From: Waddliaceae bacterium
GTDB lineage: Bacteria; Chlamydiota; Chlamydiia; Chlamydiales; SLFE01
Length of the DNA: 64,000 bases
Reading direction: 5' to 3'
Assembly (NCBI GenBank): GCA_963783885.1
Contig: CAWAPJ010000019.1
Coordinates: forward strand, 19,824 to 83,823
The position numbers were made by a program, and so were the translations under genes. The notes under the pieces are model-generated. The model saw only the letters and a list, made by a program, of their open reading frames with translations. It had not been told where the DNA came from and made no database searches. Of the stretch, positions 1 to 64,000 are shown piece by piece. The first letter of the stretch is position 1, and every line of letters starts with the position of its first letter.

Positions 1-9691: not shown

Positions 9692-10561
9692 ATGGAAAAA
9701 ATACCGAGAAGCTTTGGAACCCACGATGGCAGTTTTCATGCCGATGAGGTGACAGCATGCACGCTTCTTTTGATGCACGACCTGATCGACCGCGATAAGA
9801 TTTTCCGGACGAGGGATCCCGATACACTCGAATCCTGCGAATTTGTGTGCGATGTCGGAGGCGTTTATGATCCTGAGCGGAAACTTTTCGATCATCATCA
9901 GGTGGAGTATCAGGGCGAGCTTAGCAGCGCGGGAATGATCCTCAAATATTTGAAGGACGAGCGCTATTTGGATGAGTTTACCTACGAGCATTTGAACCGC
10001 TCCATCATTCATGGGATTGATCTTCATGATAATGGAAAAGAGCCTCAAGTTTATGGCTATTGCTCTGTTTCCCACGTGGTGGCTAATTTCAATCCCATTG
10101 AGCATGGGAGCTCAGCGGAAGAGCAAAACCGCTGTTTTCATAAGGCTTTGGATTTTGTCTCCAACCTTCTTCGCCGCATGGTTGACAGGATTCACTACAT
10201 TCAATCGTGCAAAGATATTGTCGAAGATAAAATGCGGGAAGGGCAGCGGTGCCTCATTTTTGAAAAGAGCGTTCCCTGGCTGGAGCTTTTTTTTGAACTG
10301 GGAGGGGAAAATCATCCGGCGATTTTTATCGTGATGCCGTCGGGACGGCATTGGAAGCTTCGCGGCGTTCCCCCAAGTTATGATGACAGGATGAACGTTC
10401 GGGTTCCTCTTCCCGAAGCGTGGGCAGGACTTCATGACGACGACCTCAAGGAAGTGACAAAAATATCCGGCGCAATTTTTTGCCATAAGGGGCGGTTTAT
10501 CTCGGTTTGGGAAACGAAAGAGGATGCGTTAAAAGCGCTGGAACTAGTCATTAAGGAGTGA
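9692..10561 (+). CDS. MYG1/UPF0160 family metal-dependent hydrolase
   Basis: The N-terminal signature is FGTHDGSFHADEV..., with DHHQ further on. The length is about 290 aa. Confidence 0.8.
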   Translation: MEKIPRSFGTHDGSFHADEVTACTLLLMHDLIDRDKIFRTRDPDTLESCEFVCDVGGVYDPERKLFDHHQVEYQGELSSAGMILKYLKDERYLDEFTYEHLNRSIIHGIDLHDNGKEPQVYGYCSVSHVVANFNPIEHGSSAEEQNRCFHKALDFVSNLLRRMVDRIHYIQSCKDIVEDKMREGQRCLIFEKSVPWLELFFELGGENHPAIFIVMPSGRHWKLRGVPPSYDDRMNVRVPLPEAWAGLHDDDLKEVTKISGAIFCHKGRFISVWETKEDALKALELVIKE

Positions 10562-10563
10562 GT

Positions 10564-10905
10564 ATGGCAGAAGAAACGATCTTCGGAAAAATTATCAATA
10601 AAGAGGCTTCGGCCGATATCGTTTTCGAAAACGATAGAATTCTTGCAATCAAAGATATCGCTCCCAAAGCGCCGGTTCATTTGTTGATCATGCCGAAAAA
10701 ACAGTTCAAGGATATTCAGACTGTCCCTGAAAATGAAATGCCTCTGGTGTGCGAGTGTTTTACGGTAGCGCAGAAGCTGGCTAAAGAATTCGGCGTCGAA
10801 GGGGGCTACAGGATATTGACCAACTGCGGCCCGAGCGCCGGACAATCGGTCCGCCATCTCCATTTTCATCTTTTGGGCGGCAGGCCTTTGGGGGTGATGG
10901 GATGA
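10564..10905 (+). CDS. HIT family (histidine triad) protein
   Basis: It carries the histidine-triad motif VRHLHFHLLGG and has the HinT-like N-terminus TIFGKII. Confidence 0.9.
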   Translation: MAEETIFGKIINKEASADIVFENDRILAIKDIAPKAPVHLLIMPKKQFKDIQTVPENEMPLVCECFTVAQKLAKEFGVEGGYRILTNCGPSAGQSVRHLHFHLLGGRPLGVMG

Positions 10906-11483
10906 GGCAGTGTTTTTTTATGGAAAGGAGCCGAACGGGATGTCTTCTAATCGATGTCCAGGAAAAGCTGTTCCCCTTGGTCGAACACCCCAATGAAGTT
11001 CTGTCCCACTTAGTCAAGCTGATCAAAGGCTTTAAAAAACTGTCTGTTCCGATTGTTGTCTCCGAACAGTATCCGCAGGGGATGGGAAGGACGATCTCGG
11101 AGCTGAAGAGCGTCCTCCCCGAAGGACAGAAATATTGGGAAAAAACCACTTTTGCCTGCGGCAGGGATGCGGCGCTTCGCGACTATCTTTTCAGCTTCGA
11201 TATCGATACCTGGATTTTGGCGGGAATTGAAGCGCATGTGTGCGTGATGCAGACGGCCAAAGACCTTGTGCTCGCGGGCAAGCATGTTGTTGTTATCAAC
11301 GATGCCATCTCTTCTAGGTCGATCTATGATTTCTCGACAGCGATTGCCGAGATGAAAGACTGGGCCAGGGTGACGAGCACGGAGTCGGCGCTGTTTGAGT
11401 TGATCGGCGACGCGGGCACCCCCGAGTTTAAAAGCTGCCTAGAGCTTTTCAAAAGCGAGCCTCCAAATTGCTGTTGTTCATAA
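10902..11483 (+). CDS. Isochorismatase-family cysteine hydrolase
   Basis: It shows LLIDVQEKLF near the N-terminus and AGIEAHVCVMQTAKDL (catalytic Cys context). Its start overlaps the HIT stop by 4 nt. Confidence 0.8.
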   Translation: MRQCFFMERSRTGCLLIDVQEKLFPLVEHPNEVLSHLVKLIKGFKKLSVPIVVSEQYPQGMGRTISELKSVLPEGQKYWEKTTFACGRDAALRDYLFSFDIDTWILAGIEAHVCVMQTAKDLVLAGKHVVVINDAISSRSIYDFSTAIAEMKDWARVTSTESALFELIGDAGTPEFKSCLELFKSEPPNCCCS

Positions 11484-13195
11484 GAATCACTTTTTGCTTA
11501 TCTGTTTGGTTTGGGTTGTCTGCCAGCGATGAGTGGGTCTTGAAACGGGTCAAGTCCCATCTTCTGATTGGAGATGTCGACGCGGCCAAAGCGGAAGCAT
11601 CTAATGGAGCGGTTCAATACCCTGCGTCCCGAAAAGTCAAGGAACTGGAAATCGAAACGTTGGCAAAGGCGGGGGACGAAAAGAGGATGATGGCCTGCTG
11701 GAGGGACTATGTCCGGCAATACCCTGACGCTTTTGAAAAGACCGATCTGCTCGAAAGCATGGCTTGGGGAGTGATCGACAAAGGGTTTTGGGCGGCGTCG
11801 CCCATTACCAGAGCCGTCGCGCTTGTTGCCGCGAACCTCTCCGGCTCCGTGAAAGGGATCAAGCTTCTGGAAAAAGGGATTCAAGACACCAATTCCGCTG
11901 TCAGAGGTCTCGCGCTTGAACTTTCGATGAAAAATCGCGACTCCATACTCCAGGATCGGGTTCTCGAGGTCCTTGAAAAAGATAGAGCCTGGAATGCCAG
12001 AATGGCTGCCCTCAAGGCGGCAGGCGGGATGCGAATCCAAAGGGCTCGGGAAGCTTTGCGAAAAATTATCTCCAGCAATCAGTCAACCGATGAAGAGAGG
12101 GCCCTTGCTGTTCAGTCTCTTGTCATGATTCTCGATGCATCCAGCCGCCGCGATATCGCCAGGCTGGCAAAAAGCCGCCGGGTGGGGCTTCGACTTTTAG
12201 CCTGTGAAATTGTTGCAGTCTTCAAGCAGCATGAAGATCTCGATTTGATTGTGCCTCTCTTTTCCGACCACTCGGCTCAAATTCGCAAAGCCGCTTTGCA
12301 GGTGGCGGGAATTTTACGGGATCCGGAAGTCAATGGTAAGGATATATCCCATACCATTTTGCCTATGCTGGGGGATCCCGATAAGGAAGTGGCAATCATT
12401 GCCTCGTGGGTACTCATGCTTCACAAACATCCCGAAGGTCAGAGAGCCATGAGCGTCTTTCTGCGAGACGACTCCAGAGAGATTCGTTGTTTTGCGGCAG
12501 CGGTTTTGAGATCTGCGGGAAAATATGGAAGGCCTCTGATCGAGCGCGCTTTTGAAGAAAGTTTTGATCCCTATGTAAGGCTTAACCTCGCTATCGGCCT
12601 CATCGGCCAGCGCATCCATTGTCCCGAAGCCTGCAGAGAGATTTACCATGAGCTGATGACTAGCGGCGACAGGTGGATGTGGCAGGAGGAGGGGGTTTTT
12701 CGTTCTGTGGCGCCGAGCCTTGTGCGGCATCGTGAAGATATACCGCAATTTCCCGAAGTGGTGAATCAGCTCGTCCGCCTCGAGCTCCTGCAGCTCCTCG
12801 CTTTCATGAAGTATCCCGGAACTGAGAGCGCCATGAAGCAGTTTTTGGAAGAAAGGACCTTTGGAATCACCGGAGTTGTCGCCGCTTTGATGCTTTCCGA
12901 AGGGGAGGAAGAGTCGCTCGATATGATTCGAAAGCTTTTAGACGACCCCGATGAAAAGATACGAGCGCAGGCCGCTTTGATTCTGGCCCTTTGGGGCCGG
13001 GAAGAGAATGTCATCAAAGAGCTCGAAACAATCTACACTTCCGGCACCCGCCACGTGAAAGAAAAAGTATTGGAGGGAATGGGCAGTATCGGGTCGCACC
13101 ACTCGCTCCCTTTTTTAACCGAAAGGCTATCTGAACCCCACCAGCACCTTCGCATGATCGCCGCCGTCGCCATAATCCAATGCGTCAATCATTAG
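11468..13195 (+). CDS. HEAT-repeat (PBS-lyase-type) protein with an N-terminal signal-like segment
   Basis: It has repeated alpha-helical units with D..VR.AA..AL patterns, for example DTNSAVRGLALEL, DHSAQIRKAALQVAG, DPDKEVAIIASWVL and DPDEKIRAQAALILA. Confidence 0.75.
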   Translation: MLLFIRITFCLSVWFGLSASDEWVLKRVKSHLLIGDVDAAKAEASNGAVQYPASRKVKELEIETLAKAGDEKRMMACWRDYVRQYPDAFEKTDLLESMAWGVIDKGFWAASPITRAVALVAANLSGSVKGIKLLEKGIQDTNSAVRGLALELSMKNRDSILQDRVLEVLEKDRAWNARMAALKAAGGMRIQRAREALRKIISSNQSTDEERALAVQSLVMILDASSRRDIARLAKSRRVGLRLLACEIVAVFKQHEDLDLIVPLFSDHSAQIRKAALQVAGILRDPEVNGKDISHTILPMLGDPDKEVAIIASWVLMLHKHPEGQRAMSVFLRDDSREIRCFAAAVLRSAGKYGRPLIERAFEESFDPYVRLNLAIGLIGQRIHCPEACREIYHELMTSGDRWMWQEEGVFRSVAPSLVRHREDIPQFPEVVNQLVRLELLQLLAFMKYPGTESAMKQFLEERTFGITGVVAALMLSEGEEESLDMIRKLLDDPDEKIRAQAALILALWGREENVIKELETIYTSGTRHVKEKVLEGMGSIGSHHSLPFLTERLSEPHQHLRMIAAVAIIQCVNH

Positions 13196-13200
13196 GATCA
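13141..13200. repeat. Direct repeat copy A (3' end of the HEAT gene including its stop); partner at 15497..15553
   Basis: Hand alignment to 15497..15553 gives 52 of 60 positions identical with one 3-nt gap. The two copies translate as HLRMIAAVAIIQCVNH* and HLRMIAAAIIQCVNH*. Confidence 0.8.
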
Positions 13201-13443
13201 ATCAGTCATTCCTGTGAAAAAAATTATTTAATTTAATTATCATAAATTCAAATACTTATATTTGATATGCTCAATTTTCATTAATAGCCTTTCGTAAAGT
13301 GTAAAACGCGGAGACGCAGGGTCGCGGGGTCGCGGATTTTGTTTTTTGTTTTCATCCCTCTCTCCTTAGTCCCCGCGACCCAGCGTCTCCGCGTTAAAAT
13401 TTTTCAAATAATAAATTCACGGGAATGGTTGAGGATCAATCAG
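13194..13443. mobile_element. MITE-like palindromic element (non-coding, about 226 bp between 12-bp direct repeats)
   Basis: AGGATCAATCAG occurs at 13194..13205 and 13432..13443. The terminal inverted repeats are CATTCCTGTGAA (13207..13218) and TTCACGGGAATG (13416..13427). An internal 25-bp inverted repeat lies at 13305..13329 and 13371..13395 and is 24/25 complementary. Confidence 0.45.
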
Positions 13444-13522
13444 CATCTAATCGAGATAACTTTTTCAAAATAATGCTTTGACTAAAATTATGGATAAAAT
13501 ATACATTAATAGTTTATAACTA

Positions 13523-14170
13523 ATGCGAATATTATCCGTTATGGCTAGAAAAAAATCTCAACAGATTCGCGATCAAGCTCTTGAAATATTTCGATTGCAC
13601 GGAGGTGTACTGAAAACTTCAGAAGCGCTTGCATTAGGCATACATCCACGTATTCTCTATGAGCTTAGAGACTTGGGTTATCTGGAACAAATGATGAAAG
13701 GGATCTATGCTCTGCCGGGCTTACCTGGGATTGACCAACCGGACTATGTAGCAATTTCAAAAAAGGTTCCAAAAGGTGTCATTTGTTTAATATCTGCTCT
13801 TTATTTTCATGAACTGACAGTGCAGATTCCTCGATGGGTAGATGTTGCCATTCGACAGTCTTATCATCCCCCTGAAATTTCATATCCTCCAGTTCAATTT
13901 CATTGGTTTTCGAGTAAGGTTTTTGAAACTGGAGTTGAATGCCACGATATGCATGGTATAAAAGTTAAAATCTATTCACAGGAAAAATCCATTGTAGACT
14001 GCTTTCGGCTGCGCGGAAAAGTGGGTGTTGATGTCGCAGTAGAAGCGCTCAAAGTTTACTGGAGGAAGGAGAAGGCTGACATGGCTTTGCTTGAGAACCT
14101 CGCTAAAGAATCACGAGTGCTTAAGATCATGACTCCCTACATAGAGAGTATTATTCATGACCAGTCCTAA
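13523..14170 (+). CDS. abiEi: AbiEi-family antitoxin / transcriptional regulator (type IV TA system)
   Basis: The N-terminal AbiEi-like wHTH reads IRDQALEIFRLHGGVLKTSEALALGIHPRILYELRDLGYLEQMMKGIYALPG. It overlaps the downstream AbiEii gene by 14 nt. Confidence 0.8.
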   Translation: MRILSVMARKKSQQIRDQALEIFRLHGGVLKTSEALALGIHPRILYELRDLGYLEQMMKGIYALPGLPGIDQPDYVAISKKVPKGVICLISALYFHELTVQIPRWVDVAIRQSYHPPEISYPPVQFHWFSSKVFETGVECHDMHGIKVKIYSQEKSIVDCFRLRGKVGVDVAVEALKVYWRKEKADMALLENLAKESRVLKIMTPYIESIIHDQS

Positions 14171-15410
14171 AGCCGTAAACATCGCAGCATCTATAAAAGG
14201 TCGCCTGCTAAATTTAGCTCGGACAACAAATCGACCATATCAGGAACTGCTGCAATATTTTGGGATGGAGCGTTTTCTTTACCGACTTAGTCGAAGCTCT
14301 CACTCTAAACGTTTTATTCTAAAAGGAGCTTTACTCTTCCATGTATGGAAAATTCAGGAGTCCAGAGCAACCAGAGATATTGATGTGTTGGCAATGGCAG
14401 ATAATTCTAAAGAGAATATAGAAAGTCTTATTAGGGATATTTGTGATCTCGAAGTTGATTGCTTAGATGGAATCGTCTTTGACTCAAATTCATTATCAAT
14501 CAAAATCATGCAAAATCAAAGGGAATATGAAGGTATTCGTGTGTGTTTTCAAGGATATTTAGAGAATACGAAAATTTCCATGCAGCTAGATATAGGATTT
14601 GGAGATAGGATAACCCCCGCACCCGTAGAGATCACTTATCCGACTTTATTGGATTTACCCATGCCCAAGCTCTGTGGTTATCCTGTTGAGACTGTCATTG
14701 CAGAAAAACTTCATACCATGGTGGAGAAGGGGATGCTCAACAGTCGCGTCAAGGATTATCACGATGTTTGGGTTTTGTTAAGACAAGGCCATTATGATGG
14801 AGAGGTGTTAGAACGAGCTGTGGAGAGAACCTTCAGTCAAAGGGGTATCAAGTTCGAAAGGACAGAGTTGTTTCAGATAATTAAGCGTTATGGTTTTGCC
14901 CCCGACCGTCAATCACTTTGGGATCAGTATATCCGAAAAGGAGCATATATGTCTGTTTCTCGAAATCTGAGTCAGGTTTGTGCCGATATATCCACTACGC
15001 TTCAATTTCTACTTGCAGAATCAATGAAATCTCCTGTTTCAAATAAAATCGGAATTATCCTTGGCCAGCGAAATTTGAAAGGAAGAAACCTGTTAGAGAA
15101 AGTGAATCAGTTAATCATATCGGGTGCAGATGTAAACGACACATCAAATAATGGTCATCTTCCACTGAATATTGCGATTAGTCGAGGGTGTAGGGAGGTG
15201 GCATTTCTCTTGCTTGAGGCCGGAGCAGATTTTCAAGTTCAGGACAATTCAGGTCTGAATGCTTTTGAATTGGCTTTGAATTGCGCTAGGTATGATGTGG
15301 CTTATGATATTTATAAGCGGGGTTTTCCTTATCAGCCAAGACATTTCAATCAGCGACTAAAGATATCTCACCAAAACCAATATGAGTTTGATTTACGTTA
15401 TTTTTCTTAG
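14157..15410 (+). CDS. abiEii: AbiEii/AbiGii-family nucleotidyltransferase toxin (DUF1814) fused to C-terminal ankyrin repeats
   Basis: The N-terminus is typical of AbiEii: SIKGRLLNLARTTNRPYQELLQYFGMERFLYRLSRSSHSKRFILKGALL...TRDIDVL. Residues about 308-388 form ANK repeats (GADVNDTSNNGHLPLNIAISRGCREVAFLLLEAGADFQVQDNSGLNAFELAL). Confidence 0.8.
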   Translation: MTSPKAVNIAASIKGRLLNLARTTNRPYQELLQYFGMERFLYRLSRSSHSKRFILKGALLFHVWKIQESRATRDIDVLAMADNSKENIESLIRDICDLEVDCLDGIVFDSNSLSIKIMQNQREYEGIRVCFQGYLENTKISMQLDIGFGDRITPAPVEITYPTLLDLPMPKLCGYPVETVIAEKLHTMVEKGMLNSRVKDYHDVWVLLRQGHYDGEVLERAVERTFSQRGIKFERTELFQIIKRYGFAPDRQSLWDQYIRKGAYMSVSRNLSQVCADISTTLQFLLAESMKSPVSNKIGIILGQRNLKGRNLLEKVNQLIISGADVNDTSNNGHLPLNIAISRGCREVAFLLLEAGADFQVQDNSGLNAFELALNCARYDVAYDIYKRGFPYQPRHFNQRLKISHQNQYEFDLRYFS

Positions 15411-15473
15411 AACTGAATGAGGGCTTTTTTAGCAAACCTTGAATGGAACGGCAAATATTAAGCCTATCGATTT

Positions 15474-16328
15474 CTAACCGATAGGCTTGAGTTCTACTAG
15501 CATCTTCGGATGATCGCCGCCGCCATTATCCAATGCGTCAATCATTAGAATCACCTCATTAATCACATCTTCGTCGAAAAGGTAAGACTGATGGCCGACA
15601 TCGGAATAGAGGCGAAAGTGAATCAGATCGTCAGGAGTTTTATAAAAGGCGTTTTGGTACGGTTTGATCACCTCGTCGACAATGCTTCCAAAACAATAGT
15701 ATTCGGTTTTAGGGTTGTAGGTCATATGGGCGGTCAATTTTTGTAAGAAGGGACTTCGGTAGCTCATCTGTCTTGAAGCCTTGCCGAAACCGAGGTGGGC
15801 AAGGCGCGTCCCCTGAAGCGGCGCCCCGATCGTGATGACAGCTTTGACCGTCCCCTCATCGGCATAGTGCTGTGTGCAGTAAGCGGCTACGATCCCTCCC
15901 ATGGAATGTCCGATCAGGATGACTTGGCTTTGTCCTGTCTGCTCGAGAATATAGCGGATAACCGAGGCGATCTCTTTTGCCGAATAGCGGATATCCCCGG
16001 AGGAGTTGGTTAGCCTGGGAACGTAAACAGGGCCGAGGCCGACCTCTTGCAGAGCATTGCGGAACGGTTTCCATCCTGAAATATCGTGCATGTAGCCGTG
16101 AATCAAAATAATGGGAATTTCTCCTTCCATGTCGGTAGGAAATTCCGAATGTTGATCTATCGGGTCAAAGTAGCGATGTGTCCAGCATTTGATAATCGAG
16201 GGAATGTCATGACTGAGTTCACTGACGACTTTCTGAAAATAAGGAGCAGAATTTCCCTCAGTCGAAAAAGCCAGGAGAATTACAAACAAGGCAATGTATC
16301 GAGAATACCCAGACACCCAATCACCCAA
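15474..16328 (-). CDS. Alpha/beta-hydrolase, lipase-like (secreted; signal or TM segment at the N-terminus)
   Basis: It has the nucleophile elbow LIGHSMGG, IPIILIHGYMHD upstream, and the hydrophobic N-terminus YIALFVILLAFSTEG. Confidence 0.75.
   Translation of the reverse strand: MGDWVSGYSRYIALFVILLAFSTEGNSAPYFQKVVSELSHDIPSIIKCWTHRYFDPIDQHSEFPTDMEGEIPIILIHGYMHDISGWKPFRNALQEVGLGPVYVPRLTNSSGDIRYSAKEIASVIRYILEQTGQSQVILIGHSMGGIVAAYCTQHYADEGTVKAVITIGAPLQGTRLAHLGFGKASRQMSYRSPFLQKLTAHMTYNPKTEYYCFGSIVDEVIKPYQNAFYKTPDDLIHFRLYSDVGHQSYLFDEDVINEVILMIDALDNGGGDHPKMLVELKPIG
15497..15553. repeat. Direct repeat copy B; also encodes the C-terminus of the minus-strand lipase-like gene
   Basis: See 13141..13200. 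The minus strand here reads ...VILMIDALDNGGGDHPKML as part of ORF 15474..16328. Confidence 0.8.
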
Positions 16329-17125
16329 TATTTGACCTCTTGACTGAATAATAGGCAGAGATGTCCCTTTCCCTCAATTTTTTTCTGATGAGGGTAGTCC
16401 TCACCGAATGGAAAAGAAGAGGTCCGGGGAGTGATCAGCGGGTCTTTTATCGCGCCGGCAAAGTAATACTTAACGCGTTGATTATTCTTCATTTGGGTTA
16501 CAAGCTGGCTTAAGAATTCGGAGTCTGGCCTCATCTGTTGTATCGATTTGACAAATCCGAATGTGTGGGCAACCTCTGTTCCCTCAAACGGGCTTCCGAG
16601 CGCGACGACATTCTTGACGGTGAATTTCTTTGATTGATAATTCTCTGCTAAACAGGCCGCGACCAGCCCGCCCATTGAGTGGGCGACAAGATTAATCTCA
16701 ATAGTCTGATTGTAAAGGGTATAACAATCTTTTATTTTTCTTTTCACTTCTCGAGCCGATTTTTCAATATCTTGAAGCGAATTTGAGATATTGACCCTGA
16801 GGATGCTGCTTTTCGGTTTAAAATGTCTGTCATAATCCTTAAATGCGGTTTCATTGTGCAAAAAACCGTGGATGAAGACAGTGAGGACTTTCTTATTGGT
16901 TGGATGAAAATAATCGCCACCCGTTCCCAGAAGCAGCCTCTTAATAGAGCGCCATGTGCATCTGGCTAAATGGACTTCGGTTTTGAAAAATTGGATGAGA
17001 ATAGAGATGATTTGCTGTATTTTTTTTACAACGCGCAAACTCTTATGACCAATGTTTTTAAGAGTTTCTTTCCCCTGGTGGGAGATGCCCTGGAAAAAAA
17101 GTTTCGTCTCAAATTTGACAGCCAT
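16280..17125 (-). CDS. Alpha/beta-hydrolase, lipase-like (paralog 2)
   Basis: It shows LTVFIHGFLHNETAF and LVAHSMGGLVAA, and is clearly paralogous to 17161..17922. Confidence 0.75.
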   Translation of the reverse strand: MAVKFETKLFFQGISHQGKETLKNIGHKSLRVVKKIQQIISILIQFFKTEVHLARCTWRSIKRLLLGTGGDYFHPTNKKVLTVFIHGFLHNETAFKDYDRHFKPKSSILRVNISNSLQDIEKSAREVKRKIKDCYTLYNQTIEINLVAHSMGGLVAACLAENYQSKKFTVKNVVALGSPFEGTEVAHTFGFVKSIQQMRPDSEFLSQLVTQMKNNQRVKYYFAGAIKDPLITPRTSSFPFGEDYPHQKKIEGKGHLCLLFSQEVKYWVIGCLGILDTLPCL

Positions 17126-17160
17126 AGATAGCTGTCATTATAAGACAAAATGTTTTTTTG

Positions 17161-17922
17161 CTAAACTTGCAGAATGCCGAGAGATTGCATAACCCAGCTT
17201 TCGATCTCTTCGCTGTATAGAAGGTCCCCATGGCCGATTCCCTCGAACTTCTTCTGATGAATATAAAGATCTCCGAATGGAAAAGATGAGTTTAAGGGGT
17301 CGATGACGGGATCCGCCTCCGAACCGGCAAAATGGTAGTTGATCTCTTTATAGTTTTTCATGCTTTCGACTAGACCCTTAAGGAAAGGGGAGCCGGGCTT
17401 CATTTGCTGCACGGCTTTTCCGAAAGTGAAGTATTTTGCGATGCTGGTACCTTGAAACGGGCTTCCGATAGCCACGACATTTCTTACAGGGAAATCTGCC
17501 CACTCGGCCACTGCCGCCGCGATAAGACCTCCCAGCGAATGTCCGACCAGATGCACTTCAGCAGGATCTTCGGAATAGCGCTTGATTTTTCCGGCTACTT
17601 CCCTTGCCGATATTTCAATATCCTGAAATGAATTGGAGATGTTGACCCTCAGAATGCTGCTTTTTGAGTGAAGCAAAGGGTCGTATCTATGAAAGGCTGT
17701 TTCATTGTGCATGAGTCCGTGGATGAAGACAGTCAGCCTATTCGTGCTGCTCTGATAATAGTAGTCCCCGCTAGTTCCTTTGATTATTCTCTCAAGACTG
17801 CGGCGTGAGCTTTTCACAAGATTGGTTTCGGTATTGAGAAACCGGGAGATCATAGTCATCAGCTGCTGGAGGTCGCCGACAAATTTCCGATTCGATGGCC
17901 TTTCTTGTGCTTGAATGCTCAT
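17161..17922 (-). CDS. Alpha/beta-hydrolase, lipase-like (paralog 3)
   Basis: It shows LTVFIHGLMHNETAF and LVGHSLGGLIAA. SSILRVNISNSFQDIEISAREV aligns with SSILRVNISNSLQDIEKSAREV in paralog 2. Confidence 0.75.
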   Translation of the reverse strand: MSIQAQERPSNRKFVGDLQQLMTMISRFLNTETNLVKSSRRSLERIIKGTSGDYYYQSSTNRLTVFIHGLMHNETAFHRYDPLLHSKSSILRVNISNSFQDIEISAREVAGKIKRYSEDPAEVHLVGHSLGGLIAAAVAEWADFPVRNVVAIGSPFQGTSIAKYFTFGKAVQQMKPGSPFLKGLVESMKNYKEINYHFAGSEADPVIDPLNSSFPFGDLYIHQKKFEGIGHGDLLYSEEIESWVMQSLGILQV

Positions 17923-17987
17923 AATGGGAATATTTTATTTTTTTATAAAAAACTCCCCAGATGTTAGATGGGGAGTTCTAAATTAAA

Positions 17988-18662
17988 TTAGTAGGTATAT
18001 TTGCCTGTTTTAATAGTTATATGGGAATTATCGCATTCCTTTTCTATATGTTTGTATATATTCAGATCTTTAACTTTATCTTCTTGAATGTCATTGTTAT
18101 CTGGATATTCAATTATAACTTCTTTTAAAACTTCAAACTTGTCATTGATATCATTGATTAATTGTTGATCGTAATCTTCAGTTTCTGATTCTTCATTATT
18201 ATAGAGATCATAAGAAATTCTTATTTTTATGGTGTTTGTTTCTTTTTCCCATCGATATATAAAAGAATCGGTAGTATCATCCAGAAGAGTGCCTGAATTC
18301 ACTTTCCTGATTAATGCATTTGCTTCTTTTTTGCTTAAGGATAAATCTTTATTATTAATCGTAACCCGGATAGATTTTTTTAACAGGGGGGTAAAGGAAA
18401 ATATTTTTCCTATTAAGACACGCAAAAATTTAGGGACCAATTTACTATTTTTACTATATACATAAGTAGAACCCAGGAGTCGGGAATATTCTTTATGTGC
18501 TGTAATGTCTAAATCTGCATCAAATGGAAGAAATATGTTCTGGACTGCTTTGTCTATTTTTTTCTGCCAGCTTTTCTGTTTTTTTGAATTGCTCTCAAGC
18601 AGGCTTCTATTATGAGTAATCAAATTGATGCTGTTTGTTAATTTTGAATTATCAATTTTCAT
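17988..18662 (-). CDS. Hypothetical protein, member of a local two-gene paralog family
   Basis: MKIDNSKLTNSINLITHNRSLLESNSKK...VPKFLRVLIGKIFSFTPLLKKSIRVTINNKDLSLSKKEANALIRKV aligns with the N-terminal half of 18844..19602. The segment is AT-rich. Confidence 0.6.
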   Translation of the reverse strand: MKIDNSKLTNSINLITHNRSLLESNSKKQKSWQKKIDKAVQNIFLPFDADLDITAHKEYSRLLGSTYVYSKNSKLVPKFLRVLIGKIFSFTPLLKKSIRVTINNKDLSLSKKEANALIRKVNSGTLLDDTTDSFIYRWEKETNTIKIRISYDLYNNEESETEDYDQQLINDINDKFEVLKEVIIEYPDNNDIQEDKVKDLNIYKHIEKECDNSHITIKTGKYTY

Positions 18663-18705
18663 ATTATTACCTCTTATTTGTTAAGTAATAATTTTACTAT
18701 TCTTA

Positions 18706-18724
18706 TGTTAAGATTGTATAAATT
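18706..18724 (-). promoter_or_regulatory. Conserved upstream box (-10-like) of paralog 17988..18662
   Basis: The minus strand reads AATTTATACAATCTTAACA, 44-62 nt upstream of the ATG. A near-identical box lies at the same distance upstream of the other paralog. Confidence 0.35.
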
Positions 18725-18754
18725 CTCAGTTAGTTTAGTGTAAATCTCTGAAAT

Positions 18755-18789
18755 GGGGCAAAAACGGGGTTTTGGGGCTTTTGAAGGGG
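18755..18789 (+). other. G-quadruplex-type motif (four GGGG runs)
   Basis: The sequence is GGGGcaaaaacGGGGttttGGGGcttttgaaGGGG, with loops of 7, 4 and 8 nt, in an otherwise AT-rich intergenic region. Confidence 0.3.
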
Positions 18790-18843
18790 CTAGTCCGCTT
18801 CTCTGCTCCGGTTGTCCCCTTCTAATGAAGTAAAAATCTCGGG

Positions 18844-19602
18844 TTATAGGGAAAAATGGAAACGTTTCCGAGGTTCCTTTTTTGCAGGAACTTTTATTTC
18901 AATGTTTATATTGTGGTCTTTGCATGTCTCTACTACATGGTTGTAGAATCGTAAATTTCCTCTATTTCTGATTTCACAATCTCCGAGATCTTCGCATTTA
19001 ATTATAATTTTTTCTAGGCTTTCTAAATTTTTCGAAATATCTTCTATTGGATGTTGATCATAATTTTCATCAGTAGGCTCACAAAGTATAACTAGGTCGT
19101 CTGAAATATTTATTGTCATTATTGTATTTTCATCGTTCATTTCAAATTTAATATATTCGATCTGAATATTTTTGCTAACTCCAAGATCTTTATTGGTTGG
19201 TGGTTTGGGCAAATTGTTATGTTGAGAATGATCATTTGTATTAAGTTCATAAGTTTTTTTAACTAATGACATTGCTTCTTTTTTGCTTAACAAGATGTGC
19301 TCATCGTTAATCGTAATATCAAAAGATTTTTTTAGCAAAAATATGGCAGAAAATATTTTTCCCATTGCAACGCGGAAAATTTTAGGGATAATTTTGCTAT
19401 CTCTACTCCAACGATAACTGAATGCCAGGGGTCTGGAATATTTTTTCTCAACTTCAATTTTAGGGTCAGTAGGAAGATTTGATCCTTCAAGGACGTCATT
19501 AATTTTTTTCTGCCAGTTTTTTTGCGAATTATTCTTAAGCAGGTTTCTATTTTGCAGAATATTATTTAAACTCTGTTGTAATGTTTTACTATCTATCTTC
19601 AT
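18844..19602 (-). CDS. Hypothetical protein, paralog of 17988..18662
   Basis: It reads MKIDSKTLQQSLNNILQNRNLLKNNSQK...IPKIFRVAMGKIFSAIFLLKKSFDITINDEHILLSKKEAMSLVKKT. Confidence 0.6.
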   Translation of the reverse strand: MKIDSKTLQQSLNNILQNRNLLKNNSQKNWQKKINDVLEGSNLPTDPKIEVEKKYSRPLAFSYRWSRDSKIIPKIFRVAMGKIFSAIFLLKKSFDITINDEHILLSKKEAMSLVKKTYELNTNDHSQHNNLPKPPTNKDLGVSKNIQIEYIKFEMNDENTIMTINISDDLVILCEPTDENYDQHPIEDISKNLESLEKIIIKCEDLGDCEIRNRGNLRFYNHVVETCKDHNINIEIKVPAKKEPRKRFHFSL

Positions 19603-19646
19603 ATATATTACTCCATATTTGAAAAAATTCTATTTTATAAATAATG

Positions 19647-19665
19647 TGTTAAGATTATATAAATT
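19647..19665 (-). promoter_or_regulatory. Conserved upstream box (-10-like) of paralog 18844..19602
   Basis: The minus strand reads AATTTATATAATCTTAACA and contains TATAAT, 45-63 nt upstream of the ATG. Confidence 0.35.
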
Positions 19666-20428
19666 ATCTGAATCCAGCATCTTTGAGCTTTTGGGTGGAG
19701 ACGATGCGGTTCCCGCCGTGATGAGAGGAGAGGGCGGGATTCCAGGTGGGAAGGGGGATTCCTTCTTTTTCGCAAATATCGGTATAGAGCTTTTTTCGAG
19801 GGGTGTGCTCGTCACTGCACAGGTTGTAAATCCCGGTCAGGTGATGCGTAAGGGTAAAATCAAGGGCTTTAATAATGTCGTCGATGTGGATGATATTGAC
19901 GGGATTTTCCCCGGTTCCGGGAAGTTCTTTGCCCTGGAGGCGCTGAAGTTTCTCTTTCATCTCTCTTCCGGGGCCGATGATCTCTCCAAGGCGGAAAATG
20001 CAGGATTTGGGGTGTTTGAGCAGCTCTTTCTCTGTTTCGATTAGGATGCCGGCTTTTTCATTCAGGGGATTTAATGGCGTCATCTCAGTGACAATTTTTC
20101 CACCCTGGTCTCCATAGACGCTGGTGCTGCTTGTATAGAGGATCGTTTGGTGAGGGCTTGCGGATTTGATGATTTCTCTGGCTGTGTGGAGGTAAGTGTG
20201 GGGATAGTCGTCTTTAGGGCCGGGAGCGACGGCGATCAGGATGGCATCCTGTCCTTTGACAGCGGCGTTAAAGGAGTCGGAAAGGAGAAGGGCTTGGCCT
20301 GCAAGGGTTTCAAGCTCATTGAGACGGTTAGGAGAACGAGTTGCGGCGGTGATGATGTGTTGCCGTTCGCGCCAATAGCGAGCGGCGCGGGAGCCGACGT
20401 ACCCGCATCCGACGATGCAAATTTTCAT
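19664..20428 (-). CDS. NAD(P)-binding Rossmann-fold protein (SDR / epimerase-dehydratase-like)
   Basis: It has the N-terminal motif MKICIVGCGYVGSRAARYW. Confidence 0.6.
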   Translation of the reverse strand: MKICIVGCGYVGSRAARYWRERQHIITAATRSPNRLNELETLAGQALLLSDSFNAAVKGQDAILIAVAPGPKDDYPHTYLHTAREIIKSASPHQTILYTSSTSVYGDQGGKIVTEMTPLNPLNEKAGILIETEKELLKHPKSCIFRLGEIIGPGREMKEKLQRLQGKELPGTGENPVNIIHIDDIIKALDFTLTHHLTGIYNLCSDEHTPRKKLYTDICEKEGIPLPTWNPALSSHHGGNRIVSTQKLKDAGFR

Positions 20429-21111
20429 AACAGCTGCAGGTCTGCCAAGGCTTCTTTCAGCTGCTGATTTTCGGGCCTCTCAAAAGCGCCGCTTTTCGAC
20501 AGCCACTTGACATAGTCTTTGGGGATTTTACTGAGCGGCTGTCCCTGGTACTTGCCGAAAGGCATATGGCGAAGCCGCCTCGGTATGTTCAAAAGGCTGT
20601 AGGCCTGCTCGATGGAGAGGTCGCCGGTCATAGCGGAAAAAACCTGATGCAAAACGATAACGTCATCGAGGGCCCTATGAGCATTGTTTGGGGGAAAACC
20701 GTAGCTTTCCCGTAAAAACTGCAGGGCGTGGCGGGGAAGGTCGGGGCGGTAGCGTCTTGCCCATTTGAGCGTATCGAGAGTTTTCCATGCGGGGTATTCG
20801 AGGCTGTTTCGCGAGAATTCGGATTTCAAAAACGGGATGTCGAATCCGTCGCCGTTGTGCGCGATCAGGAGGGCGTCCTCACCGCAAAATTCGACAAAGG
20901 CTCGCCCAACTTCTTCGAATGAAGGAGCTTCGGCGACCATATCGTCAGTGATATTATGGATGGCCGTTGCTTCTGCTGGGATCGGGACCCCCGGATTGAC
21001 GAACCGCTCAAATGTCGTGTCGTTTTTCGGGTCGTATGCGGCGATTTCGATAATGAAATCTTTTTCGGGGCGGACGCCGGTGGTTTCGGTATCGAAGTAG
21101 ATTGCACGCAT
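20425..21111 (-). CDS. DnaQ-like 3'-5' exonuclease (DEDDh) with a DUF3820-like C-terminal tail
   Basis: Exo I is IYFDTETTG, Exo II is LIAHNGDGFDIPFL and Exo III is AHRALDDV. The C-terminus is MPFGKYQGQPLSKIPKDYVKWL. Confidence 0.85.
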   Translation of the reverse strand: MRAIYFDTETTGVRPEKDFIIEIAAYDPKNDTTFERFVNPGVPIPAEATAIHNITDDMVAEAPSFEEVGRAFVEFCGEDALLIAHNGDGFDIPFLKSEFSRNSLEYPAWKTLDTLKWARRYRPDLPRHALQFLRESYGFPPNNAHRALDDVIVLHQVFSAMTGDLSIEQAYSLLNIPRRLRHMPFGKYQGQPLSKIPKDYVKWLSKSGAFERPENQQLKEALADLQLL

Positions 21112-21114
21112 GGA

Positions 21115-21591
21115 TTATTTTTTCATCTCCTTGACGGCGGCTTGAGCTTTATGAATGATGTCGTCGACAGACATCGCTCCGGAAGTGACCGCAGCGATTG
21201 TCGGGCCGAAAGATTTGCAGGCGAGCCTGATGGTGTTTAGGTAAAGGTCGAGAAGGTCTTCATTCAGTTTTTGCCCGGGCGTGTTCAGCATGCAGCGGAA
21301 AAAAGAAACCCCGCCGAATTCATCCATTCCGAAGCCGGGAATATCGAGCTCCTTGTTCAAGAGATGGAGAAGCCGGGCAATGTCAGGCAGCACGTCTTTT
21401 TCCAGCTGATAGGGAAAGAATGCGATGAGCTGCAAGAGTTTCCCCCCTTCGTAAATTCTGGCAAAGAGCGGGTATTCCTGATCGTTCTCTTTAAAAATCG
21501 CGTAAACCTGTCCGGTTTCTTCCTGAATTTTTGCCTCATAACCTTTTTGATTAAAAAGTGTTACAAGTTTGTTTAAACTGATATCGGTCAT
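21115..21591 (-). CDS. YbjN-family protein (type III secretion chaperone-like fold)
   Basis: It is 158 aa and acidic, and the pattern ...YAIFKENDQEYPLFARIYEGGKLLQLIAFFPY... resembles YbjN/T3S-chaperone-like proteins. The call is from memory. Confidence 0.45.
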   Translation of the reverse strand: MTDISLNKLVTLFNQKGYEAKIQEETGQVYAIFKENDQEYPLFARIYEGGKLLQLIAFFPYQLEKDVLPDIARLLHLLNKELDIPGFGMDEFGGVSFFRCMLNTPGQKLNEDLLDLYLNTIRLACKSFGPTIAAVTSGAMSVDDIIHKAQAAVKEMKK

Positions 21592-21599
21592 AAAGTCTC

Positions 21600-21755
21600 C
21601 TACATATTTATCCCGGGGAGCGCTGAATCGCCTCTTTGGTCGATCACATTCGGGTTATTAGTCATTGGGCTGGTTGACCAGCAGTCGTCGGTTGGCATTG
21701 CGCAGCCGGTTAACGCCGACATAAAAATGAATGAAGCTGCAATTAAAGTTCTCAT
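21600..21755 (-). CDS. Small lipoprotein (51 aa), not in the supplied ORF track
   Basis: My translation is MRTLIAASFIFMSALTGCAMPTDDCWSTSPMTNNPNVIDQRGDSALPGINM*, with lipobox LTGC. AGGAG lies 8 nt upstream of the ATG. Its stop TAG overlaps the AGGAG preceding the next gene. Confidence 0.45.
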   Translation of the reverse strand: MRTLIAASFIFMSALTGCAMPTDDCWSTSPMTNNPNVIDQRGDSALPGINM

Positions 21756-21818
21756 TGCTCACACTCCTAACGTTTTGTTGACAAGAATATCTCATTAGGA
21801 GATTAAATTAAAGTAATT

Positions 21819-22529
21819 ATGAATGATAATTATTTTCGAGTTATGTGCCGCAAAATTAAAGTATTGGGATGCCTTCTATTGATTTGCCTTTGCGGCCAGA
21901 ATCTTTTGGGGGAAGATAACGGAGAATCGGAGCAGGCTCTGCAAGTGTCTGCCATGGAAGATTTGATGAGGGAGCACGGGGTGTTGAACCGGATCTTGCT
22001 GATATATGAAGAGATCATAAAACGGCTGCCCGAAGGAAAGTACGACTCGCTTGCCTCCCTTCTGAAACAGTCCGCGGGCATCATCCAGGATTTTATCGAA
22101 AATTATCACGAGCAGCTGGAAGAGAATTATATATTCCCCCGGTTCGAGAAGGCTGGCCGGATGGTCGAGCTTGTCAAGACGCTTAGGACGCAGCATGAGA
22201 GGGGGCGTCAATTGACAAAACATATACTTGCCCATTCCAGTGCAGACGAACTGAAAGATCCCAAAAAACGACAGGCAATCATTGATATTTTGAATGAGTT
22301 CATAGCGATGTACCGTCCTCATGAGGCACGTGAGGACACCGTGCTGTTTCCCGCTTTTAAAGATTTAATTACCCAAGATGAATACGACTCATTGGGAGAT
22401 TTATTTGAAAGAAAAGAAACCGATCTGTTTGGGTCAAACGGATTTCAGGATGTTGTCGATCAGGTTGCGGAAATCGAAAAAGAGCTTGGCATCTATAAAT
22501 TGTCCCAATTCACTCCTTCTTCTCCATGA
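21819..22529 (+). CDS. Hemerythrin-like (HHE cation-binding) domain protein with a signal peptide
   Basis: It has a hydrophobic N-terminus, then MEDLMREHGVLNRILLIYEEI..., ENYHEQLEENYIFPRFE and MYRPHEAREDTVLFP. Confidence 0.6.
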   Translation: MNDNYFRVMCRKIKVLGCLLLICLCGQNLLGEDNGESEQALQVSAMEDLMREHGVLNRILLIYEEIIKRLPEGKYDSLASLLKQSAGIIQDFIENYHEQLEENYIFPRFEKAGRMVELVKTLRTQHERGRQLTKHILAHSSADELKDPKKRQAIIDILNEFIAMYRPHEAREDTVLFPAFKDLITQDEYDSLGDLFERKETDLFGSNGFQDVVDQVAEIEKELGIYKLSQFTPSSP

Positions 22530-22962
22530 GCTGTTGAAAAGTTTTCTCTTCTTCTACGGGAAATTCGGCAATGCCGGCAACACCTGCCGACGACTCTCCG
22601 ATGAGGATGTGCTTGTCGTAGACTTCCACGATATACAGGACTGACTTTGTGCTCAGGTTTCTTTGCTCGAGAATCTTAATTGTGCTTGATATGTTCATTT
22701 GCTCCATGCGCCCTTGCATAAAGCGTCTCAAAAACCAGGTAGCGACGACCATCAGCGCGACGATAACTGCCAGGGCAAAAAGAATATTCCACAGCTCGTC
22801 GTAGAAATTGGTATCGCTGCCCATATCTTCTCCGGCCTGGTATTGCTCGATAGCTTTTTGGGTTCTTTCACGGGTGATCGGCGATTCTTCGTCTGCGCTA
22901 TAGAGAGAGGAAAAGCAGAGGGCTGAAAATAACAGAAGCCGGATAATTTTTGTCATGGTCAA
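22510..22962 (-). CDS. FliO-like small membrane protein
   Basis: A signal-like N-terminus is followed by a TM segment plus a basic patch (LFALAVIVALMVVATWFLRRF) and then IKILEQRNLSTKSVLYIVEVYDKHILIGESSAGV. This matches the FliO architecture as I recall it. Confidence 0.4.
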   Translation of the reverse strand: MTMTKIIRLLLFSALCFSSLYSADEESPITRERTQKAIEQYQAGEDMGSDTNFYDELWNILFALAVIVALMVVATWFLRRFMQGRMEQMNISSTIKILEQRNLSTKSVLYIVEVYDKHILIGESSAGVAGIAEFPVEEEKTFQQLMEKKE

Positions 22963-23030
22963 ATCCTTATGTCAGCTTCCATCATACAATTTTGGGAAAA
23001 CTCGGCAAGTTAAAAATACAGCATGTCAGT

Positions 23031-24125
23031 CTATCCCGTCAGCACTTCGAGTGCTTCGTTATCAAGCATTTTTGGAGGGTTGGGATTTCCCTGAAATGAA
23101 CGGAAACAGTCGTCAATGGCTTTCATTTGCTTTGCCGATAGTTTCCTAGACATAGCTTTGATGTTGCTTTGTAAATGCTTCAACTTGGTAGTGCCGGGTA
23201 TGGGTATCATCCCTTTCTCTTTTTGCCAGGCGAGTGCTAACTCCGAGGGTGGGATATCCCATGTTTGTGCTAGCTCTTGGAATTTTAAAATGCACTGGAG
23301 GTTTTTCTGGATCACGCTTTTATGGAAAAAGCCAACTAAGAAGCGAAAATCGCCATCCGGGATATTGAGCCTCGTTTGAATCCGTTTAATAATTTGAGAA
23401 GGCTCAAGCTCTTCCGGATTTTCACCTTTGAATTCTTCGGCGAGTGCTGGATCGACAAGACCTCTAACAGTGGAGGAATAAGTCACTAATTGAATGCCGT
23501 TTGTTTGGCAAACTTTGTATACTCCGTTGTGAAAAGCTCGTTGGGTAGCCACAGAACAGGCAGATTGCACGAAGGCAAATGGGTTACGAGTCCCTTTGGT
23601 TTTTTCAAAGACTTTTTTTGCTGTTAGAATTTGATGTTTGCTGGGTTCGGAAAGTCCAATATATTCCACCTTGCCTTCTTCGACGAGCTCTTTTAGACAA
23701 TTGAGCGTTTTCTTTAGCTCGTTATCACTTTGTTTGGGGTTCAGCCGATGCAGATACAATAAAGGGATTTTCTTCTGCTGAAGCTTGTTTAAACTAGTGT
23801 TAACTGATGCCCGTATTTGTTCTGGGCTCGCTTCATATCCCTCTGACTCGGTATCGATGGTTGAAAAGTTAATCCCGCATTTGGTGGAGAAAAAGATAAA
23901 GGCATCGGGGCCATGATCAGCTTTAATTTTCTTTATCGCTTTTCCCAGCAGTTCTTCATTACTTCTGTCAGAGCCATATACAGCAGCTGTATCGAATATT
24001 CTTATCCCTAGGTTATAGGAAACTGAAATTAAGTTGACAGCGTCGTTCTCATCGATTGTTCCTAACTGTAAGCACCCTAATCCAATGTTTCCGAGATTTG
24101 TAAAAGTTTGCATAAAACATTCCAT
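23031..24125 (-). CDS. Aldo/keto reductase
   Basis: It shows GLGCLQLG, FDTAAVYGSDRSNEELLGKAI, HRLNP and GLSEPS. The start is uncertain, with Met candidates at 24179, 24125 and 24113. Confidence 0.8.
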   Translation of the reverse strand: MECFMQTFTNLGNIGLGCLQLGTIDENDAVNLISVSYNLGIRIFDTAAVYGSDRSNEELLGKAIKKIKADHGPDAFIFFSTKCGINFSTIDTESEGYEASPEQIRASVNTSLNKLQQKKIPLLYLHRLNPKQSDNELKKTLNCLKELVEEGKVEYIGLSEPSKHQILTAKKVFEKTKGTRNPFAFVQSACSVATQRAFHNGVYKVCQTNGIQLVTYSSTVRGLVDPALAEEFKGENPEELEPSQIIKRIQTRLNIPDGDFRFLVGFFHKSVIQKNLQCILKFQELAQTWDIPPSELALAWQKEKGMIPIPGTTKLKHLQSNIKAMSRKLSAKQMKAIDDCFRSFQGNPNPPKMLDNEALEVLTG

Positions 24126-24245
24126 GATTTTTTCATAAAATAAGAAACGATTATATTGAAGAATTAATATTCTCTGCAAGTAAAAAAATAGCCTATGAAT
24201 GTGGACAGAAAGTTAAAAATTCATTACAATTACTCGGAGTTTCTT

Positions 24246-24640
24246 ATGAATACACTTAAAATATACAAAGTAAAGCCCGATCATTTTAAGGCTCTACTCG
24301 AGGTGTCTGCCTGCTATATCGAGTTTGAAGGGAAGATACTGTTTCTTCAGCGGGGCCGAGGAAAGCCCGAAGAGAAGATGTGGGGGGTTCCTGCCGGAAA
24401 AATTGAAACCGGTGAGACGGCTTTAGGAGGTATGAAGCGGGAGCTTTTTGAGGAGGCCGGCCTGGTATTATCCAAAATTGAAGAACTTGAGCCTTTATTA
24501 TTCAAAAGCCCGAAGTCTCCTATATTTATCACATGTTTCGAACGCGCCTTTCATTTGGCTGGTTTACCTACGATGAAATTCAAGATGTCCCTTTAATGGC
24601 CGGGGCCGAGGAGGCCTTGGAACAGATGCTTAAACAATAG
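24246..24640 (+). pseudogene. NUDIX hydrolase, reading frame broken near 24515-24521
   Basis: The Nudix box is GVPAGKIETGETALGGMKRELFEEAGL. The ORF-track frame ends at 24596, but another frame from 24521 reads YIYHMFRTRLSFGWFTYDEIQDVPLMAGAEEALEQMLKQ* and looks like the true C-terminus. Confidence 0.65.
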
Positions 24641-24650
24641 GAGTTTATTT

Positions 24651-25103
24651 ATGACGATTACATTCACCGAAACACACGACCTGGTAAGGGAACACCCTTA
24701 TACATTACATTCAGTTGTCTCAGGAGTGGGACACGGTCTGGTGTTCAGGGCGCTCTTTAAGTCTTTTTCCGGCGGGTTTGTTCACGGATGTGTTTATAGA
24801 TGGACCTGCTCGATGATGAGGAAGAGGTTTTCACAAGAGGAAATGAGTAATGTTCAAGCGGCGGCTTTGGTCGCCGGCACTTCAACTGCAAGCGCAGTGA
24901 TTGCTAATCAAATCACAAAATTTGTCAGCAAAAACTTTTTCAAATCCCTGCCCAAAACATTAGGAGGGTTGTCGTTATGGTATTCTTTCGGCCTCGTAGG
25001 AGCCTTTGGTTTATTATCCCCTCTAAAGCTCACACAAGAAACAAAATATACACGCGATTTGACTGATGAGGAAAAACGGCAATTCGAGCGGTCTCCATCT
25101 TGA
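24651..25103 (+). CDS. Hypothetical membrane protein
   Basis: This is a 150-aa ORF with hydrophobic segments (LGGLSLWYSFGLVGAFGLLSPL). Confidence 0.45.
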   Translation: MTITFTETHDLVREHPYTLHSVVSGVGHGLVFRALFKSFSGGFVHGCVYRWTCSMMRKRFSQEEMSNVQAAALVAGTSTASAVIANQITKFVSKNFFKSLPKTLGGLSLWYSFGLVGAFGLLSPLKLTQETKYTRDLTDEEKRQFERSPS

Positions 25104-25136
25104 GTTAATCGCCCTTCGGTGGCATAATAAGATCTT

Positions 25137-25985
25137 ATGAATGGGATTATCGCTCTGGATATTGACGGGACGGTGACGACCGACCATGACAACATCCCCG
25201 AAGAAGTCGCTACATTTTTGGATCGCCTGGCCGATGAGGGATGGGACCTAATCTTCATCACGGGAAGGTCTTATCCCCGGACTTTGCCGATGCTGCAATT
25301 GAAAAATTCTTTTTATCTGGCCGTCCACAATGGAGCCCATTGTTTTGAGGTGCCGTCGGGAAAGGAAATCTTCAATAATTTTTTGCACGGTGATGTCCTC
25401 CCTTTGCTGGAAGAGGCGTGCGAGGATGAGCCTTCGGGCATTGTTGTTTACGGCCCTCAAAGGGATATCGATGTGTGCTACTATGACCGCAGCCAATTCA
25501 AAAACCCTTTGATGGATTATCTCGAGAGGAGGGCTGAAAGATTTGGCGAGAGCTGGAAGAGTCTGGAAGATTTCAAAAAAGAGAGGATCGAGTCCTTTCC
25601 TGCTGTCAAATATTTTGGATCGTTGGAATCGCTGGAGAGGATTTGCGGCAGAGTTCATTTTTTCGGGGCTTTCGTCGATATTCCGATTATTCGGGATCCC
25701 TTCGGCCAAGACCACTACGTTGCCCAGGCGACGGCCCACGGTGTCAATAAAGGCGATGCTGTCAGGCGGTTTGCTGAATACAAGAGAGGAAGCGGGCCCA
25801 TCATTGCGGCAGGCGATGATAGAAATGATTTGCCTATGCTTCAAACTGCCGACTTAGCCATTGTCATGGGAAGCGCTCCGGAAGATGTGTTAAGGGCCGC
25901 AGACATTGTCGCTCCGCCGGCGTCGGAAAACGGGATTATCAAAGGATTGACGATAGCACTAGAGGAGCAGGAATGGAAGAAGTAG
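25137..25985 (+). CDS. HAD-superfamily hydrolase, Cof-type (IIB)
   Basis: Motif I is IALDIDGTVT and motif IV is AAGDDRNDLPML. Confidence 0.85.
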   Translation: MNGIIALDIDGTVTTDHDNIPEEVATFLDRLADEGWDLIFITGRSYPRTLPMLQLKNSFYLAVHNGAHCFEVPSGKEIFNNFLHGDVLPLLEEACEDEPSGIVVYGPQRDIDVCYYDRSQFKNPLMDYLERRAERFGESWKSLEDFKKERIESFPAVKYFGSLESLERICGRVHFFGAFVDIPIIRDPFGQDHYVAQATAHGVNKGDAVRRFAEYKRGSGPIIAAGDDRNDLPMLQTADLAIVMGSAPEDVLRAADIVAPPASENGIIKGLTIALEEQEWKK

Positions 25986-35521: not shown

Positions 35522-37021
35522 ATGCACATCATCCACGCAGCTTCTGAACTCGCCCCGATTGCCAAGATAGGCGGGCTCGGCGATGTTCTGCTCGGCCTGT
35601 CCCGCCAGCTTGCCTGGGAGGGGCATGATGTCGATATCATCCTTCCCAAATACGACTGCATGGATACCGAAAAGATCCGCGACCTGCATATCGACGAGTC
35701 TGACATTTTAGTCGAATATGATGGGCAGGTGCACCCGAATACCATTTGGCTGGGGTGGGTCGACAATCTCAAAGTCTATTTTATCGAGCCCCACCACCCC
35801 AAGCTCTTCTTTAATCGAGGCTGCATTTATGGATGCGACGACGACATCGAACGCTACATTTACTTTTCCAAAGCTTCCATGGAGCTGATGAAACAGCGAG
35901 GCCTTAAGCCTCATCTTCTCCATTTGCACGATTGGCATACAGCCCTTATGGCCCCTCTTTACAAAGACATGTATCGGGAGCTCGGAAAGAACGGACTTAA
36001 ACTTGTTTTTACGATCCATAATATGGAGTACCAGGGAAAATGTCTGACACTTGATATTGATAAAACGGGGCTTAAAGGAGAGGATTATGCCGATCCCAAA
36101 AAGCTTCTCGATGAAACAGATTCAACCCATCTCAATCTAATGAAGGGGGGTATTGTCTATTCTGAAGCGGTCACAACCGTCTCTTGTACCTATGCCAAAG
36201 AAATACAAACGCAAAAAGGTGGAAAAGGGCTCGGTAAACTTCTAAAAAAATACAAAAGCAAAGTTTATGGAATCGTCAACGGCGTCGAATACGCCTATTG
36301 GAACCCCGAAACAGACCCTTACCTTCCCGCTCACTTTTCTTCCAGGGAAAAACCGAAAACCGATAACGACTTGGCGACGATTGACCGGAAAGCGTATGTC
36401 AAGAATCTGCTGAGAGAGAAGCTTATGCTTGACGAAGCGCATCGTCCTTTAGTCGGCTGCGTCGCCCGCCTTGTTCCCCAAAAAGGGGTAGAGCTGATGC
36501 GCCACGCCCTCTTCCGTACATTGGAAAGGGGAGGGCAATTCATTCTTCTGGGAACCAGTCCTATCCCTAAAATCAATCGCGAATTTCACGAGCTGATGCA
36601 TCATTTCGCCGATCATCCCCACGCCCACCTGATTCTGAAGCACGAAGAAGAGACGGCGCATCATATTTTCGCCGCCAGCGATATGTTTATTGTTCCTTCA
36701 ATATTCGAACCCTGCGGCCTCACTCAGTTGATATCCCTTAAATATGGTACCGTTCCCATTGTTAGAAAAACAGGAGGGCTGGCCGATACGATCGTTGATG
36801 TCGACAACGGGAGGGTTCTTTTTGAGAAAAGAAACGGCTTTGTCTTTGAAAAGCCCACGCCCGAGGGGTTCAACTCAGCTTTGGACCGGGCCATCGCCTA
36901 TTGGTTTGACAAGCCGCTAATGTGGCGGAAACTCATGCTAAACGGCATGGCTATGGACTTCAGCTGGAAGGGCCCCGCCAAGCAGTATCTCGACCTTTAT
37001 GAGAAGATTCGGATGAAGTAG
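35522..37021 (+). CDS. glgA: Glycogen synthase (ADP-glucose type)
   Basis: The N-terminus is MHIIHAASELAPIAKIGGLGDV, the C-terminal region has EPCGLTQL, and the length is 499 aa. Confidence 0.92.
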   Translation: MHIIHAASELAPIAKIGGLGDVLLGLSRQLAWEGHDVDIILPKYDCMDTEKIRDLHIDESDILVEYDGQVHPNTIWLGWVDNLKVYFIEPHHPKLFFNRGCIYGCDDDIERYIYFSKASMELMKQRGLKPHLLHLHDWHTALMAPLYKDMYRELGKNGLKLVFTIHNMEYQGKCLTLDIDKTGLKGEDYADPKKLLDETDSTHLNLMKGGIVYSEAVTTVSCTYAKEIQTQKGGKGLGKLLKKYKSKVYGIVNGVEYAYWNPETDPYLPAHFSSREKPKTDNDLATIDRKAYVKNLLREKLMLDEAHRPLVGCVARLVPQKGVELMRHALFRTLERGGQFILLGTSPIPKINREFHELMHHFADHPHAHLILKHEEETAHHIFAASDMFIVPSIFEPCGLTQLISLKYGTVPIVRKTGGLADTIVDVDNGRVLFEKRNGFVFEKPTPEGFNSALDRAIAYWFDKPLMWRKLMLNGMAMDFSWKGPAKQYLDLYEKIRMK

Positions 37022-37061
37022 CAGAAGTGTGGATGTTAGACATCATTTGACTTAACAAAAA

Positions 37062-37271
37062 ATGATTAGGAGGACCCAAAATATGATTTCAGAATTTTAT
37101 ACCGTGACCTCATCTAATGATAAATGGAATTTGGAATATAAGATTATTCCAAAGATTACAAGGGATTCTCGTAATTGCACGATAGAAACAATGAAACTAA
37201 GTGCATGGTCAAATCTTAAAAAAGCAGAAAAATATGCAAAAAAAGGCAGCAAAACAACTGGGAGTCCCTAA
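37062..37271 (+). CDS. Small ORF, possibly the displaced 5' part of the next gene
   Basis: This 69-aa ORF ends 25 nt after an A7 run (37238..37244). The next ORF is open in the +1 frame across the same run. Confidence 0.3.
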   Translation: MIRRTQNMISEFYTVTSSNDKWNLEYKIIPKITRDSRNCTIETMKLSAWSNLKKAEKYAKKGSKTTGSP

Positions 37272-38121
37272 TCTGAGAAACGTAAATGATATTATTGTGA
37301 TCGCTCCTTGTGAGGATGGATATTTTTCCAGGAAGGTAATTGTTTCAGGAGACGATCAAGGAACTGTAAAAAAAGTAGAAAAGCAGACCAGGCTGCTTGG
37401 GAAAAAGCTTATAGATCACTGGAAAATTGTTAATGAACGCTCTTGCGAATATATTCAAGCTTTGGCGTTTTCAAAGAGTGACTTAGAGGAGATTAATAAC
37501 TTTATTCAGAAGAAAAGTGAAATGGAAGGATTTCTGGATCTTAAAATCAAAGGAAAGAAATTTTCTCTGTTTGTATTCGAAACGGATGCTAGCCCTTACG
37601 AGGGTGAATGGACTTATACTATACAAGTCCTTTGCCAAAATGATCCCTCTCTCAACGAATGTCAGGGAGAAGGGCCGATGTTCATCACGTCGGTTAAGGG
37701 TAAATGGCATAAACAAGTTTTGAAAAAGCTCAATGTCAGTATCAAGGAGAAATTACACAATGAAATCAACTCAATCTATAGTCAACCGTCAAAGATATGG
37801 GAGCTAGTCAAGCAACATTCCAACGAATATATTCAAGCTTTGAAGCTTTTTAAAAGTGACTTAAAAACGATCGAAGACTTTATTCAAGAAACGGAAGGAA
37901 GAAAAGGGTTTCTGGATCTTGAAATCGAAGGAAAAGAATTTTCTCTGTTAACAAACCGCATATGTGCTGTTTCTTACGGTGATGACTGGACCGATATTGT
38001 GCAAGTCGTTTGTCAAAATGATCCCTCGCTCAACACACAAATAGGAATGGGAGCGAGGCACCTCACAGTGATTCCGGATGAGTGGCATCAGAAAGTTTTA
38101 AAAAAAATAAAAGAGTCGTAA
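37234..38121 (+). CDS. Hypothetical protein made of two tandem ~110-aa repeats
   Basis: Unit 1 (about 37411..37732) and unit 2 (about 37792..38121) align at both protein and nucleotide level: EYIQAL..KSDL..I..FIQ......GFLDL.I.GK.FSL ... VCQNDPSLN ... WH.KVLKK. Confidence 0.55.
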   Translation: MQKKAAKQLGVPNLRNVNDIIVIAPCEDGYFSRKVIVSGDDQGTVKKVEKQTRLLGKKLIDHWKIVNERSCEYIQALAFSKSDLEEINNFIQKKSEMEGFLDLKIKGKKFSLFVFETDASPYEGEWTYTIQVLCQNDPSLNECQGEGPMFITSVKGKWHKQVLKKLNVSIKEKLHNEINSIYSQPSKIWELVKQHSNEYIQALKLFKSDLKTIEDFIQETEGRKGFLDLEIEGKEFSLLTNRICAVSYGDDWTDIVQVVCQNDPSLNTQIGMGARHLTVIPDEWHQKVLKKIKES

Positions 38122-38128
38122 AGGGCTT

Positions 38129-38179
38129 CTTGTATGGCGCCTTCTAATGCTGAGCGGCATGGCTATGGACGTTAGCTGA
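38129..38179 (+). pseudogene. Remnant copy of the glgA 3' region
   Basis: It translates as LVWRLLMLSGMAMDVS*, against glgA 36917..36967 LMWRKLMLNGMAMDFSW. It contains the exact 16-mer CGGCATGGCTATGGAC. Confidence 0.6.
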
Positions 38180-38180
38180 G

Positions 38181-38307
38181 GTTTAGGTAGCAATCAGGGT
38201 CTAAGCCTCGATTATCGGCAAGGGATTACCCTTGCCTTCAAATCGAGTCTACGCATCTGAATCCAACGAAAGACTTTAACAACAAGTTTAGGTAGCAATC
38301 AGGGTCT
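38181..38307. repeat. Repeat-family copy 1: 22-bp GTTTAGGTAGCAATCAGGGTCT at both ends in direct orientation, with a central hairpin
   Basis: The 22-mer lies at 38181..38202 and 38286..38307. The centre holds the GGCAAGGG-ATTA-CCCTTGCC hairpin with an extended stem CTCGATT/AATCGAG. Positions 38201..38307 are identical to 47921..48027. Confidence 0.85.
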
Positions 38308-38348
38308 TAGATCTTCTGGCGTCTTATATAAAGCAATTCGCAAGACCT

Positions 38349-38690
38349 GTGGTAGCTATGAATTTTTTGGAAGTTTTAGAGTGTCTCCCCAAGAGATTTC
38401 TTGATGAAATCAATAATGACTTTGTTAAACTCTTTTCAAAAGAATACTATAGCACCACAGTAACCACCTGTATCGTTGATGCTTCGGAAATTCAACGAAT
38501 TCCTATAATCAATTCTCTGATTAGCTTAACAAAAGAGGATACCGATTGGCCTTTAATTACACTTGTAATAGATGCTCATGTTAAGATATCCGGAGACAAA
38601 AGAAGCGAGGTAATTCACTCTTTTGTTGAAGCTCTAAAGGCGAATCGAGATATTCGGGTTAAGGCATTCAGCCAGTTTTTTTGTATCTAA
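38349..38690 (+). CDS. Hypothetical protein (orphan)
   Basis: This 113-aa ORF lies in an AT-rich islet and has no motif. Confidence 0.35.
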   Translation: MVAMNFLEVLECLPKRFLDEINNDFVKLFSKEYYSTTVTTCIVDASEIQRIPIINSLISLTKEDTDWPLITLVIDAHVKISGDKRSEVIHSFVEALKANRDIRVKAFSQFFCI

Positions 38691-38696
38691 TGGATT

Positions 38697-38897
38697 ATGA
38701 GAGCCCAAGTAATGGAAATCGCGGCTCCTTATTTAAAAACCTGTAAAAAAATTGAAGTCGATACAATTTATTGGATCGCTTCTAGACTAATAGATATGAA
38801 TGAAGCGAAAAGAAAACCTGCTTTTCAAGGACTCTTACACGATGAAAAATTGGCTGATGATAAAACAACAATAAAAATGCTTTCGGATTATCTTTAA
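38697..38897 (+). CDS. Hypothetical protein (orphan)
   Basis: This 66-aa ORF starts 6 nt after the previous ORF and may be part of the same decayed gene. Confidence 0.3.
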   Translation: MRAQVMEIAAPYLKTCKKIEVDTIYWIASRLIDMNEAKRKPAFQGLLHDEKLADDKTTIKMLSDYL

Positions 38898-39036
38898 AGA
38901 TTTTTCTCCTTAGATTTTTTGTCAACAATTGCCCTTTTTAATAACATTATTGGCATCTTCAAACGTAATTTTCCGAATCAGACTCGAATTATTTTCGTCA
39001 AAATTTTTACCTTAACCTGTTAGTCTTGGCACAGAA

Positions 39037-39064
39037 TTTGTTTACAAAAACCGTTGTAAACAAA
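39037..39064. promoter_or_regulatory. 10-bp inverted repeat abutting the Shine-Dalgarno of the 747-aa gene
   Basis: The sequence is TTTGTTTACA-aaaaccgt-TGTAAACAAA, followed immediately by GGAG and the ATG at 39075. Confidence 0.25.
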
Positions 39065-39074
39065 GGAGTTCAAG

Positions 39075-41318
39075 ATGGGTCCGTTGAATGTTAATCGAGT
39101 AGAATCTTTCCCATTCCTCCAAAAACGGAAAGTTAAGGGGACTCATATTGCCTTAAAGGCCCTTCAGCATAGCAGGAGCGACCCGACATTGAGCCCTCAG
39201 AGAGTGAAAGTTCTGACTCCAAAGGATTATACAAGAATCCCCTCACCCTATAGAAAAGCTAAACCTCCTGAATCGGAGGCAGTTAAAAGAGCCAAAAAAG
39301 ATGCTGCTGCAAATGGCTGGTTAATCTCGGCGCGGATTCAAGATTATGGGATCGACAATCAAAAGGACTTAGTAGACATTGCGAAAATCGCCGCGCGGCA
39401 AGATGGCGGAGGTGTGTCGGCCTATATTGAAAATTATGGAATAACTAGCGAAGACGATCGAATCGAGATAGCATTGCTCGCCGCCATGCACAACGGGATT
39501 GCCGATGCCGACGAGGAAAGTACTGTCTCGGCTTTTATTGGAAACTATCGGATAAAGAATCAAAAAGGTCTTGTCAAGATAGCTATGGCCGCCGCCAAAC
39601 ATAATGGTCTGAGAACCGCTCAGCATTTTCGAAATTATAGAATCAAAGATTCTAATGATCGAGAAATAATATTTCGCGAGACATTGAAAAATAATTCCAA
39701 CGCCATTAGATTCGCGAACCAGTTCGATCTTGAGCTAAAGACACTTGCCAAGATCTCTTCGGATCTGCTGAAAAAACATCCTTTGTTGGCGTCGCTTGTT
39801 TTTGATACGTTCAACAACAAACCTGTTATGCTGCTCAAAATTCAGGCCGAGCTGTATAAAAACTTCCCTCGGCTGGCCAAACAGCTCAGCCAGAAAAAAT
39901 CGATGATTTCAGAGGAAGCTTTAAGAAATTTTTCACTAAAAGATACTTTATCAATACTCGACAACCGTGATTTTTCAAAAAGAGAGTTCAAAAACTTGAT
40001 GGCAGTAATCGATAAAGTTAAAGAGTCGCAAAATCCTCATGAAAATACACTTTGGTTGATAACCGCTTTAATAACTCTTGATAAACTCGATCACAGTATT
40101 TTGAAATATCTTTTGAAAAAAAATGTTCTATTGAAAATGGCTGATCTTAAGCCTCGGTCATATAGGAGTATGCTTGTCGATGATATCGCGATGTTTTCCA
40201 ATGCAAATAAGGAATGGCTAAGCATTTATCAAGATCTCAATCGAAAGAGTGGGAGAGGGATCCATCGGCTCATACCCAATCTCTACCTGGCCCATTTTTT
40301 ATGTCAGGGATTTGACAAAGAGGCTGTTGAAGATTTGGCAATTTCCATTGGTAAAAACAACCATTTAAGAAAACATAAATTTCAAAGTGTCTTTTATCCT
40401 TTTTTTCACAAGCTAATGAACAATCAAACTCTCCACACATTTGACCGGGAATATATTCTAAACCTACTGTTCGTCGAAGAGGAGTCAATTAAACAGAATG
40501 TCTATATTCTCGATATCATCTTATCTCATGGCGAGGGAAGCATGCTGACTTCAGATCTCGCTAAAACCAACGGCAATTTTAGCAAGTTGCTGAATCGGTT
40601 TTTCCAAAGCGAGGGGAAGGTGAAATCATTGAAGCACTTTGCTGACAGGTTCAATGATGTCATAGGTTTCCAAAATGTTTCGGGTAAGGCATTCTTGTCT
40701 CTTTGGGTATCTCTTAGCGACCTGCCGGAGGCCCGAAGAGTCCAAGCCTTTCATCAGCTTGGGTTGTATTTGGATGGAGCCTTGTGTCGAAAAACACAAA
40801 AGGTGCGGAAGAAAAATACTCTTCATAAGATCAAAAATATGTCTCAATGGGAGCAACCTTTGCCGAGAGGCATCAGCGGAGATCTGACCGCATTGGAAAC
40901 CGATAAGTCAAAAACCATGCTTGAAGGGCTTGCATTCATGAGTAGTTTGGATCGGGTCGAAGTGAATGAAGCCTTGCTTTCAGTTCTCACGGATGCAAAA
41001 AACCGCATGATTGTCGTTAAAGATAAAAAAGGGCAGATTCAAGGAGCTGCTGTCATGAAGCTTCTTTTTGAGAAAAAATCACAAAAACCTTTGATTTTTT
41101 TAGATAAGATCTATCCGGTCCGTCCTAGCAGAGGAATTTCTGAAATGATCCTCGAGACGGCCAAGAAAAAAAGCAATATTATGGGATTTGACCTTTACCA
41201 AAAATCCGAGGGACGTAAAACCGATGCTCCGACACTCCTCTCTTTAGGATCCGCATCCTATTCGGAATACTGCGACGGAGCAGGCGGAATCATAAAATGG
41301 AGGCTCTTATACAATTGA
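39075..41318 (+). CDS. Large repeat-containing hypothetical protein (effector candidate)
   Basis: The protein is 747 aa. The N-terminal region (about 39336..39675) has 3-4 copies of a ~36-aa unit: I.(D/N)YGI....D...IA..AA...G.... There is no enzymatic motif I can name. Confidence 0.6.
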   Translation: MGPLNVNRVESFPFLQKRKVKGTHIALKALQHSRSDPTLSPQRVKVLTPKDYTRIPSPYRKAKPPESEAVKRAKKDAAANGWLISARIQDYGIDNQKDLVDIAKIAARQDGGGVSAYIENYGITSEDDRIEIALLAAMHNGIADADEESTVSAFIGNYRIKNQKGLVKIAMAAAKHNGLRTAQHFRNYRIKDSNDREIIFRETLKNNSNAIRFANQFDLELKTLAKISSDLLKKHPLLASLVFDTFNNKPVMLLKIQAELYKNFPRLAKQLSQKKSMISEEALRNFSLKDTLSILDNRDFSKREFKNLMAVIDKVKESQNPHENTLWLITALITLDKLDHSILKYLLKKNVLLKMADLKPRSYRSMLVDDIAMFSNANKEWLSIYQDLNRKSGRGIHRLIPNLYLAHFLCQGFDKEAVEDLAISIGKNNHLRKHKFQSVFYPFFHKLMNNQTLHTFDREYILNLLFVEEESIKQNVYILDIILSHGEGSMLTSDLAKTNGNFSKLLNRFFQSEGKVKSLKHFADRFNDVIGFQNVSGKAFLSLWVSLSDLPEARRVQAFHQLGLYLDGALCRKTQKVRKKNTLHKIKNMSQWEQPLPRGISGDLTALETDKSKTMLEGLAFMSSLDRVEVNEALLSVLTDAKNRMIVVKDKKGQIQGAAVMKLLFEKKSQKPLIFLDKIYPVRPSRGISEMILETAKKKSNIMGFDLYQKSEGRKTDAPTLLSLGSASYSEYCDGAGGIIKWRLLYN

Positions 41319-41396
41319 ACACGCACAGGAAATATAAAAGTTCAATATTGTTCAAAAGAATTAAGTGTGTTAGATTCTTCTCAAGAAAGTGGGAGA

Positions 41397-41999
41397 ATGC
41401 TTTTGACTATTGCCAATTGGCTGACAATTCTAAGATTATTAATCAGCCCCTTTTTTTTATTGATTTACGTCTATCCGAAGACATTTTACGTCTCAGAGGC
41501 GTCTCTTCCCTTCGTTCTTCTTGCCTTATTTTTATTTTTTGAGCTTTCCGACGCATTCGACGGATTTATTGCAAGAAAGTATGAACAGGTGACGGAATTG
41601 GGAAAGCTGCTCGATCCGATGGCCGACAGCATTACGAGGACATCGGCTTTTTTAACCTTCACGCTAGGACCGGTGCAGCTTCCGATAGTGATCGTTTTTA
41701 TTTTTATCTATCGCGACACCATGGTCGGGACGCTCAGGACTATCTGCGCTCTAAAGGGATTTGCCCTTGCCGCCAGAGTTAGCGGCAAAATCAAGGCCAT
41801 CATTCAGGCGATTGCCATCTTTGTCATCATAGCGATGATGATCTTCCATTCTTTAGGGGGGATTTCGCAGCAAACGCTTCAATTTGCCGCCTCCTTGGCA
41901 GGGTGGATTGCCGCCCTATATGCGGTATATTCCGGAATAGAATACTTTACTGTAAACCGCAGCTACATCGCTCGAATGCTGCATAGCAGCCCGCGATAG
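41397..41999 (+). CDS. pgsA: CDP-alcohol phosphatidyltransferase (phosphatidylglycerophosphate synthase-like)
   Basis: It carries the signature D(x)2DG(x)2AR...G(x)3D(x)3D as SDAFDGFIARKYEQVTELGKLLDPMADS, and is multi-TM. Confidence 0.85.
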   Translation: MLLTIANWLTILRLLISPFFLLIYVYPKTFYVSEASLPFVLLALFLFFELSDAFDGFIARKYEQVTELGKLLDPMADSITRTSAFLTFTLGPVQLPIVIVFIFIYRDTMVGTLRTICALKGFALAARVSGKIKAIIQAIAIFVIIAMMIFHSLGGISQQTLQFAASLAGWIAALYAVYSGIEYFTVNRSYIARMLHSSPR

Positions 42000-42007
42000 C
42001 GGGCTGC
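41986..42007. terminator. Hairpin between convergent genes (overlaps the pgsA stop)
   Basis: GCAGCCCGC-gata-GCGGGCTGC has a 9-bp perfect stem and is followed by TT. Confidence 0.4.
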
Positions 42008-42017
42008 TTAAAAGAAC

Positions 42018-42464
42018 TTACTTGCGGATGATATTGGAGAGGTGGTCAGCATAGGCTTTCGCGCCCCCGGCTTTGTAGCCTGTTTTTCCCAGAACATTTT
42101 CGTTCGGGTCGAGAACGATGACAGTCGGGAATCCATTGATATGATACTTGTTTTTCAGCTGTTCGTTTTGCTGCTTTACTTGCGGGCTTTGGTTTGAAGA
42201 CATGGGGAAGTCGAGATCGACAAAGATCATCTTGTCGGCCATTCGATTGGCGAAATCAGGTGATTTGAACACTTCGTTGTCTAGCTTTTTACACCATCCG
42301 CACCAGTCAGAACCTGTAAAAAATAAGAGTATGGGCTTAGACTCGCTTTTGGCCTGCTGAACCGCTTTAGAATAGTCGGTTTGCCAATTGATCGACGAGG
42401 CCGCAAATGCAGTTGCCGCTGCAAAGACCATAAGACAAAAGCTTAATAATTTGAATGTTTTCAT
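42018..42464 (-). CDS. Secreted thioredoxin-fold protein
   Basis: It has a signal peptide and the redox motif FTGSDWCGWCKKL. Confidence 0.8.
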   Translation of the reverse strand: MKTFKLLSFCLMVFAAATAFAASSINWQTDYSKAVQQAKSESKPILLFFTGSDWCGWCKKLDNEVFKSPDFANRMADKMIFVDLDFPMSSNQSPQVKQQNEQLKNKYHINGFPTVIVLDPNENVLGKTGYKAGGAKAYADHLSNIIRK

Positions 42465-42537
42465 AAAAAAAACCCCTTACGTTTTAAAACGTTTTAAGTT
42501 AAACTGCTCAGTTTAATATAAATGAATTTCCAGAAAT

Positions 42538-42990
42538 ATGCAAGGTTACCCCCCTACAGTGATCCTTAGGCACCGCCGTGAAAACCTTAAGAAATGCAGC
42601 CTGAGAGGTTTGGAAAGCCGCGATGATATGAGATTCTTTACTTACCCAAAAGATTCCCTGCCATGTCTGGAGGGGGCAGTTATGCTCGATTTGGAGGGGC
42701 CGGAGTTGTCGCGGGAAGATGGAGACAGGCCCCTTTTGCTTGTTGACGCCACTTGGAGATGGGCTGAAGTGATGAAGAGTCAGATTCCCTTGGTGGAAAA
42801 AAGAAGCCTTCCAGCCGGCTTTAGGACCGCATATCCCCGAAAACAGCAAGATTGTTCTGATCCTGAAAGAGGGCTCGCCTCTGTGGAGGCTCTCTATATC
42901 GCCTATCAAATTCTGGGGAGGGAAACCGCCGGTTTACTCGAAAATTATTATTGGAAGGCAGAATTTATAAAAAATAACAGATTTTATTGA
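42538..42990 (+). CDS. DTW-domain protein, short Tsr3-like aminocarboxypropyltransferase
   Basis: NLKKCS, LLLVDATWRWA (the DxTW motif), LASVEALYIAYQILG and the C-terminal YYWKAEFIKNN are collinear with archaeal/eukaryotic Tsr3 as I recall it. The N-terminal Cys cluster of bacterial TapT is absent. Confidence 0.5.
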   Translation: MQGYPPTVILRHRRENLKKCSLRGLESRDDMRFFTYPKDSLPCLEGAVMLDLEGPELSREDGDRPLLLVDATWRWAEVMKSQIPLVEKRSLPAGFRTAYPRKQQDCSDPERGLASVEALYIAYQILGRETAGLLENYYWKAEFIKNNRFY

Positions 42991-43045
42991 CTTTTTTAAA
43001 AAAATATCTTATAATATAGCTTATTATTTGACAAACTAAGATTTA

Positions 43046-44401
43046 ATGATGTTTCAACTATTTTTTGACGCGCTAGGTATAATTGACGATAACCTCTGGT
43101 CCTATATCGGGTTCCCCATCATTGTGCTTTTGGGTCTCGCTTTGTCCATTGTATCCCGTTTTGTTCAAGTGCGCCGCTTTCCCGAGGCACTGACAAGCTT
43201 TTTAAATTTTTTCTCTCCTAAGCAGAGATCAAGCATAGGTGTACATCCCTTGAAAGCGTTTTTCGCATGCCTTGGCGGATGTATTGGTATTGGAAATATT
43301 GTGGCTGTCTGCACAGCGGTGCAGGTCGGCGGTCCCGGCGCTCTGCTGTGGATATGGATAACGGCGATTTTGGGCATGGCGATGAAGTATTCCGAGGTTT
43401 ATCTCGGGATCCGCTACAGAGTCAAAAATAATGAAGGCGGTTACAACGGCGGGCCGATGTACTTTTTACAGCGCGTCTTCAAGACGATGTGGATTCCCGG
43501 CTTTGTTGCGCTTTTACTTTGCGTGTACGGAGTTGAAGTTTATCAGTTCAGGATTGTCACTGAAAGTCTGACGGAAAACTTTTCTCTGAATTATTATGTT
43601 GTCGCCTTTACTTTGCTTGCCCTTGTGATCTATGCCGGAAGTGGAGGGGTAAGCCGCGTCGGAGAAATTTCCAGTGCGATCATTCCGTTTTTTATTTTGA
43701 TCTTTTTAGGGATGGGGCTTTGGGTTCTGGCAAATAACTTGTCCGAAATTCCATCGGCATTCGCGACTGTTTTCCGGTCGGCATTTACCGGCCACGCAGC
43801 GACAGGGGGATTTATCGGCAGCGGTCTGATGATGACCATTTCCCAAGGAATTCGGAGAGGATGTTATGCCAGCGACGTCGGAATCGGATACGCGTCTGTC
43901 ATTCACAGCGAGACCAGCTCACAGATACCCGAAAAACAGTCTTCTCTGATTTTTATCGACCTCTTTTTGGATATCTTTATCGTCTGCACCATCAGCATTT
44001 TTTTAGTGCTTGTGACAGGGCTTTGGACCCAGGACATTCCGGCGACTCTGCTTGTACAAACAGCGCTTGCGCAATATTTTCCTTACATGGAATATTTTAT
44101 GCCTGTCTTTATTTTGCTCTTGGGGTATTCCACAATTATTGCCTACTTTTGCGTTGGTTTGAAGTGCGCCGAATTCCTCTCCCCGAACTGGGGACGAAAA
44201 ATCTTTCTGGTTTTCGCTACGTTTTTTTTGATGGCCTTTACCTTTTTTGAAAGCTATCAGGCGCTCACAGTCATGTCGCTCGTTCAGATCATGCTTTTGG
44301 TCTTCAACGGCTATGGAATCTGGCGGCTTCGCAAAGAGGTGTCCTTTCATATCGACGAAGAGCCGGAGCTTGTCTTGCAAGAAGAGTCGATTAAGTCATA
44401 A
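43046..44401 (+). CDS. Alanine/glycine:cation symporter (AGCS family)
   Basis: It shows VQVGGPGALLWIWITAILGMAMKYSEVYLGIRYR and is a multi-TM protein of 451 aa. Confidence 0.85.
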   Translation: MMFQLFFDALGIIDDNLWSYIGFPIIVLLGLALSIVSRFVQVRRFPEALTSFLNFFSPKQRSSIGVHPLKAFFACLGGCIGIGNIVAVCTAVQVGGPGALLWIWITAILGMAMKYSEVYLGIRYRVKNNEGGYNGGPMYFLQRVFKTMWIPGFVALLLCVYGVEVYQFRIVTESLTENFSLNYYVVAFTLLALVIYAGSGGVSRVGEISSAIIPFFILIFLGMGLWVLANNLSEIPSAFATVFRSAFTGHAATGGFIGSGLMMTISQGIRRGCYASDVGIGYASVIHSETSSQIPEKQSSLIFIDLFLDIFIVCTISIFLVLVTGLWTQDIPATLLVQTALAQYFPYMEYFMPVFILLLGYSTIIAYFCVGLKCAEFLSPNWGRKIFLVFATFFLMAFTFFESYQALTVMSLVQIMLLVFNGYGIWRLRKEVSFHIDEEPELVLQEESIKS

Positions 44402-46377
44402 CGGCAGATATTGAGCAGCTCTTTAGGCAGCTCGTAGAGAAAGCGGGACGGTTTGCTGAGATGCTCGTGCCCCATTCGATTTCTTTTTTGCGACATGCTT
44501 AAAAAAAGACTTTCCTTCGCCCGAGTGAGGGCGACGTAAAAAAGCCGCCTCTCCTCTTCAATTCCCGTCTCCTTCAGACTCCTTTCGTGCGGCAGGATGT
44601 GATCTTCTAGTCCTACCAGAAAGCAGACGGGAAATTCCAGCCCCTTGGCGCTGTGGAATGTCATGAGCTGAACCTTGTCGGCATTGGGATCTTTTTTTTC
44701 TCCGGGCCGGTTTTCCTCTTCATTGAGAGGTGTCGATGTTATAAAATCCAAAAGGGTCGGGGAGTCGCTTGAGCTTTCATATTCCGAAAGGGCACAGGCA
44801 AGCTCCTGAACATTGTCCCATTTCATGACCCTCATCTTTTCGCTTTTCACATCCTCTTTGATCGCTTTTTTATAGTCGATGGTTTCAAGAAACGATGACA
44901 TTGCCATTGAGAGGGACTGATGTTTAAAATTTCTCGAAGCGGTTTCAATGATGTCAACAAAGGATGCAATTCCGTTTAAGGATTTTGAATTGAGCTTGTT
45001 TTGGATGTTTTCGGGAAGGGTTTTTCCGGCAGCCTGTTTGAGGATATCCCAGAGAGGGGCTTTGTACTGGCGGCTGTAGCTTGTAAGGAGATCGAGGGAG
45101 TTTTCTCCAATGCCTCTACGCGGAACATTGACCACCCTGAGTATGGCCGCCTGATCTTTTGGATTCGCGCAAATTCGGAGATAGGCCAGCAGGTCTTTTA
45201 CTTCGCGCCTTTCATAAAATTCGGTTCCTCCAAACACTTGATAGGGAATTCCCCGTTTCCACTCTGTCCCTTGCCGATAACCCGTTCTCATCAAAACCTG
45301 TTCTATATGGCGGGAAAGGGCGTTTGAACGGTAGAGGATGGCAAAGCGGTTCCAGCTGCATCCGGACTCTTTTTTCATTTGCACCAGCCGATAGACGACA
45401 GCCTCGGCTTCGTCTTTTTCGGAAGGAGCGTGAAAAACAGTGAGGGGTTTCCCATCGGAATTTTTGCTCCAAAGAGATTTGCCGTGGCGAGAGCAGTTAT
45501 GCTGAATGAGGGCGTTTGCAGCATTCAATATAGTAGGAGTCGAGCGGTAGTTTTGTTCCAATTTGATGACTGCAGCATTCTCGAACTCTAAAATATTGCG
45601 TATATCTGCACCTCTCCAGCCATATATCGATTGATCGTCATCCCCGACGACGAACAGGTTTCCATATTTAGCCGAAAGCAGAGAAGCCAGGCGATACTGT
45701 ACAGGGTTGGTGTCTTGGTACTCGTCTATCATAATATAGCGGAAGCGCTGCTGGTATTTTTCTAGAATGTCGTGTCGTTTCAAAAAAAGTTCAACTGTCA
45801 AGTAAAGGAGATTGTCAAAATCGACTGCATTGTGCGCTCGCATGCTGTTCAGCAGCCTGCGGTAAATTTTTTTGACAAATGCCTCATGCCAGGAATTGCC
45901 TTTGTCCGGCATCTCATCAGGAGTCAGTCCTAAATTTTTGGCCAGAGTGATTTGATGGAGCGTTTCGTTGATCGCAGGAATTTCACCTTCACTTGCAAGC
46001 TCATCGCGTACAATGGCTTTGATGAGCCTTTCGACATCGGAAGGGGTGTAAAGGGTAAAATTCGCCGTATAGCCGAGATGATGGATCTCATTTCTCAAAA
46101 TTTGCATGCACCAGCTGTGAAATGTACAAAGAGTCACATCAGCTGCGGCTTTTGCGGAGACCATCGCGGCAACTCTCTGCCTCATTTCCGACGCCGCTTT
46201 GTTGGTAAATGTCAGTCCAAGAATAGACTCGGGAGAGACCTTTTTTTCCTGTATCAGGTAAGCGATGCGAGTTGTCAGGACAAGGGTTTTTCCTGTTCCA
46301 GCTCCCGCCAGAACCAGAACCCTTCCCTCAGTTGTCCTTACCGCTTTTTGCTGCTCGGGATTCAGCTTAGCCCGCAT
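44347..46377 (-). CDS. uvrD: UvrD/PcrA/Rep-type SF1 DNA helicase
   Basis: LNPEQQKAVR...VLAGAGTGKT (motif I), MIDEYQDTN (motif II), VGDDDQSIYGWRGA and TFHSAKGLEF are present. Confidence 0.9.
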   Translation of the reverse strand: MRAKLNPEQQKAVRTTEGRVLVLAGAGTGKTLVLTTRIAYLIQEKKVSPESILGLTFTNKAASEMRQRVAAMVSAKAAADVTLCTFHSWCMQILRNEIHHLGYTANFTLYTPSDVERLIKAIVRDELASEGEIPAINETLHQITLAKNLGLTPDEMPDKGNSWHEAFVKKIYRRLLNSMRAHNAVDFDNLLYLTVELFLKRHDILEKYQQRFRYIMIDEYQDTNPVQYRLASLLSAKYGNLFVVGDDDQSIYGWRGADIRNILEFENAAVIKLEQNYRSTPTILNAANALIQHNCSRHGKSLWSKNSDGKPLTVFHAPSEKDEAEAVVYRLVQMKKESGCSWNRFAILYRSNALSRHIEQVLMRTGYRQGTEWKRGIPYQVFGGTEFYERREVKDLLAYLRICANPKDQAAILRVVNVPRRGIGENSLDLLTSYSRQYKAPLWDILKQAAGKTLPENIQNKLNSKSLNGIASFVDIIETASRNFKHQSLSMAMSSFLETIDYKKAIKEDVKSEKMRVMKWDNVQELACALSEYESSSDSPTLLDFITSTPLNEEENRPGEKKDPNADKVQLMTFHSAKGLEFPVCFLVGLEDHILPHERSLKETGIEEERRLFYVALTRAKESLFLSMSQKRNRMGHEHLSKPSRFLYELPKELLNICRYDLIDSSCKTSSGSSSI

Positions 46378-46464
46378 TTTTCACACCTAACCGGGAAATT
46401 TGCATAATAATCTGTTTGCCGATTTTCTATCACAACTTTTACGATTATGTGTGAGAAATGTAGG

Positions 46465-46800
46465 TTAGTCAACACAGTCATGCAGAAAAGACAGCATTTC
46501 TTCCCCTATCTGGCAAGAATCGGCGCTGAGTGCAGACTTTCTTGGGCGGACTATCATGGCAAGTCCTCGAGGCATTTGGGGAAGCAGTTTTCTATAGGCT
46601 TCCCGCGTGATGCGCTTAAAACGGTTCCTCTTGCAGGCATTTCCATACCGCTTCGATGGGGCAATGCCCAGCTTTGAGTTTGATTTGTCCCAAGTATGGT
46701 AATCAATAATGATTGTGCGGCCAATGAACCGCCGCCCTTTTGAGATGATGCTGCGAAAATCCCGCCGATTGAGAAGCCGGCAGGATTTAGGGAATTTCAT
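46465..46800 (-). CDS. rnpA: Ribonuclease P protein component
   Basis: [22 protein letters not shown]... is present, and the gene lies directly downstream of rpmH with an ATGA overlap. Confidence 0.9.
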
Positions 46801-46931
46801 ACGGTCAGTCTTTTACGCCCTTTTCGTCGGCGGTTTTTTAGGATTTTGCGTCCATTGGCCGTGCTCATTCGGGATCTGAAGCCATGGGTCTTTTGGCGGC
46901 GTCTTTTACTTGGCTGATACGTTCTTTTCAC
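46797..46931 (-). CDS. rpmH: 50S ribosomal protein L34 (not in the ORF track; GTG start)
   Basis: My translation is (M)[43 protein letters not shown]. Confidence 0.92.
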
Positions 46932-47002
46932 AGTTTTCTCCTCCTGATTTAAGGAACAATCATAGAACAACTAGAGAAAATTGTAAAGAGAACTTTACTT
47001 TC

Positions 47003-47031
47003 TTGTAGAAAATATAGGAATTGGCTATAAT
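47003..47031 (+). promoter_or_regulatory. Sigma-70/66-type promoter candidate for rpmJ-rpsN
   Basis: TTGTAG (47003..47008) is followed by a 17-nt spacer and TATAAT (47026..47031), 37 nt upstream of the rpmJ ATG. Confidence 0.4.
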
Positions 47032-47067
47032 TTGGCTCGTCTACATTGAAAAAATAGGATTGATCTT

Positions 47068-47232
47068 ATGAAAAATCGAGCATCTGTGAAAGCCGACCCC
47101 TCCAAAGGCGACCTTCTTGTCCGCCGCAGAGGACGGCTGTATGTTATCAATAAGTCAAACCCCAAGCGCAAGCAGCGCCAGAAGGGGAGCGCCCGTAAAC
47201 GGGCCAAAAAAGACATGTTTAAAGAAATATAA
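47068..47232 (+). CDS. rpmJ: 50S ribosomal protein L36, zinc-independent (YkgO-like) type (not in the ORF track)
   Basis: My translation is [54 protein letters not shown]. The RKGRLYVI.K.NP core of C-minus L36 is present and the Cys ligands are absent. Confidence 0.85.
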
Positions 47233-47249
47233 GGAAAAACGGTTAATAT

Positions 47250-47557
47250 ATGGCTAAAAAGTCTGCAATTGAAAAAGAAAAACGACGGGAAAGGATGGTC
47301 AAAAACGCTTGGGAAAAGCGTGCCGAGTTGAGAAAAAGAGCAAAAGACACTGAGCCTTTCAGAAGAAGAAAGGGAAGAGGCTGCGGACAAGGCTCAACAA
47401 AATGCCTCGCGACACCTCCCATGTCCGATTAAGGAATCGCTGCGCATTGACTGGCAGGTCCCGAGGATATCTTAGAAAGTTTCGTCTGTCCCGCAACTGC
47501 TTTAGGGAAATGGCCCTGGAAGGCGTCATTCCCGGTATCGCGAAAGCGAGCTGGTAG
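47250..47557 (+). pseudogene. rpsN: 30S ribosomal protein S14, interrupted by two +1 frame changes as sequenced
   Basis: Frame A reads MAKKSAIEKEKRRERMVKNAWEKRAELRKRAKDT. Frame B reads [12 protein letters not shown]. Frame C reads [54 protein letters not shown]. The span is 308 nt, which is 102 codons plus 2 nt. Confidence 0.85.
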
Positions 47558-47606
47558 AATCTAAAACTTTATACAACTGTTCCCGCTGGGATTTTTCACC
47601 GTAGAA

Positions 47607-47626
47607 CCCCCGGAAACTTCCGGGGG
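47607..47626. terminator. Perfect 9-bp GC hairpin between convergent rpsN and a small ORF
   Basis: The sequence is CCCCCGGAA-ac-TTCCGGGGG. There is no strong T-tract on either side. Confidence 0.4.
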
Positions 47627-47675
47627 AAGTCTGAGAGTTTCAGGCCAGTGATTTCTAAAGATTGAAAATTTAATT

Positions 47676-47864
47676 TTACTCACTTTGATCTAAGTTCTTT
47701 ATATTCAATTCGAATCTATACTCGTTGCTAGATTCATAACATTTGAAATCATATCGAGTGAATAACTCTAGTTTTTTCAGTTCTTTTTCAATTTTTTCTG
47801 AATTATTATCAGAATAATGAAAACTCTGGAGAGTAATTTTACTGTCAAATAAAATTTTAGGCAC
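47676..47864 (-). CDS. Small hypothetical ORF (62 aa, non-ATG start)
   Basis: It is AT-rich and has no motif. It lies next to repeat-family copy 2. Confidence 0.25.
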   Translation of the reverse strand: MPKILFDSKITLQSFHYSDNNSEKIEKELKKLELFTRYDFKCYESSNEYRFELNIKNLDQSE

Positions 47865-47920
47865 CTTTTTTAGAGATTTTAAAGAATCTAAGTATGAGTT
47901 AAAACGAAAATCCGCATCTG

Positions 47921-48027
47921 CTAAGCCTCGATTATCGGCAAGGGATTACCCTTGCCTTCAAATCGAGTCTACGCATCTGAATCCAACGAAAGACTTTAAC
48001 AACAAGTTTAGGTAGCAATCAGGGTCT
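47921..48027. repeat. Repeat-family copy 2 (107 bp identical to 38201..38307)
   Basis: CTAAGCCTCGATTATCGGCAAGGGATTACCCTTGCCTTCAAATCGAGTCTACGCATCTGAATCCAACGAAAGACTTTAACAACAAGTTTAGGTAGCAATCAGGGTCT is identical at both loci by eye. Confidence 0.9.
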
Positions 48028-48122
48028 AGTAATACCTTGAATGATCATAATAATTTTCGGAAACGCATGCGGGAACAATTTATAATCAAATTTTTTTTTA
48101 GATTGCGCTGAAGCGGAAGCGA

Positions 48123-48580
48123 TTATAAACCAAGCGTTTCTTTAAGTTCTGCAATTGTCTTTGATTTTTTTCCATTCGGTCATGGTCTCGTTCCAGACAT
48201 AGGTCTCTTCGGAAATCTGGTCCTTTTCGCTGAATTTTTTGAGTTCTGACAATAGTATGGGGGCCATGCTGCTTGCGGGCCTCGTCTAGATAGTACCAGT
48301 CATACTGATCAAAGGGAGAGTGGGGAGATACGCGGATGGCTTCGGTTTCTATGATCTTTGGTTTTTCCTCGGTTTTCTCCTGTGATTCGAATGAAGGCAT
48401 CAGAAACAAGGCAATCAGCGGGAAGGGGCCGAAAAAGACTCCCAGAAAGAACCAGAGATAAGGGTTTCTGCCCCTTTTTTGAGCGAAATAAGAGTTTACC
48501 CATCCCCAGAAAACGATAAAAAATAATGTGATAAATTCCATAAATAATGGTATAATAACAGTTACCTGTATAGGAATCAA
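48123..48580 (-). pseudogene. Membrane protein with a C-terminal GYF_2-like domain, two +1 frame changes as sequenced
   Basis: The ORF-track frame gives TM helices and then ...DQYDWYYLDEARKQHGP. The next frame gives ILLSELKKFSEKDQISEETYVWNETMTEWKKIKDN, and a third gives AELKETLGL*. The shifts are at the G5 run 48259..48263 and at AATT 48153..48156. Confidence 0.65.
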
Positions 48581-48593
48581 GAAGAGTTGAATT

Positions 48594-49046
48594 ATGAAAG
48601 GCTGGAATAAAAAACAAGAGGTTGACCAGAAAGAGTACGAGCTGCCCGAAACCGTTTATGTCAGGGATATCGAAGACCGCGTTTTTAAATCGCTCGCTCT
48701 TCAAGCGCTTACGAAAATCGAAGGAGTGAGTCTCGATGGAGGCACTTTTTTAGATCATATTTTCGGAAGGGATAAAATTGATTCGATCAAAGGGGTTCAG
48801 GTTGCCCAGGATAGCAAAAATCATTCAGTCTCGTTAAAAATTGAGGTGAAGGTTCAGTACGGTGTTGCCATTCCGGAAAAGGCTGAAGAGATTCAAAACC
48901 GGATTTCCGAAGAAATCACGGCGCTTACGGGACTTCATGTCAATGCCGTTCACGTGGTTTTCAAAAATGTCTTTACTCCCGAAGAGAACGAGCCCCCCGC
49001 GATTGAGGAAGAAATCGAGGAAGAGCCTGTCGATTTTGATAATTAA
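48594..49046 (+). CDS. Asp23/Gls24-family envelope stress protein
   Basis: IEDRVFKSLALQALTKIEGV..., VKVQYGVAIPEKAEEIQNRISEEITALTGLHVNAVHVVFKNV is present, with an acidic tail. Confidence 0.75.
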   Translation: MKGWNKKQEVDQKEYELPETVYVRDIEDRVFKSLALQALTKIEGVSLDGGTFLDHIFGRDKIDSIKGVQVAQDSKNHSVSLKIEVKVQYGVAIPEKAEEIQNRISEEITALTGLHVNAVHVVFKNVFTPEENEPPAIEEEIEEEPVDFDN

Positions 49047-49088
49047 ACGAGTGGACAGCTTTACTTTTCGCCTCTTTCGCCGACCTTT

Positions 49089-49247
49089 GGCCCTGATTGC
49101 TACCTAAACCTCAGCTAGAGCTTACACGAGTACACCATCTACTGCCTGTAGCGACTTGGCAAGGGATTACCCTTGCCGTCGACGCTACAGTTGTATCTGG
49201 CGCACTCGTGTAAGCTCTAGCTGAGGTTTAGGTAGCAATCAGGGTCT
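49089..49247. repeat. Repeat-family copy 3: 159-bp near-perfect palindrome
   Basis: The left arm 49091..49131 is the exact reverse complement of the right arm 49204..49244, and includes the 22-mer terminus. The centre holds CTGTAGCG..GGCAAGGG-ATTA-CCCTTGCC..CGCTACAG. Confidence 0.9.
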
Positions 49248-49440
49248 TTGCCATTCGACTTAAAATTCCCTGCTCTTATAGAAAATGTGAATTAGCGTCG
49301 ATTGGCAAATCATAAGCAAAAAAAGCTCAAAAATCGGTTTTTCCTGAGTTTTGCAATTCCCTCTAAACGATTCAGCTTGCAAATAAATAGCCTACACATT
49401 AATATTTCATCTTTAAATGCCTAAAAAATGGGCAGCTGAT

Positions 49441-49512
49441 TGGGGTGTAGCCAAGCGGTAAGGCAGCGGTTTTTGGTACCGCCATGCGGAGGTTCGAATC
49501 CTTCCACCCCAA
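49441..49512 (+). tRNA. tRNA-Gln (anticodon UUG)
   Basis: The sequence TGGGGTGTAGCCAAGCGGTAAGGCAGCGGTTTTTGGTACCGCCATGCGGAGGTTCGAATCCTTCCACCCCAA has a U1-A72 acceptor pair, as in E. coli tRNA-Gln. The anticodon stem is GCGGT/ACCGC with loop TT-TTG-GT. Confidence 0.9.
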
Positions 49513-49548
49513 ATTGAAAGCCGCGGATGATCCGCGCAAGCCAAAGGG

Positions 49549-50517
49549 GTGGGAGTGGAAGTTGACCCGAGCAGCTTTGTTGTCATTGCTGGGTCGTCGC
49601 ATCCGGAGCTCGCTAAGGAAATAGCGTCGCATCTGGGTGTGGGCCTAGGCGGAGTCAGATCGGAAACATTTCCTGACAAGGAGATTTCTGTACAGATTCT
49701 CGAAAGTGTCAGGGGGAAAGATGTTTTCGTGGTGCAGACGGTTGCTCTTGAACCGAATGTTTACTTGATGGAGCTGTTGATCATGATCGACGCCCTCAAA
49801 AGAGCATCGGCTAAAAGCATCGTAGCTGTCATTCCTTACTTTGGTTATGCACGTCAGGACCGGAAAGATAAGCCCCGGGTGCCGATATCGGCTAAACTGG
49901 TGGCGAATCTGCTTGAAAAGGCAGGAGCGGACCGGATTTTGACGATGGATCTTCACGCTGGCCAAATACAGGGATTTTTTGATATCCCCGTGGACAATTT
50001 GCTCTCGCTGCCGCTGATGGCGAAAGCGTTTCAACGGCTCGAAATCGACGATGTCGTTGTTGTCGCACCGGATGTGGGAAGCATAAAGCTGGTCAGGGAC
50101 TATGCCCAGCTTCTGGGAGTGGATTTTGCGGTTATCGACAAGATACGGAGCAGCGCTACCGAAGTCGAGATTACCGCGCTGATTGGGGATATAAAAGGAA
50201 AGAATGTACTTCTCGCTGATGACGTGTGTTCCACAGGAGGAACTTTGGTATCAGCCGCGAAAGCGTGCCAAGAGAAGGGTGCTTCAAGAGTTTTTTGTTC
50301 CATCACCCACGGTTTATTTGTGGGAGAATCGGTAAACAGGATAGAAAACAGCCCAATTGAAGTGCTTTTGATGAGTAACACGATTCCCGTTACTAACCGG
50401 CTTGACGGATTGACAAAATCCCGGGTCGTTTCTGTTGGCAGTCATTTTGCTGAAGCCATTAATTGCATAAATTCAGCAGGGTCCATTCATTCCCTTTACA
50501 ATGTAAGCATTCAGTGA
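49549..50517 (+). CDS. prs: Ribose-phosphate pyrophosphokinase
   Basis: VVIAGSSHPELAKEIASHLGV, PYFGYARQDRK and the PRPP-binding loop VLLADDVCSTGGTL are present. The start is GTG. Confidence 0.92.
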   Translation: MGVEVDPSSFVVIAGSSHPELAKEIASHLGVGLGGVRSETFPDKEISVQILESVRGKDVFVVQTVALEPNVYLMELLIMIDALKRASAKSIVAVIPYFGYARQDRKDKPRVPISAKLVANLLEKAGADRILTMDLHAGQIQGFFDIPVDNLLSLPLMAKAFQRLEIDDVVVVAPDVGSIKLVRDYAQLLGVDFAVIDKIRSSATEVEITALIGDIKGKNVLLADDVCSTGGTLVSAAKACQEKGASRVFCSITHGLFVGESVNRIENSPIEVLLMSNTIPVTNRLDGLTKSRVVSVGSHFAEAINCINSAGSIHSLYNVSIQ

Positions 50518-50597
50518 GCTGCGCTTACGCGCATTTTCTGGGGGCGCATTTCACCGAATGCTTACTTTATAATTGACTCGGTTCAAAAAGAGGATAT

Positions 50598-51158
50598 ATG
50601 AAACTTAGTATTAAAGAACGATCGACAGAAAAAAAATGCAAATCCAATCGCTTGAGGCGGGAAGGCCGCATCCCTGCGGTTTTGTATAACCGCGGAAAAG
50701 AGTCGCTGTCTATTTCAGTGGCTCAATCTGATTTTGATGCGTGCCTGCGTCAAATTCCCAAAGGGCGTTTGTCTACAACGGTCTTTACCCTAACCGACGA
50801 AAAAGGGCAGGAGAAAAAGGGTATTGTCAAAGAAATTCAGTATCATCCGACATCCTATCAGATGATTCACCTGGATTTTGAAGAGCTGCTCTCCGATGTC
50901 CCGGTGAATATCAAAGTTCCGATCGAATGCACGGGAGTTATGGATTGCGCCGGTATTAAACTCGGCGGCGTGCTAAGGCGTGTGATACGTTATCTTCTCG
51001 TCAACTGCCTGCCGGAAGATATCCCATCATATTTTGAACTGGATGTTCGCGAGCTTGGCATTAAGCAATATAAAAAATTGGCTGATCTTGTCATACCCGA
51101 AAAAGTGAGGCCTCTGGTCGATCTCAACGAGGTTGCAGTTGTCATAGCCAAGAGATGA
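50598..51158 (+). CDS. rplY: 50S ribosomal protein L25 / general stress protein Ctc
   Basis: SNRLRREGRIPAVLYN is present, with a Ctc-type C-terminal domain. Confidence 0.88.
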   Translation: MKLSIKERSTEKKCKSNRLRREGRIPAVLYNRGKESLSISVAQSDFDACLRQIPKGRLSTTVFTLTDEKGQEKKGIVKEIQYHPTSYQMIHLDFEELLSDVPVNIKVPIECTGVMDCAGIKLGGVLRRVIRYLLVNCLPEDIPSYFELDVRELGIKQYKKLADLVIPEKVRPLVDLNEVAVVIAKR

Positions 51159-51769
51159 TGGATCGGGAAAACAAGCACCTTGTTTTTGCCGGATTAGGAA
51201 ATCCCGGCCGCAAGTATAGGAAAAATCGGCATAATATCGGATTCATGGTGATTGACCGGTTTGCCGAAAGACAGGGATGGGAGCTTAAAGATGCTCCCAG
51301 GTTTCAGGCGAAAGCGGCCAAAGGGGCGCTAGGCAATAAGACAGCGCATCTTGTGGAGCCTGAAACTTACATGAATTTAAGCGGCCAATCCTTAGGGAAG
51401 TATTTGAATTACTTTCACCTGGGGCCGGAAGAGGTTGTCGTTGTGACCGATGATGCAGCGCTTCCTTTCGGCGAGATGAGGCTCCGTTTAATGGGAAGCT
51501 CCGGAGGGCACAACGGACTCAAAAGCGTAGAACAGCATTTGGGAACAAGAAATTATGCCCGGCTCAGATTGGGCATTGCCGGAAAACACTACGGGCAGCA
51601 GGCGCTGGAGGATTATGTTCTTCAGGATTTCTCAAAACAAGAGATGGAAGAGCTGCCGCAATTTATAGAAAAGGCCGCTTCGGTTCTTGAAAGACTGATA
51701 GCAGAAGATCCGGAGCGTGTTATGAATGAAGTGAACACAAAGGTGAAAAATAAAGATGACTCAGAATAA
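51155..51769 (+). CDS. pth: Peptidyl-tRNA hydrolase
   Basis: LVFAGLGNPGRKYRKNRHNIGFMVID, VVTDDAALPFGEMRL and GGHNGLKS are present. Confidence 0.92.
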   Translation: MMDRENKHLVFAGLGNPGRKYRKNRHNIGFMVIDRFAERQGWELKDAPRFQAKAAKGALGNKTAHLVEPETYMNLSGQSLGKYLNYFHLGPEEVVVVTDDAALPFGEMRLRLMGSSGGHNGLKSVEQHLGTRNYARLRLGIAGKHYGQQALEDYVLQDFSKQEMEELPQFIEKAASVLERLIAEDPERVMNEVNTKVKNKDDSE

Positions 51770-52097
51770 GCAGAAACTTTATGAAGGGATGTATATCATC
51801 AATTCATCATTAACCGAGGATGCTCGAAATAAAGCTTTGGATAAAATCCTGGAAGGGATTACAAGCCGTGGCGGAGAAATTCTCAAAAACCATGATTTTG
51901 GCCGGAGGCGTCTTGCTTACGAGATAGAAGGCCACAGAGAAGGTTATTATTACATCATCTACTTTTCCGTAGATCCGATAGCCATTGCCGAGATGAAGGG
52001 TGAATATCGTTTGATGGAAGATCTGGTCCGCCACATGATCGTCACACCTCATGAGGTTATGGAAAAAATTGAATTCAAGGCACTTGCAGAGGAATAG
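51756..52097 (+). CDS. rpsF: 30S ribosomal protein S6
   Basis: [11 protein letters not shown]..., [10 protein letters not shown]-like [18 protein letters not shown] is present, and the gene sits in the rpsF-rpsR-rplI context. Confidence 0.9.
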
Positions 52098-52108
52098 GAG
52101 AGGTATTC

Positions 52109-52351
52109 ATGGCTAGTATTTTAAAAAGGGGCTCCCGCTCCAAAAAGAAGAAAAGATGTCCTTTTACAGCAGCCGGTATCAAGCATATCGATTACAAGGA
52201 CATTGACACGCTTAAAAAGTTCATCACCGACCGGGGCAAAATTTTGCCAAGGCGCATTACAGGAGTATCAGCCTGGCATCAAAGACATTTGGCCAGGGCA
52301 ATCAAACAGGCTAGAAACGTGGCTTTGCTGCCTTTTGTTGATCAGGTTTAA
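52109..52351 (+). CDS. rpsR: 30S ribosomal protein S18
   Basis: [50 protein letters not shown] is present. Confidence 0.93.
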
Positions 52352-52366
52352 AGGAGACGATTTAAT

Positions 52367-52927
52367 ATGGCACTAAAACAAACTCAACGGACGAAATTAT
52401 TGCTTATCCATGATGTGGAAGATCTCGGACGCAGCGGAGATATCGTTGACGTCAAGCCGGGATATGCAAGAAACTTCCTTCTTCCTAAAGGTTATGGAAG
52501 GAATGCCGACAAGCAGACTTTGAAATTACAGCAGAGTCTTCAGGAGGAAAGAGCCAAACGGGCTGTCGTGGATAAAAAAGAATCAGAACAACTTGCCGCG
52601 CGCATTGAAGGCATGACGCTGAGCACTGTAGTCAAAGTTGACCAGGAAGGCCATATGTTTGGTTCTGTCTCCCAGCTTGATGCGGTCCGTCTTCTGGAAG
52701 AACAGGGGATCGAAGTGACTAGAAAAATGGTTTTGCTTCCCCACCCGATTAAGGAAACAGGTGTTCATACGATTGAACTGAAATTGAAAGAGGATGTTCC
52801 CGCATCCATTACAGTCAAGGTAATCCCTGACACTGCGGAAGGGATGCCCGAATTGGAAGAAGCTCCCGGTGCGCCCCCCGAGGCGACTCTCACGGAAGAA
52901 GGGACTCTTACAGAAACAGAGGAATGA
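52367..52927 (+). CDS. rplI: 50S ribosomal protein L9 (with an acidic C-terminal extension)
   Basis: LLIHDVEDLGRSGDIVDVKPGYARNFLLPKG is present. Confidence 0.92.
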   Translation: MALKQTQRTKLLLIHDVEDLGRSGDIVDVKPGYARNFLLPKGYGRNADKQTLKLQQSLQEERAKRAVVDKKESEQLAARIEGMTLSTVVKVDQEGHMFGSVSQLDAVRLLEEQGIEVTRKMVLLPHPIKETGVHTIELKLKEDVPASITVKVIPDTAEGMPELEEAPGAPPEATLTEEGTLTETEE

Positions 52928-53706
52928 AGCTTCGTTCTCCTGCAAAGATCAACCTGTTTTTGCATATTCAAGGCAAGCGCCGTGATGGCTATCACGAGCT
53001 TGCCTCTTTAATTCAAGCTGTTTCTCTTTTTGATGAAATTTCAGTCGCTCTTTCCGATGCCGATTCCTTTTCCTGCAGCGATTCCTTTTTGCAAAACTCC
53101 GACAACCTCGCGATCAGAGCCCGAAATTTATTTCGAAAAAAGACAGGGATCCATCAACCCGTTGCGATCTCTCTGAAAAAAAATATTCCTGCTGAAGCGG
53201 GTCTTGGAGGAGGCAGCGGAAACGCTGCGACTGTGTTTTGGGGAATGAATCGGCTCTTCGGCGAGCCTGCAGAAGAGACAGAGCTTCAAATGTGGTCGGC
53301 CGAATTGGGATCGGACATTCCATTTTTCTTTTCATGCGGGACGGCCTACTGCACCGGCAGGGGTGAAGTCGTCCAAAACATCGCGCCTCTTGTCCCTCAA
53401 AAATTAGCCATAGTCAAACCGGAAACGTCTCTTTCGACAAAAGACGTTTATTCGCATGTTAAAGAGGCCGCGCCTAAAAATTCGGAACTTGCCCTGCGCC
53501 AGTTTCTCGTGGGAAAGCCCTGCTATCAAAACGATCTGGAAGTGCCGGCATTCCATTTAAAGCCCGAGCTCAAGCAGATCAAAGAAAATCTCCTCTCCCT
53601 TCATCCACATGTTCTCATGTGCGGTTCCGGTTCGAGTTTTTTTTACTTATCTGAAAAGCATGAATCCATTTTTTATATCAATCGCAGAAAAGGCGAATGG
53701 TATTAA
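52924..53706 (+). CDS. ispE: 4-diphosphocytidyl-2-C-methyl-D-erythritol kinase
   Basis: SPAKINLFLHIQGKRRDGYHEL and the GHMP motif PAEAGLGGGSGNAA are present. Confidence 0.9.
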   Translation: MKLRSPAKINLFLHIQGKRRDGYHELASLIQAVSLFDEISVALSDADSFSCSDSFLQNSDNLAIRARNLFRKKTGIHQPVAISLKKNIPAEAGLGGGSGNAATVFWGMNRLFGEPAEETELQMWSAELGSDIPFFFSCGTAYCTGRGEVVQNIAPLVPQKLAIVKPETSLSTKDVYSHVKEAAPKNSELALRQFLVGKPCYQNDLEVPAFHLKPELKQIKENLLSLHPHVLMCGSGSSFFYLSEKHESIFYINRRKGEWY

Positions 53707-53768
53707 TGTTTTAAAAAAGCGAAGAGCGTGCGGTTTTCAAGAGTGTAAACCGTTCTGTTATCTTCGAA

Positions 53769-55214
53769 TCAGGAATGGTTAGGAAATTCAAGGAGCTTAT
53801 GAAAATTTTTCGCATATGTTTTGACGTCGGGCTGAAGTTCCACTTCAATCCAGGGAACGATTCCCTTTTTCCATGTCGGCGGCTGAATTCCTTGAAACAG
53901 ATAAACCGCTTTGATCAGCATCTCGGCTATTGAGGGATCGCCCCTTTCCCAGGGCTTGGCTCTGCAGATCCACCAAAAGATTTCTCCGAGTTTTTCATTA
54001 AGCTGCGACAGGTCCTCCATTTTTAATGCTTCCTGATAGAGTTTGTCTGTATGTATGAGGATTTTAGCAATATATTTCGGTTTCGTGTGATATACGATTT
54101 CGAATGGAATGATAATGCTGGAAAGAGGGAAAGCATAATTCTCAATTTTACCGATTGTGGTAACAATTTGCGGATGATTATCTTTCCAGCGATACAAATG
54201 CAGAAAAGGGGAATTTTTCTCGGTTTTTTGGGTTTTTGCCCATTTTAGCACTTTTAGATATTCATTATTGAGTTCAGTTTTGTAGTCGATTTTTCGATTG
54301 AGGCCATAAACATAGGAAAGGCGATTTTTGCCGATGATATCTATTGCAAAATCGCGCCTAAAACGGCTCAAGACTGCCAGCATTTGGTGGAATGTCCAAT
54401 GAGATTTGATTCCGAAAGCGCCAATTTGAGAGCCTTGGTGCATGCAAGATCCGTAGAAGACTTGATCGTCATCTACGAACTCGGATTTTTTTATGAATTC
54501 TTCATTTCTAATAACGTAATGATTCCACTTTTCAGTTTTTTTAAAGGGAAATTTAAAGTAAATGTCATTCATGTCAAATTCGGGATCTAAAGCAAGAAAG
54601 AGCTGCTTTTCTTGCGAGGAAAAATTTTCCAGATAAAGTTTATCTAAAAGTTTTTGATAGTTGTTGGATTGGAAGGGTTTTCCGCTGCTTAAAAATCTGT
54701 ATGTGATGATAGAATCCGCAAAGTCATGTTGAATGATTTGTTTAATATCGTCTTTCGTATATCCTAGCTCCAAAAGTTGTTTTATTTCTGAATAGTCGGA
54801 AAGCTCGAGCTCGGATGCGATGATGATAGCTTCGATTTCTTCGAGCGACTCGACGGATTTGGCTTCGAATATTTTGAGGAGTTTTTGGCTTTTGGCTTTA
54901 GTTAATTTAGCGATGAACTCTTCCGGAGAGTAATAAGCGATTCGAACTTCCTTCGGAGTTAAGTTTTTCCTTAGAAGAGTATGTATTTTTTCAAATGTTT
55001 CAGGGGAGCCGTACTTGAGATGAAACTCATAATTCTGTAATTCATATTTCCTATCGAAATAGATTGCCGATTCGAGAAATTGTCTCGTTTTTTTGCCTGT
55101 AGAGAGAATGATTTGTTTTGCTATTTGATCGACAGAATGTTTATTGTTTTTATTAAAATGAAGCTGTTTTAGTTTCTTAGCAACATATTTTTGTTTTAAA
55201 TCAATTGGTTCCAT
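53769..55214 (-). CDS. Hypothetical protein (481 aa, AT-richer; effector candidate)
   Basis: This is a long ORF with protein-like composition. The C-terminal block is GEIFWWICRAKPWERGDPSIAEMLIKAVYLFQGI. I cannot name a family. Confidence 0.55.
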   Translation of the reverse strand: MEPIDLKQKYVAKKLKQLHFNKNNKHSVDQIAKQIILSTGKKTRQFLESAIYFDRKYELQNYEFHLKYGSPETFEKIHTLLRKNLTPKEVRIAYYSPEEFIAKLTKAKSQKLLKIFEAKSVESLEEIEAIIIASELELSDYSEIKQLLELGYTKDDIKQIIQHDFADSIITYRFLSSGKPFQSNNYQKLLDKLYLENFSSQEKQLFLALDPEFDMNDIYFKFPFKKTEKWNHYVIRNEEFIKKSEFVDDDQVFYGSCMHQGSQIGAFGIKSHWTFHQMLAVLSRFRRDFAIDIIGKNRLSYVYGLNRKIDYKTELNNEYLKVLKWAKTQKTEKNSPFLHLYRWKDNHPQIVTTIGKIENYAFPLSSIIIPFEIVYHTKPKYIAKILIHTDKLYQEALKMEDLSQLNEKLGEIFWWICRAKPWERGDPSIAEMLIKAVYLFQGIQPPTWKKGIVPWIEVELQPDVKTYAKNFHKLLEFPNHS

Positions 55215-55312
55215 ATAAACATTATAATGTTTTCATTATTTTAATTTCTCTAAAAAAATGCTTTAAAAATAGGCGCTAATTCGGCAAAATATCCCTATTT
55301 AAGAGGTGAGCT

Positions 55313-56299
55313 ATGAAGCTATATAACGACCAGTATATTGTCGTCACGGGAGGAGCGGGATTTATCGGCTCTTCGGTGATTCGCGAGCTTAATAATCAGG
55401 GGCTTGTGAATATAATCGTCGTTGACGACTTTAAAAAGACGGAAAAGTGGAAAAATCTGGTCGGCAAGCGGTATGCCGACATGATCTCGAGGCATGATCT
55501 GTTTTCCTGGCTTGAGGGGAGGGCGCCGGCTGTCGAAGCTTTTGTCCATCTGGGGGCTTGTTCAAGCACAGTGGAAAAAGACGCCTCCTATTTATTTGAG
55601 AATAATTACCGTTTCAGCACACGTCTTGCTGAATATGCAATCGATCATGGCCACCGCTTTATTTATGCCTCTTCAGCGGCCACTTACGGTTCCGGCGAGG
55701 AAGGGTTTTCCGATGATGAAGATAAGCTTGAGGCGCTGCATCCCCTGAATATGTACGGCTACTCCAAACAGATGTTTGACCTCTGGCTGAAAAATCAAGG
55801 GGTTTTGGATAGGGTATGCGGTCTGAAATACTTCAATGTTTTTGGTCCGAACGAATATCATAAAGGGCGCATGTCTTCGGCAATTCTGCACTTTGTCGAT
55901 CAAATCAAAACATCGGGAAAAATCCGCCTCTTCAAATCCTCGCAGCCGGATAAATATCCCGACGGGGGGCAGATGCGGGATTTTATCTACGTCAAAGACG
56001 CCGCAAAAATTACAGCCGATCTTTTGAGGAAGGATGTTTTCGGCATCTATAATTTGGGAACGGGACAGCCGAGCACTTGGCATGATTTGGGTGAGGCGGT
56101 GTTTCAGGGAATGAATCAATCCCCGAAAATCGAATTTGTCGAGATGCCGGGCGATCTCAAAGGAAAATATCAGAATTACACCGCTGCCGATATGGGAAAG
56201 TTAAAAAATGCTTTTGGAGAAGACCTGAGGTTTACACCATTTCACGAGGCTGTTATAGAATATGTAAGCGACTATTTAGTTCCGGAAAAATATTGGTAG
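55313..56299 (+). CDS. hldD: ADP-L-glycero-D-manno-heptose 6-epimerase
   Basis: IVVTGGAGFIGSSVIRELNNQGLVNIIVVDDFKKTEKWKNL parallels the E. coli HldD N-terminus. The YSKQ catalytic Tyr-Lys is present, and the length is 328 aa. Confidence 0.85.
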   Translation: MKLYNDQYIVVTGGAGFIGSSVIRELNNQGLVNIIVVDDFKKTEKWKNLVGKRYADMISRHDLFSWLEGRAPAVEAFVHLGACSSTVEKDASYLFENNYRFSTRLAEYAIDHGHRFIYASSAATYGSGEEGFSDDEDKLEALHPLNMYGYSKQMFDLWLKNQGVLDRVCGLKYFNVFGPNEYHKGRMSSAILHFVDQIKTSGKIRLFKSSQPDKYPDGGQMRDFIYVKDAAKITADLLRKDVFGIYNLGTGQPSTWHDLGEAVFQGMNQSPKIEFVEMPGDLKGKYQNYTAADMGKLKNAFGEDLRFTPFHEAVIEYVSDYLVPEKYW

Positions 56300-56303
56300 G
56301 ATT

Positions 56304-57617
56304 GTGAATTTATCAGGCATTTTTAACAAGATAACCCGCAAGAGAGTTTTGGTGATCGGCGATTTTATGCTGGACGCCTACACGATAGGACAGGCAAAAC
56401 GCATTTCTCCGGAGGCACCGGTAGCTGTTGTCAAGGTGGAAAGGACAGAAGAGCGGCCGGGCGGTGCGGGCAATGTCGCCTTGAATCTCAAATCTCTTGG
56501 CCTTGATGTTGCGGCTATCGGGCGGCTGGGAGCCGACGACTCGGGAAAGCGGCTTGCCGCATCGCTTAAGAGCGAAGGGATCCTCATGGAGGGATGCGCC
56601 ATCCAGGGCTCCTATAACACCCCGGTTAAAAACCGCGTTATCGCTTCAAATCAGCAAATCGTCCGAATTGATTATGAAGAAACAACTTCCCTTCCCGAAC
56701 AGTTGGAACAGCAGGTGATTGAAGCTCTGCCAAAACTTCTCGAAGAGGTTAGTGCAGTGGCCATTTCCGATTATGGCAAAGGGTTCTTAACAGACACGCT
56801 TCTTGCCGCATTGATCAAACTTGCCCGCAAAAACTCCATTCCCGTGATTACAGATCCCAAGGGAGCTGATTTTTCCAAATATGCCGGGTCGACGCTGATC
56901 AAACCAAATTTCGCTGAAGCGGCTGCCGTTTCAGGGCTGGATGCAAACGCTGATTTGGACCTGATCGCTCAAAGCGTATTAAATCGGTCGATGTGCGATA
57001 GGCTGATCATCACAAGATCTGAAAAGGGGCTTTCGGCTTTCGATAAAAAGGGGAATCGGGAAGATTTTCCAGTCAAAATCCGCAAGGTCAAAGATGTGAC
57101 CGGCGCCGGTGATACAGTTCTGGCAATACTCACATTCGCTCTTGCTAACGGCCTACCGATACCCGCCGCCTGCCGGCTGGCCAACATTGCCGCCGGGCTG
57201 GCAGTAGAAGAGCTCGGCTGCGCGAGGATTACTCTGCAGGCTCTCGCGGAAAGGCTTTTGGAAGACGATGTCGAAAACAAAGTTTTCGACGATCAGCATC
57301 TATATGCTCTTCAAGAGGTGCTGAAAGGTCGGGATGTGGTTTTGATGGGCATCGAAGAAAATACAAAGGTGTCGATCGATTTATTAAAAGCGATCAGGAC
57401 ATGCAAGGAAAGCGGCCGAGACCTGATCCTCTATTTGCGCGATCAGAAACCGTGCAGGGACTTGATTCATATTCTGACAGGTTTAAAAGAGGTAGACTAT
57501 CTCATCCATCATGGAGAGAGCTTCCGCAAGCTCTGCCGTATGATTCATCCCGCAAAGGTTTACATTTTTGGAGAAGGAAAACTGAGCACAATCGAAGAGC
57601 CCGCGTTTCTTATGTAG
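56304..57617 (+). CDS. hldE: HldE-like protein: D-beta-D-heptose 7-phosphate kinase domain plus a degenerate adenylyltransferase-like domain
   Basis: Domain I shows VLVIGDFMLDAY...RISPEAPVAV...ERPGGAGNVALNL and VTGAGDT. Domain II aligns with HldE domain II (VVLMG.., DRLIVAVNSD~RDLILYLRD, EAVDWVV~KEVDYLI), but GVFDILHAGH is replaced by GIEENTKVSI. Confidence 0.75.
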   Translation: MNLSGIFNKITRKRVLVIGDFMLDAYTIGQAKRISPEAPVAVVKVERTEERPGGAGNVALNLKSLGLDVAAIGRLGADDSGKRLAASLKSEGILMEGCAIQGSYNTPVKNRVIASNQQIVRIDYEETTSLPEQLEQQVIEALPKLLEEVSAVAISDYGKGFLTDTLLAALIKLARKNSIPVITDPKGADFSKYAGSTLIKPNFAEAAAVSGLDANADLDLIAQSVLNRSMCDRLIITRSEKGLSAFDKKGNREDFPVKIRKVKDVTGAGDTVLAILTFALANGLPIPAACRLANIAAGLAVEELGCARITLQALAERLLEDDVENKVFDDQHLYALQEVLKGRDVVLMGIEENTKVSIDLLKAIRTCKESGRDLILYLRDQKPCRDLIHILTGLKEVDYLIHHGESFRKLCRMIHPAKVYIFGEGKLSTIEEPAFLM

Positions 57618-57627
57618 AGGATGATAT

Positions 57628-59001
57628 ATGGATTACAATCTTCAGTTTATGTGGAAAAGGCAGCCCGACGCGGAAAATCTGGCTCTCAAGATTTTAGACG
57701 CCTGCCTTGACGGCCATTCAGGCCTCCAGAAACTCAATCACGACCTCCATGTGATGACAAGCACCCGCCTTTTTGATTGGGTCGACCATCTTATCGTCAG
57801 CTCCTCGCACGAGCTGCTGCAGTTTCTTCAAAGTTCCGGCTATGAGGAAGAAGGGAAGTTTTCCGATTGCATTTCCTACCGCCATCCGGGAGCTCAGCTT
57901 CCGACACTTGTTGTGGCCGAAGAACCTGAAAACGTCATGGGCTGCGCTGTCAAAGTCGAGTCGATAGCCGATTTCCTTATGGCTCATGGATTGAGACGAC
58001 CGATTGAAGGAACTTTTTTCAGTCCTTACCGCCGAAGCTTGGTTGAAGAAGAGAACAATATCTCGTTTTGGGTTGTCGAGAGGAGGGGCACTCGCACAAT
58101 GGAGCCCTCCAGTCCATCATGGGAATACACCACCGATTATCTTGAGGCGATGGAGCTTTGGCAAACGAGGCCGCGTGAGTCAAAAGATGAGCAAGCGGAG
58201 ATTCAGCAGGCTGTCGATCTGGCCAAAGAAATGGTGTCGCAGGTAGGTCGCGACGTCGCTGCCTGGATTGTCTGCGAAGGGGAGAGAAAGTATTGGCAGT
58301 CCCGCAATCTGGCAGGGCAGATTCAAAAGGGGCGTCAGGATCGTCTGGGCATGGGCTGGGCCAACCACGACCACCACACCTTCCGTTCATCGAGAAAAAA
58401 TTTCGTTAAGCTTGTGGAGCTTTTTGAGACCCTGGGTTTCTCTTGCCGCGAGCGTTTCTACGCCGGCGAAGAGGCCGGCTGGGGAGCGCAGGTGATGGAA
58501 AACACGAACGCTTCGCTTGTTCTTTTTCTCGACGTCGATTTAACTCCAGACGAGGTGGCCATCGACTTTGCCCACGAGCCCCTTCCCGAGCCCTCTACGC
58601 TTGGCACCGTCGGCCTTTGGTGTGGATTGCACGGCGATTCCATTCTCAAGGCCGGCATGCACCACTTGGAAGCGCAGTTTAACTTTGACGACTTAAAGCA
58701 CGACCTTTCCCGCCTCGGCATCGGTTTGATGGACCCGTTTAGCGACTTTTCTTATCTGAGGCAGGCATTCACCCAATCGGAAATGTGGAAAGTCGATCCT
58801 GCAAGAATCGACGCCCTCCTGCAAAAAAATTTGATCACCGCCGAGCAGGCCGAAAAGTTTTTGGAAGAGGGGGCTGTCGGCAGTGTCATGGAGAATCTCC
58901 AGCGTCGCGAAGGATATAAAGGCTTCAATCAGAAAAATGTCAGCAATATCTTGCGCCGCACCGATCCGCGCCGCGGCTTTGCCAATAATGTTAAATTTTA
59001 A
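57628..59001 (+). CDS. Conserved hypothetical protein (possible VOC/DUF1338-like metalloenzyme; weak)
   Basis: This 457-aa ORF starts 10 nt after hldE. The His-rich block WANHDHHTFRSS and HHLEAQF suggest metal binding. The family guess is weak. Confidence 0.5.
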   Translation: MDYNLQFMWKRQPDAENLALKILDACLDGHSGLQKLNHDLHVMTSTRLFDWVDHLIVSSSHELLQFLQSSGYEEEGKFSDCISYRHPGAQLPTLVVAEEPENVMGCAVKVESIADFLMAHGLRRPIEGTFFSPYRRSLVEEENNISFWVVERRGTRTMEPSSPSWEYTTDYLEAMELWQTRPRESKDEQAEIQQAVDLAKEMVSQVGRDVAAWIVCEGERKYWQSRNLAGQIQKGRQDRLGMGWANHDHHTFRSSRKNFVKLVELFETLGFSCRERFYAGEEAGWGAQVMENTNASLVLFLDVDLTPDEVAIDFAHEPLPEPSTLGTVGLWCGLHGDSILKAGMHHLEAQFNFDDLKHDLSRLGIGLMDPFSDFSYLRQAFTQSEMWKVDPARIDALLQKNLITAEQAEKFLEEGAVGSVMENLQRREGYKGFNQKNVSNILRRTDPRRGFANNVKF

Positions 59002-59010
59002 GGAGAATTT

Positions 59011-59772
59011 ATGAATATCGAGCCAATAACTACAACCAACTTGGCCAGAACTTTTGCCGATCAATTGCCCGATCAATTGCTCATTCCGATTTTTGACTAT
59101 TTAGACCTTCAAGATAAAGCTTCGACTCCACTCGATTGCAGGGAGTGGCTTCAGAAGACTTCGGATGAATTTCTTTGGAAGGTCGTTTGCGTGAGCCGGG
59201 GGATCATTGAAAAACCCGATGATATGACATGGGAAGATAAGTCGGTATGTCTGATGACATTTGATGAGGCGCTAAAAATGCCAAAAACTAACAAATGGAG
59301 GATCACTGGTTTTATCGACGAAGTGATCAAAAAATATCCCAATGCGATAAGCTATGACTTCAATCCCCAAGACCCCGCGTCTTCAATGCACATACCTGAA
59401 GATAAAGCATTCCTTATCGGCATAGATCAAAATAAGCGTCCCTTCCTTAGAGTTAGATCGGCATTTCTCCAAAAACCTTACATTAGGCCAGTTGATCACA
59501 CTCTAAAGCCGTTCCCCCTAACTTTGCATTCCGATTTTCGCGTTAGCGAGTTCAAAGCCGATGGGAATATTATCACAGTATTGGGGAATTTGATGGCTGG
59601 ACATATCATTGGTTTAATCAAAGGAGAAACCCTTCCAACAGGGAGTGGTTTATTAGTCATTGACTTACCTAATCAGGGACAAAGCGAAGCAGAGCAAGCG
59701 GATCCCCCTCCATCTGAATTGACAGCTGCCTCGGTTGCATATGCCGTTAAAAGCATGTGTCTACTATTTTAG
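59011..59772 (+). CDS. F-box domain protein (eukaryote-like)
   Basis: Residues about 19-60 read LPDQLLIPIFDYLDLQDKASTPLDCREWLQKTSDEFLWKVV, which fits the F-box consensus (LP.E/D.L..I..YL...DL......V/C.. W......LW). Confidence 0.7.
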   Translation: MNIEPITTTNLARTFADQLPDQLLIPIFDYLDLQDKASTPLDCREWLQKTSDEFLWKVVCVSRGIIEKPDDMTWEDKSVCLMTFDEALKMPKTNKWRITGFIDEVIKKYPNAISYDFNPQDPASSMHIPEDKAFLIGIDQNKRPFLRVRSAFLQKPYIRPVDHTLKPFPLTLHSDFRVSEFKADGNIITVLGNLMAGHIIGLIKGETLPTGSGLLVIDLPNQGQSEAEQADPPPSELTAASVAYAVKSMCLLF

Positions 59773-60224
59773 AGGCTTTTTCGGATGTAGATGAGTTTTT
59801 CTACGCTGGCTGCGACGATCCCATCTTTGTCTGCCAGCTCGATGGTGTAGGTCAATTCGATCGACTTTTGGGTTTCGAGGTCTTGTTTTATTTTTGCAAT
59901 CTCTTGAGGGGTCAGGTTCATTGTCGCATAGAGGGTGGACTTGCCGGGCCTTTTAAATTGGATGCGGGCCGCTTTGTCCCAAACGATGTAGTCGGGCCCC
60001 AGGATTTTGATCAGCATCAGCATGTAGAGGGGATCGACTGAGCCGTAAAGGCTTCCTCCGAATATGGTTCCCACGTAATTGCGGGTTTTCCAATTTAAGG
60101 GGAGCTTGACACGGATTTGGTGCCAGTCGGATGCGATAAAGACCACTTTGCCTCCGGTTCCCCGGTAGCAGGGGTACCAGTTCAAAAAATAGCGGAAAGC
60201 CCATGTCGCCCATGATTCCTTCAT
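59769..60224 (-). CDS. DUF4442-like hotdog-fold (thioesterase-like) protein
   Basis: YPCYRGTGGKVVFIASDWHQIRVKLPLNWKTRNYVGTIFGGSLYGSVDPLYMLMLIKILGPDYIVWDKAARIQFKRPG matches my memory of DUF4442. Confidence 0.6.
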   Translation of the reverse strand: MKESWATWAFRYFLNWYPCYRGTGGKVVFIASDWHQIRVKLPLNWKTRNYVGTIFGGSLYGSVDPLYMLMLIKILGPDYIVWDKAARIQFKRPGKSTLYATMNLTPQEIAKIKQDLETQKSIELTYTIELADKDGIVAASVEKLIYIRKSL

Positions 60225-60294
60225 ACTGACTTCTTATACAATTTTGACTATTTTGTTTATTTCTTTATTATAAGGAGAAAAATAAGGATATATC

Positions 60295-61137
60295 ATGGCA
60301 CTGCTCGGTCAGTTAAAGAGACGTTTGGGGAGGGGGAGCGCCGCAAATGATGAAACAGGCCTTCGGGGAAACGCCATTCTCTCCGAGATGGCGCGCGACA
60401 GGGGCCAAGCCCCCGCAAAAGCCGATAAAGGGCTCGAGGAAAAGGCCAAACGTTCGCTTGAAAACTTCTATGTTCCCGAAACGATCGATGTGGGATCAAT
60501 TCGCCCTCTTGCTGTGCCGGAGAATCCGCCCCCGCCTCCTCTGAAAAAAGCTGCCTTCCCTCCTCCAAATGAAGAGTGTCAACTGGAACTCGATATAGGG
60601 GACCGGCTTCTCGAGGCGCCGCCATTTGGCAAAACTGTGGATCTGGGAAAGGTCTCGGATGATCAGTGGCAGCGCGTCCTCGAGGGGTATCTTGTCCCTT
60701 GGGCCTTGTACCGGCAGGGGCTGGTCTCTTTTGAGGAAATTGAAGAAAGGCTGGAAAGGGTCAGCCTCGATTTCAGTCCGGAGTTTTCCCAAAAGCTTGA
60801 CGAGTCGCTGCACTTGAGCTTTGTCCGAGTGGAAAATGATCTCTTTGCCGTAGATCCGGCGACCAAGCGGAAAGCCGAACAAGTGATCGAGAAGGCGGCC
60901 TCTTATTTTTATAGGGACGAGATTCGCTATCCTCTTGGCGATTTGGTTCATTGGATCGTCAAAGAGTTTGCGATGTCTTGGGAAAACTTTCCTGCGGAGT
61001 TTGTTGAGAAATGCCTTACGCTGAGTTCTCGTTTCACACTCTATCGCGAAGTGACCTGCGAGATCTGCATTCGCGAAAATCTTATGACGCAGGCGTCGCA
61101 CCTTCGGCAGTGCTCCCCTTCGGGTGTGGGGTCATAA
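60295..61137 (+). CDS. Hypothetical protein with a proline-rich segment
   Basis: This is a 280-aa acidic ORF containing PENPPPPPLKKAAFPPP. The antisense ORF 60496..61101 is Arg-rich and shadow-like. Confidence 0.55.
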   Translation: MALLGQLKRRLGRGSAANDETGLRGNAILSEMARDRGQAPAKADKGLEEKAKRSLENFYVPETIDVGSIRPLAVPENPPPPPLKKAAFPPPNEECQLELDIGDRLLEAPPFGKTVDLGKVSDDQWQRVLEGYLVPWALYRQGLVSFEEIEERLERVSLDFSPEFSQKLDESLHLSFVRVENDLFAVDPATKRKAEQVIEKAASYFYRDEIRYPLGDLVHWIVKEFAMSWENFPAEFVEKCLTLSSRFTLYREVTCEICIRENLMTQASHLRQCSPSGVGS

Positions 61138-61685
61138 CAGCTAAAAGTAAGGTCAACCGGAACTTTGAGTTCACCGGCTTTTTCCCAAATTTGCTCCTTG
61201 GTCATGTGCAAAAGGGGAGTTGCCAGTCTCGGAGCCTGCACGGAGACATTGGCAAGGACATTTTGGTATGCCTCGACAGCTTGGGGGGTACAGTCGGGGT
61301 ATCCGAACTTGTCATGGGCATTTGGGCCATAGTATATTTCTTTCGCTCCTCTTATTTCCGCCTGGCCGAGGGCATAGGCAATGAAAATGGTGTTTCTTGC
61401 CGGAACATAGGTGGAGGCGACACCGCCTTTCTCGATATCCTTAAGGCTTCTGTCTTTCGGAACGAATCCGGACCCTGATAAGGGCATCGGATCAATATGC
61501 ATGATCTGGTGGATGGCGCCATAATGCTTGGCAAGCTTATGAGCGTATTCCAATTCAACCTTATTCCTTTGGCCATAATCGAAGCTGAGAGCCAAAATTC
61601 TTTTGTTCTCAAGAGAAAGCATGGCCAAAATCAGGGCGGAATCAAGCCCTCCGCTTAGCAAAACTATCGCGTCAACTTTTTCCAT
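61041..61685 (-). CDS. queC: 7-cyano-7-deazaguanine synthase, paralog 2
   Basis: MEKVDAIVLLSGGLDSA, FDYGQRN, TYVPARN and the C-terminal CYDPTPEGEHCRRCDAC are present. Its start overlaps the queE stop (TAATG). Confidence 0.88.
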   Translation of the reverse strand: MEKVDAIVLLSGGLDSALILAMLSLENKRILALSFDYGQRNKVELEYAHKLAKHYGAIHQIMHIDPMPLSGSGFVPKDRSLKDIEKGGVASTYVPARNTIFIAYALGQAEIRGAKEIYYGPNAHDKFGYPDCTPQAVEAYQNVLANVSVQAPRLATPLLHMTKEQIWEKAGELKVPVDLTFSCYDPTPEGEHCRRCDACVIRFSRMQISQVTSR

Positions 61686-62329
61686 TAGACTCCTTTTGCA
61701 TTGGGGTCCCAAATGAATTTGTGGATTTGCAGATTGAGGCGGACGTCCAGACCATCGCGAAGGATCCAACCCACAAGCTGACTGGCGTCCAAAATATTGA
61801 AAGCGGGGGACAGAAGAACATTTCGGCATTTTGAGGACAGGTCATACTTTTTGATAATGTCTTTGGAATATTCGTAGTCGTTTTCATCGGCGATCACAAA
61901 TTTGACTTCATCCTTTGGTTTCAGGCTTTCTATGTTGCTCCAATCGTTTTTGCCGCTCATGCCGCTCGCCGGGCACTTGATGTCTAATATGACCGAGACT
62001 CTGGGGTCGACGCCGGCAATGGGAAGAGAGCCGCCGGTCTCCAGACTGACAGTAAAGCCTTTATCGCAAAGGGCGGCCATCAGAGGATGGACATTGGCTT
62101 GCAGCAGAGGCTCGCCGCCGGTCACACAGACATGTTTGACACTTTGGTCTTCGACATACTGAATAATGGTTTCAAGGGGTTTGGGTTCGCCCCTGCCAAA
62201 AGAGTAGGGGGTGTCGCACCACGTGCAGCGCAAGTTGCAGGCCGCAAGCCTGATGAACACTGTGGGGAGGCCCGCAGAGGAGGTTTCCCCTTGTACGCTA
62301 GTAAACATTTCTGTCAGATTCAGTGTCAT
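61685..62329 (-). CDS. queE: 7-carboxy-7-deazaguanine synthase (radical SAM)
   Basis: FTSVQGETSSAGLPTVFIRLAACNLRCTWCDTPYSF contains the CxxxCxxC-type cluster motif of QueE. Confidence 0.88.
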   Translation of the reverse strand: MTLNLTEMFTSVQGETSSAGLPTVFIRLAACNLRCTWCDTPYSFGRGEPKPLETIIQYVEDQSVKHVCVTGGEPLLQANVHPLMAALCDKGFTVSLETGGSLPIAGVDPRVSVILDIKCPASGMSGKNDWSNIESLKPKDEVKFVIADENDYEYSKDIIKKYDLSSKCRNVLLSPAFNILDASQLVGWILRDGLDVRLNLQIHKFIWDPNAKGV

Positions 62330-62423
62330 AGAGCGCTCAATTTTAAAGTCTTTGAATTTTAATGAAAAGTCTTAAAAAAAAACGTATTGTACTCTATGAT
62401 GAAGAACACTAATGGAGGCGTTT

Positions 62424-63431
62424 ATGTCGGCAGCTGTCAAGAGAATCGCGGTTACTGGGGGAGCGGGAAATATTTGCTATTCCCTTCTGTTTCGTATCGC
62501 TAATGGGGATTTGCTAGGGAAAAATCAGGCCATCGCTCTGCATATTCTCGATATTCCTCAAGCGATAGACAAGCTTGAAGGGGTGAGAATGGAGCTGGAG
62601 GACTGCGCTTTTCCTCTTCTCAAGGAAATCCTCATCGGAACCGATCCGCATATTATTTTCCAGAAAGTCGACTATGCGGTTTTAGTCGGGGCGAAACCCC
62701 GCGGTCCGGGCATGGAGAGGAAGGAGCTTCTGAAGGAAAACGGCAAAATTTTTATTCAGCAGGGGCAGGCTTTGAACAGCGCGGCTTCTGAAAATGTGAA
62801 AGTGCTTGTTGTTGGAAATCCCTGCAATACCAATTGCCTGATTGCCATGCACAACGCTCCAAGAATTCCCAGAGAAAACTTTATGGCGATGACAAGGCTC
62901 GATCAAAATAGGGCCATGTCGCTTCTTGCCTACAAGGCCAATGCCGACGTTTCAGAGGTTTCGCGCGTGGCGGTTTGGGGCAACCACTCCTCGACGCAAG
63001 TGCCGGACTTTGTCAACGCCAAGATTCGGGGGCACGGCACCATGGAGTTGATTCCGGATCGCCGCTGGCTGGAAAATGAGTTTATCGAGACGATACAGCA
63101 GCGGGGGGCCGAAATCATCAAACAGAGGGGACAGTCCTCGGCGGCATCGGCCGCGAATGCGATCATCGACTCGTTTCAAAGCCTTCATGAGGCAACACCT
63201 GCAGGGGATTGGTTTTCTCTGGCTGTTTGCAGCGATGGCAACCCTTATGGGATCGCCGAAGACCTGATCTTTTCCTTTCCCTGCCGCTCGGATGGGGCTG
63301 GAGGCTATGAAATTGTTCCAAATGTTCCGTGGGATGACTTTCTCAAAGGGAAGATCAAGGCGACTGAGAAAGAACTGCTCGAGGAGAAATCACTAGTAGA
63401 AGAACTCCTCACAAAAAAGGTATCAAAATGA
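62424..63431 (+). CDS. mdh: Malate dehydrogenase (NAD-dependent)
   Basis: [51 protein letters not shown] and WGNHSSTQ are present. Confidence 0.9.
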
Positions 63432-64000
63432 GCGAAGTCCTATTTGAAATCACCTCTGATAATCTCGAAACGGGCATGAGAGGATATCCGGTCGGCTATT
63501 GCATCACTTCGTCGGTCGATCCTGAAAAGGGACTCTTCTACGCCGGTTATCCGGTTGCCGATATGGCCCATTGGAAGCCTGAAAAAGTCATCTATCTGAT
63601 CTATTACGGCCAAGAAGGGTCTGCAGAGAAGATCGAGCAATTTTCAAATGAGCTTCGCCAGAGGAGTTTTCTCGACCCGAAAACGGCCGAGGCGATACGC
63701 CGCCTGCCCCGAGACGGGCATCCGATGAAGCTCTTTTCCTGCGCGTTGCTTATCACTCAGATGTTCGAAGGTATGGATGATTATCGGGAAGATTGCCTCA
63801 ATATCATCGCCAAAATTCCGGAGATCGCCGCGACAGTGATCAACCACCACGCCGGGTGGGGCGGGACAAGGCCGTCGAAGCCGAACATGGGATATATGGA
63901 AAATTTCGCCCAGATGCTCAATGTGCCGGATGCCGATCTTGGCGATCTAACAGAAGTTATGACCCTGTTCAATGTCTTGCACTATGATCACGGGGGCGGC
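63428..64000 (+). CDS. gltA: Citrate synthase family protein, 5' partial (runs off the window; not in the ORF track)
   Basis: My translation is [47 protein letters not shown]...[16 protein letters not shown]...[12 protein letters not shown]. The ATG overlaps the mdh stop (ATGA). Confidence 0.7.

Follow-up and report, generated by a model that had tools for sequence, protein, structure and literature searches.

How does a toxin-antitoxin pair that carries no recombinase come to lie between two copies of the shared 3' end of two convergent genes, with both genes left whole? This question is raised by an AbiE islet in the window, by which we mean the whole 64-kb stretch of Waddliaceae DNA analysed here. 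The original prediction, made from the letters of the DNA, had read the locus as an insertion at a site where a HEAT-repeat gene and a lipase-like gene once overlapped, and our comparisons with related genomes support that interpretation.

The duplicated target and its empty site

The host genes and the two copies of the target are:

11468..13195, plus strand: HEAT-repeat protein gene, 575 aa (Pfam HEAT_2, 1e-28)
15474..16328, minus strand: alpha/beta-hydrolase (lipase-like) gene, 284 aa (Pfam Abhydrolase_1, 1.3e-11; PGAP1; Lipase_2/3)
13112..13200, no strand: target duplication, copy A (89 nt), used by the HEAT gene only
15471..15553, no strand: target duplication, copy B (83 nt), used by the hydrolase gene only

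Using Smith-Waterman and blastn, window positions 13112-13200 (89 nt) were aligned to 15471-15553 (83 nt) with 80.9% identity over 89 columns, including two 3-nt gaps, and the similarity is significant (E = 2e-15). The original prediction had positioned this repeat correctly, but at ~57-60 nt against 89 nt had under-estimated its length by ~30 nt on the left. Within it, blastn-short returned a core of 13140-13200 versus 15496-15553 (86.9% identity across 61 columns; E ~1e-13 in a search of the whole window). The edges of the repeat are sharp, lying 3 and 5 nt from the stop codons of the two genes, and there are zero host bases between either copy and the insert. A longer, decayed duplication extending past the 89 nt was considered and rejected, as the adjoining sequence matched the HEAT and hydrolase genes no better than shuffles did (p = 0.33-0.92). 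No third copy of the repeat was detected in the 64-kb window by blastn or Smith-Waterman, and no tRNA or tmRNA lies near it, the repeat being protein-coding on both strands.

Copy A holds the last 28 codons of the HEAT gene and its stop (TAG, 13193-13195), while copy B carries the final 26 codons of the hydrolase and its stop (15474-15476), read from the minus strand. The C-terminus of the HEAT protein, ...HLRMIAA(A/V)(A/G)IIQCVNH, is conserved among orthologues that are 92% (L005; loci of the comparison set carry L numbers), 79% and 65% identical. Both flanking frames are complete and of normal length, with a HEAT protein of 575 aa in the window and in L005 and a hydrolase of 284 aa in the window versus 282 aa in L005, and the duplication has thus left both genes intact, as had been proposed. 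The hydrolase gene is also the first of three tandem paralogues.

The closest relative, L005 (Waddliaceae MAG CAVYRW010000004.1, ~90% DNA identity), has an empty site in which the segment occurs once. The left flank of the islet (window 9000-13198) aligns to L005 3533-7731 and the right flank (window 15471-19000) to L005 7645-11169, such that ~87 nt of L005 match both window copies, and L005 7645-7733 aligns to copy A and to copy B. In this relative the HEAT gene and the hydrolase orthologue (7648-8496, 282 aa) converge with an 81-nt overlap, which is the arrangement the original prediction had expected of an empty site. Likewise, the two genes overlap directly in more distant relatives, by 81 nt in L001/L006 and L012 and by 48 nt in L002-L004/L007, the latter figure coming from gene calls and hand translation. 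Of the 80 genome loci that contain a HEAT orthologue, not one has AbiE, and so the case that would have told against an insertion, namely relatives carrying the same 2.3 kb with no flanking duplication, was not encountered. Together, the empty site in L005 and the overlaps in the other relatives bear out an insertion where two convergent genes overlapped.

We also followed the divergence of the two copies, for which the numbers of copy-specific substitutions are small, with four in copy A and six in copy B. In the HEAT frame, three of the four copy A substitutions are synonymous and one changes alanine to valine, while in the hydrolase frame all four are non-synonymous and one converts a lysine codon to a stop. 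Copy B has, in addition to its six substitutions, two 3-nt deletions that are in frame for the hydrolase; its hydrolase frame is open and ends ...DHPKMLVELKPIG(stop), while its HEAT frame now reads ...EFY(stop). Other states specific to this lineage are common to both copies, and strong divergence is confined to the left third of copy B, the sole stretch on which neither gene imposes a strong constraint. After the insertion, only the frame required of it was retained in each copy, and a stop has arisen in each unused frame.

The AbiE insert and its relatives

Between the two copies lie 2270 nt with the following features:

13194..13443, no strand: possible nested MITE-like insertion, a 226-nt piece with a direct repeat and terminal inverted repeats
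13478..13507, plus strand: promoter-like site of the abiE operon (TTGACT, 18 nt, TACATT)
13541..14170, plus strand: abiEi antitoxin/regulator, 209 aa (Pfam AbiEi_4, 5e-8; PADLOC AbiEi, 2.6e-63)
14157..15410, plus strand: abiEii toxin, a nucleotidyltransferase extended at its C-terminus by ankyrin repeats, 417 aa (Pfam AbiEii, 4.8e-36; Ank_2, 4e-7)
15460..15488, no strand: right-junction hairpin, formed by the final 10 nt of the insert and host bases in copy B

The insert is AT-rich, with a GC content of 0.34-0.44 versus 0.50-0.56 in the flanks, and the only Pfam or PADLOC matches in it are to AbiEi and AbiEii. Examination of its ORFs, including with Pfam, gave no integrase- or transposase-like recombinase within the 2270 nt. 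Composition, absence of a recombinase, and a content of one palindrome (25-nt arms, at 13305-13395) plus abiEi/abiEii all agree with what had been noted from the sequence alone. Furthermore, there is no tyrosine or serine recombinase beside the islet in ~4 kb on each side, where the flanks are syntenic with L005.

AbiE, comprising AbiEi and AbiEii, is reportedly a type IV toxin-antitoxin and abortive-infection system, and the module here is apparently an ordinary, intact pair of this type. As in other AbiE systems, it forms a bicistronic operon in which abiEii overlaps abiEi (by 14 nt) and both proteins match their models at full length. The PADLOC alignment of AbiEi spans model positions 4-197 of 198, and with the Pfam match it places the protein among N-terminal winged-helix antitoxins of the AbiEi family; a start at an ATG farther upstream, at 13523, would lengthen it to 215 aa, while the gene call in L087 is also 209 aa. 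AbiEii (DUF1814) is further matched by PADLOC AbiEii (7.9e-92) and PDB 9hlo_B AbiGII (1.3e-35), and its conserved catalytic columns G57, D74/D76, D145 and K199/D200/D203 are invariant among ankyrin-fused relatives. It differs from the usual toxin in having ~130 extra C-terminal residues with ankyrin repeats, a fusion found in just a handful of proteins, of which those traced are chlamydial.

The nearest AbiE-ankyrin cassettes (L086, L088/L089, L090 and L085) lie in or beside tandem islet arrays with ssrA at their end, along which a 36-nt site recurs; the first 14 nt of this site are the tmRNA 3' end, and no integrase was found in these arrays across up to 21 kb. Genomic islets are said to integrate at the 3' end of the tmRNA (ssrA) gene, in what has been called 'traffic at the tmRNA gene', and these cassettes share that location. 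The window copy differs: it does not lie at ssrA, the window has no instance of the 36-nt site, and the repeat on either side of the insert is coding sequence of the host. Homology with the related cassettes at the DNA level begins at the promoter-like site (window 13478 aligns to L086 5323), and the best of them are 58-59% identical in AbiEii. A search of 5.8 billion proteins and a metagenome scan gave no closer relative, with nothing above 61% identity save the window's own genome. A plasmid or phage origin was likewise rejected, as blastn against PLSDB and INPHARED returned no DNA match.

Upstream of the promoter-like site, a 12-nt exact direct repeat, AGGATCAATCAG, occurs at 13194-13205 and 13432-13443 (a 12-mer repeat was seen in 27 of 5000 shuffles), just outside terminal inverted repeats CATTCCTGTGAA (13207-13218) and TTCACGGGAATG (13416-13427) that match at 11 of 12 positions. 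The GC-rich hairpin at 13305-13395 is inside this 226-nt piece, and its arms are 96% complementary (dG -33 kcal/mol, z = -7.3). No other copy of the element was detected in the window or in 87 comparison loci, and the hairpin was rejected as a known RNA, since no Rfam family reached threshold and the sub-threshold matches to microRNA precursors are typical of any long hairpin. This element may have been added later, just 3' of the HEAT stop.

At the opposite end, the insert closes with 10 nt (AAGCCTATCG) that are reverse-complementary to host positions 15479-15488 within copy B (dG ~-19 kcal/mol). The inverted match is 10/10 today and 9/10 to the inferred ancestral host sequence, a score of 9/10 being reached by random islet 10-mers in 55 of 20000 draws (p ~0.003). 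An inverted host copy of 10 nt is as expected from fold-back/template-switch repair and not from a site-specific recombinase, and the junctions of the islet look repair-made rather than recombinase-made, although the hairpin could also be a later, selected structure. We found no integron attC-type palindrome in the 60 nt that follow the abiEii stop and lead up to copy B, save this junction hairpin involving host sequence, and no integrase.

Origin of the islet

We consider it probable that a foreign AbiE cassette of 2.0-2.3 kb entered in a single 'insertion with long target duplication' that required no recombinase. This cassette, abiEi with the abiEii-ankyrin fusion, would have been drawn from the small cassettes that environmental Chlamydiae hold at their tmRNA gene, and a break would have occurred within the 81-nt stretch that codes for the HEAT protein and the convergent hydrolase on opposite strands. 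The 89 nt duplicated would comprise the whole 81-nt overlap plus margins of 3 and 5 nt, and each gene would therefore have kept a complete 3' end. Shorter duplications would truncate or alter one of the proteins, and much longer ones are presumably rarer, so that selection acting on a rare event would leave a duplication just exceeding the overlap. The dual-coding segment would then have been split, with copy A constrained by the HEAT gene alone and copy B by the hydrolase alone, and, as an argument, toxin addiction plausibly guards the insert from loss by recombination between the repeats. We infer a single event of repair or template-switch origin, with a minimal length set by selection and stabilisation by the toxin.

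Site-specific integration in trans, in which a circular cassette bearing an attP copy of the overlap was integrated by an enzyme encoded elsewhere, would make the repeats attL and attR, with half of each borne by the element. Integrase-less, trans-mobilised cassettes do exist in Chlamydiae, judging by the relatives between 36-nt att-like sites at the tmRNA gene. Direct repeats at gene 3' ends are a classic product of integrases and are present here, and the left part of copy B is far more diverged than the rest. However, that divergence coincides exactly with the part released from constraint, and the right part of copy A, which should be equally foreign, has departed from the ancestral sequence at just 2 of ~41 positions. 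Nor is there an integrase in the islet or its syntenic flanks, and the target was rejected as a pseudo-site of the 36-nt att, with which it has an 8-nt match, TTCTGAAC, but no significant alignment score (p ~0.25). The attP would also have to mimic by chance a near-exact cover of both stop codons, and the footprint at the right junction is that of a fold-back, all of which makes integration in trans unlikely. A two-step route, where a tandem duplication of ~89 nt separated the genes and AbiE was later inserted at the joint by illegitimate recombination, appears improbable. By reasoning, a tandem duplication containing the whole overlap would be neutral for both proteins, and its end product would be indistinguishable from that of a one-step event; on the other hand, the route needs two rare events at the same nucleotide, no host bases separate either copy from the insert, and an un-overlapped intermediate was seen in none of the five distinct relatives in which the hydrolase adjoins the HEAT gene.

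Recombination between direct repeats of 83-89 nt would regenerate an exact empty site, and the islet might on that account be ancestral and have been lost from the relatives, seamlessly restoring a single copy. This is very improbable, since all sampled relatives (92% to 43% HEAT identity) are without the islet, with the 81-nt overlap conserved at that depth, so that several independent losses would be needed versus one gain; moreover, the composition of the insert is foreign and its nearest cassette relatives are at another locus, ssrA. As the source is a metagenome-assembled genome, two contigs might instead have been chimerically joined at a shared sequence. With differences at ~10% of positions and two indels, the copies are too unlike to have confused an assembler, neither flanking gene is broken, and the independent Logan assembly of run ERR11523667 (L087) spans both junctions with 99.9% identity, which leaves an artefact barely credible. 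Insertion with long target duplication is hence the reading that we carry forward.

Precedent and significance

Insertion with long target duplication has been described for restriction-modification systems (Nobusato et al. 2000, Gene 259:99; Furuta, Abe and Kobayashi 2010, NAR, PMC2853133), in which the duplications exceed 30 bp, there is no mobility gene, and the repeat sometimes overlaps a gene 3' end, such as the 46-bp repeat of an H. influenzae insert (PMC2853133). The criteria of Furuta 2010 are direct repeats >30 bp, a single alignment in an empty-site relative, an insert <20 kb with its own genes and no integrase or transposase, and a repeat that is neither a tRNA/tmRNA 3' end nor multi-copy. 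In the 64 kb examined the AbiE islet has repeats of this length that are neither a tRNA/tmRNA 3' end nor multi-copy, a small integrase-free insert, and an empty site in L005, L001 and L002. Its cargo is AbiE in place of a restriction-modification system, and we class it with those insertions by mode but apart from them by cargo. Like the restriction-modification inserts it is a small selfish/defence complex without integrase or transposase, between repeats >30 bp that align once in a related genome lacking it and are unique in the sequence examined, and its composition is unlike that of the host. The differences are that it carries a type IV toxin-antitoxin/abortive-infection pair, that its host is an environmental chlamydia, that its repeat is 89 nt versus 46 bp in the integrase-free examples (PMC2853133 Table 2), and that it spans an 81-nt dual-coding convergent overlap whose copies have since divided the coding roles. 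DNA breakage by the restriction enzyme has been proposed as a common cause of the restriction-modification insertions (PMC2853133), and it has no counterpart in AbiE. A transposon or MITE also leaves direct repeats of the target at both ends, and the inner 226-nt piece looks MITE-like; the whole islet differs in its 89-nt duplication, against target duplications that are typically <10 bp, or 19-26 bp for IS1630 (as cited in PMC2853133), and in having no transposase and no inverted repeat that pairs its ends. The mode is known for restriction-modification genes, and we found no literature report of a toxin-antitoxin pair inserted by long target duplication.

In a quick survey, an AbiE pair alone lay between direct repeats of 17-90 nt in 15 of 65 AbiE loci from unrelated metagenomes, compared with 4 of 245 control positions, these being chlamydial-locus positions, as a same-locus control gave too few testable positions (12). 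One of the surveyed loci, L117, has a 90-nt perfect repeat around the AbiE pair, and the repeat is single-copy in its relatives L173/L174. It was rejected as a clean example because it carries sequence moved from 1.3 kb away and because L172 has a different insert between copies of the same etfA 3' end, indicating a complex hotspot. It is a tentative and rather doubtful suggestion that recombinase-free duplication-insertion is a general invasion route for addiction modules, both toxin-antitoxin and restriction-modification, with AbiE enriched because its toxin kills cells in which recombination between the repeats has removed the insert or, more boldly, because the AbiEii nucleotidyltransferase helps to make the junctions.

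The locus, for which a close relative supplies the empty site, offers a clean case from nature of foreign DNA entering an 81-base overlap of genes on opposite strands with neither gene damaged. It also shows in miniature what becomes of a duplicated dual-coding segment, the unneeded frame being quickly lost from each copy, and this decay is a small internal gauge of how strongly the overlap had constrained both genes. To our knowledge, few routes of mobile DNA are known in environmental Chlamydiae, and this cassette probably came from the small defence and toxin-antitoxin cassettes pooled at the tmRNA gene of Chlamydiae. The islet extends 'insertion with long target duplication' from restriction-modification systems to a toxin-antitoxin/abortive-infection module and to the environmental Chlamydiae.

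The direct repeat and its ancestral site

Using blastn-short on the 64-kb window we obtained a significant match between 13140-13200 and 15496-15553 (86.9% identity over 61 columns, E ~1e-13), which Smith-Waterman alignment and standard blastn extended to 13112-13200 (89 nt) and 15471-15553 (83 nt), with 80.9% identity over 89 columns including two 3-nt gaps (E = 2e-15). This confirms the duplicated segment of the original prediction (13141-13200 and 15497-15553), although the actual repeat is longer. The repeat ends 3 nt beyond one stop codon and 5 nt beyond the other, similarity past its ends is at shuffle level (shuffle test, p = 0.33-0.92), and an alignment search of the 64-kb window found no third copy. 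As anticipated for the shared 3' end of two convergent genes, the stops of a HEAT-repeat protein gene and a lipase-like alpha/beta-hydrolase gene lie within the left and right copies (copies A and B), respectively.

Features at the AbiE insert
11468-13195, + strand: HEAT-repeat gene, 3' end inside copy A
13112-13200: copy A, carrying the final 28 codons of the HEAT gene and its stop (13193-13195)
13194-13443: possible MITE-like element, ~226 nt, with 12-nt target duplication, 11/12 inverted ends and 25-bp GC-rich stem
13541-14170: abiEi, 209 aa, start most likely at 13541, agreeing with an independent gene call
14157-15410: abiEii, overlapping abiEi by 14 nt
15471-15553: copy B, carrying on the opposite strand the final 26 codons of the hydrolase and its stop (15474-15476)
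15474-16328, - strand: alpha/beta-hydrolase gene, 3' end inside copy B

A separate Logan assembly of run ERR11523667 covers both junctions at 99.9% identity, which excludes an assembly chimera, and since the two copies have also diverged we give an assembly artefact a negligible chance. The window also contains a dispersed intergenic repeat (38173-38309, 47921-48027 and 49218-49247; a 107-nt pair is 100% identical, with internal motif GTTTAGGTAGCAATCAGGGTCT), with housekeeping genes between its copies (UvrD, Na:Ala symporter, thioredoxin and CDP-alcohol phosphatidyltransferase) and one copy ~200 nt upstream of tRNA-Gln.

In the closest available relative of this uncultured Waddliaceae chlamydia, the Waddliaceae MAG contig CAVYRW010000004.1 (L005; HEAT protein 92% identical, DNA ~87-90%), positions 3533-7731 align to window 9000-13198 and 7645-11169 to window 15471-19000, with ~87 nt matching both copy A and copy B. 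Here the HEAT gene (6001-7728, +) and hydrolase (7648-8496, -) converge with an 81-nt overlap, and this single copy is the empty site predicted for an insertion where two convergent genes overlapped. The proposed comparison with other Chlamydiae likewise showed the two genes overlapping directly, by 81 nt in L001/L006 and L012 (79% and 43% HEAT identity, respectively) and by 48 nt in L002-L004/L007 (65%), while an AbiE gene was found in 0 of the 80 genome loci having a HEAT orthologue. Most parsimoniously, the two genes overlapped ancestrally and AbiE entered the pair once, in the lineage of the window. An ancestral islet with repeated loss is very improbable, being at odds with both this distribution and the composition of the 2270-nt insert, which, as predicted for the intervening ~2.3 kb, is AT-richer than its flanks (GC 0.34-0.44 against 0.50-0.56). 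Three tandem paralogous alpha/beta-hydrolase genes occupy 15474-17922, followed on the same strand by two paralogous, very AT-rich ORFs (17988-19602, GC 0.27-0.33), and this region is common to L005 at least to window 19000, where the comparison ends.

The AbiE pair and the upstream hairpin

The insert holds abiEi, abiEii and a hairpin stretch, the palindromic element of the original prediction, and in agreement with the proposed lack of a recombinase an ORF and Pfam scan found no recombinase-like ORF within it. Both proteins matched PADLOC AbiE models over their full length (AbiEi, 2.6e-63; AbiEii, 7.9e-92) as well as Pfam families, and AbiEii also matched the solved AbiGII chain 9hlo_B (1.3e-35), with its nucleotidyltransferase columns kept among relatives. 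Unusually, AbiEii continues at its C-terminus for ~130 further residues that include ankyrin repeats (about residues 310-390), and a search of 5.8 billion proteins returned only a handful of such fusions, those traced being chlamydial. Ankyrin repeats of intracellular bacteria usually contact eukaryotic host proteins, and the extension is odd on a phage-defence toxin.

The AT-rich stretch upstream of abiEi contains a GC-rich hairpin (13305-13395; 25-nt arms, dG -33 kcal/mol, z = -7.3). This stretch may be a later MITE-like insertion of ~226 nt, leaving a primary insert of ~2.03 kb, since it has an exact 12-nt direct repeat at its borders (13194-13205 and 13432-13443; 27/5000 shuffles) and inverted ends matching at 11/12 positions. 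No further copy occurred in the window or in the 87 loci compared, and no Rfam family matched the hairpin at threshold. The element lies directly downstream of the HEAT stop codon, and could act as a two-way terminator separating HEAT and abiE.

Origin of the insertion

Among AbiEii-ankyrin proteins the nearest reach only 58-59% identity, and all that could be placed are chlamydial. In two environmental-Chlamydiae contigs (L085, 5200-7330; L086, within an array at 335-11671) the AbiE pair forms a 2128-bp unit, 91% identical between contigs, with a 36-nt repeat on both sides. This repeat, in which the first 14 nt of the tmRNA 3' end precede a constant arm (CGCGTTCAGAACTTTTGATTGG), is present in seven to eight copies in L086 and L088 (3283-12336), with small toxin-antitoxin and defence cassettes between them (HTH/SocA-Panacea, cold-shock, Fic, AbiE, RhuM and others). 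The arrays terminate at the tmRNA gene (ssrA), which in L090 (7536-9230) the AbiE-ankyrin pair directly adjoins, and no integrase was seen near them in up to 21 kb. Thus, relatives of the cassette move about without an integrase of their own, as units of tandem islet arrays that are integron-like in layout and anchored at ssrA, and the recombinase that mobilises them presumably lies elsewhere.

Integration of the window's AbiE copy in trans, through an attP mimicking the overlap, is nevertheless unlikely, with neither a recombinase nor site similarity to support it. The 36-mer is absent at this copy, and the HEAT/hydrolase target shows no significant similarity to it (p ~0.25). DNA homology with the relatives begins only at the abiE promoter (13478), and the islet DNA had no match among PLSDB plasmids or INPHARED phages. 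At the right junction, the final 10 nt of the insert (AAGCCTATCG, 15460-15469) read as the reverse complement of host sequence that lies 10 nt into copy B, matching 9/10 against the inferred ancestral host and 10/10 today, where random islet 10-mers hit 9/10 in 0.3% of draws. This looks like the footprint of a fold-back or template switch, although the right-junction hairpin may instead be a structure selected later. Both this inverted match and the repeat itself, host coding sequence unrelated to the att site of the cassette family, point away from a site-specific recombinase and towards an accident of repair or replication. A two-step origin, in which the overlap was first duplicated in tandem and the cassette entered later at the joint, would give the same end product, but is quite unlikely, as it requires two rare events at one nucleotide and its intermediate is found in none of the relatives.

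Kobayashi's group described restriction-modification insertions with long target duplication as inserts of <20 kb with module genes only, between direct repeats of >30 bp that are single copy in an insert-free genome, and one of their examples has a 46-bp repeat overlapping the 3' end of a gene (PMC2853133). The AbiE insert agrees with this description in size, gene content, repeats and single-copy empty site, but the DNA breakage by restriction enzyme suggested for those insertions (PMC2853133) has no counterpart here. We also surveyed 80 generic AbiEii loci from a metagenome scan (L092-L171) together with the chlamydial cassette loci. Of the 65 loci that could be tested, many of them from unrelated metagenomes, 15 had an AbiEi-AbiEii pair with nothing else between direct repeats of 17-90 nt, compared with 4 of 245 control positions. 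These control positions were in chlamydial loci of different genomes; a same-locus control had too few positions. Repeats reached 90 nt in L117, 70 nt in L098 (531-600/2398-2467), 64 nt in L114 (10-73/1707-1770) and 58 nt in L129 (1985-2042/4358-4415). Among Syntrophales-like contigs, the repeat in L117 (1-2384) is the 3' end of etfA, which is single in its relatives L173 (3860-4069) and L174, where etfA converges on the next gene. However, L117 also holds a piece relocated from 1.3 kb away, and in L172 (1422-4263) two copies of the same etfA end enclose a different insert (an AAA_14/DUF4143 ATPase, two small genes and a conserved 117-aa gene). We therefore rejected L117 as a clean parallel; it is a hotspot, which leaves the wider generalisation as a lead.

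Fate of the two copies

Taking L005 and L001 as outgroups, we reconstructed the ancestral sequence that was duplicated. Copy A has since acquired four changes, three of them synonymous and one Ala to Val in the HEAT frame, while in the abandoned hydrolase frame 4/4 alter a residue and one makes a stop. Copy B has six substitutions, five clustered in its left third, and two 3-nt deletions, both in frame for the hydrolase, which ends ...DHPKMLVELKPIG compared with ...DHPKVLVRFRKPVG in L005; its abandoned HEAT frame has gone from ...SEPHQ to ...EFY(stop). The sole strongly diverged stretch (6 changes in ~33 nt) has been released from the constraint of the HEAT frame and today codes for nothing but the poorly conserved end of the hydrolase. 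Given a four-fold degenerate site divergence between window and L005 of 0.21-0.37, it could have been drifting for much of the time since their split. The insertion is thus not of very recent date, and its AbiE genes have been kept intact since. The pattern agrees with duplication in place, with coding roles then divided between the copies, and fits an element-borne copy poorly, as the right part of copy A would then be expected to look as foreign as copy B's left part, which it does not.

The duplication is near-minimal, at the 81-nt overlap plus 8 nt. Anything shorter than the overlap would damage one of the two proteins, and if duplications become rarer with length, survivors would just exceed it; we infer that its size was set by protein damage below and rarity above. 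Recombination between 83-89-nt repeats would otherwise easily delete the insert, a loss against which the toxin-antitoxin cargo should presumably protect it. The overall interpretation first proposed is supported: this is an insertion with long target duplication by which a chlamydial genome acquired a type IV toxin-antitoxin/abortive-infection module. It is instructive in that the duplication took in an 81-nt dual-coding overlap, the two copies of which have since specialised.

Follow-up and report, generated by a model that had tools for sequence, protein, structure and literature searches.

The locus lies between glgA and pgsA, which are separated by 4.3 kb in the window, that is, the whole stretch of 64,000 nucleotides analysed here (Table 1). 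The resident glgA is intact, and its present terminus looks native, since it is conserved with orthologues and is the same in the sister lineage L007, save one small substitution or indel difference near 36982. Downstream follow an AT-rich gene, a relic of the glgA 3' end, two nested repeat elements and a longer islet part whose ORFs have no family matches. The AT-rich gene, which an earlier note on this DNA had placed between two copies of the glgA end, is real and has a G+C content of 36.9%, compared with 48.8% for glgA. Its 295-aa ORF consists of two tandem 126-aa domains with 49% identity, belonging to an uncharacterised family of about 135 aa, for which AF2 run on the domain-family alignment gives a pLDDT of 95; this ORF has no match in Pfam, NCBIfam, PADLOC, PDB or BFVD.

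Table 1. Features of the glgA-pgsA interval and related repeat copies, in window coordinates
Feature	Position	Strand	Basis or remarks
Recent recombination tract	33500..37021	.	at least 99.6% identical to L007, background 85-94%; ends at glgA stop
glgA, glycogen synthase, 499 aa, intact	35522..37021	+	Pfam Glyco_transf_5, E = 2.9e-64; C-terminus conserved with orthologues
Functional glgA segment copied by the relic, codons 466-482	36917..36967	+	sequence comparison
AT-rich cargo	37083..38121	+	62-aa ORF (37083-37271) and 295-aa ORF (37234-38121)
glgA 3'-end relic	38129..38172	+	out of frame with upstream ORF; in no ORF of at least 40 aa
'C-type' MITE right end, 5'-truncated	38173..38200	+	subterminal TAGCTGAG, 19-nt terminal repeat GTTTAGGTAGCAATCAGGG, then T
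'A/B-type' MITE unit	38201..38310	+	internal CTAAG start; hairpin GGCAAGGGATTACCCTTGCC; second terminal repeat 38286-38304 and T; target CTTAG 38306-38310
Older islet part	38311..41345	+	common to L007, ~90% identity; small ORFs 38349-38897, 747-aa ORF 39075-41318
Ancestral spacer remnant and pgsA (CDP-alcohol phosphatidyltransferase)	41346..41999	+	synteny; homology to L002
MITE copy B, solo A/B-type unit, one terminal repeat	47915..48032	+	repeat comparison
MITE copy C, complete palindrome	49085..49250	.	154 nt between outer terminal-repeat ends; 52-nt arms 92% complementary; CTTTG target duplication

The relic and its match to the resident glgA

The relic is a non-functional copy of glgA codons 466-480, located 1.2 kb downstream on the same strand, and 33 of its 44 nucleotides are the same as in the resident gene, including an exact 16-mer (CGGCATGGCTATGGAC). 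The earlier note had drawn the remnant as 38129-38179, for which 38 of 51 positions agree with 36917-36967 and the encoded peptides are LMWRKLMLNGMAMDFSW at the glgA segment and LVWRLLMLSGMAMDVS* at the downstream copy. The first 44 nucleotides are indeed glgA-like, while the last seven (38173-38179, TAGCTGA) belong to the repeat element. The two copies are offset by 1212 = 3 x 404 and hence share one genomic frame, as had been claimed. Local alignment of 36900-37021 with 38120-38185 gives a score of 26 (z = 13.6) against 2000 dinucleotide shuffles (mean 7.7, sd 1.35, maximum 15), and a score of 22 (z = 10.4) once the seven MITE nucleotides are left out of the relic. When the last 150 nt of glgA are compared by blastn with the whole 64-kb window on both strands, the relic is found with E = 1.2e-6 and the next best match with E = 0.58; the relic peptide matches GlgA with E = 0.001, and tblastn of GlgA at word size 2 detects no further glgA pieces in the islet. 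Among 66 genes scanned, glgA (score 26) is one of two with a non-paralogous 3'-end duplication, the background being at most 18-20. Chance similarity may be considered, as by our own calculation an exact 16-mer is expected about once per 64-kb self-comparison; it is effectively ruled out, with a negligible residual probability, by the z of 10-14 for the extended match, by the blastn and peptide E-values and by the position just downstream of the source gene on the same strand.

An assembly error at the exact 107-nt repeat next to the relic is judged unlikely: synteny with L007 and L002 is kept on both sides, and the relic is also present in the independent contig L001, which does not break off until it is within the MITE. 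Promoter and terminator scans around the relic give nothing above shuffles, and Rfam gives nothing above threshold at the relic and the MITEs, its sole passing match being a tRNA at 49441-49512.

As for the source of the relic, 8 of 13 differences from glgA fall at third codon positions (P = 0.035) and third-position divergence is 47%, comparable to the 38-48% seen against an 85%-identical orthologue, though such codon-position statistics are weak since the relic has only 44 nt. The overall divergence from the resident gene is 25%. The states CGC, CTT, CTG and AGC of the relic, at codons 469, 470, 473 and 474, are diagnostic against resident glgA; three relic states agree with L002 and are absent from the resident gene. 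The third-position excess and the orthologue-like divergence point to the derivation of the relic from a diverged functional glgA allele rather than from in-place decay of an identical copy. The glgA allele at this locus is carried by two lineages only, and a search of JGI metagenomes with the query ATGCTRARCGGCATGGCTATGGAC for the donor or old allele or for other strains returns 0 matches.

The same data bear on a purely internal origin, in which the glgA 3' end and spacer would have been duplicated in place, as a tandem or long target-site duplication, and then decayed, with no foreign allele involved. Routes that can be named for such an event are replication slippage, template switching and staggered breaks made when the AT-rich gene was inserted. 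The lineage-specific GMAMD codons are common to the relic and resident glgA, as this origin would have it, and the 88-nt target duplication of the AbiE islet indicates that sizeable target duplications do occur in this genome. However, neutral decay of an identical copy does not predict 25% divergence with a third-position excess, nor the states that match L002; such decay also implies an old event, yet L007 lacks the relic. On balance we consider the internal origin rather unlikely.

Repeat elements abutting the relic

By its sequence features, the repeat element consists of nested MITEs, non-autonomous elements that derive from an insertion sequence, probably of the DDE type. The family has 20-nt terminal inverted repeats (ACCCTGATTGCTACCTAAAC...), palindromic non-coding copies spanning 57-507 nt and 5-bp target duplications (CTTTG, CTTAG and CTGGG), the latter in three of six complete copies. 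Exact terminal repeats occur five times in the window against 0.03 expected, and the contigs of a related MAG hold 63 loci, a copy number high enough to break short-read assemblies. In L054 and L038, the terminal repeat is followed by a 163-aa transposase-like N-terminus, which matches Pfam DDE_Tnp_1_3 (PF13612) with E = 0.008, below the cut-off, in contigs that end inside the element; no full-length autonomous IS is recovered, the longest shared segments being about 520 nt, where the contigs end. Terminal inverted repeats, target duplication and many dispersed copies, as known for bacterial IS-derived MITEs, are thus all present, although the copy at the relic (copy A) differs in being a nested, 5'-truncated composite. 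Two other readings of the repeats are rejected, namely an integron attC site, because the terminal repeat GTTTAGG / CCTAAAC misfits GTTRRRY / RYYYAAC and no integrase is present in the islet, and CRISPR, on motif and spacing.

The earlier note let the repeat begin at 38181, two nucleotides past the remnant. Copy C, the complete palindrome, however, has TAGCTGAG directly before the 19-mer GTTTAGGTAGCAATCAGGG in each of its arms, hence the element starts at 38173 and overlaps the last seven nucleotides of the remnant as then drawn; both arms carry ...CTCTAGCTGAG ahead of the terminal repeat. The relic is fused to the inside of this 5'-truncated copy, on the interior side of the terminal repeat and 8 nt away from it, so that the junction would be a deletion endpoint. 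The microhomology AGCTG is shared at the junction, which probably results from a later deletion, and truncated solo ends are common in the family. Along 107 nt, the A/B-type unit at 38201-38310 shows 100% identity to 47921-48027. L007 has an empty CTTAG site (...AGTTCTTAGATC), indicating that the MITE arrived independently. The repeat is an IS-derived MITE of an ordinary kind that has a 5-bp target duplication of its own, which speaks against one recurrent insertion mechanism.

The location of the relic on the interior side of a terminal repeat may also suggest transduplication, in which an IS or MITE would have captured part of glgA between its ends and brought it to this site. Upstream of the relic, however, no partner (left) terminal repeat is found when up to 3 mismatches are allowed, glgA-like sequence is absent from all of the about 80 family copies of four genomes, and the fragment lies 1.2 kb from its own source gene in the same orientation. 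These points make transduplication very improbable.

The interval in relatives and recent exchange with L007

In five related lineages glgA and pgsA are neighbours, in four without any intervening gene: the two genes are 66 nt apart in L002 and overlap by 4 nt in L078, L080 and L081, while those of L003 are separated by one sensor-kinase gene. In the window, homology to L002 resumes at 41346. Since glgA neighbours pgsA in the relatives, the entire interval 37022-41345 is derived, and the comparison of gene orders shows glgA directly followed by pgsA as the ancestral order. This bears out the expectation that the DNA after glgA is inserted and not ancestral. The distal spacer of the window compared with that of L002 gives a score reached by 2 of 500 shuffles and is the only significant spacer comparison; for 37022-37082 against the pgsA-proximal spacer and for the L007 proximal junction against L002, the fraction of shuffles reaching the score is 0.06-0.95 (500 shuffles each). 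The 9-mer TTTGACTTA is found at 37045-37053 in the window and directly after the stop codon in L007, which is suggestive only.

L007, about 90% identical overall, has neither the inserted gene nor the relic nor the MITEs. It lacks 37022-38304, having there 514 unrelated nucleotides with no homologue in the window (blastn, tblastx), and shares 38305-41324 at 90% identity. The alignment shows that the interval was built in two layers: an older insertion (38311-41345) common to the window lineage and L007, and a later one, gained by the window lineage only, that comprises the relic, two nested IS-derived MITEs and the AT-rich gene with its two domains.

On the other side of the interval, substitutions between the window and L007 number 0-2 per 250 nt within the tract that ends at the glgA stop codon, and 13-47 elsewhere. 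Third-position divergence is 0.5-0.6% in glgA and orf387, while it is 13-23% in the neighbouring genes. Beyond the glgA stop codon the two are non-homologous. Such a tract amid a background of about 90% shows a recent homologous exchange ending at the heterology past the stop, and exchange between lineages about 10% apart is thus active at the glgA locus. The exchange is unpolarised, and the relic may have arisen in a different event, the tract being essentially undiverged and the relic 25% diverged.

Origin of the relic and comparison with known systems

The earlier note proposed one recurrent insertion mechanism that regenerates the 3' end of the targeted gene, taking the glgA islet and the HEAT/AbiE islet as two cases of the same architecture. 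The AbiE duplication is real. It is an 88-nt target duplication whose copies, about 8% different, are each other's closest relatives and share derived states against L071; both are kept by selection because each is the coding 3' end of one of two convergent genes, which in relatives overlap each other, so that their retention tells nothing about a regenerating mechanism. The AbiE cargo is likewise flanked by a duplicated gene end and is absent in relatives, so this part of the shared architecture stands, but the junction elements are unrelated in sequence. The AbiE islet is a genuine parallel in target duplication, with no sequence or recombinase in common with the glgA islet.

Islands carrying an integrase enter the 3' ends of tRNA, tmRNA or protein genes and bring a replacement 3' end, which leads to att duplication. 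The proposal in its strongest form would be a dedicated site-specific system of this kind, directed again and again at the 3' ends of genes, with a crossover in the 16-nt core and a new 3' end supplied by the element; the relic would be the displaced attR-side copy. The arrangement resembles such islands in that direct repeats of a gene 3' end flank cargo and the upstream gene is intact; there is an exact 16-mer core within diverged flanks, and glgA and AbiE are the only two non-paralogous 3'-end duplications found in the gene scan. Against this, the repeats are 75% identical, not near-identical as in integrase islands. Neither islet has an integrase or recombinase, as had been noted before, and the ORFs from 37062 to 41318 have no Pfam, NCBIfam or PADLOC matches. 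Moreover, the copies enclose only 36968-38128, the first 1.1 kb of a 4.3-kb composite; by comparison with relatives, the insert spans 37022-41345. To the right of the core, the relic runs into the truncated MITE and not into native glgA, nor does native downstream sequence follow the right repeat. The glgA terminus right of the core, which should be the regenerated one, is orthologue-like and present in cargo-free L007, in a tract recently exchanged. No core or junction sequence is common to both islets, and the retention of the AbiE duplication is explained by the overlapping convergent genes. We thus regard a dedicated system as quite improbable, and the recurrent mechanism is not supported.

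Our preferred reading, to which we would give an even chance, is that the relic is the dead remnant of a second, diverged glgA 3' end, left as a recombination scar in a hypervariable spacer, and not the arm of a dedicated integrating element. DNA with an intact glgA end and the AT-rich gene would have recombined in with a homology anchor in or upstream of glgA; within the resident glgA 3' end it may have been joined by an illegitimate event or by one crossover in a short stretch of homology. This would shift the resident or a donor-derived tail downstream, in the manner of homology-facilitated illegitimate recombination ('C-terminal displacement'), and the redundant tail would decay. A deletion into the MITE interior via the AGCTG microhomology may have taken the last 17 codons of the tail, its stop codon and the DNA beyond, and selection for an intact glgA could account for the complete upstream copy. 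Displaced 3' ends left by homology-facilitated illegitimate recombination are known (PMC5361080, PMC3240628), and DNA exchange in Chlamydia species proceeds through homologous recombination and through uptake that depends on ComEC (PMC8936141, PMC6686042). As in displacement of a 3' end, the fragment at this locus lies downstream of acquired non-homologous DNA, both being absent in relatives, and homologous exchange is seen in the anchor region (33.5-37.02 kb). Inspection of the left junction (38122-38129) reveals no diagnostic microhomology. Two independent illegitimate junctions 44 nt apart are something of a coincidence.

A bolder idea is that cassettes flanked by a duplicated piece of the target gene, such as the AT-rich gene with glgA tails on its two sides and AbiE with HEAT/hydrolase tails, are recombinase-free mobile units in environmental chlamydiae. 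If so, recombination by the host across the two flanking repeats would release the cargo as a circle together with one 'homology arm'. Once transferred to another lineage, the circle would enter the orthologous gene end there by a single crossover, recreating the duplication and leaving the target gene intact; this would account for the allelic third-position divergence together with the identical core at the crossover. We think it a long shot.

The locus reveals no new mechanism; it is a real but ordinary scar. Its value is that of a clean, datable snapshot of accessory-DNA build-up in an obligate intracellular lineage, combining a glgA-pgsA pair split by nested insertions, a 3.5-kb recently exchanged tract, active MITEs and a displaced gene tail, and it adds evidence for homologous and illegitimate recombination in environmental chlamydiae (Waddliaceae-like MAGs), as in Chlamydia species. 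For annotation, 'pseudogene fragment' is the fitting label for the relic, and 'IS-derived MITE' for the repeat.

The nearest known systems are the rhs, CDI and T6SS effector loci with C-terminal displacement, as presented by Kirchberger et al. 2017 (PMC5361080; citing Jackson 2009 and Prudhomme 2002) and in PMC3240628. Unlike these, glgA is a housekeeping enzyme and not a polymorphic toxin, its functional 3' end is not swapped for another domain, one 44-nt relic is present instead of an array, and the literature on DNA uptake in chlamydiae concerns Chlamydia species. On the other hand, a conserved gene serves as homologous anchor in both cases, with new DNA downstream and the old 3' end kept as a downstream fragment; in both, no dedicated recombinase is needed, and the site is a hotspot with strain-specific content.

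The copied end of glgA and the element beside it

As the earlier note had claimed, a 3' fragment of glgA is copied downstream of the gene: 38 of 51 positions are identical between glgA 36917-36967 and window 38129-38179, with an exact 16-mer in common (CGGCATGGCTATGGAC); as the two lie 1212 nt apart, the genomic frame is preserved. A local alignment between 36900-37021 and 38120-38185 reaches a score of 26, which stands well above the dinucleotide-shuffled background (mean 7.7, sd 1.35, maximum 15; z = 13.6), and a blastn search of the whole window with the final 150 nt of glgA finds the copy with E = 1.2e-6, the next-best match having E = 0.58. When the islet between glgA and pgsA is searched with GlgA by tblastn, this relic is the sole piece detected (LMWRKLMLNGMAMDFS vs LVWRLLMLSGMAMDVS). 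In addition, a scan of 66 genes shows only two non-paralogous 3'-end duplications, glgA being one of them (score 26 vs a background of at most 18-20). The start of the repeat copy, which had been placed at 38181, two nucleotides past the remnant, has to be moved: since each arm of palindromic copy C (Table) has TAGCTGAG immediately before the 19-mer GTTTAGGTAGCAATCAGGG, the element starts at 38173 and the glgA-like part covers 38129-38172. Without the 7 nt overlapping the element, the relic scores 22 (z = 10.4).

In the window there are 5 occurrences of the 19-mer vs 0.03 expected; in public genomes it is present at 63 loci (L008-L070), nearly all from one chlamydial MAG, OFTM232, whose contigs usually end ~118 nt inside the element. 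Alignments of ~80 copies together with complete copies give the termini as ACCCTGATTGCTACCTAAAC ... GTTTAGGTAGCAATCAGGGT, with terminal repeats of 20 nt and a 5-bp target duplication (CTGGG, CTTAG, and CTTTG for copy C) of CTNAG-like preference; non-coding derivatives measure 57-507 nt, and longer copies start with a transposase-like N-terminus (Pfam DDE_Tnp_1_3, E = 0.008, under the cut-off). Taken together, these features indicate that the family is probably an IS from which MITEs are derived. OFTM232 has over 60 copies, which break its contigs, but the genome of L007, the nearest complete relative (Waddliaceae MAG MFD05684), contains just 2 exact terminal repeats. Over 106-107 nt no difference separates copies A and B of the window and L052 of the L007 assembly, and this identity implies recent activity or transfer. 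The structure beside the relic is a nested MITE (Table). The relic is joined to its interior side, with AGCTG common to both at the junction, and this position suggests that the junction is a deletion endpoint, being neither an insertion site nor a functional abutment.

Table. Coordinates of the features in the window
Feature	Position	Remarks
AbiEi/AbiEii toxin-antitoxin cassette	13205-15465	cargo; AbiEii with C-terminal ankyrin domain
Exchanged tract	33500-37021	= L007 7978-11501; part of ykuD, orf387, all of glgA
glgA	35522-37021 (+)	
AT-rich gene	37083-38121	
295-aa ORF of the AT-rich gene	37234-38121	
MITE copy A	38173-38310	
C-type right end, reduced	38173-38200	TAGCTGAG + terminal repeat + T
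CTAAG	right of 38200	internal site of A/B-type unit
A/B-type unit	running to 38305	100% identical to 47921-48027
CTTAG	right of A/B-type unit	empty site in L007
MITE copy B	47915-48032	
MITE copy C	49085-49250	complete; ~190 nt upstream of tRNA gene
tRNA gene	49441-49512	Rfam tRNA, 64 bits

The glgA-pgsA interval and its cargo

GlgA orthologues were located in their contigs, with amino acid identity to the window GlgA given here in brackets. In L002 (85%) glgA is followed by a 66-nt spacer and pgsA; in L080 and L081 (65%) pgsA comes right after glgA in the same orientation, the two overlapping by 4 nt; in L078 (72%) an inverted pgsA overlaps glgA by 4 nt; and in L003 (75%) glgA is separated from an inverted pgsA by a single sensor-kinase gene. 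Against these short or single-gene spacers, the window has 4.3 kb from the glgA stop (37021) to renewed L002 homology (41346), so that its interval is derived, and the earlier note's claim withstands its own check against relatives. The source organism is an environmental chlamydia, and over most of 25-45 kb the window and L007 share 85-94% identity. Window 37022-38304 is replaced in L007 by 514 unrelated nt, while 38305-41324 is common to both at 90% identity; thus only the window lineage has the AT-rich gene, the relic and the MITE nest, and the block 38311-41345 is older. L007 has an additional 2.7 kb ahead of pgsA with an LRR gene, a PDDEXK_3 gene and an IS5-type DDE transposase (15035-17704), bracketed by a ~70-nt repeat (…GGTACTGCTTATATACTTAAA(G/A)CTTTAGCTGA(G/A)AAATACCGTATTTTTT…). 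On the whole, the glgA-pgsA spacer has been struck several times independently. At 38349-38897 the window has two small ORFs (113 and 66 aa) vs a single 208-aa ORF in L007 (11999-12625); the break falls at a T-run, and either the gene is split in the window or there is a sequencing difference.

The 295-aa cargo protein (36.9% GC) is built of two 126-aa domains in tandem that share 49% identity. A word-based search returns only the protein itself, while phmmer against 1.8 billion representatives finds ~80 remote homologues, most of them ~135-aa proteins with a single domain, which come from unrelated uncultured bacteria. Pfam, NCBIfam and PADLOC give no match, and the protein belongs to an unannotated ~135-aa domain family with the conserved motifs HS..Y..AL, VCG..YG..W and SLN..G.GT. 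Its alignment-based AlphaFold model is confident (pLDDT 95), but neither PDB nor BFVD has a significant match to the fold, and PDB has none to the sequence.

Comparison with the AbiE islet

Another islet, at a HEAT gene, had been put forward as a parallel. There ~88 nt at 13117-13204 are repeated at 15466-15557, with AbiEi, AbiEii and a hairpin element between them. In the relatives L071-L074 AbiE is absent from this junction, where the HEAT gene (+) and an alpha/beta-hydrolase gene (-) are convergent, with an overlap of 81 nt in L071 and 48 nt in L072-L074. The duplicated piece is this overlap, copy 1 being the HEAT gene end and copy 2 the hydrolase gene end; its duplication at AbiE insertion therefore leaves both genes with coding 3' ends, and because both copies are coding, they keep ~91% identity and an in-frame indel. 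What the two islets have in common is a duplicated target flanking cargo; no core sequence, junction element or recombinase is common to them. This supports a similar outcome at both sites, one mechanism not being demonstrated.

The AT-rich segment 13205-13433 (229 nt) carries a perfect 25-nt-stem hairpin at 13305-13395 and imperfect terminal inverted repeats (CATTCCTGTGAA / TTCACGGGAATG), is bracketed by an 11-nt direct repeat (GGATCAATCAG), and may be a second MITE, unrelated to the first family. Tandem paralogue arrays at 15474-17922 and 17988-19602 hold three alpha/beta-hydrolase genes and two unannotated genes of ~225-250 aa (DNA identity 71-73%); the region adjoining the AbiE islet is generally expansion-prone.

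Homologous exchange and the origin of the relic

Over window 33.5-37.02 kb, identity to L007 is 99.6% or more, each 250 nt having 0-2 substitutions; third-position divergence is 0.5% inside the tract vs 13-23% in the flanking genes, and the right edge of the tract is the onset of heterology just past the glgA stop. The independent contig L001, which stops inside the MITE at 38202, matches the window at 100% identity over both divergent and identical parts, and this argues against a chimeric assembly. The tract thus reflects recent homologous exchange between lineages. One small substitution/indel difference, GCCCCGC(TC/C)AAG at L007 11455-11460 (window ~36982), shifts the frame and shortens L007 GlgA to 493 aa with an altered tail; a homopolymer error of long reads may account for it, or the same C-terminal region may carry a real lesion. 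Among orthologues the present glgA terminus (KGPAKQYLDLYEKIRMK) is conserved and, save this difference, it is the same in L007, so the insert is not its obvious source.

Of the 13 differences between relic and glgA, 8 fall on third codon positions (P = 0.035), and the relic's third-position divergence of 47% is akin to that of the L002 orthologue (38-48%), unlike the window/L007 background. Lineage-specific GMAMD codons are common to relic and resident glgA, and three other states to relic and L002. An identical duplicate decaying in place fits less well with this third-position excess and L002-like divergence; the pattern fits a piece of a diverged functional allele, either a former resident or a donor. 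Given this diverged-allele character, the best model is homology-anchored recombination: incoming AT-rich DNA would have recombined through a homology anchor, with an illegitimate or short-homology second junction, a glgA tail would have been displaced behind the incoming gene, and a later deletion would have run into the MITE. The proposal of a dedicated insertion mechanism regenerating 3' ends finds no support, the islets lacking any common core, junction element or recombinase; a reading as a recombinase-free 'homology-arm cassette' is quite improbable.

The feature is a displaced gene-tail pseudogene fragment by a decayed MITE in an insertion hotspot, real and of a known kind. Such recombination has been described in naturally transformable bacteria and for arrays of 'orphaned' 3' regions (PMC5361080, PMC3240628); in Chlamydia there is ample evidence of homologous exchange (PMC8936141, PMC6686042), and the recent tract shows that such exchange occurs at the glgA locus itself.

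Follow-up and report, generated by a model that had tools for sequence, protein, structure and literature searches.

The Correia elements of Neisseria and the RUP elements of Streptococcus pneumoniae are TIR-bounded, intergenic and hairpin-forming, and are generally regarded as mobilised in trans and as influencing nearby transcripts; they have other parental IS families than the elements described here, and TA target sites. Our elements are similar to them in general features only, and no sequence relationship is expected. Members of the IS982 family are described with 5'-AC ends, and direct repeats of 0-10 bp are found among the listed members (PMC7335449). The same review lists the IS982 elements ISPasp1-3 for Parachlamydia and does not mention subterminal palindromes (PMC7335449). 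MITECca01/02 of Cardinium are IS982-derived MITEs; they are short and non-autonomous, represent ~240-bp internal-deletion derivatives, and keep the parental IS982 TIRs beside eroded IS copies in an intracellular bacterium (PMC9769881). IS982-derived MITEs are thus already described, and the chlamydial element reported below is not a new class. A full-text literature search returned no report of MITEs in Chlamydiae.

The window, which is the whole 64-kb stretch of DNA analysed, contains three loci (copies A, B and C) that are very probably non-autonomous derivatives of one IS982-family insertion sequence (IS) circulating in environmental Chlamydiae (Waddliaceae-like). We favour this reading because of their identity to an intact IS, the family of its transposase, the TIRs, the target logo, the matching duplications and the absence of the elements from relatives.

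The 22-mer GTTTAGGTAGCAATCAGGGTCT is exact at 38181, 38286, 48006 and 49226, in all cases on the + strand. A single inverted copy is located at 49088-49109 with two mismatches, and 19 nt of it are exact (49091-49109). The five positions, four direct and one inverted, agree with the earlier note on this DNA. Matches to the 22-mer are found in none of 100 shuffled sequences. The 107-nt block shared by 38201-38307 and 47921-48027 is 100% identical, as had been claimed, and the homology of copy B to the parent IS reaches 6 nt further left, to 47915. The hairpin GGCAAGGG-ATTA-CCCTTGCC has three occurrences in the window, and GGCAAGGGATTACCCTTGCC is present at 38217, 47937 and 49158, with at least three matches in 0/100 shuffles. 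The same hairpin had been assigned to all three copies; the core indeed occurs three times, but the third locus (49090-49245) is more than an 8-bp hairpin, forming a 156-bp near-perfect palindrome with a fold of -122.4 kcal/mol (z = -17.3). Copy A is flanked by low-GC orphan ORFs, copy B lies in the 540-nt spacer between the S14 and GYF-domain genes (38-182 nt in relatives), and copy C is located 190 nt upstream of tRNA-Gln. These surroundings are in line with the earlier description of each copy at the edge of AT-rich orphan DNA or next to a tRNA. Neither an nhmmer profile nor word-7 blastn revealed further copies in the window beyond these three loci.

The whole parent element is found in the metagenome contig L069 (547-1691). 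It is 1145 bp long, is bounded by perfect 20/20 TIRs (ACCCTGATTGCTACCTAAAC ... GTTTAGGTAGCAATCAGGGT, that is, ACCCTG.../...CAGGGT, 1145 bp apart), and encodes an intact 279-aa ORF, a DDE transposase. A ~115-nt hairpin with a GGCAAGGG-N4-CCCTTGCC core is located just inside each TIR. The transposase ORF scores 156.8 bits against the NCBIfam model NF033520 ('IS982 family transposase'; curated cut-off 130 bits), the second-best model being IS5_3 with 45 bits, and the transposase consensus rebuilt from fragments of the Chlamydiae MAG OFTM232 scores 157.6 bits on NF033520. In addition, full-length comparison of the L069 transposase with annotated plasmid-borne IS982 transposases gives 33-37% identity. 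The TIR begins with 5'-AC, an end assignment that follows from the flank logo, which sets the boundary after T(+1), and it is similar to annotated IS982 TIRs such as ACCCAAGTTGCTACC.

Judged from its sequence, the L069 element agrees with the IS982 family in every feature tested, namely the transposase, the TIRs and the short target repeats. It resembles the family in its length of about 1 kb, its single DDE transposase, its 5'-AC TIRs and a ACCCnnnTTGCTACC-like core. In the annotated IS982 elements on Sulfurospirillum and Pseudanabaena plasmids (L074, 318-343/1244-1269; L075, 316-341/1219-1244), a ACCCnnnTTGCTACC-like TIR core also resembles the chlamydial TIR, which suggests that this core may be a transposase-binding motif conserved across distant hosts. 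The two annotated IS982 members inspected are ~930-950 bp long and have no hairpins, whereas the chlamydial IS, at 1145 bp, is about 200 bp longer because of the ~115-nt hairpin inside each TIR. ISPasp1 of Parachlamydia has a 5-bp direct repeat according to the review (PMC7335449), as found here, ISPasp1-3 being compared by listing and not by sequence. Searches of the 64-kb window with tblastn/blastn recovered no transposase of the IS982-like family. A weak tblastn match at 56454-56792 is located inside a 437-aa ORF (56304..57617) and was treated as chance; from its sequence alone, we take this ORF to resemble a sugar kinase.

The flank logo, built from 79 distinct ends, reads T(77) as the last terminal position, followed by C(73) T(63) N A(56) G(72) and then noise. 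The target C and G are conserved equally, therefore a 20-bp TIR ending in T next to a palindromic target CTNAG is the simplest reading. The 22-mer can accordingly be read as the 20-bp IS982-family TIR (ACCCTGATTGCTACCTAAAC) plus the first two target bases. The repeat unit described in the earlier note should be trimmed to this TIR, which ends in ...CAGGGT, the final CT belonging to the target CTNAG. Identical pentamers flank seven complete small elements (CTGGG, CTAAG, CTTAG, CTATG, CTTAG, CTTAG and, in the window, CTTTG), and the flanks of L067 and L069 each mismatch at one of the five positions. Insertion at CTNAG with a 5-bp duplication appears most likely from these flanks; a duplication of 3 bp (TNA), with each TIR extended by one base, is a formally admissible alternative.

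Table 1 Positions of the IS-derived features in the window (a dot marks a feature with no strand).
Feature	Position	Strand	Description
Copy A part 1, right-end stub	38173..38200	+	28 nt: 8 subterminal nt TAGCTGAG + 20-bp TIR GTTTAGGTAGCAATCAGGGT
Copy A part 1, TIR	38181-38200		
CTAAG junction	38201..38205	.	target pentamer inside the left-end hairpin; the right-end stub abuts there
Copy A part 2, IS left end	38201..38305	-	terminal 105 nt; transposase orientation on the - strand
Copy A part 2, inner hairpin core	38217-38236		
Copy A part 2, TIR	38286-38305		
Copy A flank CTTAG	38306..38310	.	fits the target consensus; would be one target-duplication copy
Copy B, IS left end	47915..48025	-	terminal 111 nt
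Copy B, core hairpin	47937-47956		
Copy B, TIR	48006-48025		
Copy C, left target duplication CTTTG	49085..49089	.	
Copy C, fold-back MITE of the IS right end	49090..49245	+	complete, 156 bp
Copy C, left TIR	49090-49109		tip G instead of A, 19/20
Copy C, core hairpin	49158-49177		
Copy C, right TIR	49226-49245		20/20
Copy C, right target duplication CTTTG	49246..49250	.	

Copy A is composed of two parts. The right-end stub corresponds to the end of the parent element, with 96.6% identity (blastn) between the last 29 nt of the L069 IS and window positions 38173-38201. The junction of TAGCTGAG with the TIR is also present in copy C, and a one-base variant, TAGCTAAG, is found in L069/L071. The left-end part (38201-38305) is 100% identical to positions 1-105 of the L069 IS (nhmmer E = 1.7e-32). 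The two TIRs of copy A are in direct, not inverted, orientation, and the left breakpoint falls in a relic of the glgA 3' end. Comparable nesting is observed in L024, again at a CTAAG that lies inside the element, within the hairpin stem. Copy B (47915-48025) is 100% identical to positions 1-111 of the L069 IS and is followed by CTAGT; no second TIR is found near it, with up to 5 mismatches allowed. In copy C, positions 49110-49246 align at 97% identity with the final 137 nt of the L069 IS, and its arms of 52 nt are 92% complementary.

By these features, copy C can be classed as a true MITE, having two TIRs, a 5-bp duplication and no coding capacity. Copies A and B are identified as IS remnants (solo left ends) and not as MITEs, because B has one TIR only and the two TIRs of A are not inverted. 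The MITE label of the earlier note therefore suits the copy at 49090-49245 only, each of the left-end fragments of A and B (105 and 111 nt) having a single TIR. Gene conversion, which had been offered for the identity of A and B, is unneeded, since both are unmutated copies of the same IS end. Copy C shares with MITECca01/02 the small size and the retained parental TIRs, but it is a 156-bp, wholly palindromic fold-back of one IS end in another phylum.

The structures suggest how the copies may have formed. At copy A, a second copy would have been inserted into the internal CTAAG of a solo left end, or the element would have integrated into itself, and the second copy would later have been lost except for 28 nt. 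For copy B, the remainder of the IS has been deleted, leaving the solo left end behind. The fold-back MITE was probably born by hairpin-primed copying of the adjacent TIR; analogous fold-back MITEs are present in other lineages (L046 and L067). Copy C could still move if transposase were supplied in trans. We infer both this trans-mobilisation and the order of events at copy A.

The subterminal hairpins are part of the IS. In the window and about 400 kb of fetched loci, every one of the 38 core hairpins is located within 200 nt of a TIR, so the hairpin belongs to the IS and is not a free element, and the core was ruled out as an independent mobile unit. In L069, L015, L052 and L061, cores lie between the TIR and the transposase gene. 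For ten right-end modules from four lineages, 43 consensus pairs are predicted, with 96.5% of cells paired. Compensatory double changes affect 17 pairs, compared with 6.5±1.8 in column shuffles (0/500 as high) and 1-3 in slid controls, bearing in mind that, in a DNA palindrome, fold-back can regenerate complementary arms and so produce covariation where no selection acts. The internal-loop motifs CCATCTACTGCCTG / CAGTTGTATCTG are fixed while the stems covary. Left- and right-end modules have the core and the loops in common, and their outer stems are unrelated.

The two strands of the hairpins are not equivalent. Across 11 modules, 42 G·U pairs are formed on the strand read inward from the TIR versus 4 on the other strand, counts that are not independent across related copies. 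On the inward strand the stems are continuous, their imperfections are G·U, and tandem G·A forms the first internal loop, whereas the same positions on the outward strand give A·C and pyrimidine mismatches. The inward strand is more stable by 12-22 kcal/mol, so that the preference switches strands between one IS end and the other. A replication- or transcription-linked mutation bias would not give such a mirrored pattern, which points to selection on a single-stranded form. Hairpin-less ends exist as well, namely the OFTM232 'type 3' left ends and the L027 right end, so the hairpin is dispensable. It is possible, though we consider it unlikely, that the hairpins are functional single-stranded structures (RNA or the non-transferred DNA strand) selected in the inward direction, which might regulate or insulate the IS and might seed fold-back MITEs. 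Their likeliest role would be to block or destabilise transcripts reading into the element.

The covariation, the conserved loop motifs, the strand-biased G·U pairs and the highly stable structure (z = -10 to -17) could also be taken as marks of an independent family of small structured RNA genes, in which the 22-mer would be part of the RNA, a promoter or a terminator. We regard this as very unlikely, given that all 38 cores are within 200 nt of a TIR and some of them are placed between the TIR and the transposase gene. Consensus scans predict neither a T-tail terminator nor a sigma-70 promoter at the hairpins, and the reversal of the favoured strand between the two IS ends suits an end-related role better than a gene. 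Rfam 15 detects only two tRNAs in the window, and its only match in L069 is a plant miRNA precursor with 35.5 bits versus a gathering score of 79, which is spurious. The proposal of a small structured RNA gene family is thus not supported as regards an independent family, while the covariation and the wobble bias leave room for a single-strand function. In L018 (3150-3275), the left-end hairpin has the same outer arms as in L061, L010 and L043, but its asymmetric core lies in the opposite orientation; this flip presumably results from recombination or template switching between the arms.

Outside the window, the element is abundant. Species-representative genomes were scanned with the 19-mer common to all five window copies, yielding 63 loci, 57 of them from the single Chlamydiae MAG OFTM232 (JAJFLY01), which carries about 69 TIR copies. 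The earlier note had made its claim depend on further copies elsewhere, and many are found. A literature search on OFTM232 gave nothing relevant. The sequences upstream of the 19-mer fall into few classes. Class 1 runs into the start of the transposase gene, class 2 trails the stop codon of the same gene across the ~115-nt hairpin, and class 3 is a variant of class 1 with a ~118-nt hairpin between the terminus and the gene. A relative's copy, L045, consists of a left end and a pseudogene of the transposase that is truncated. Deletion derivatives and nested insertions account for many of the internal OFTM232 copies (L019, L038, L024 and L050). In L027 (1-100; CAZOEM010000620.1), the transposase C-terminus and the TIR are found without the right-end hairpin (…CTCAGCTAGAGCT/AAG/TIR); this contig is binned as a Halobacteria archaeon and is probably a chlamydial contig misbinned into an archaeal MAG.

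Many of the 19-mer copies are located ~120 nt from a contig end and face away from it, the signature of a high-copy repeat breaking short-read assembly. Dozens of OFTM232 contigs (L001-L063) end about 120 nt inside the IS, which is thus a main cause of fragmentation of this assembly. Since the IS breaks contigs ~120 nt inside its ends in this short-read MAG, full-length copies could be lost, and the repeats in the window might be artefacts produced when IS copies were collapsed or misjoined during assembly. This explanation is highly improbable. Every copy in the window has unique flanks on both sides, in a region collinear with two related assemblies (L064 and L073), and similar truncated or fold-back elements occur in independent assemblies (L034, L046, L050, L056, L057 and L067). 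Moreover, in copy A a TIR tip meets an internal CTAAG, a junction to be expected from transposition and not from a k-mer misjoin. The copies are therefore not the contig-end artefacts or assembly duplications against which the earlier note had cautioned.

The genes of the window include glgA and those for a CDP-alcohol phosphatidyltransferase, thioredoxin, an alanine symporter, pcrA/uvrD, rnpA, L36 and S14, together with the GYF-domain gene (48098-48580, - strand), Asp23, tRNA-Gln, prs, L25 and pth, as in any ordinary stretch of bacterial chromosome. The JGI metagenome contig L064, whose Asp23 is 82% identical, and the Waddliaceae MAG L073, whose Asp23 belongs to the same 90% cluster, share this gene order, which places the source of the window among the environmental chlamydiae. 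Elements B and C are absent from the corresponding spacers of both relatives. The S14-GYF spacer measures 540 nt in the window, 182 nt in L064 and 38 nt in L073, and the Asp23-tRNA-Gln spacer is without the MITE in both L064 and L073. Aligning L064 and L073 recovered no precise empty site, the spacers being non-homologous there. We infer insertion from absence and not from a before/after pair, because the B and C spacers of the relatives are non-homologous. An apparent match of ATCCGCATCTGC to L064 was dropped, as the alignment did not uphold it. Recent mobility, as already proposed, is supported by the absence of B and C in two syntenic relatives and by the 100% identity of the fragments to an IS in an unrelated metagenome. 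Together with the many near-identical OFTM232 ends, these comparisons are indirect indications of recent activity.

The arrangement of the repeats could alternatively reflect an 11-kb island next to tRNA-Gln, for which the direct 30-nt repeats 38173-38202 and 49218-49247 would be attL/attR. The 35 nt around the two repeats are 94% identical, direct and 11 kb apart, and one repeat is located 190 nt from tRNA-Gln. However, the repeat does not overlap the tRNA, its sequence is the terminus of a transposase-bearing IS, and the gene order is kept in two relatives without the repeats. The interval is occupied by housekeeping genes (pgsA-like, thioredoxin, alanine symporter, pcrA/uvrD, rnpA, L36, S14 and Asp23), and domain annotation reveals no integrase domain within it. 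An att origin is thus extremely improbable, and the recombination site suggested in the earlier note is not supported, the DNA between the copies being conserved housekeeping synteny without an integrase. We give practically no credence to REP/BIME palindromes moved by a RAYT (Y1) transposase: the repeats are intergenic, palindromic and contain GTAG, but they have TIRs and target-site duplications, their ends bound a DDE transposase scoring above the IS982 threshold, and the elements are 105-156 nt long, not 20-40 nt.

Several further observations concern the neighbourhood of the IS982-derived copies. The spacers 49047-49400 and 47558-48097 are non-homologous to those of L073 and L064 despite conserved flanking genes, and a tRNA-Gln promoter-like TTGCAAATAAAT...TAATAT box is conserved between the window and both relatives. 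The S14 gene (47250-47557) matches the 101-aa S14 of L064 only if the frame is changed twice in a span of about 40 nt, and is either a pseudogene or affected by a sequencing error. Close to copy A, an in-frame relic of the glgA 3' end (38125-38178) follows immediately on the stop codon of a low-GC orphan ORF (37201-38121), and the IS stub truncates this relic; it reads GLLVWRLLMLSGMAMDVS versus PLMWRKLMLNGMAMDFSW in the intact glgA (35522-37021). About 1.1 kb of orphan DNA (window 37022-38178) separates the working glgA from the older glgA end, and this arrangement has the look of a cassette that was acquired along with a new 3' end replacing the old one. The orphan ORF contains an internal tandem duplication (37420-38034) with a period of 378 nt (126 codons) and pieces 71-89% identical, and has no Pfam match.

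For annotation, our analysis names and delimits a repeat that had not been annotated, and it identifies three spacers of the window as recently remodelled. The break-up of short-read assemblies of related chlamydial MAGs at the IS sequence is explained as well. In a family whose mechanism is not worked out, the hairpins, strand-biased in mirror image at the two ends, represent a testable oddity. For transposon biology the value is modest: our analysis adds to the IS982 family a chlamydial lineage that has CTNAG as its target and includes solo ends as well as fold-back MITEs.
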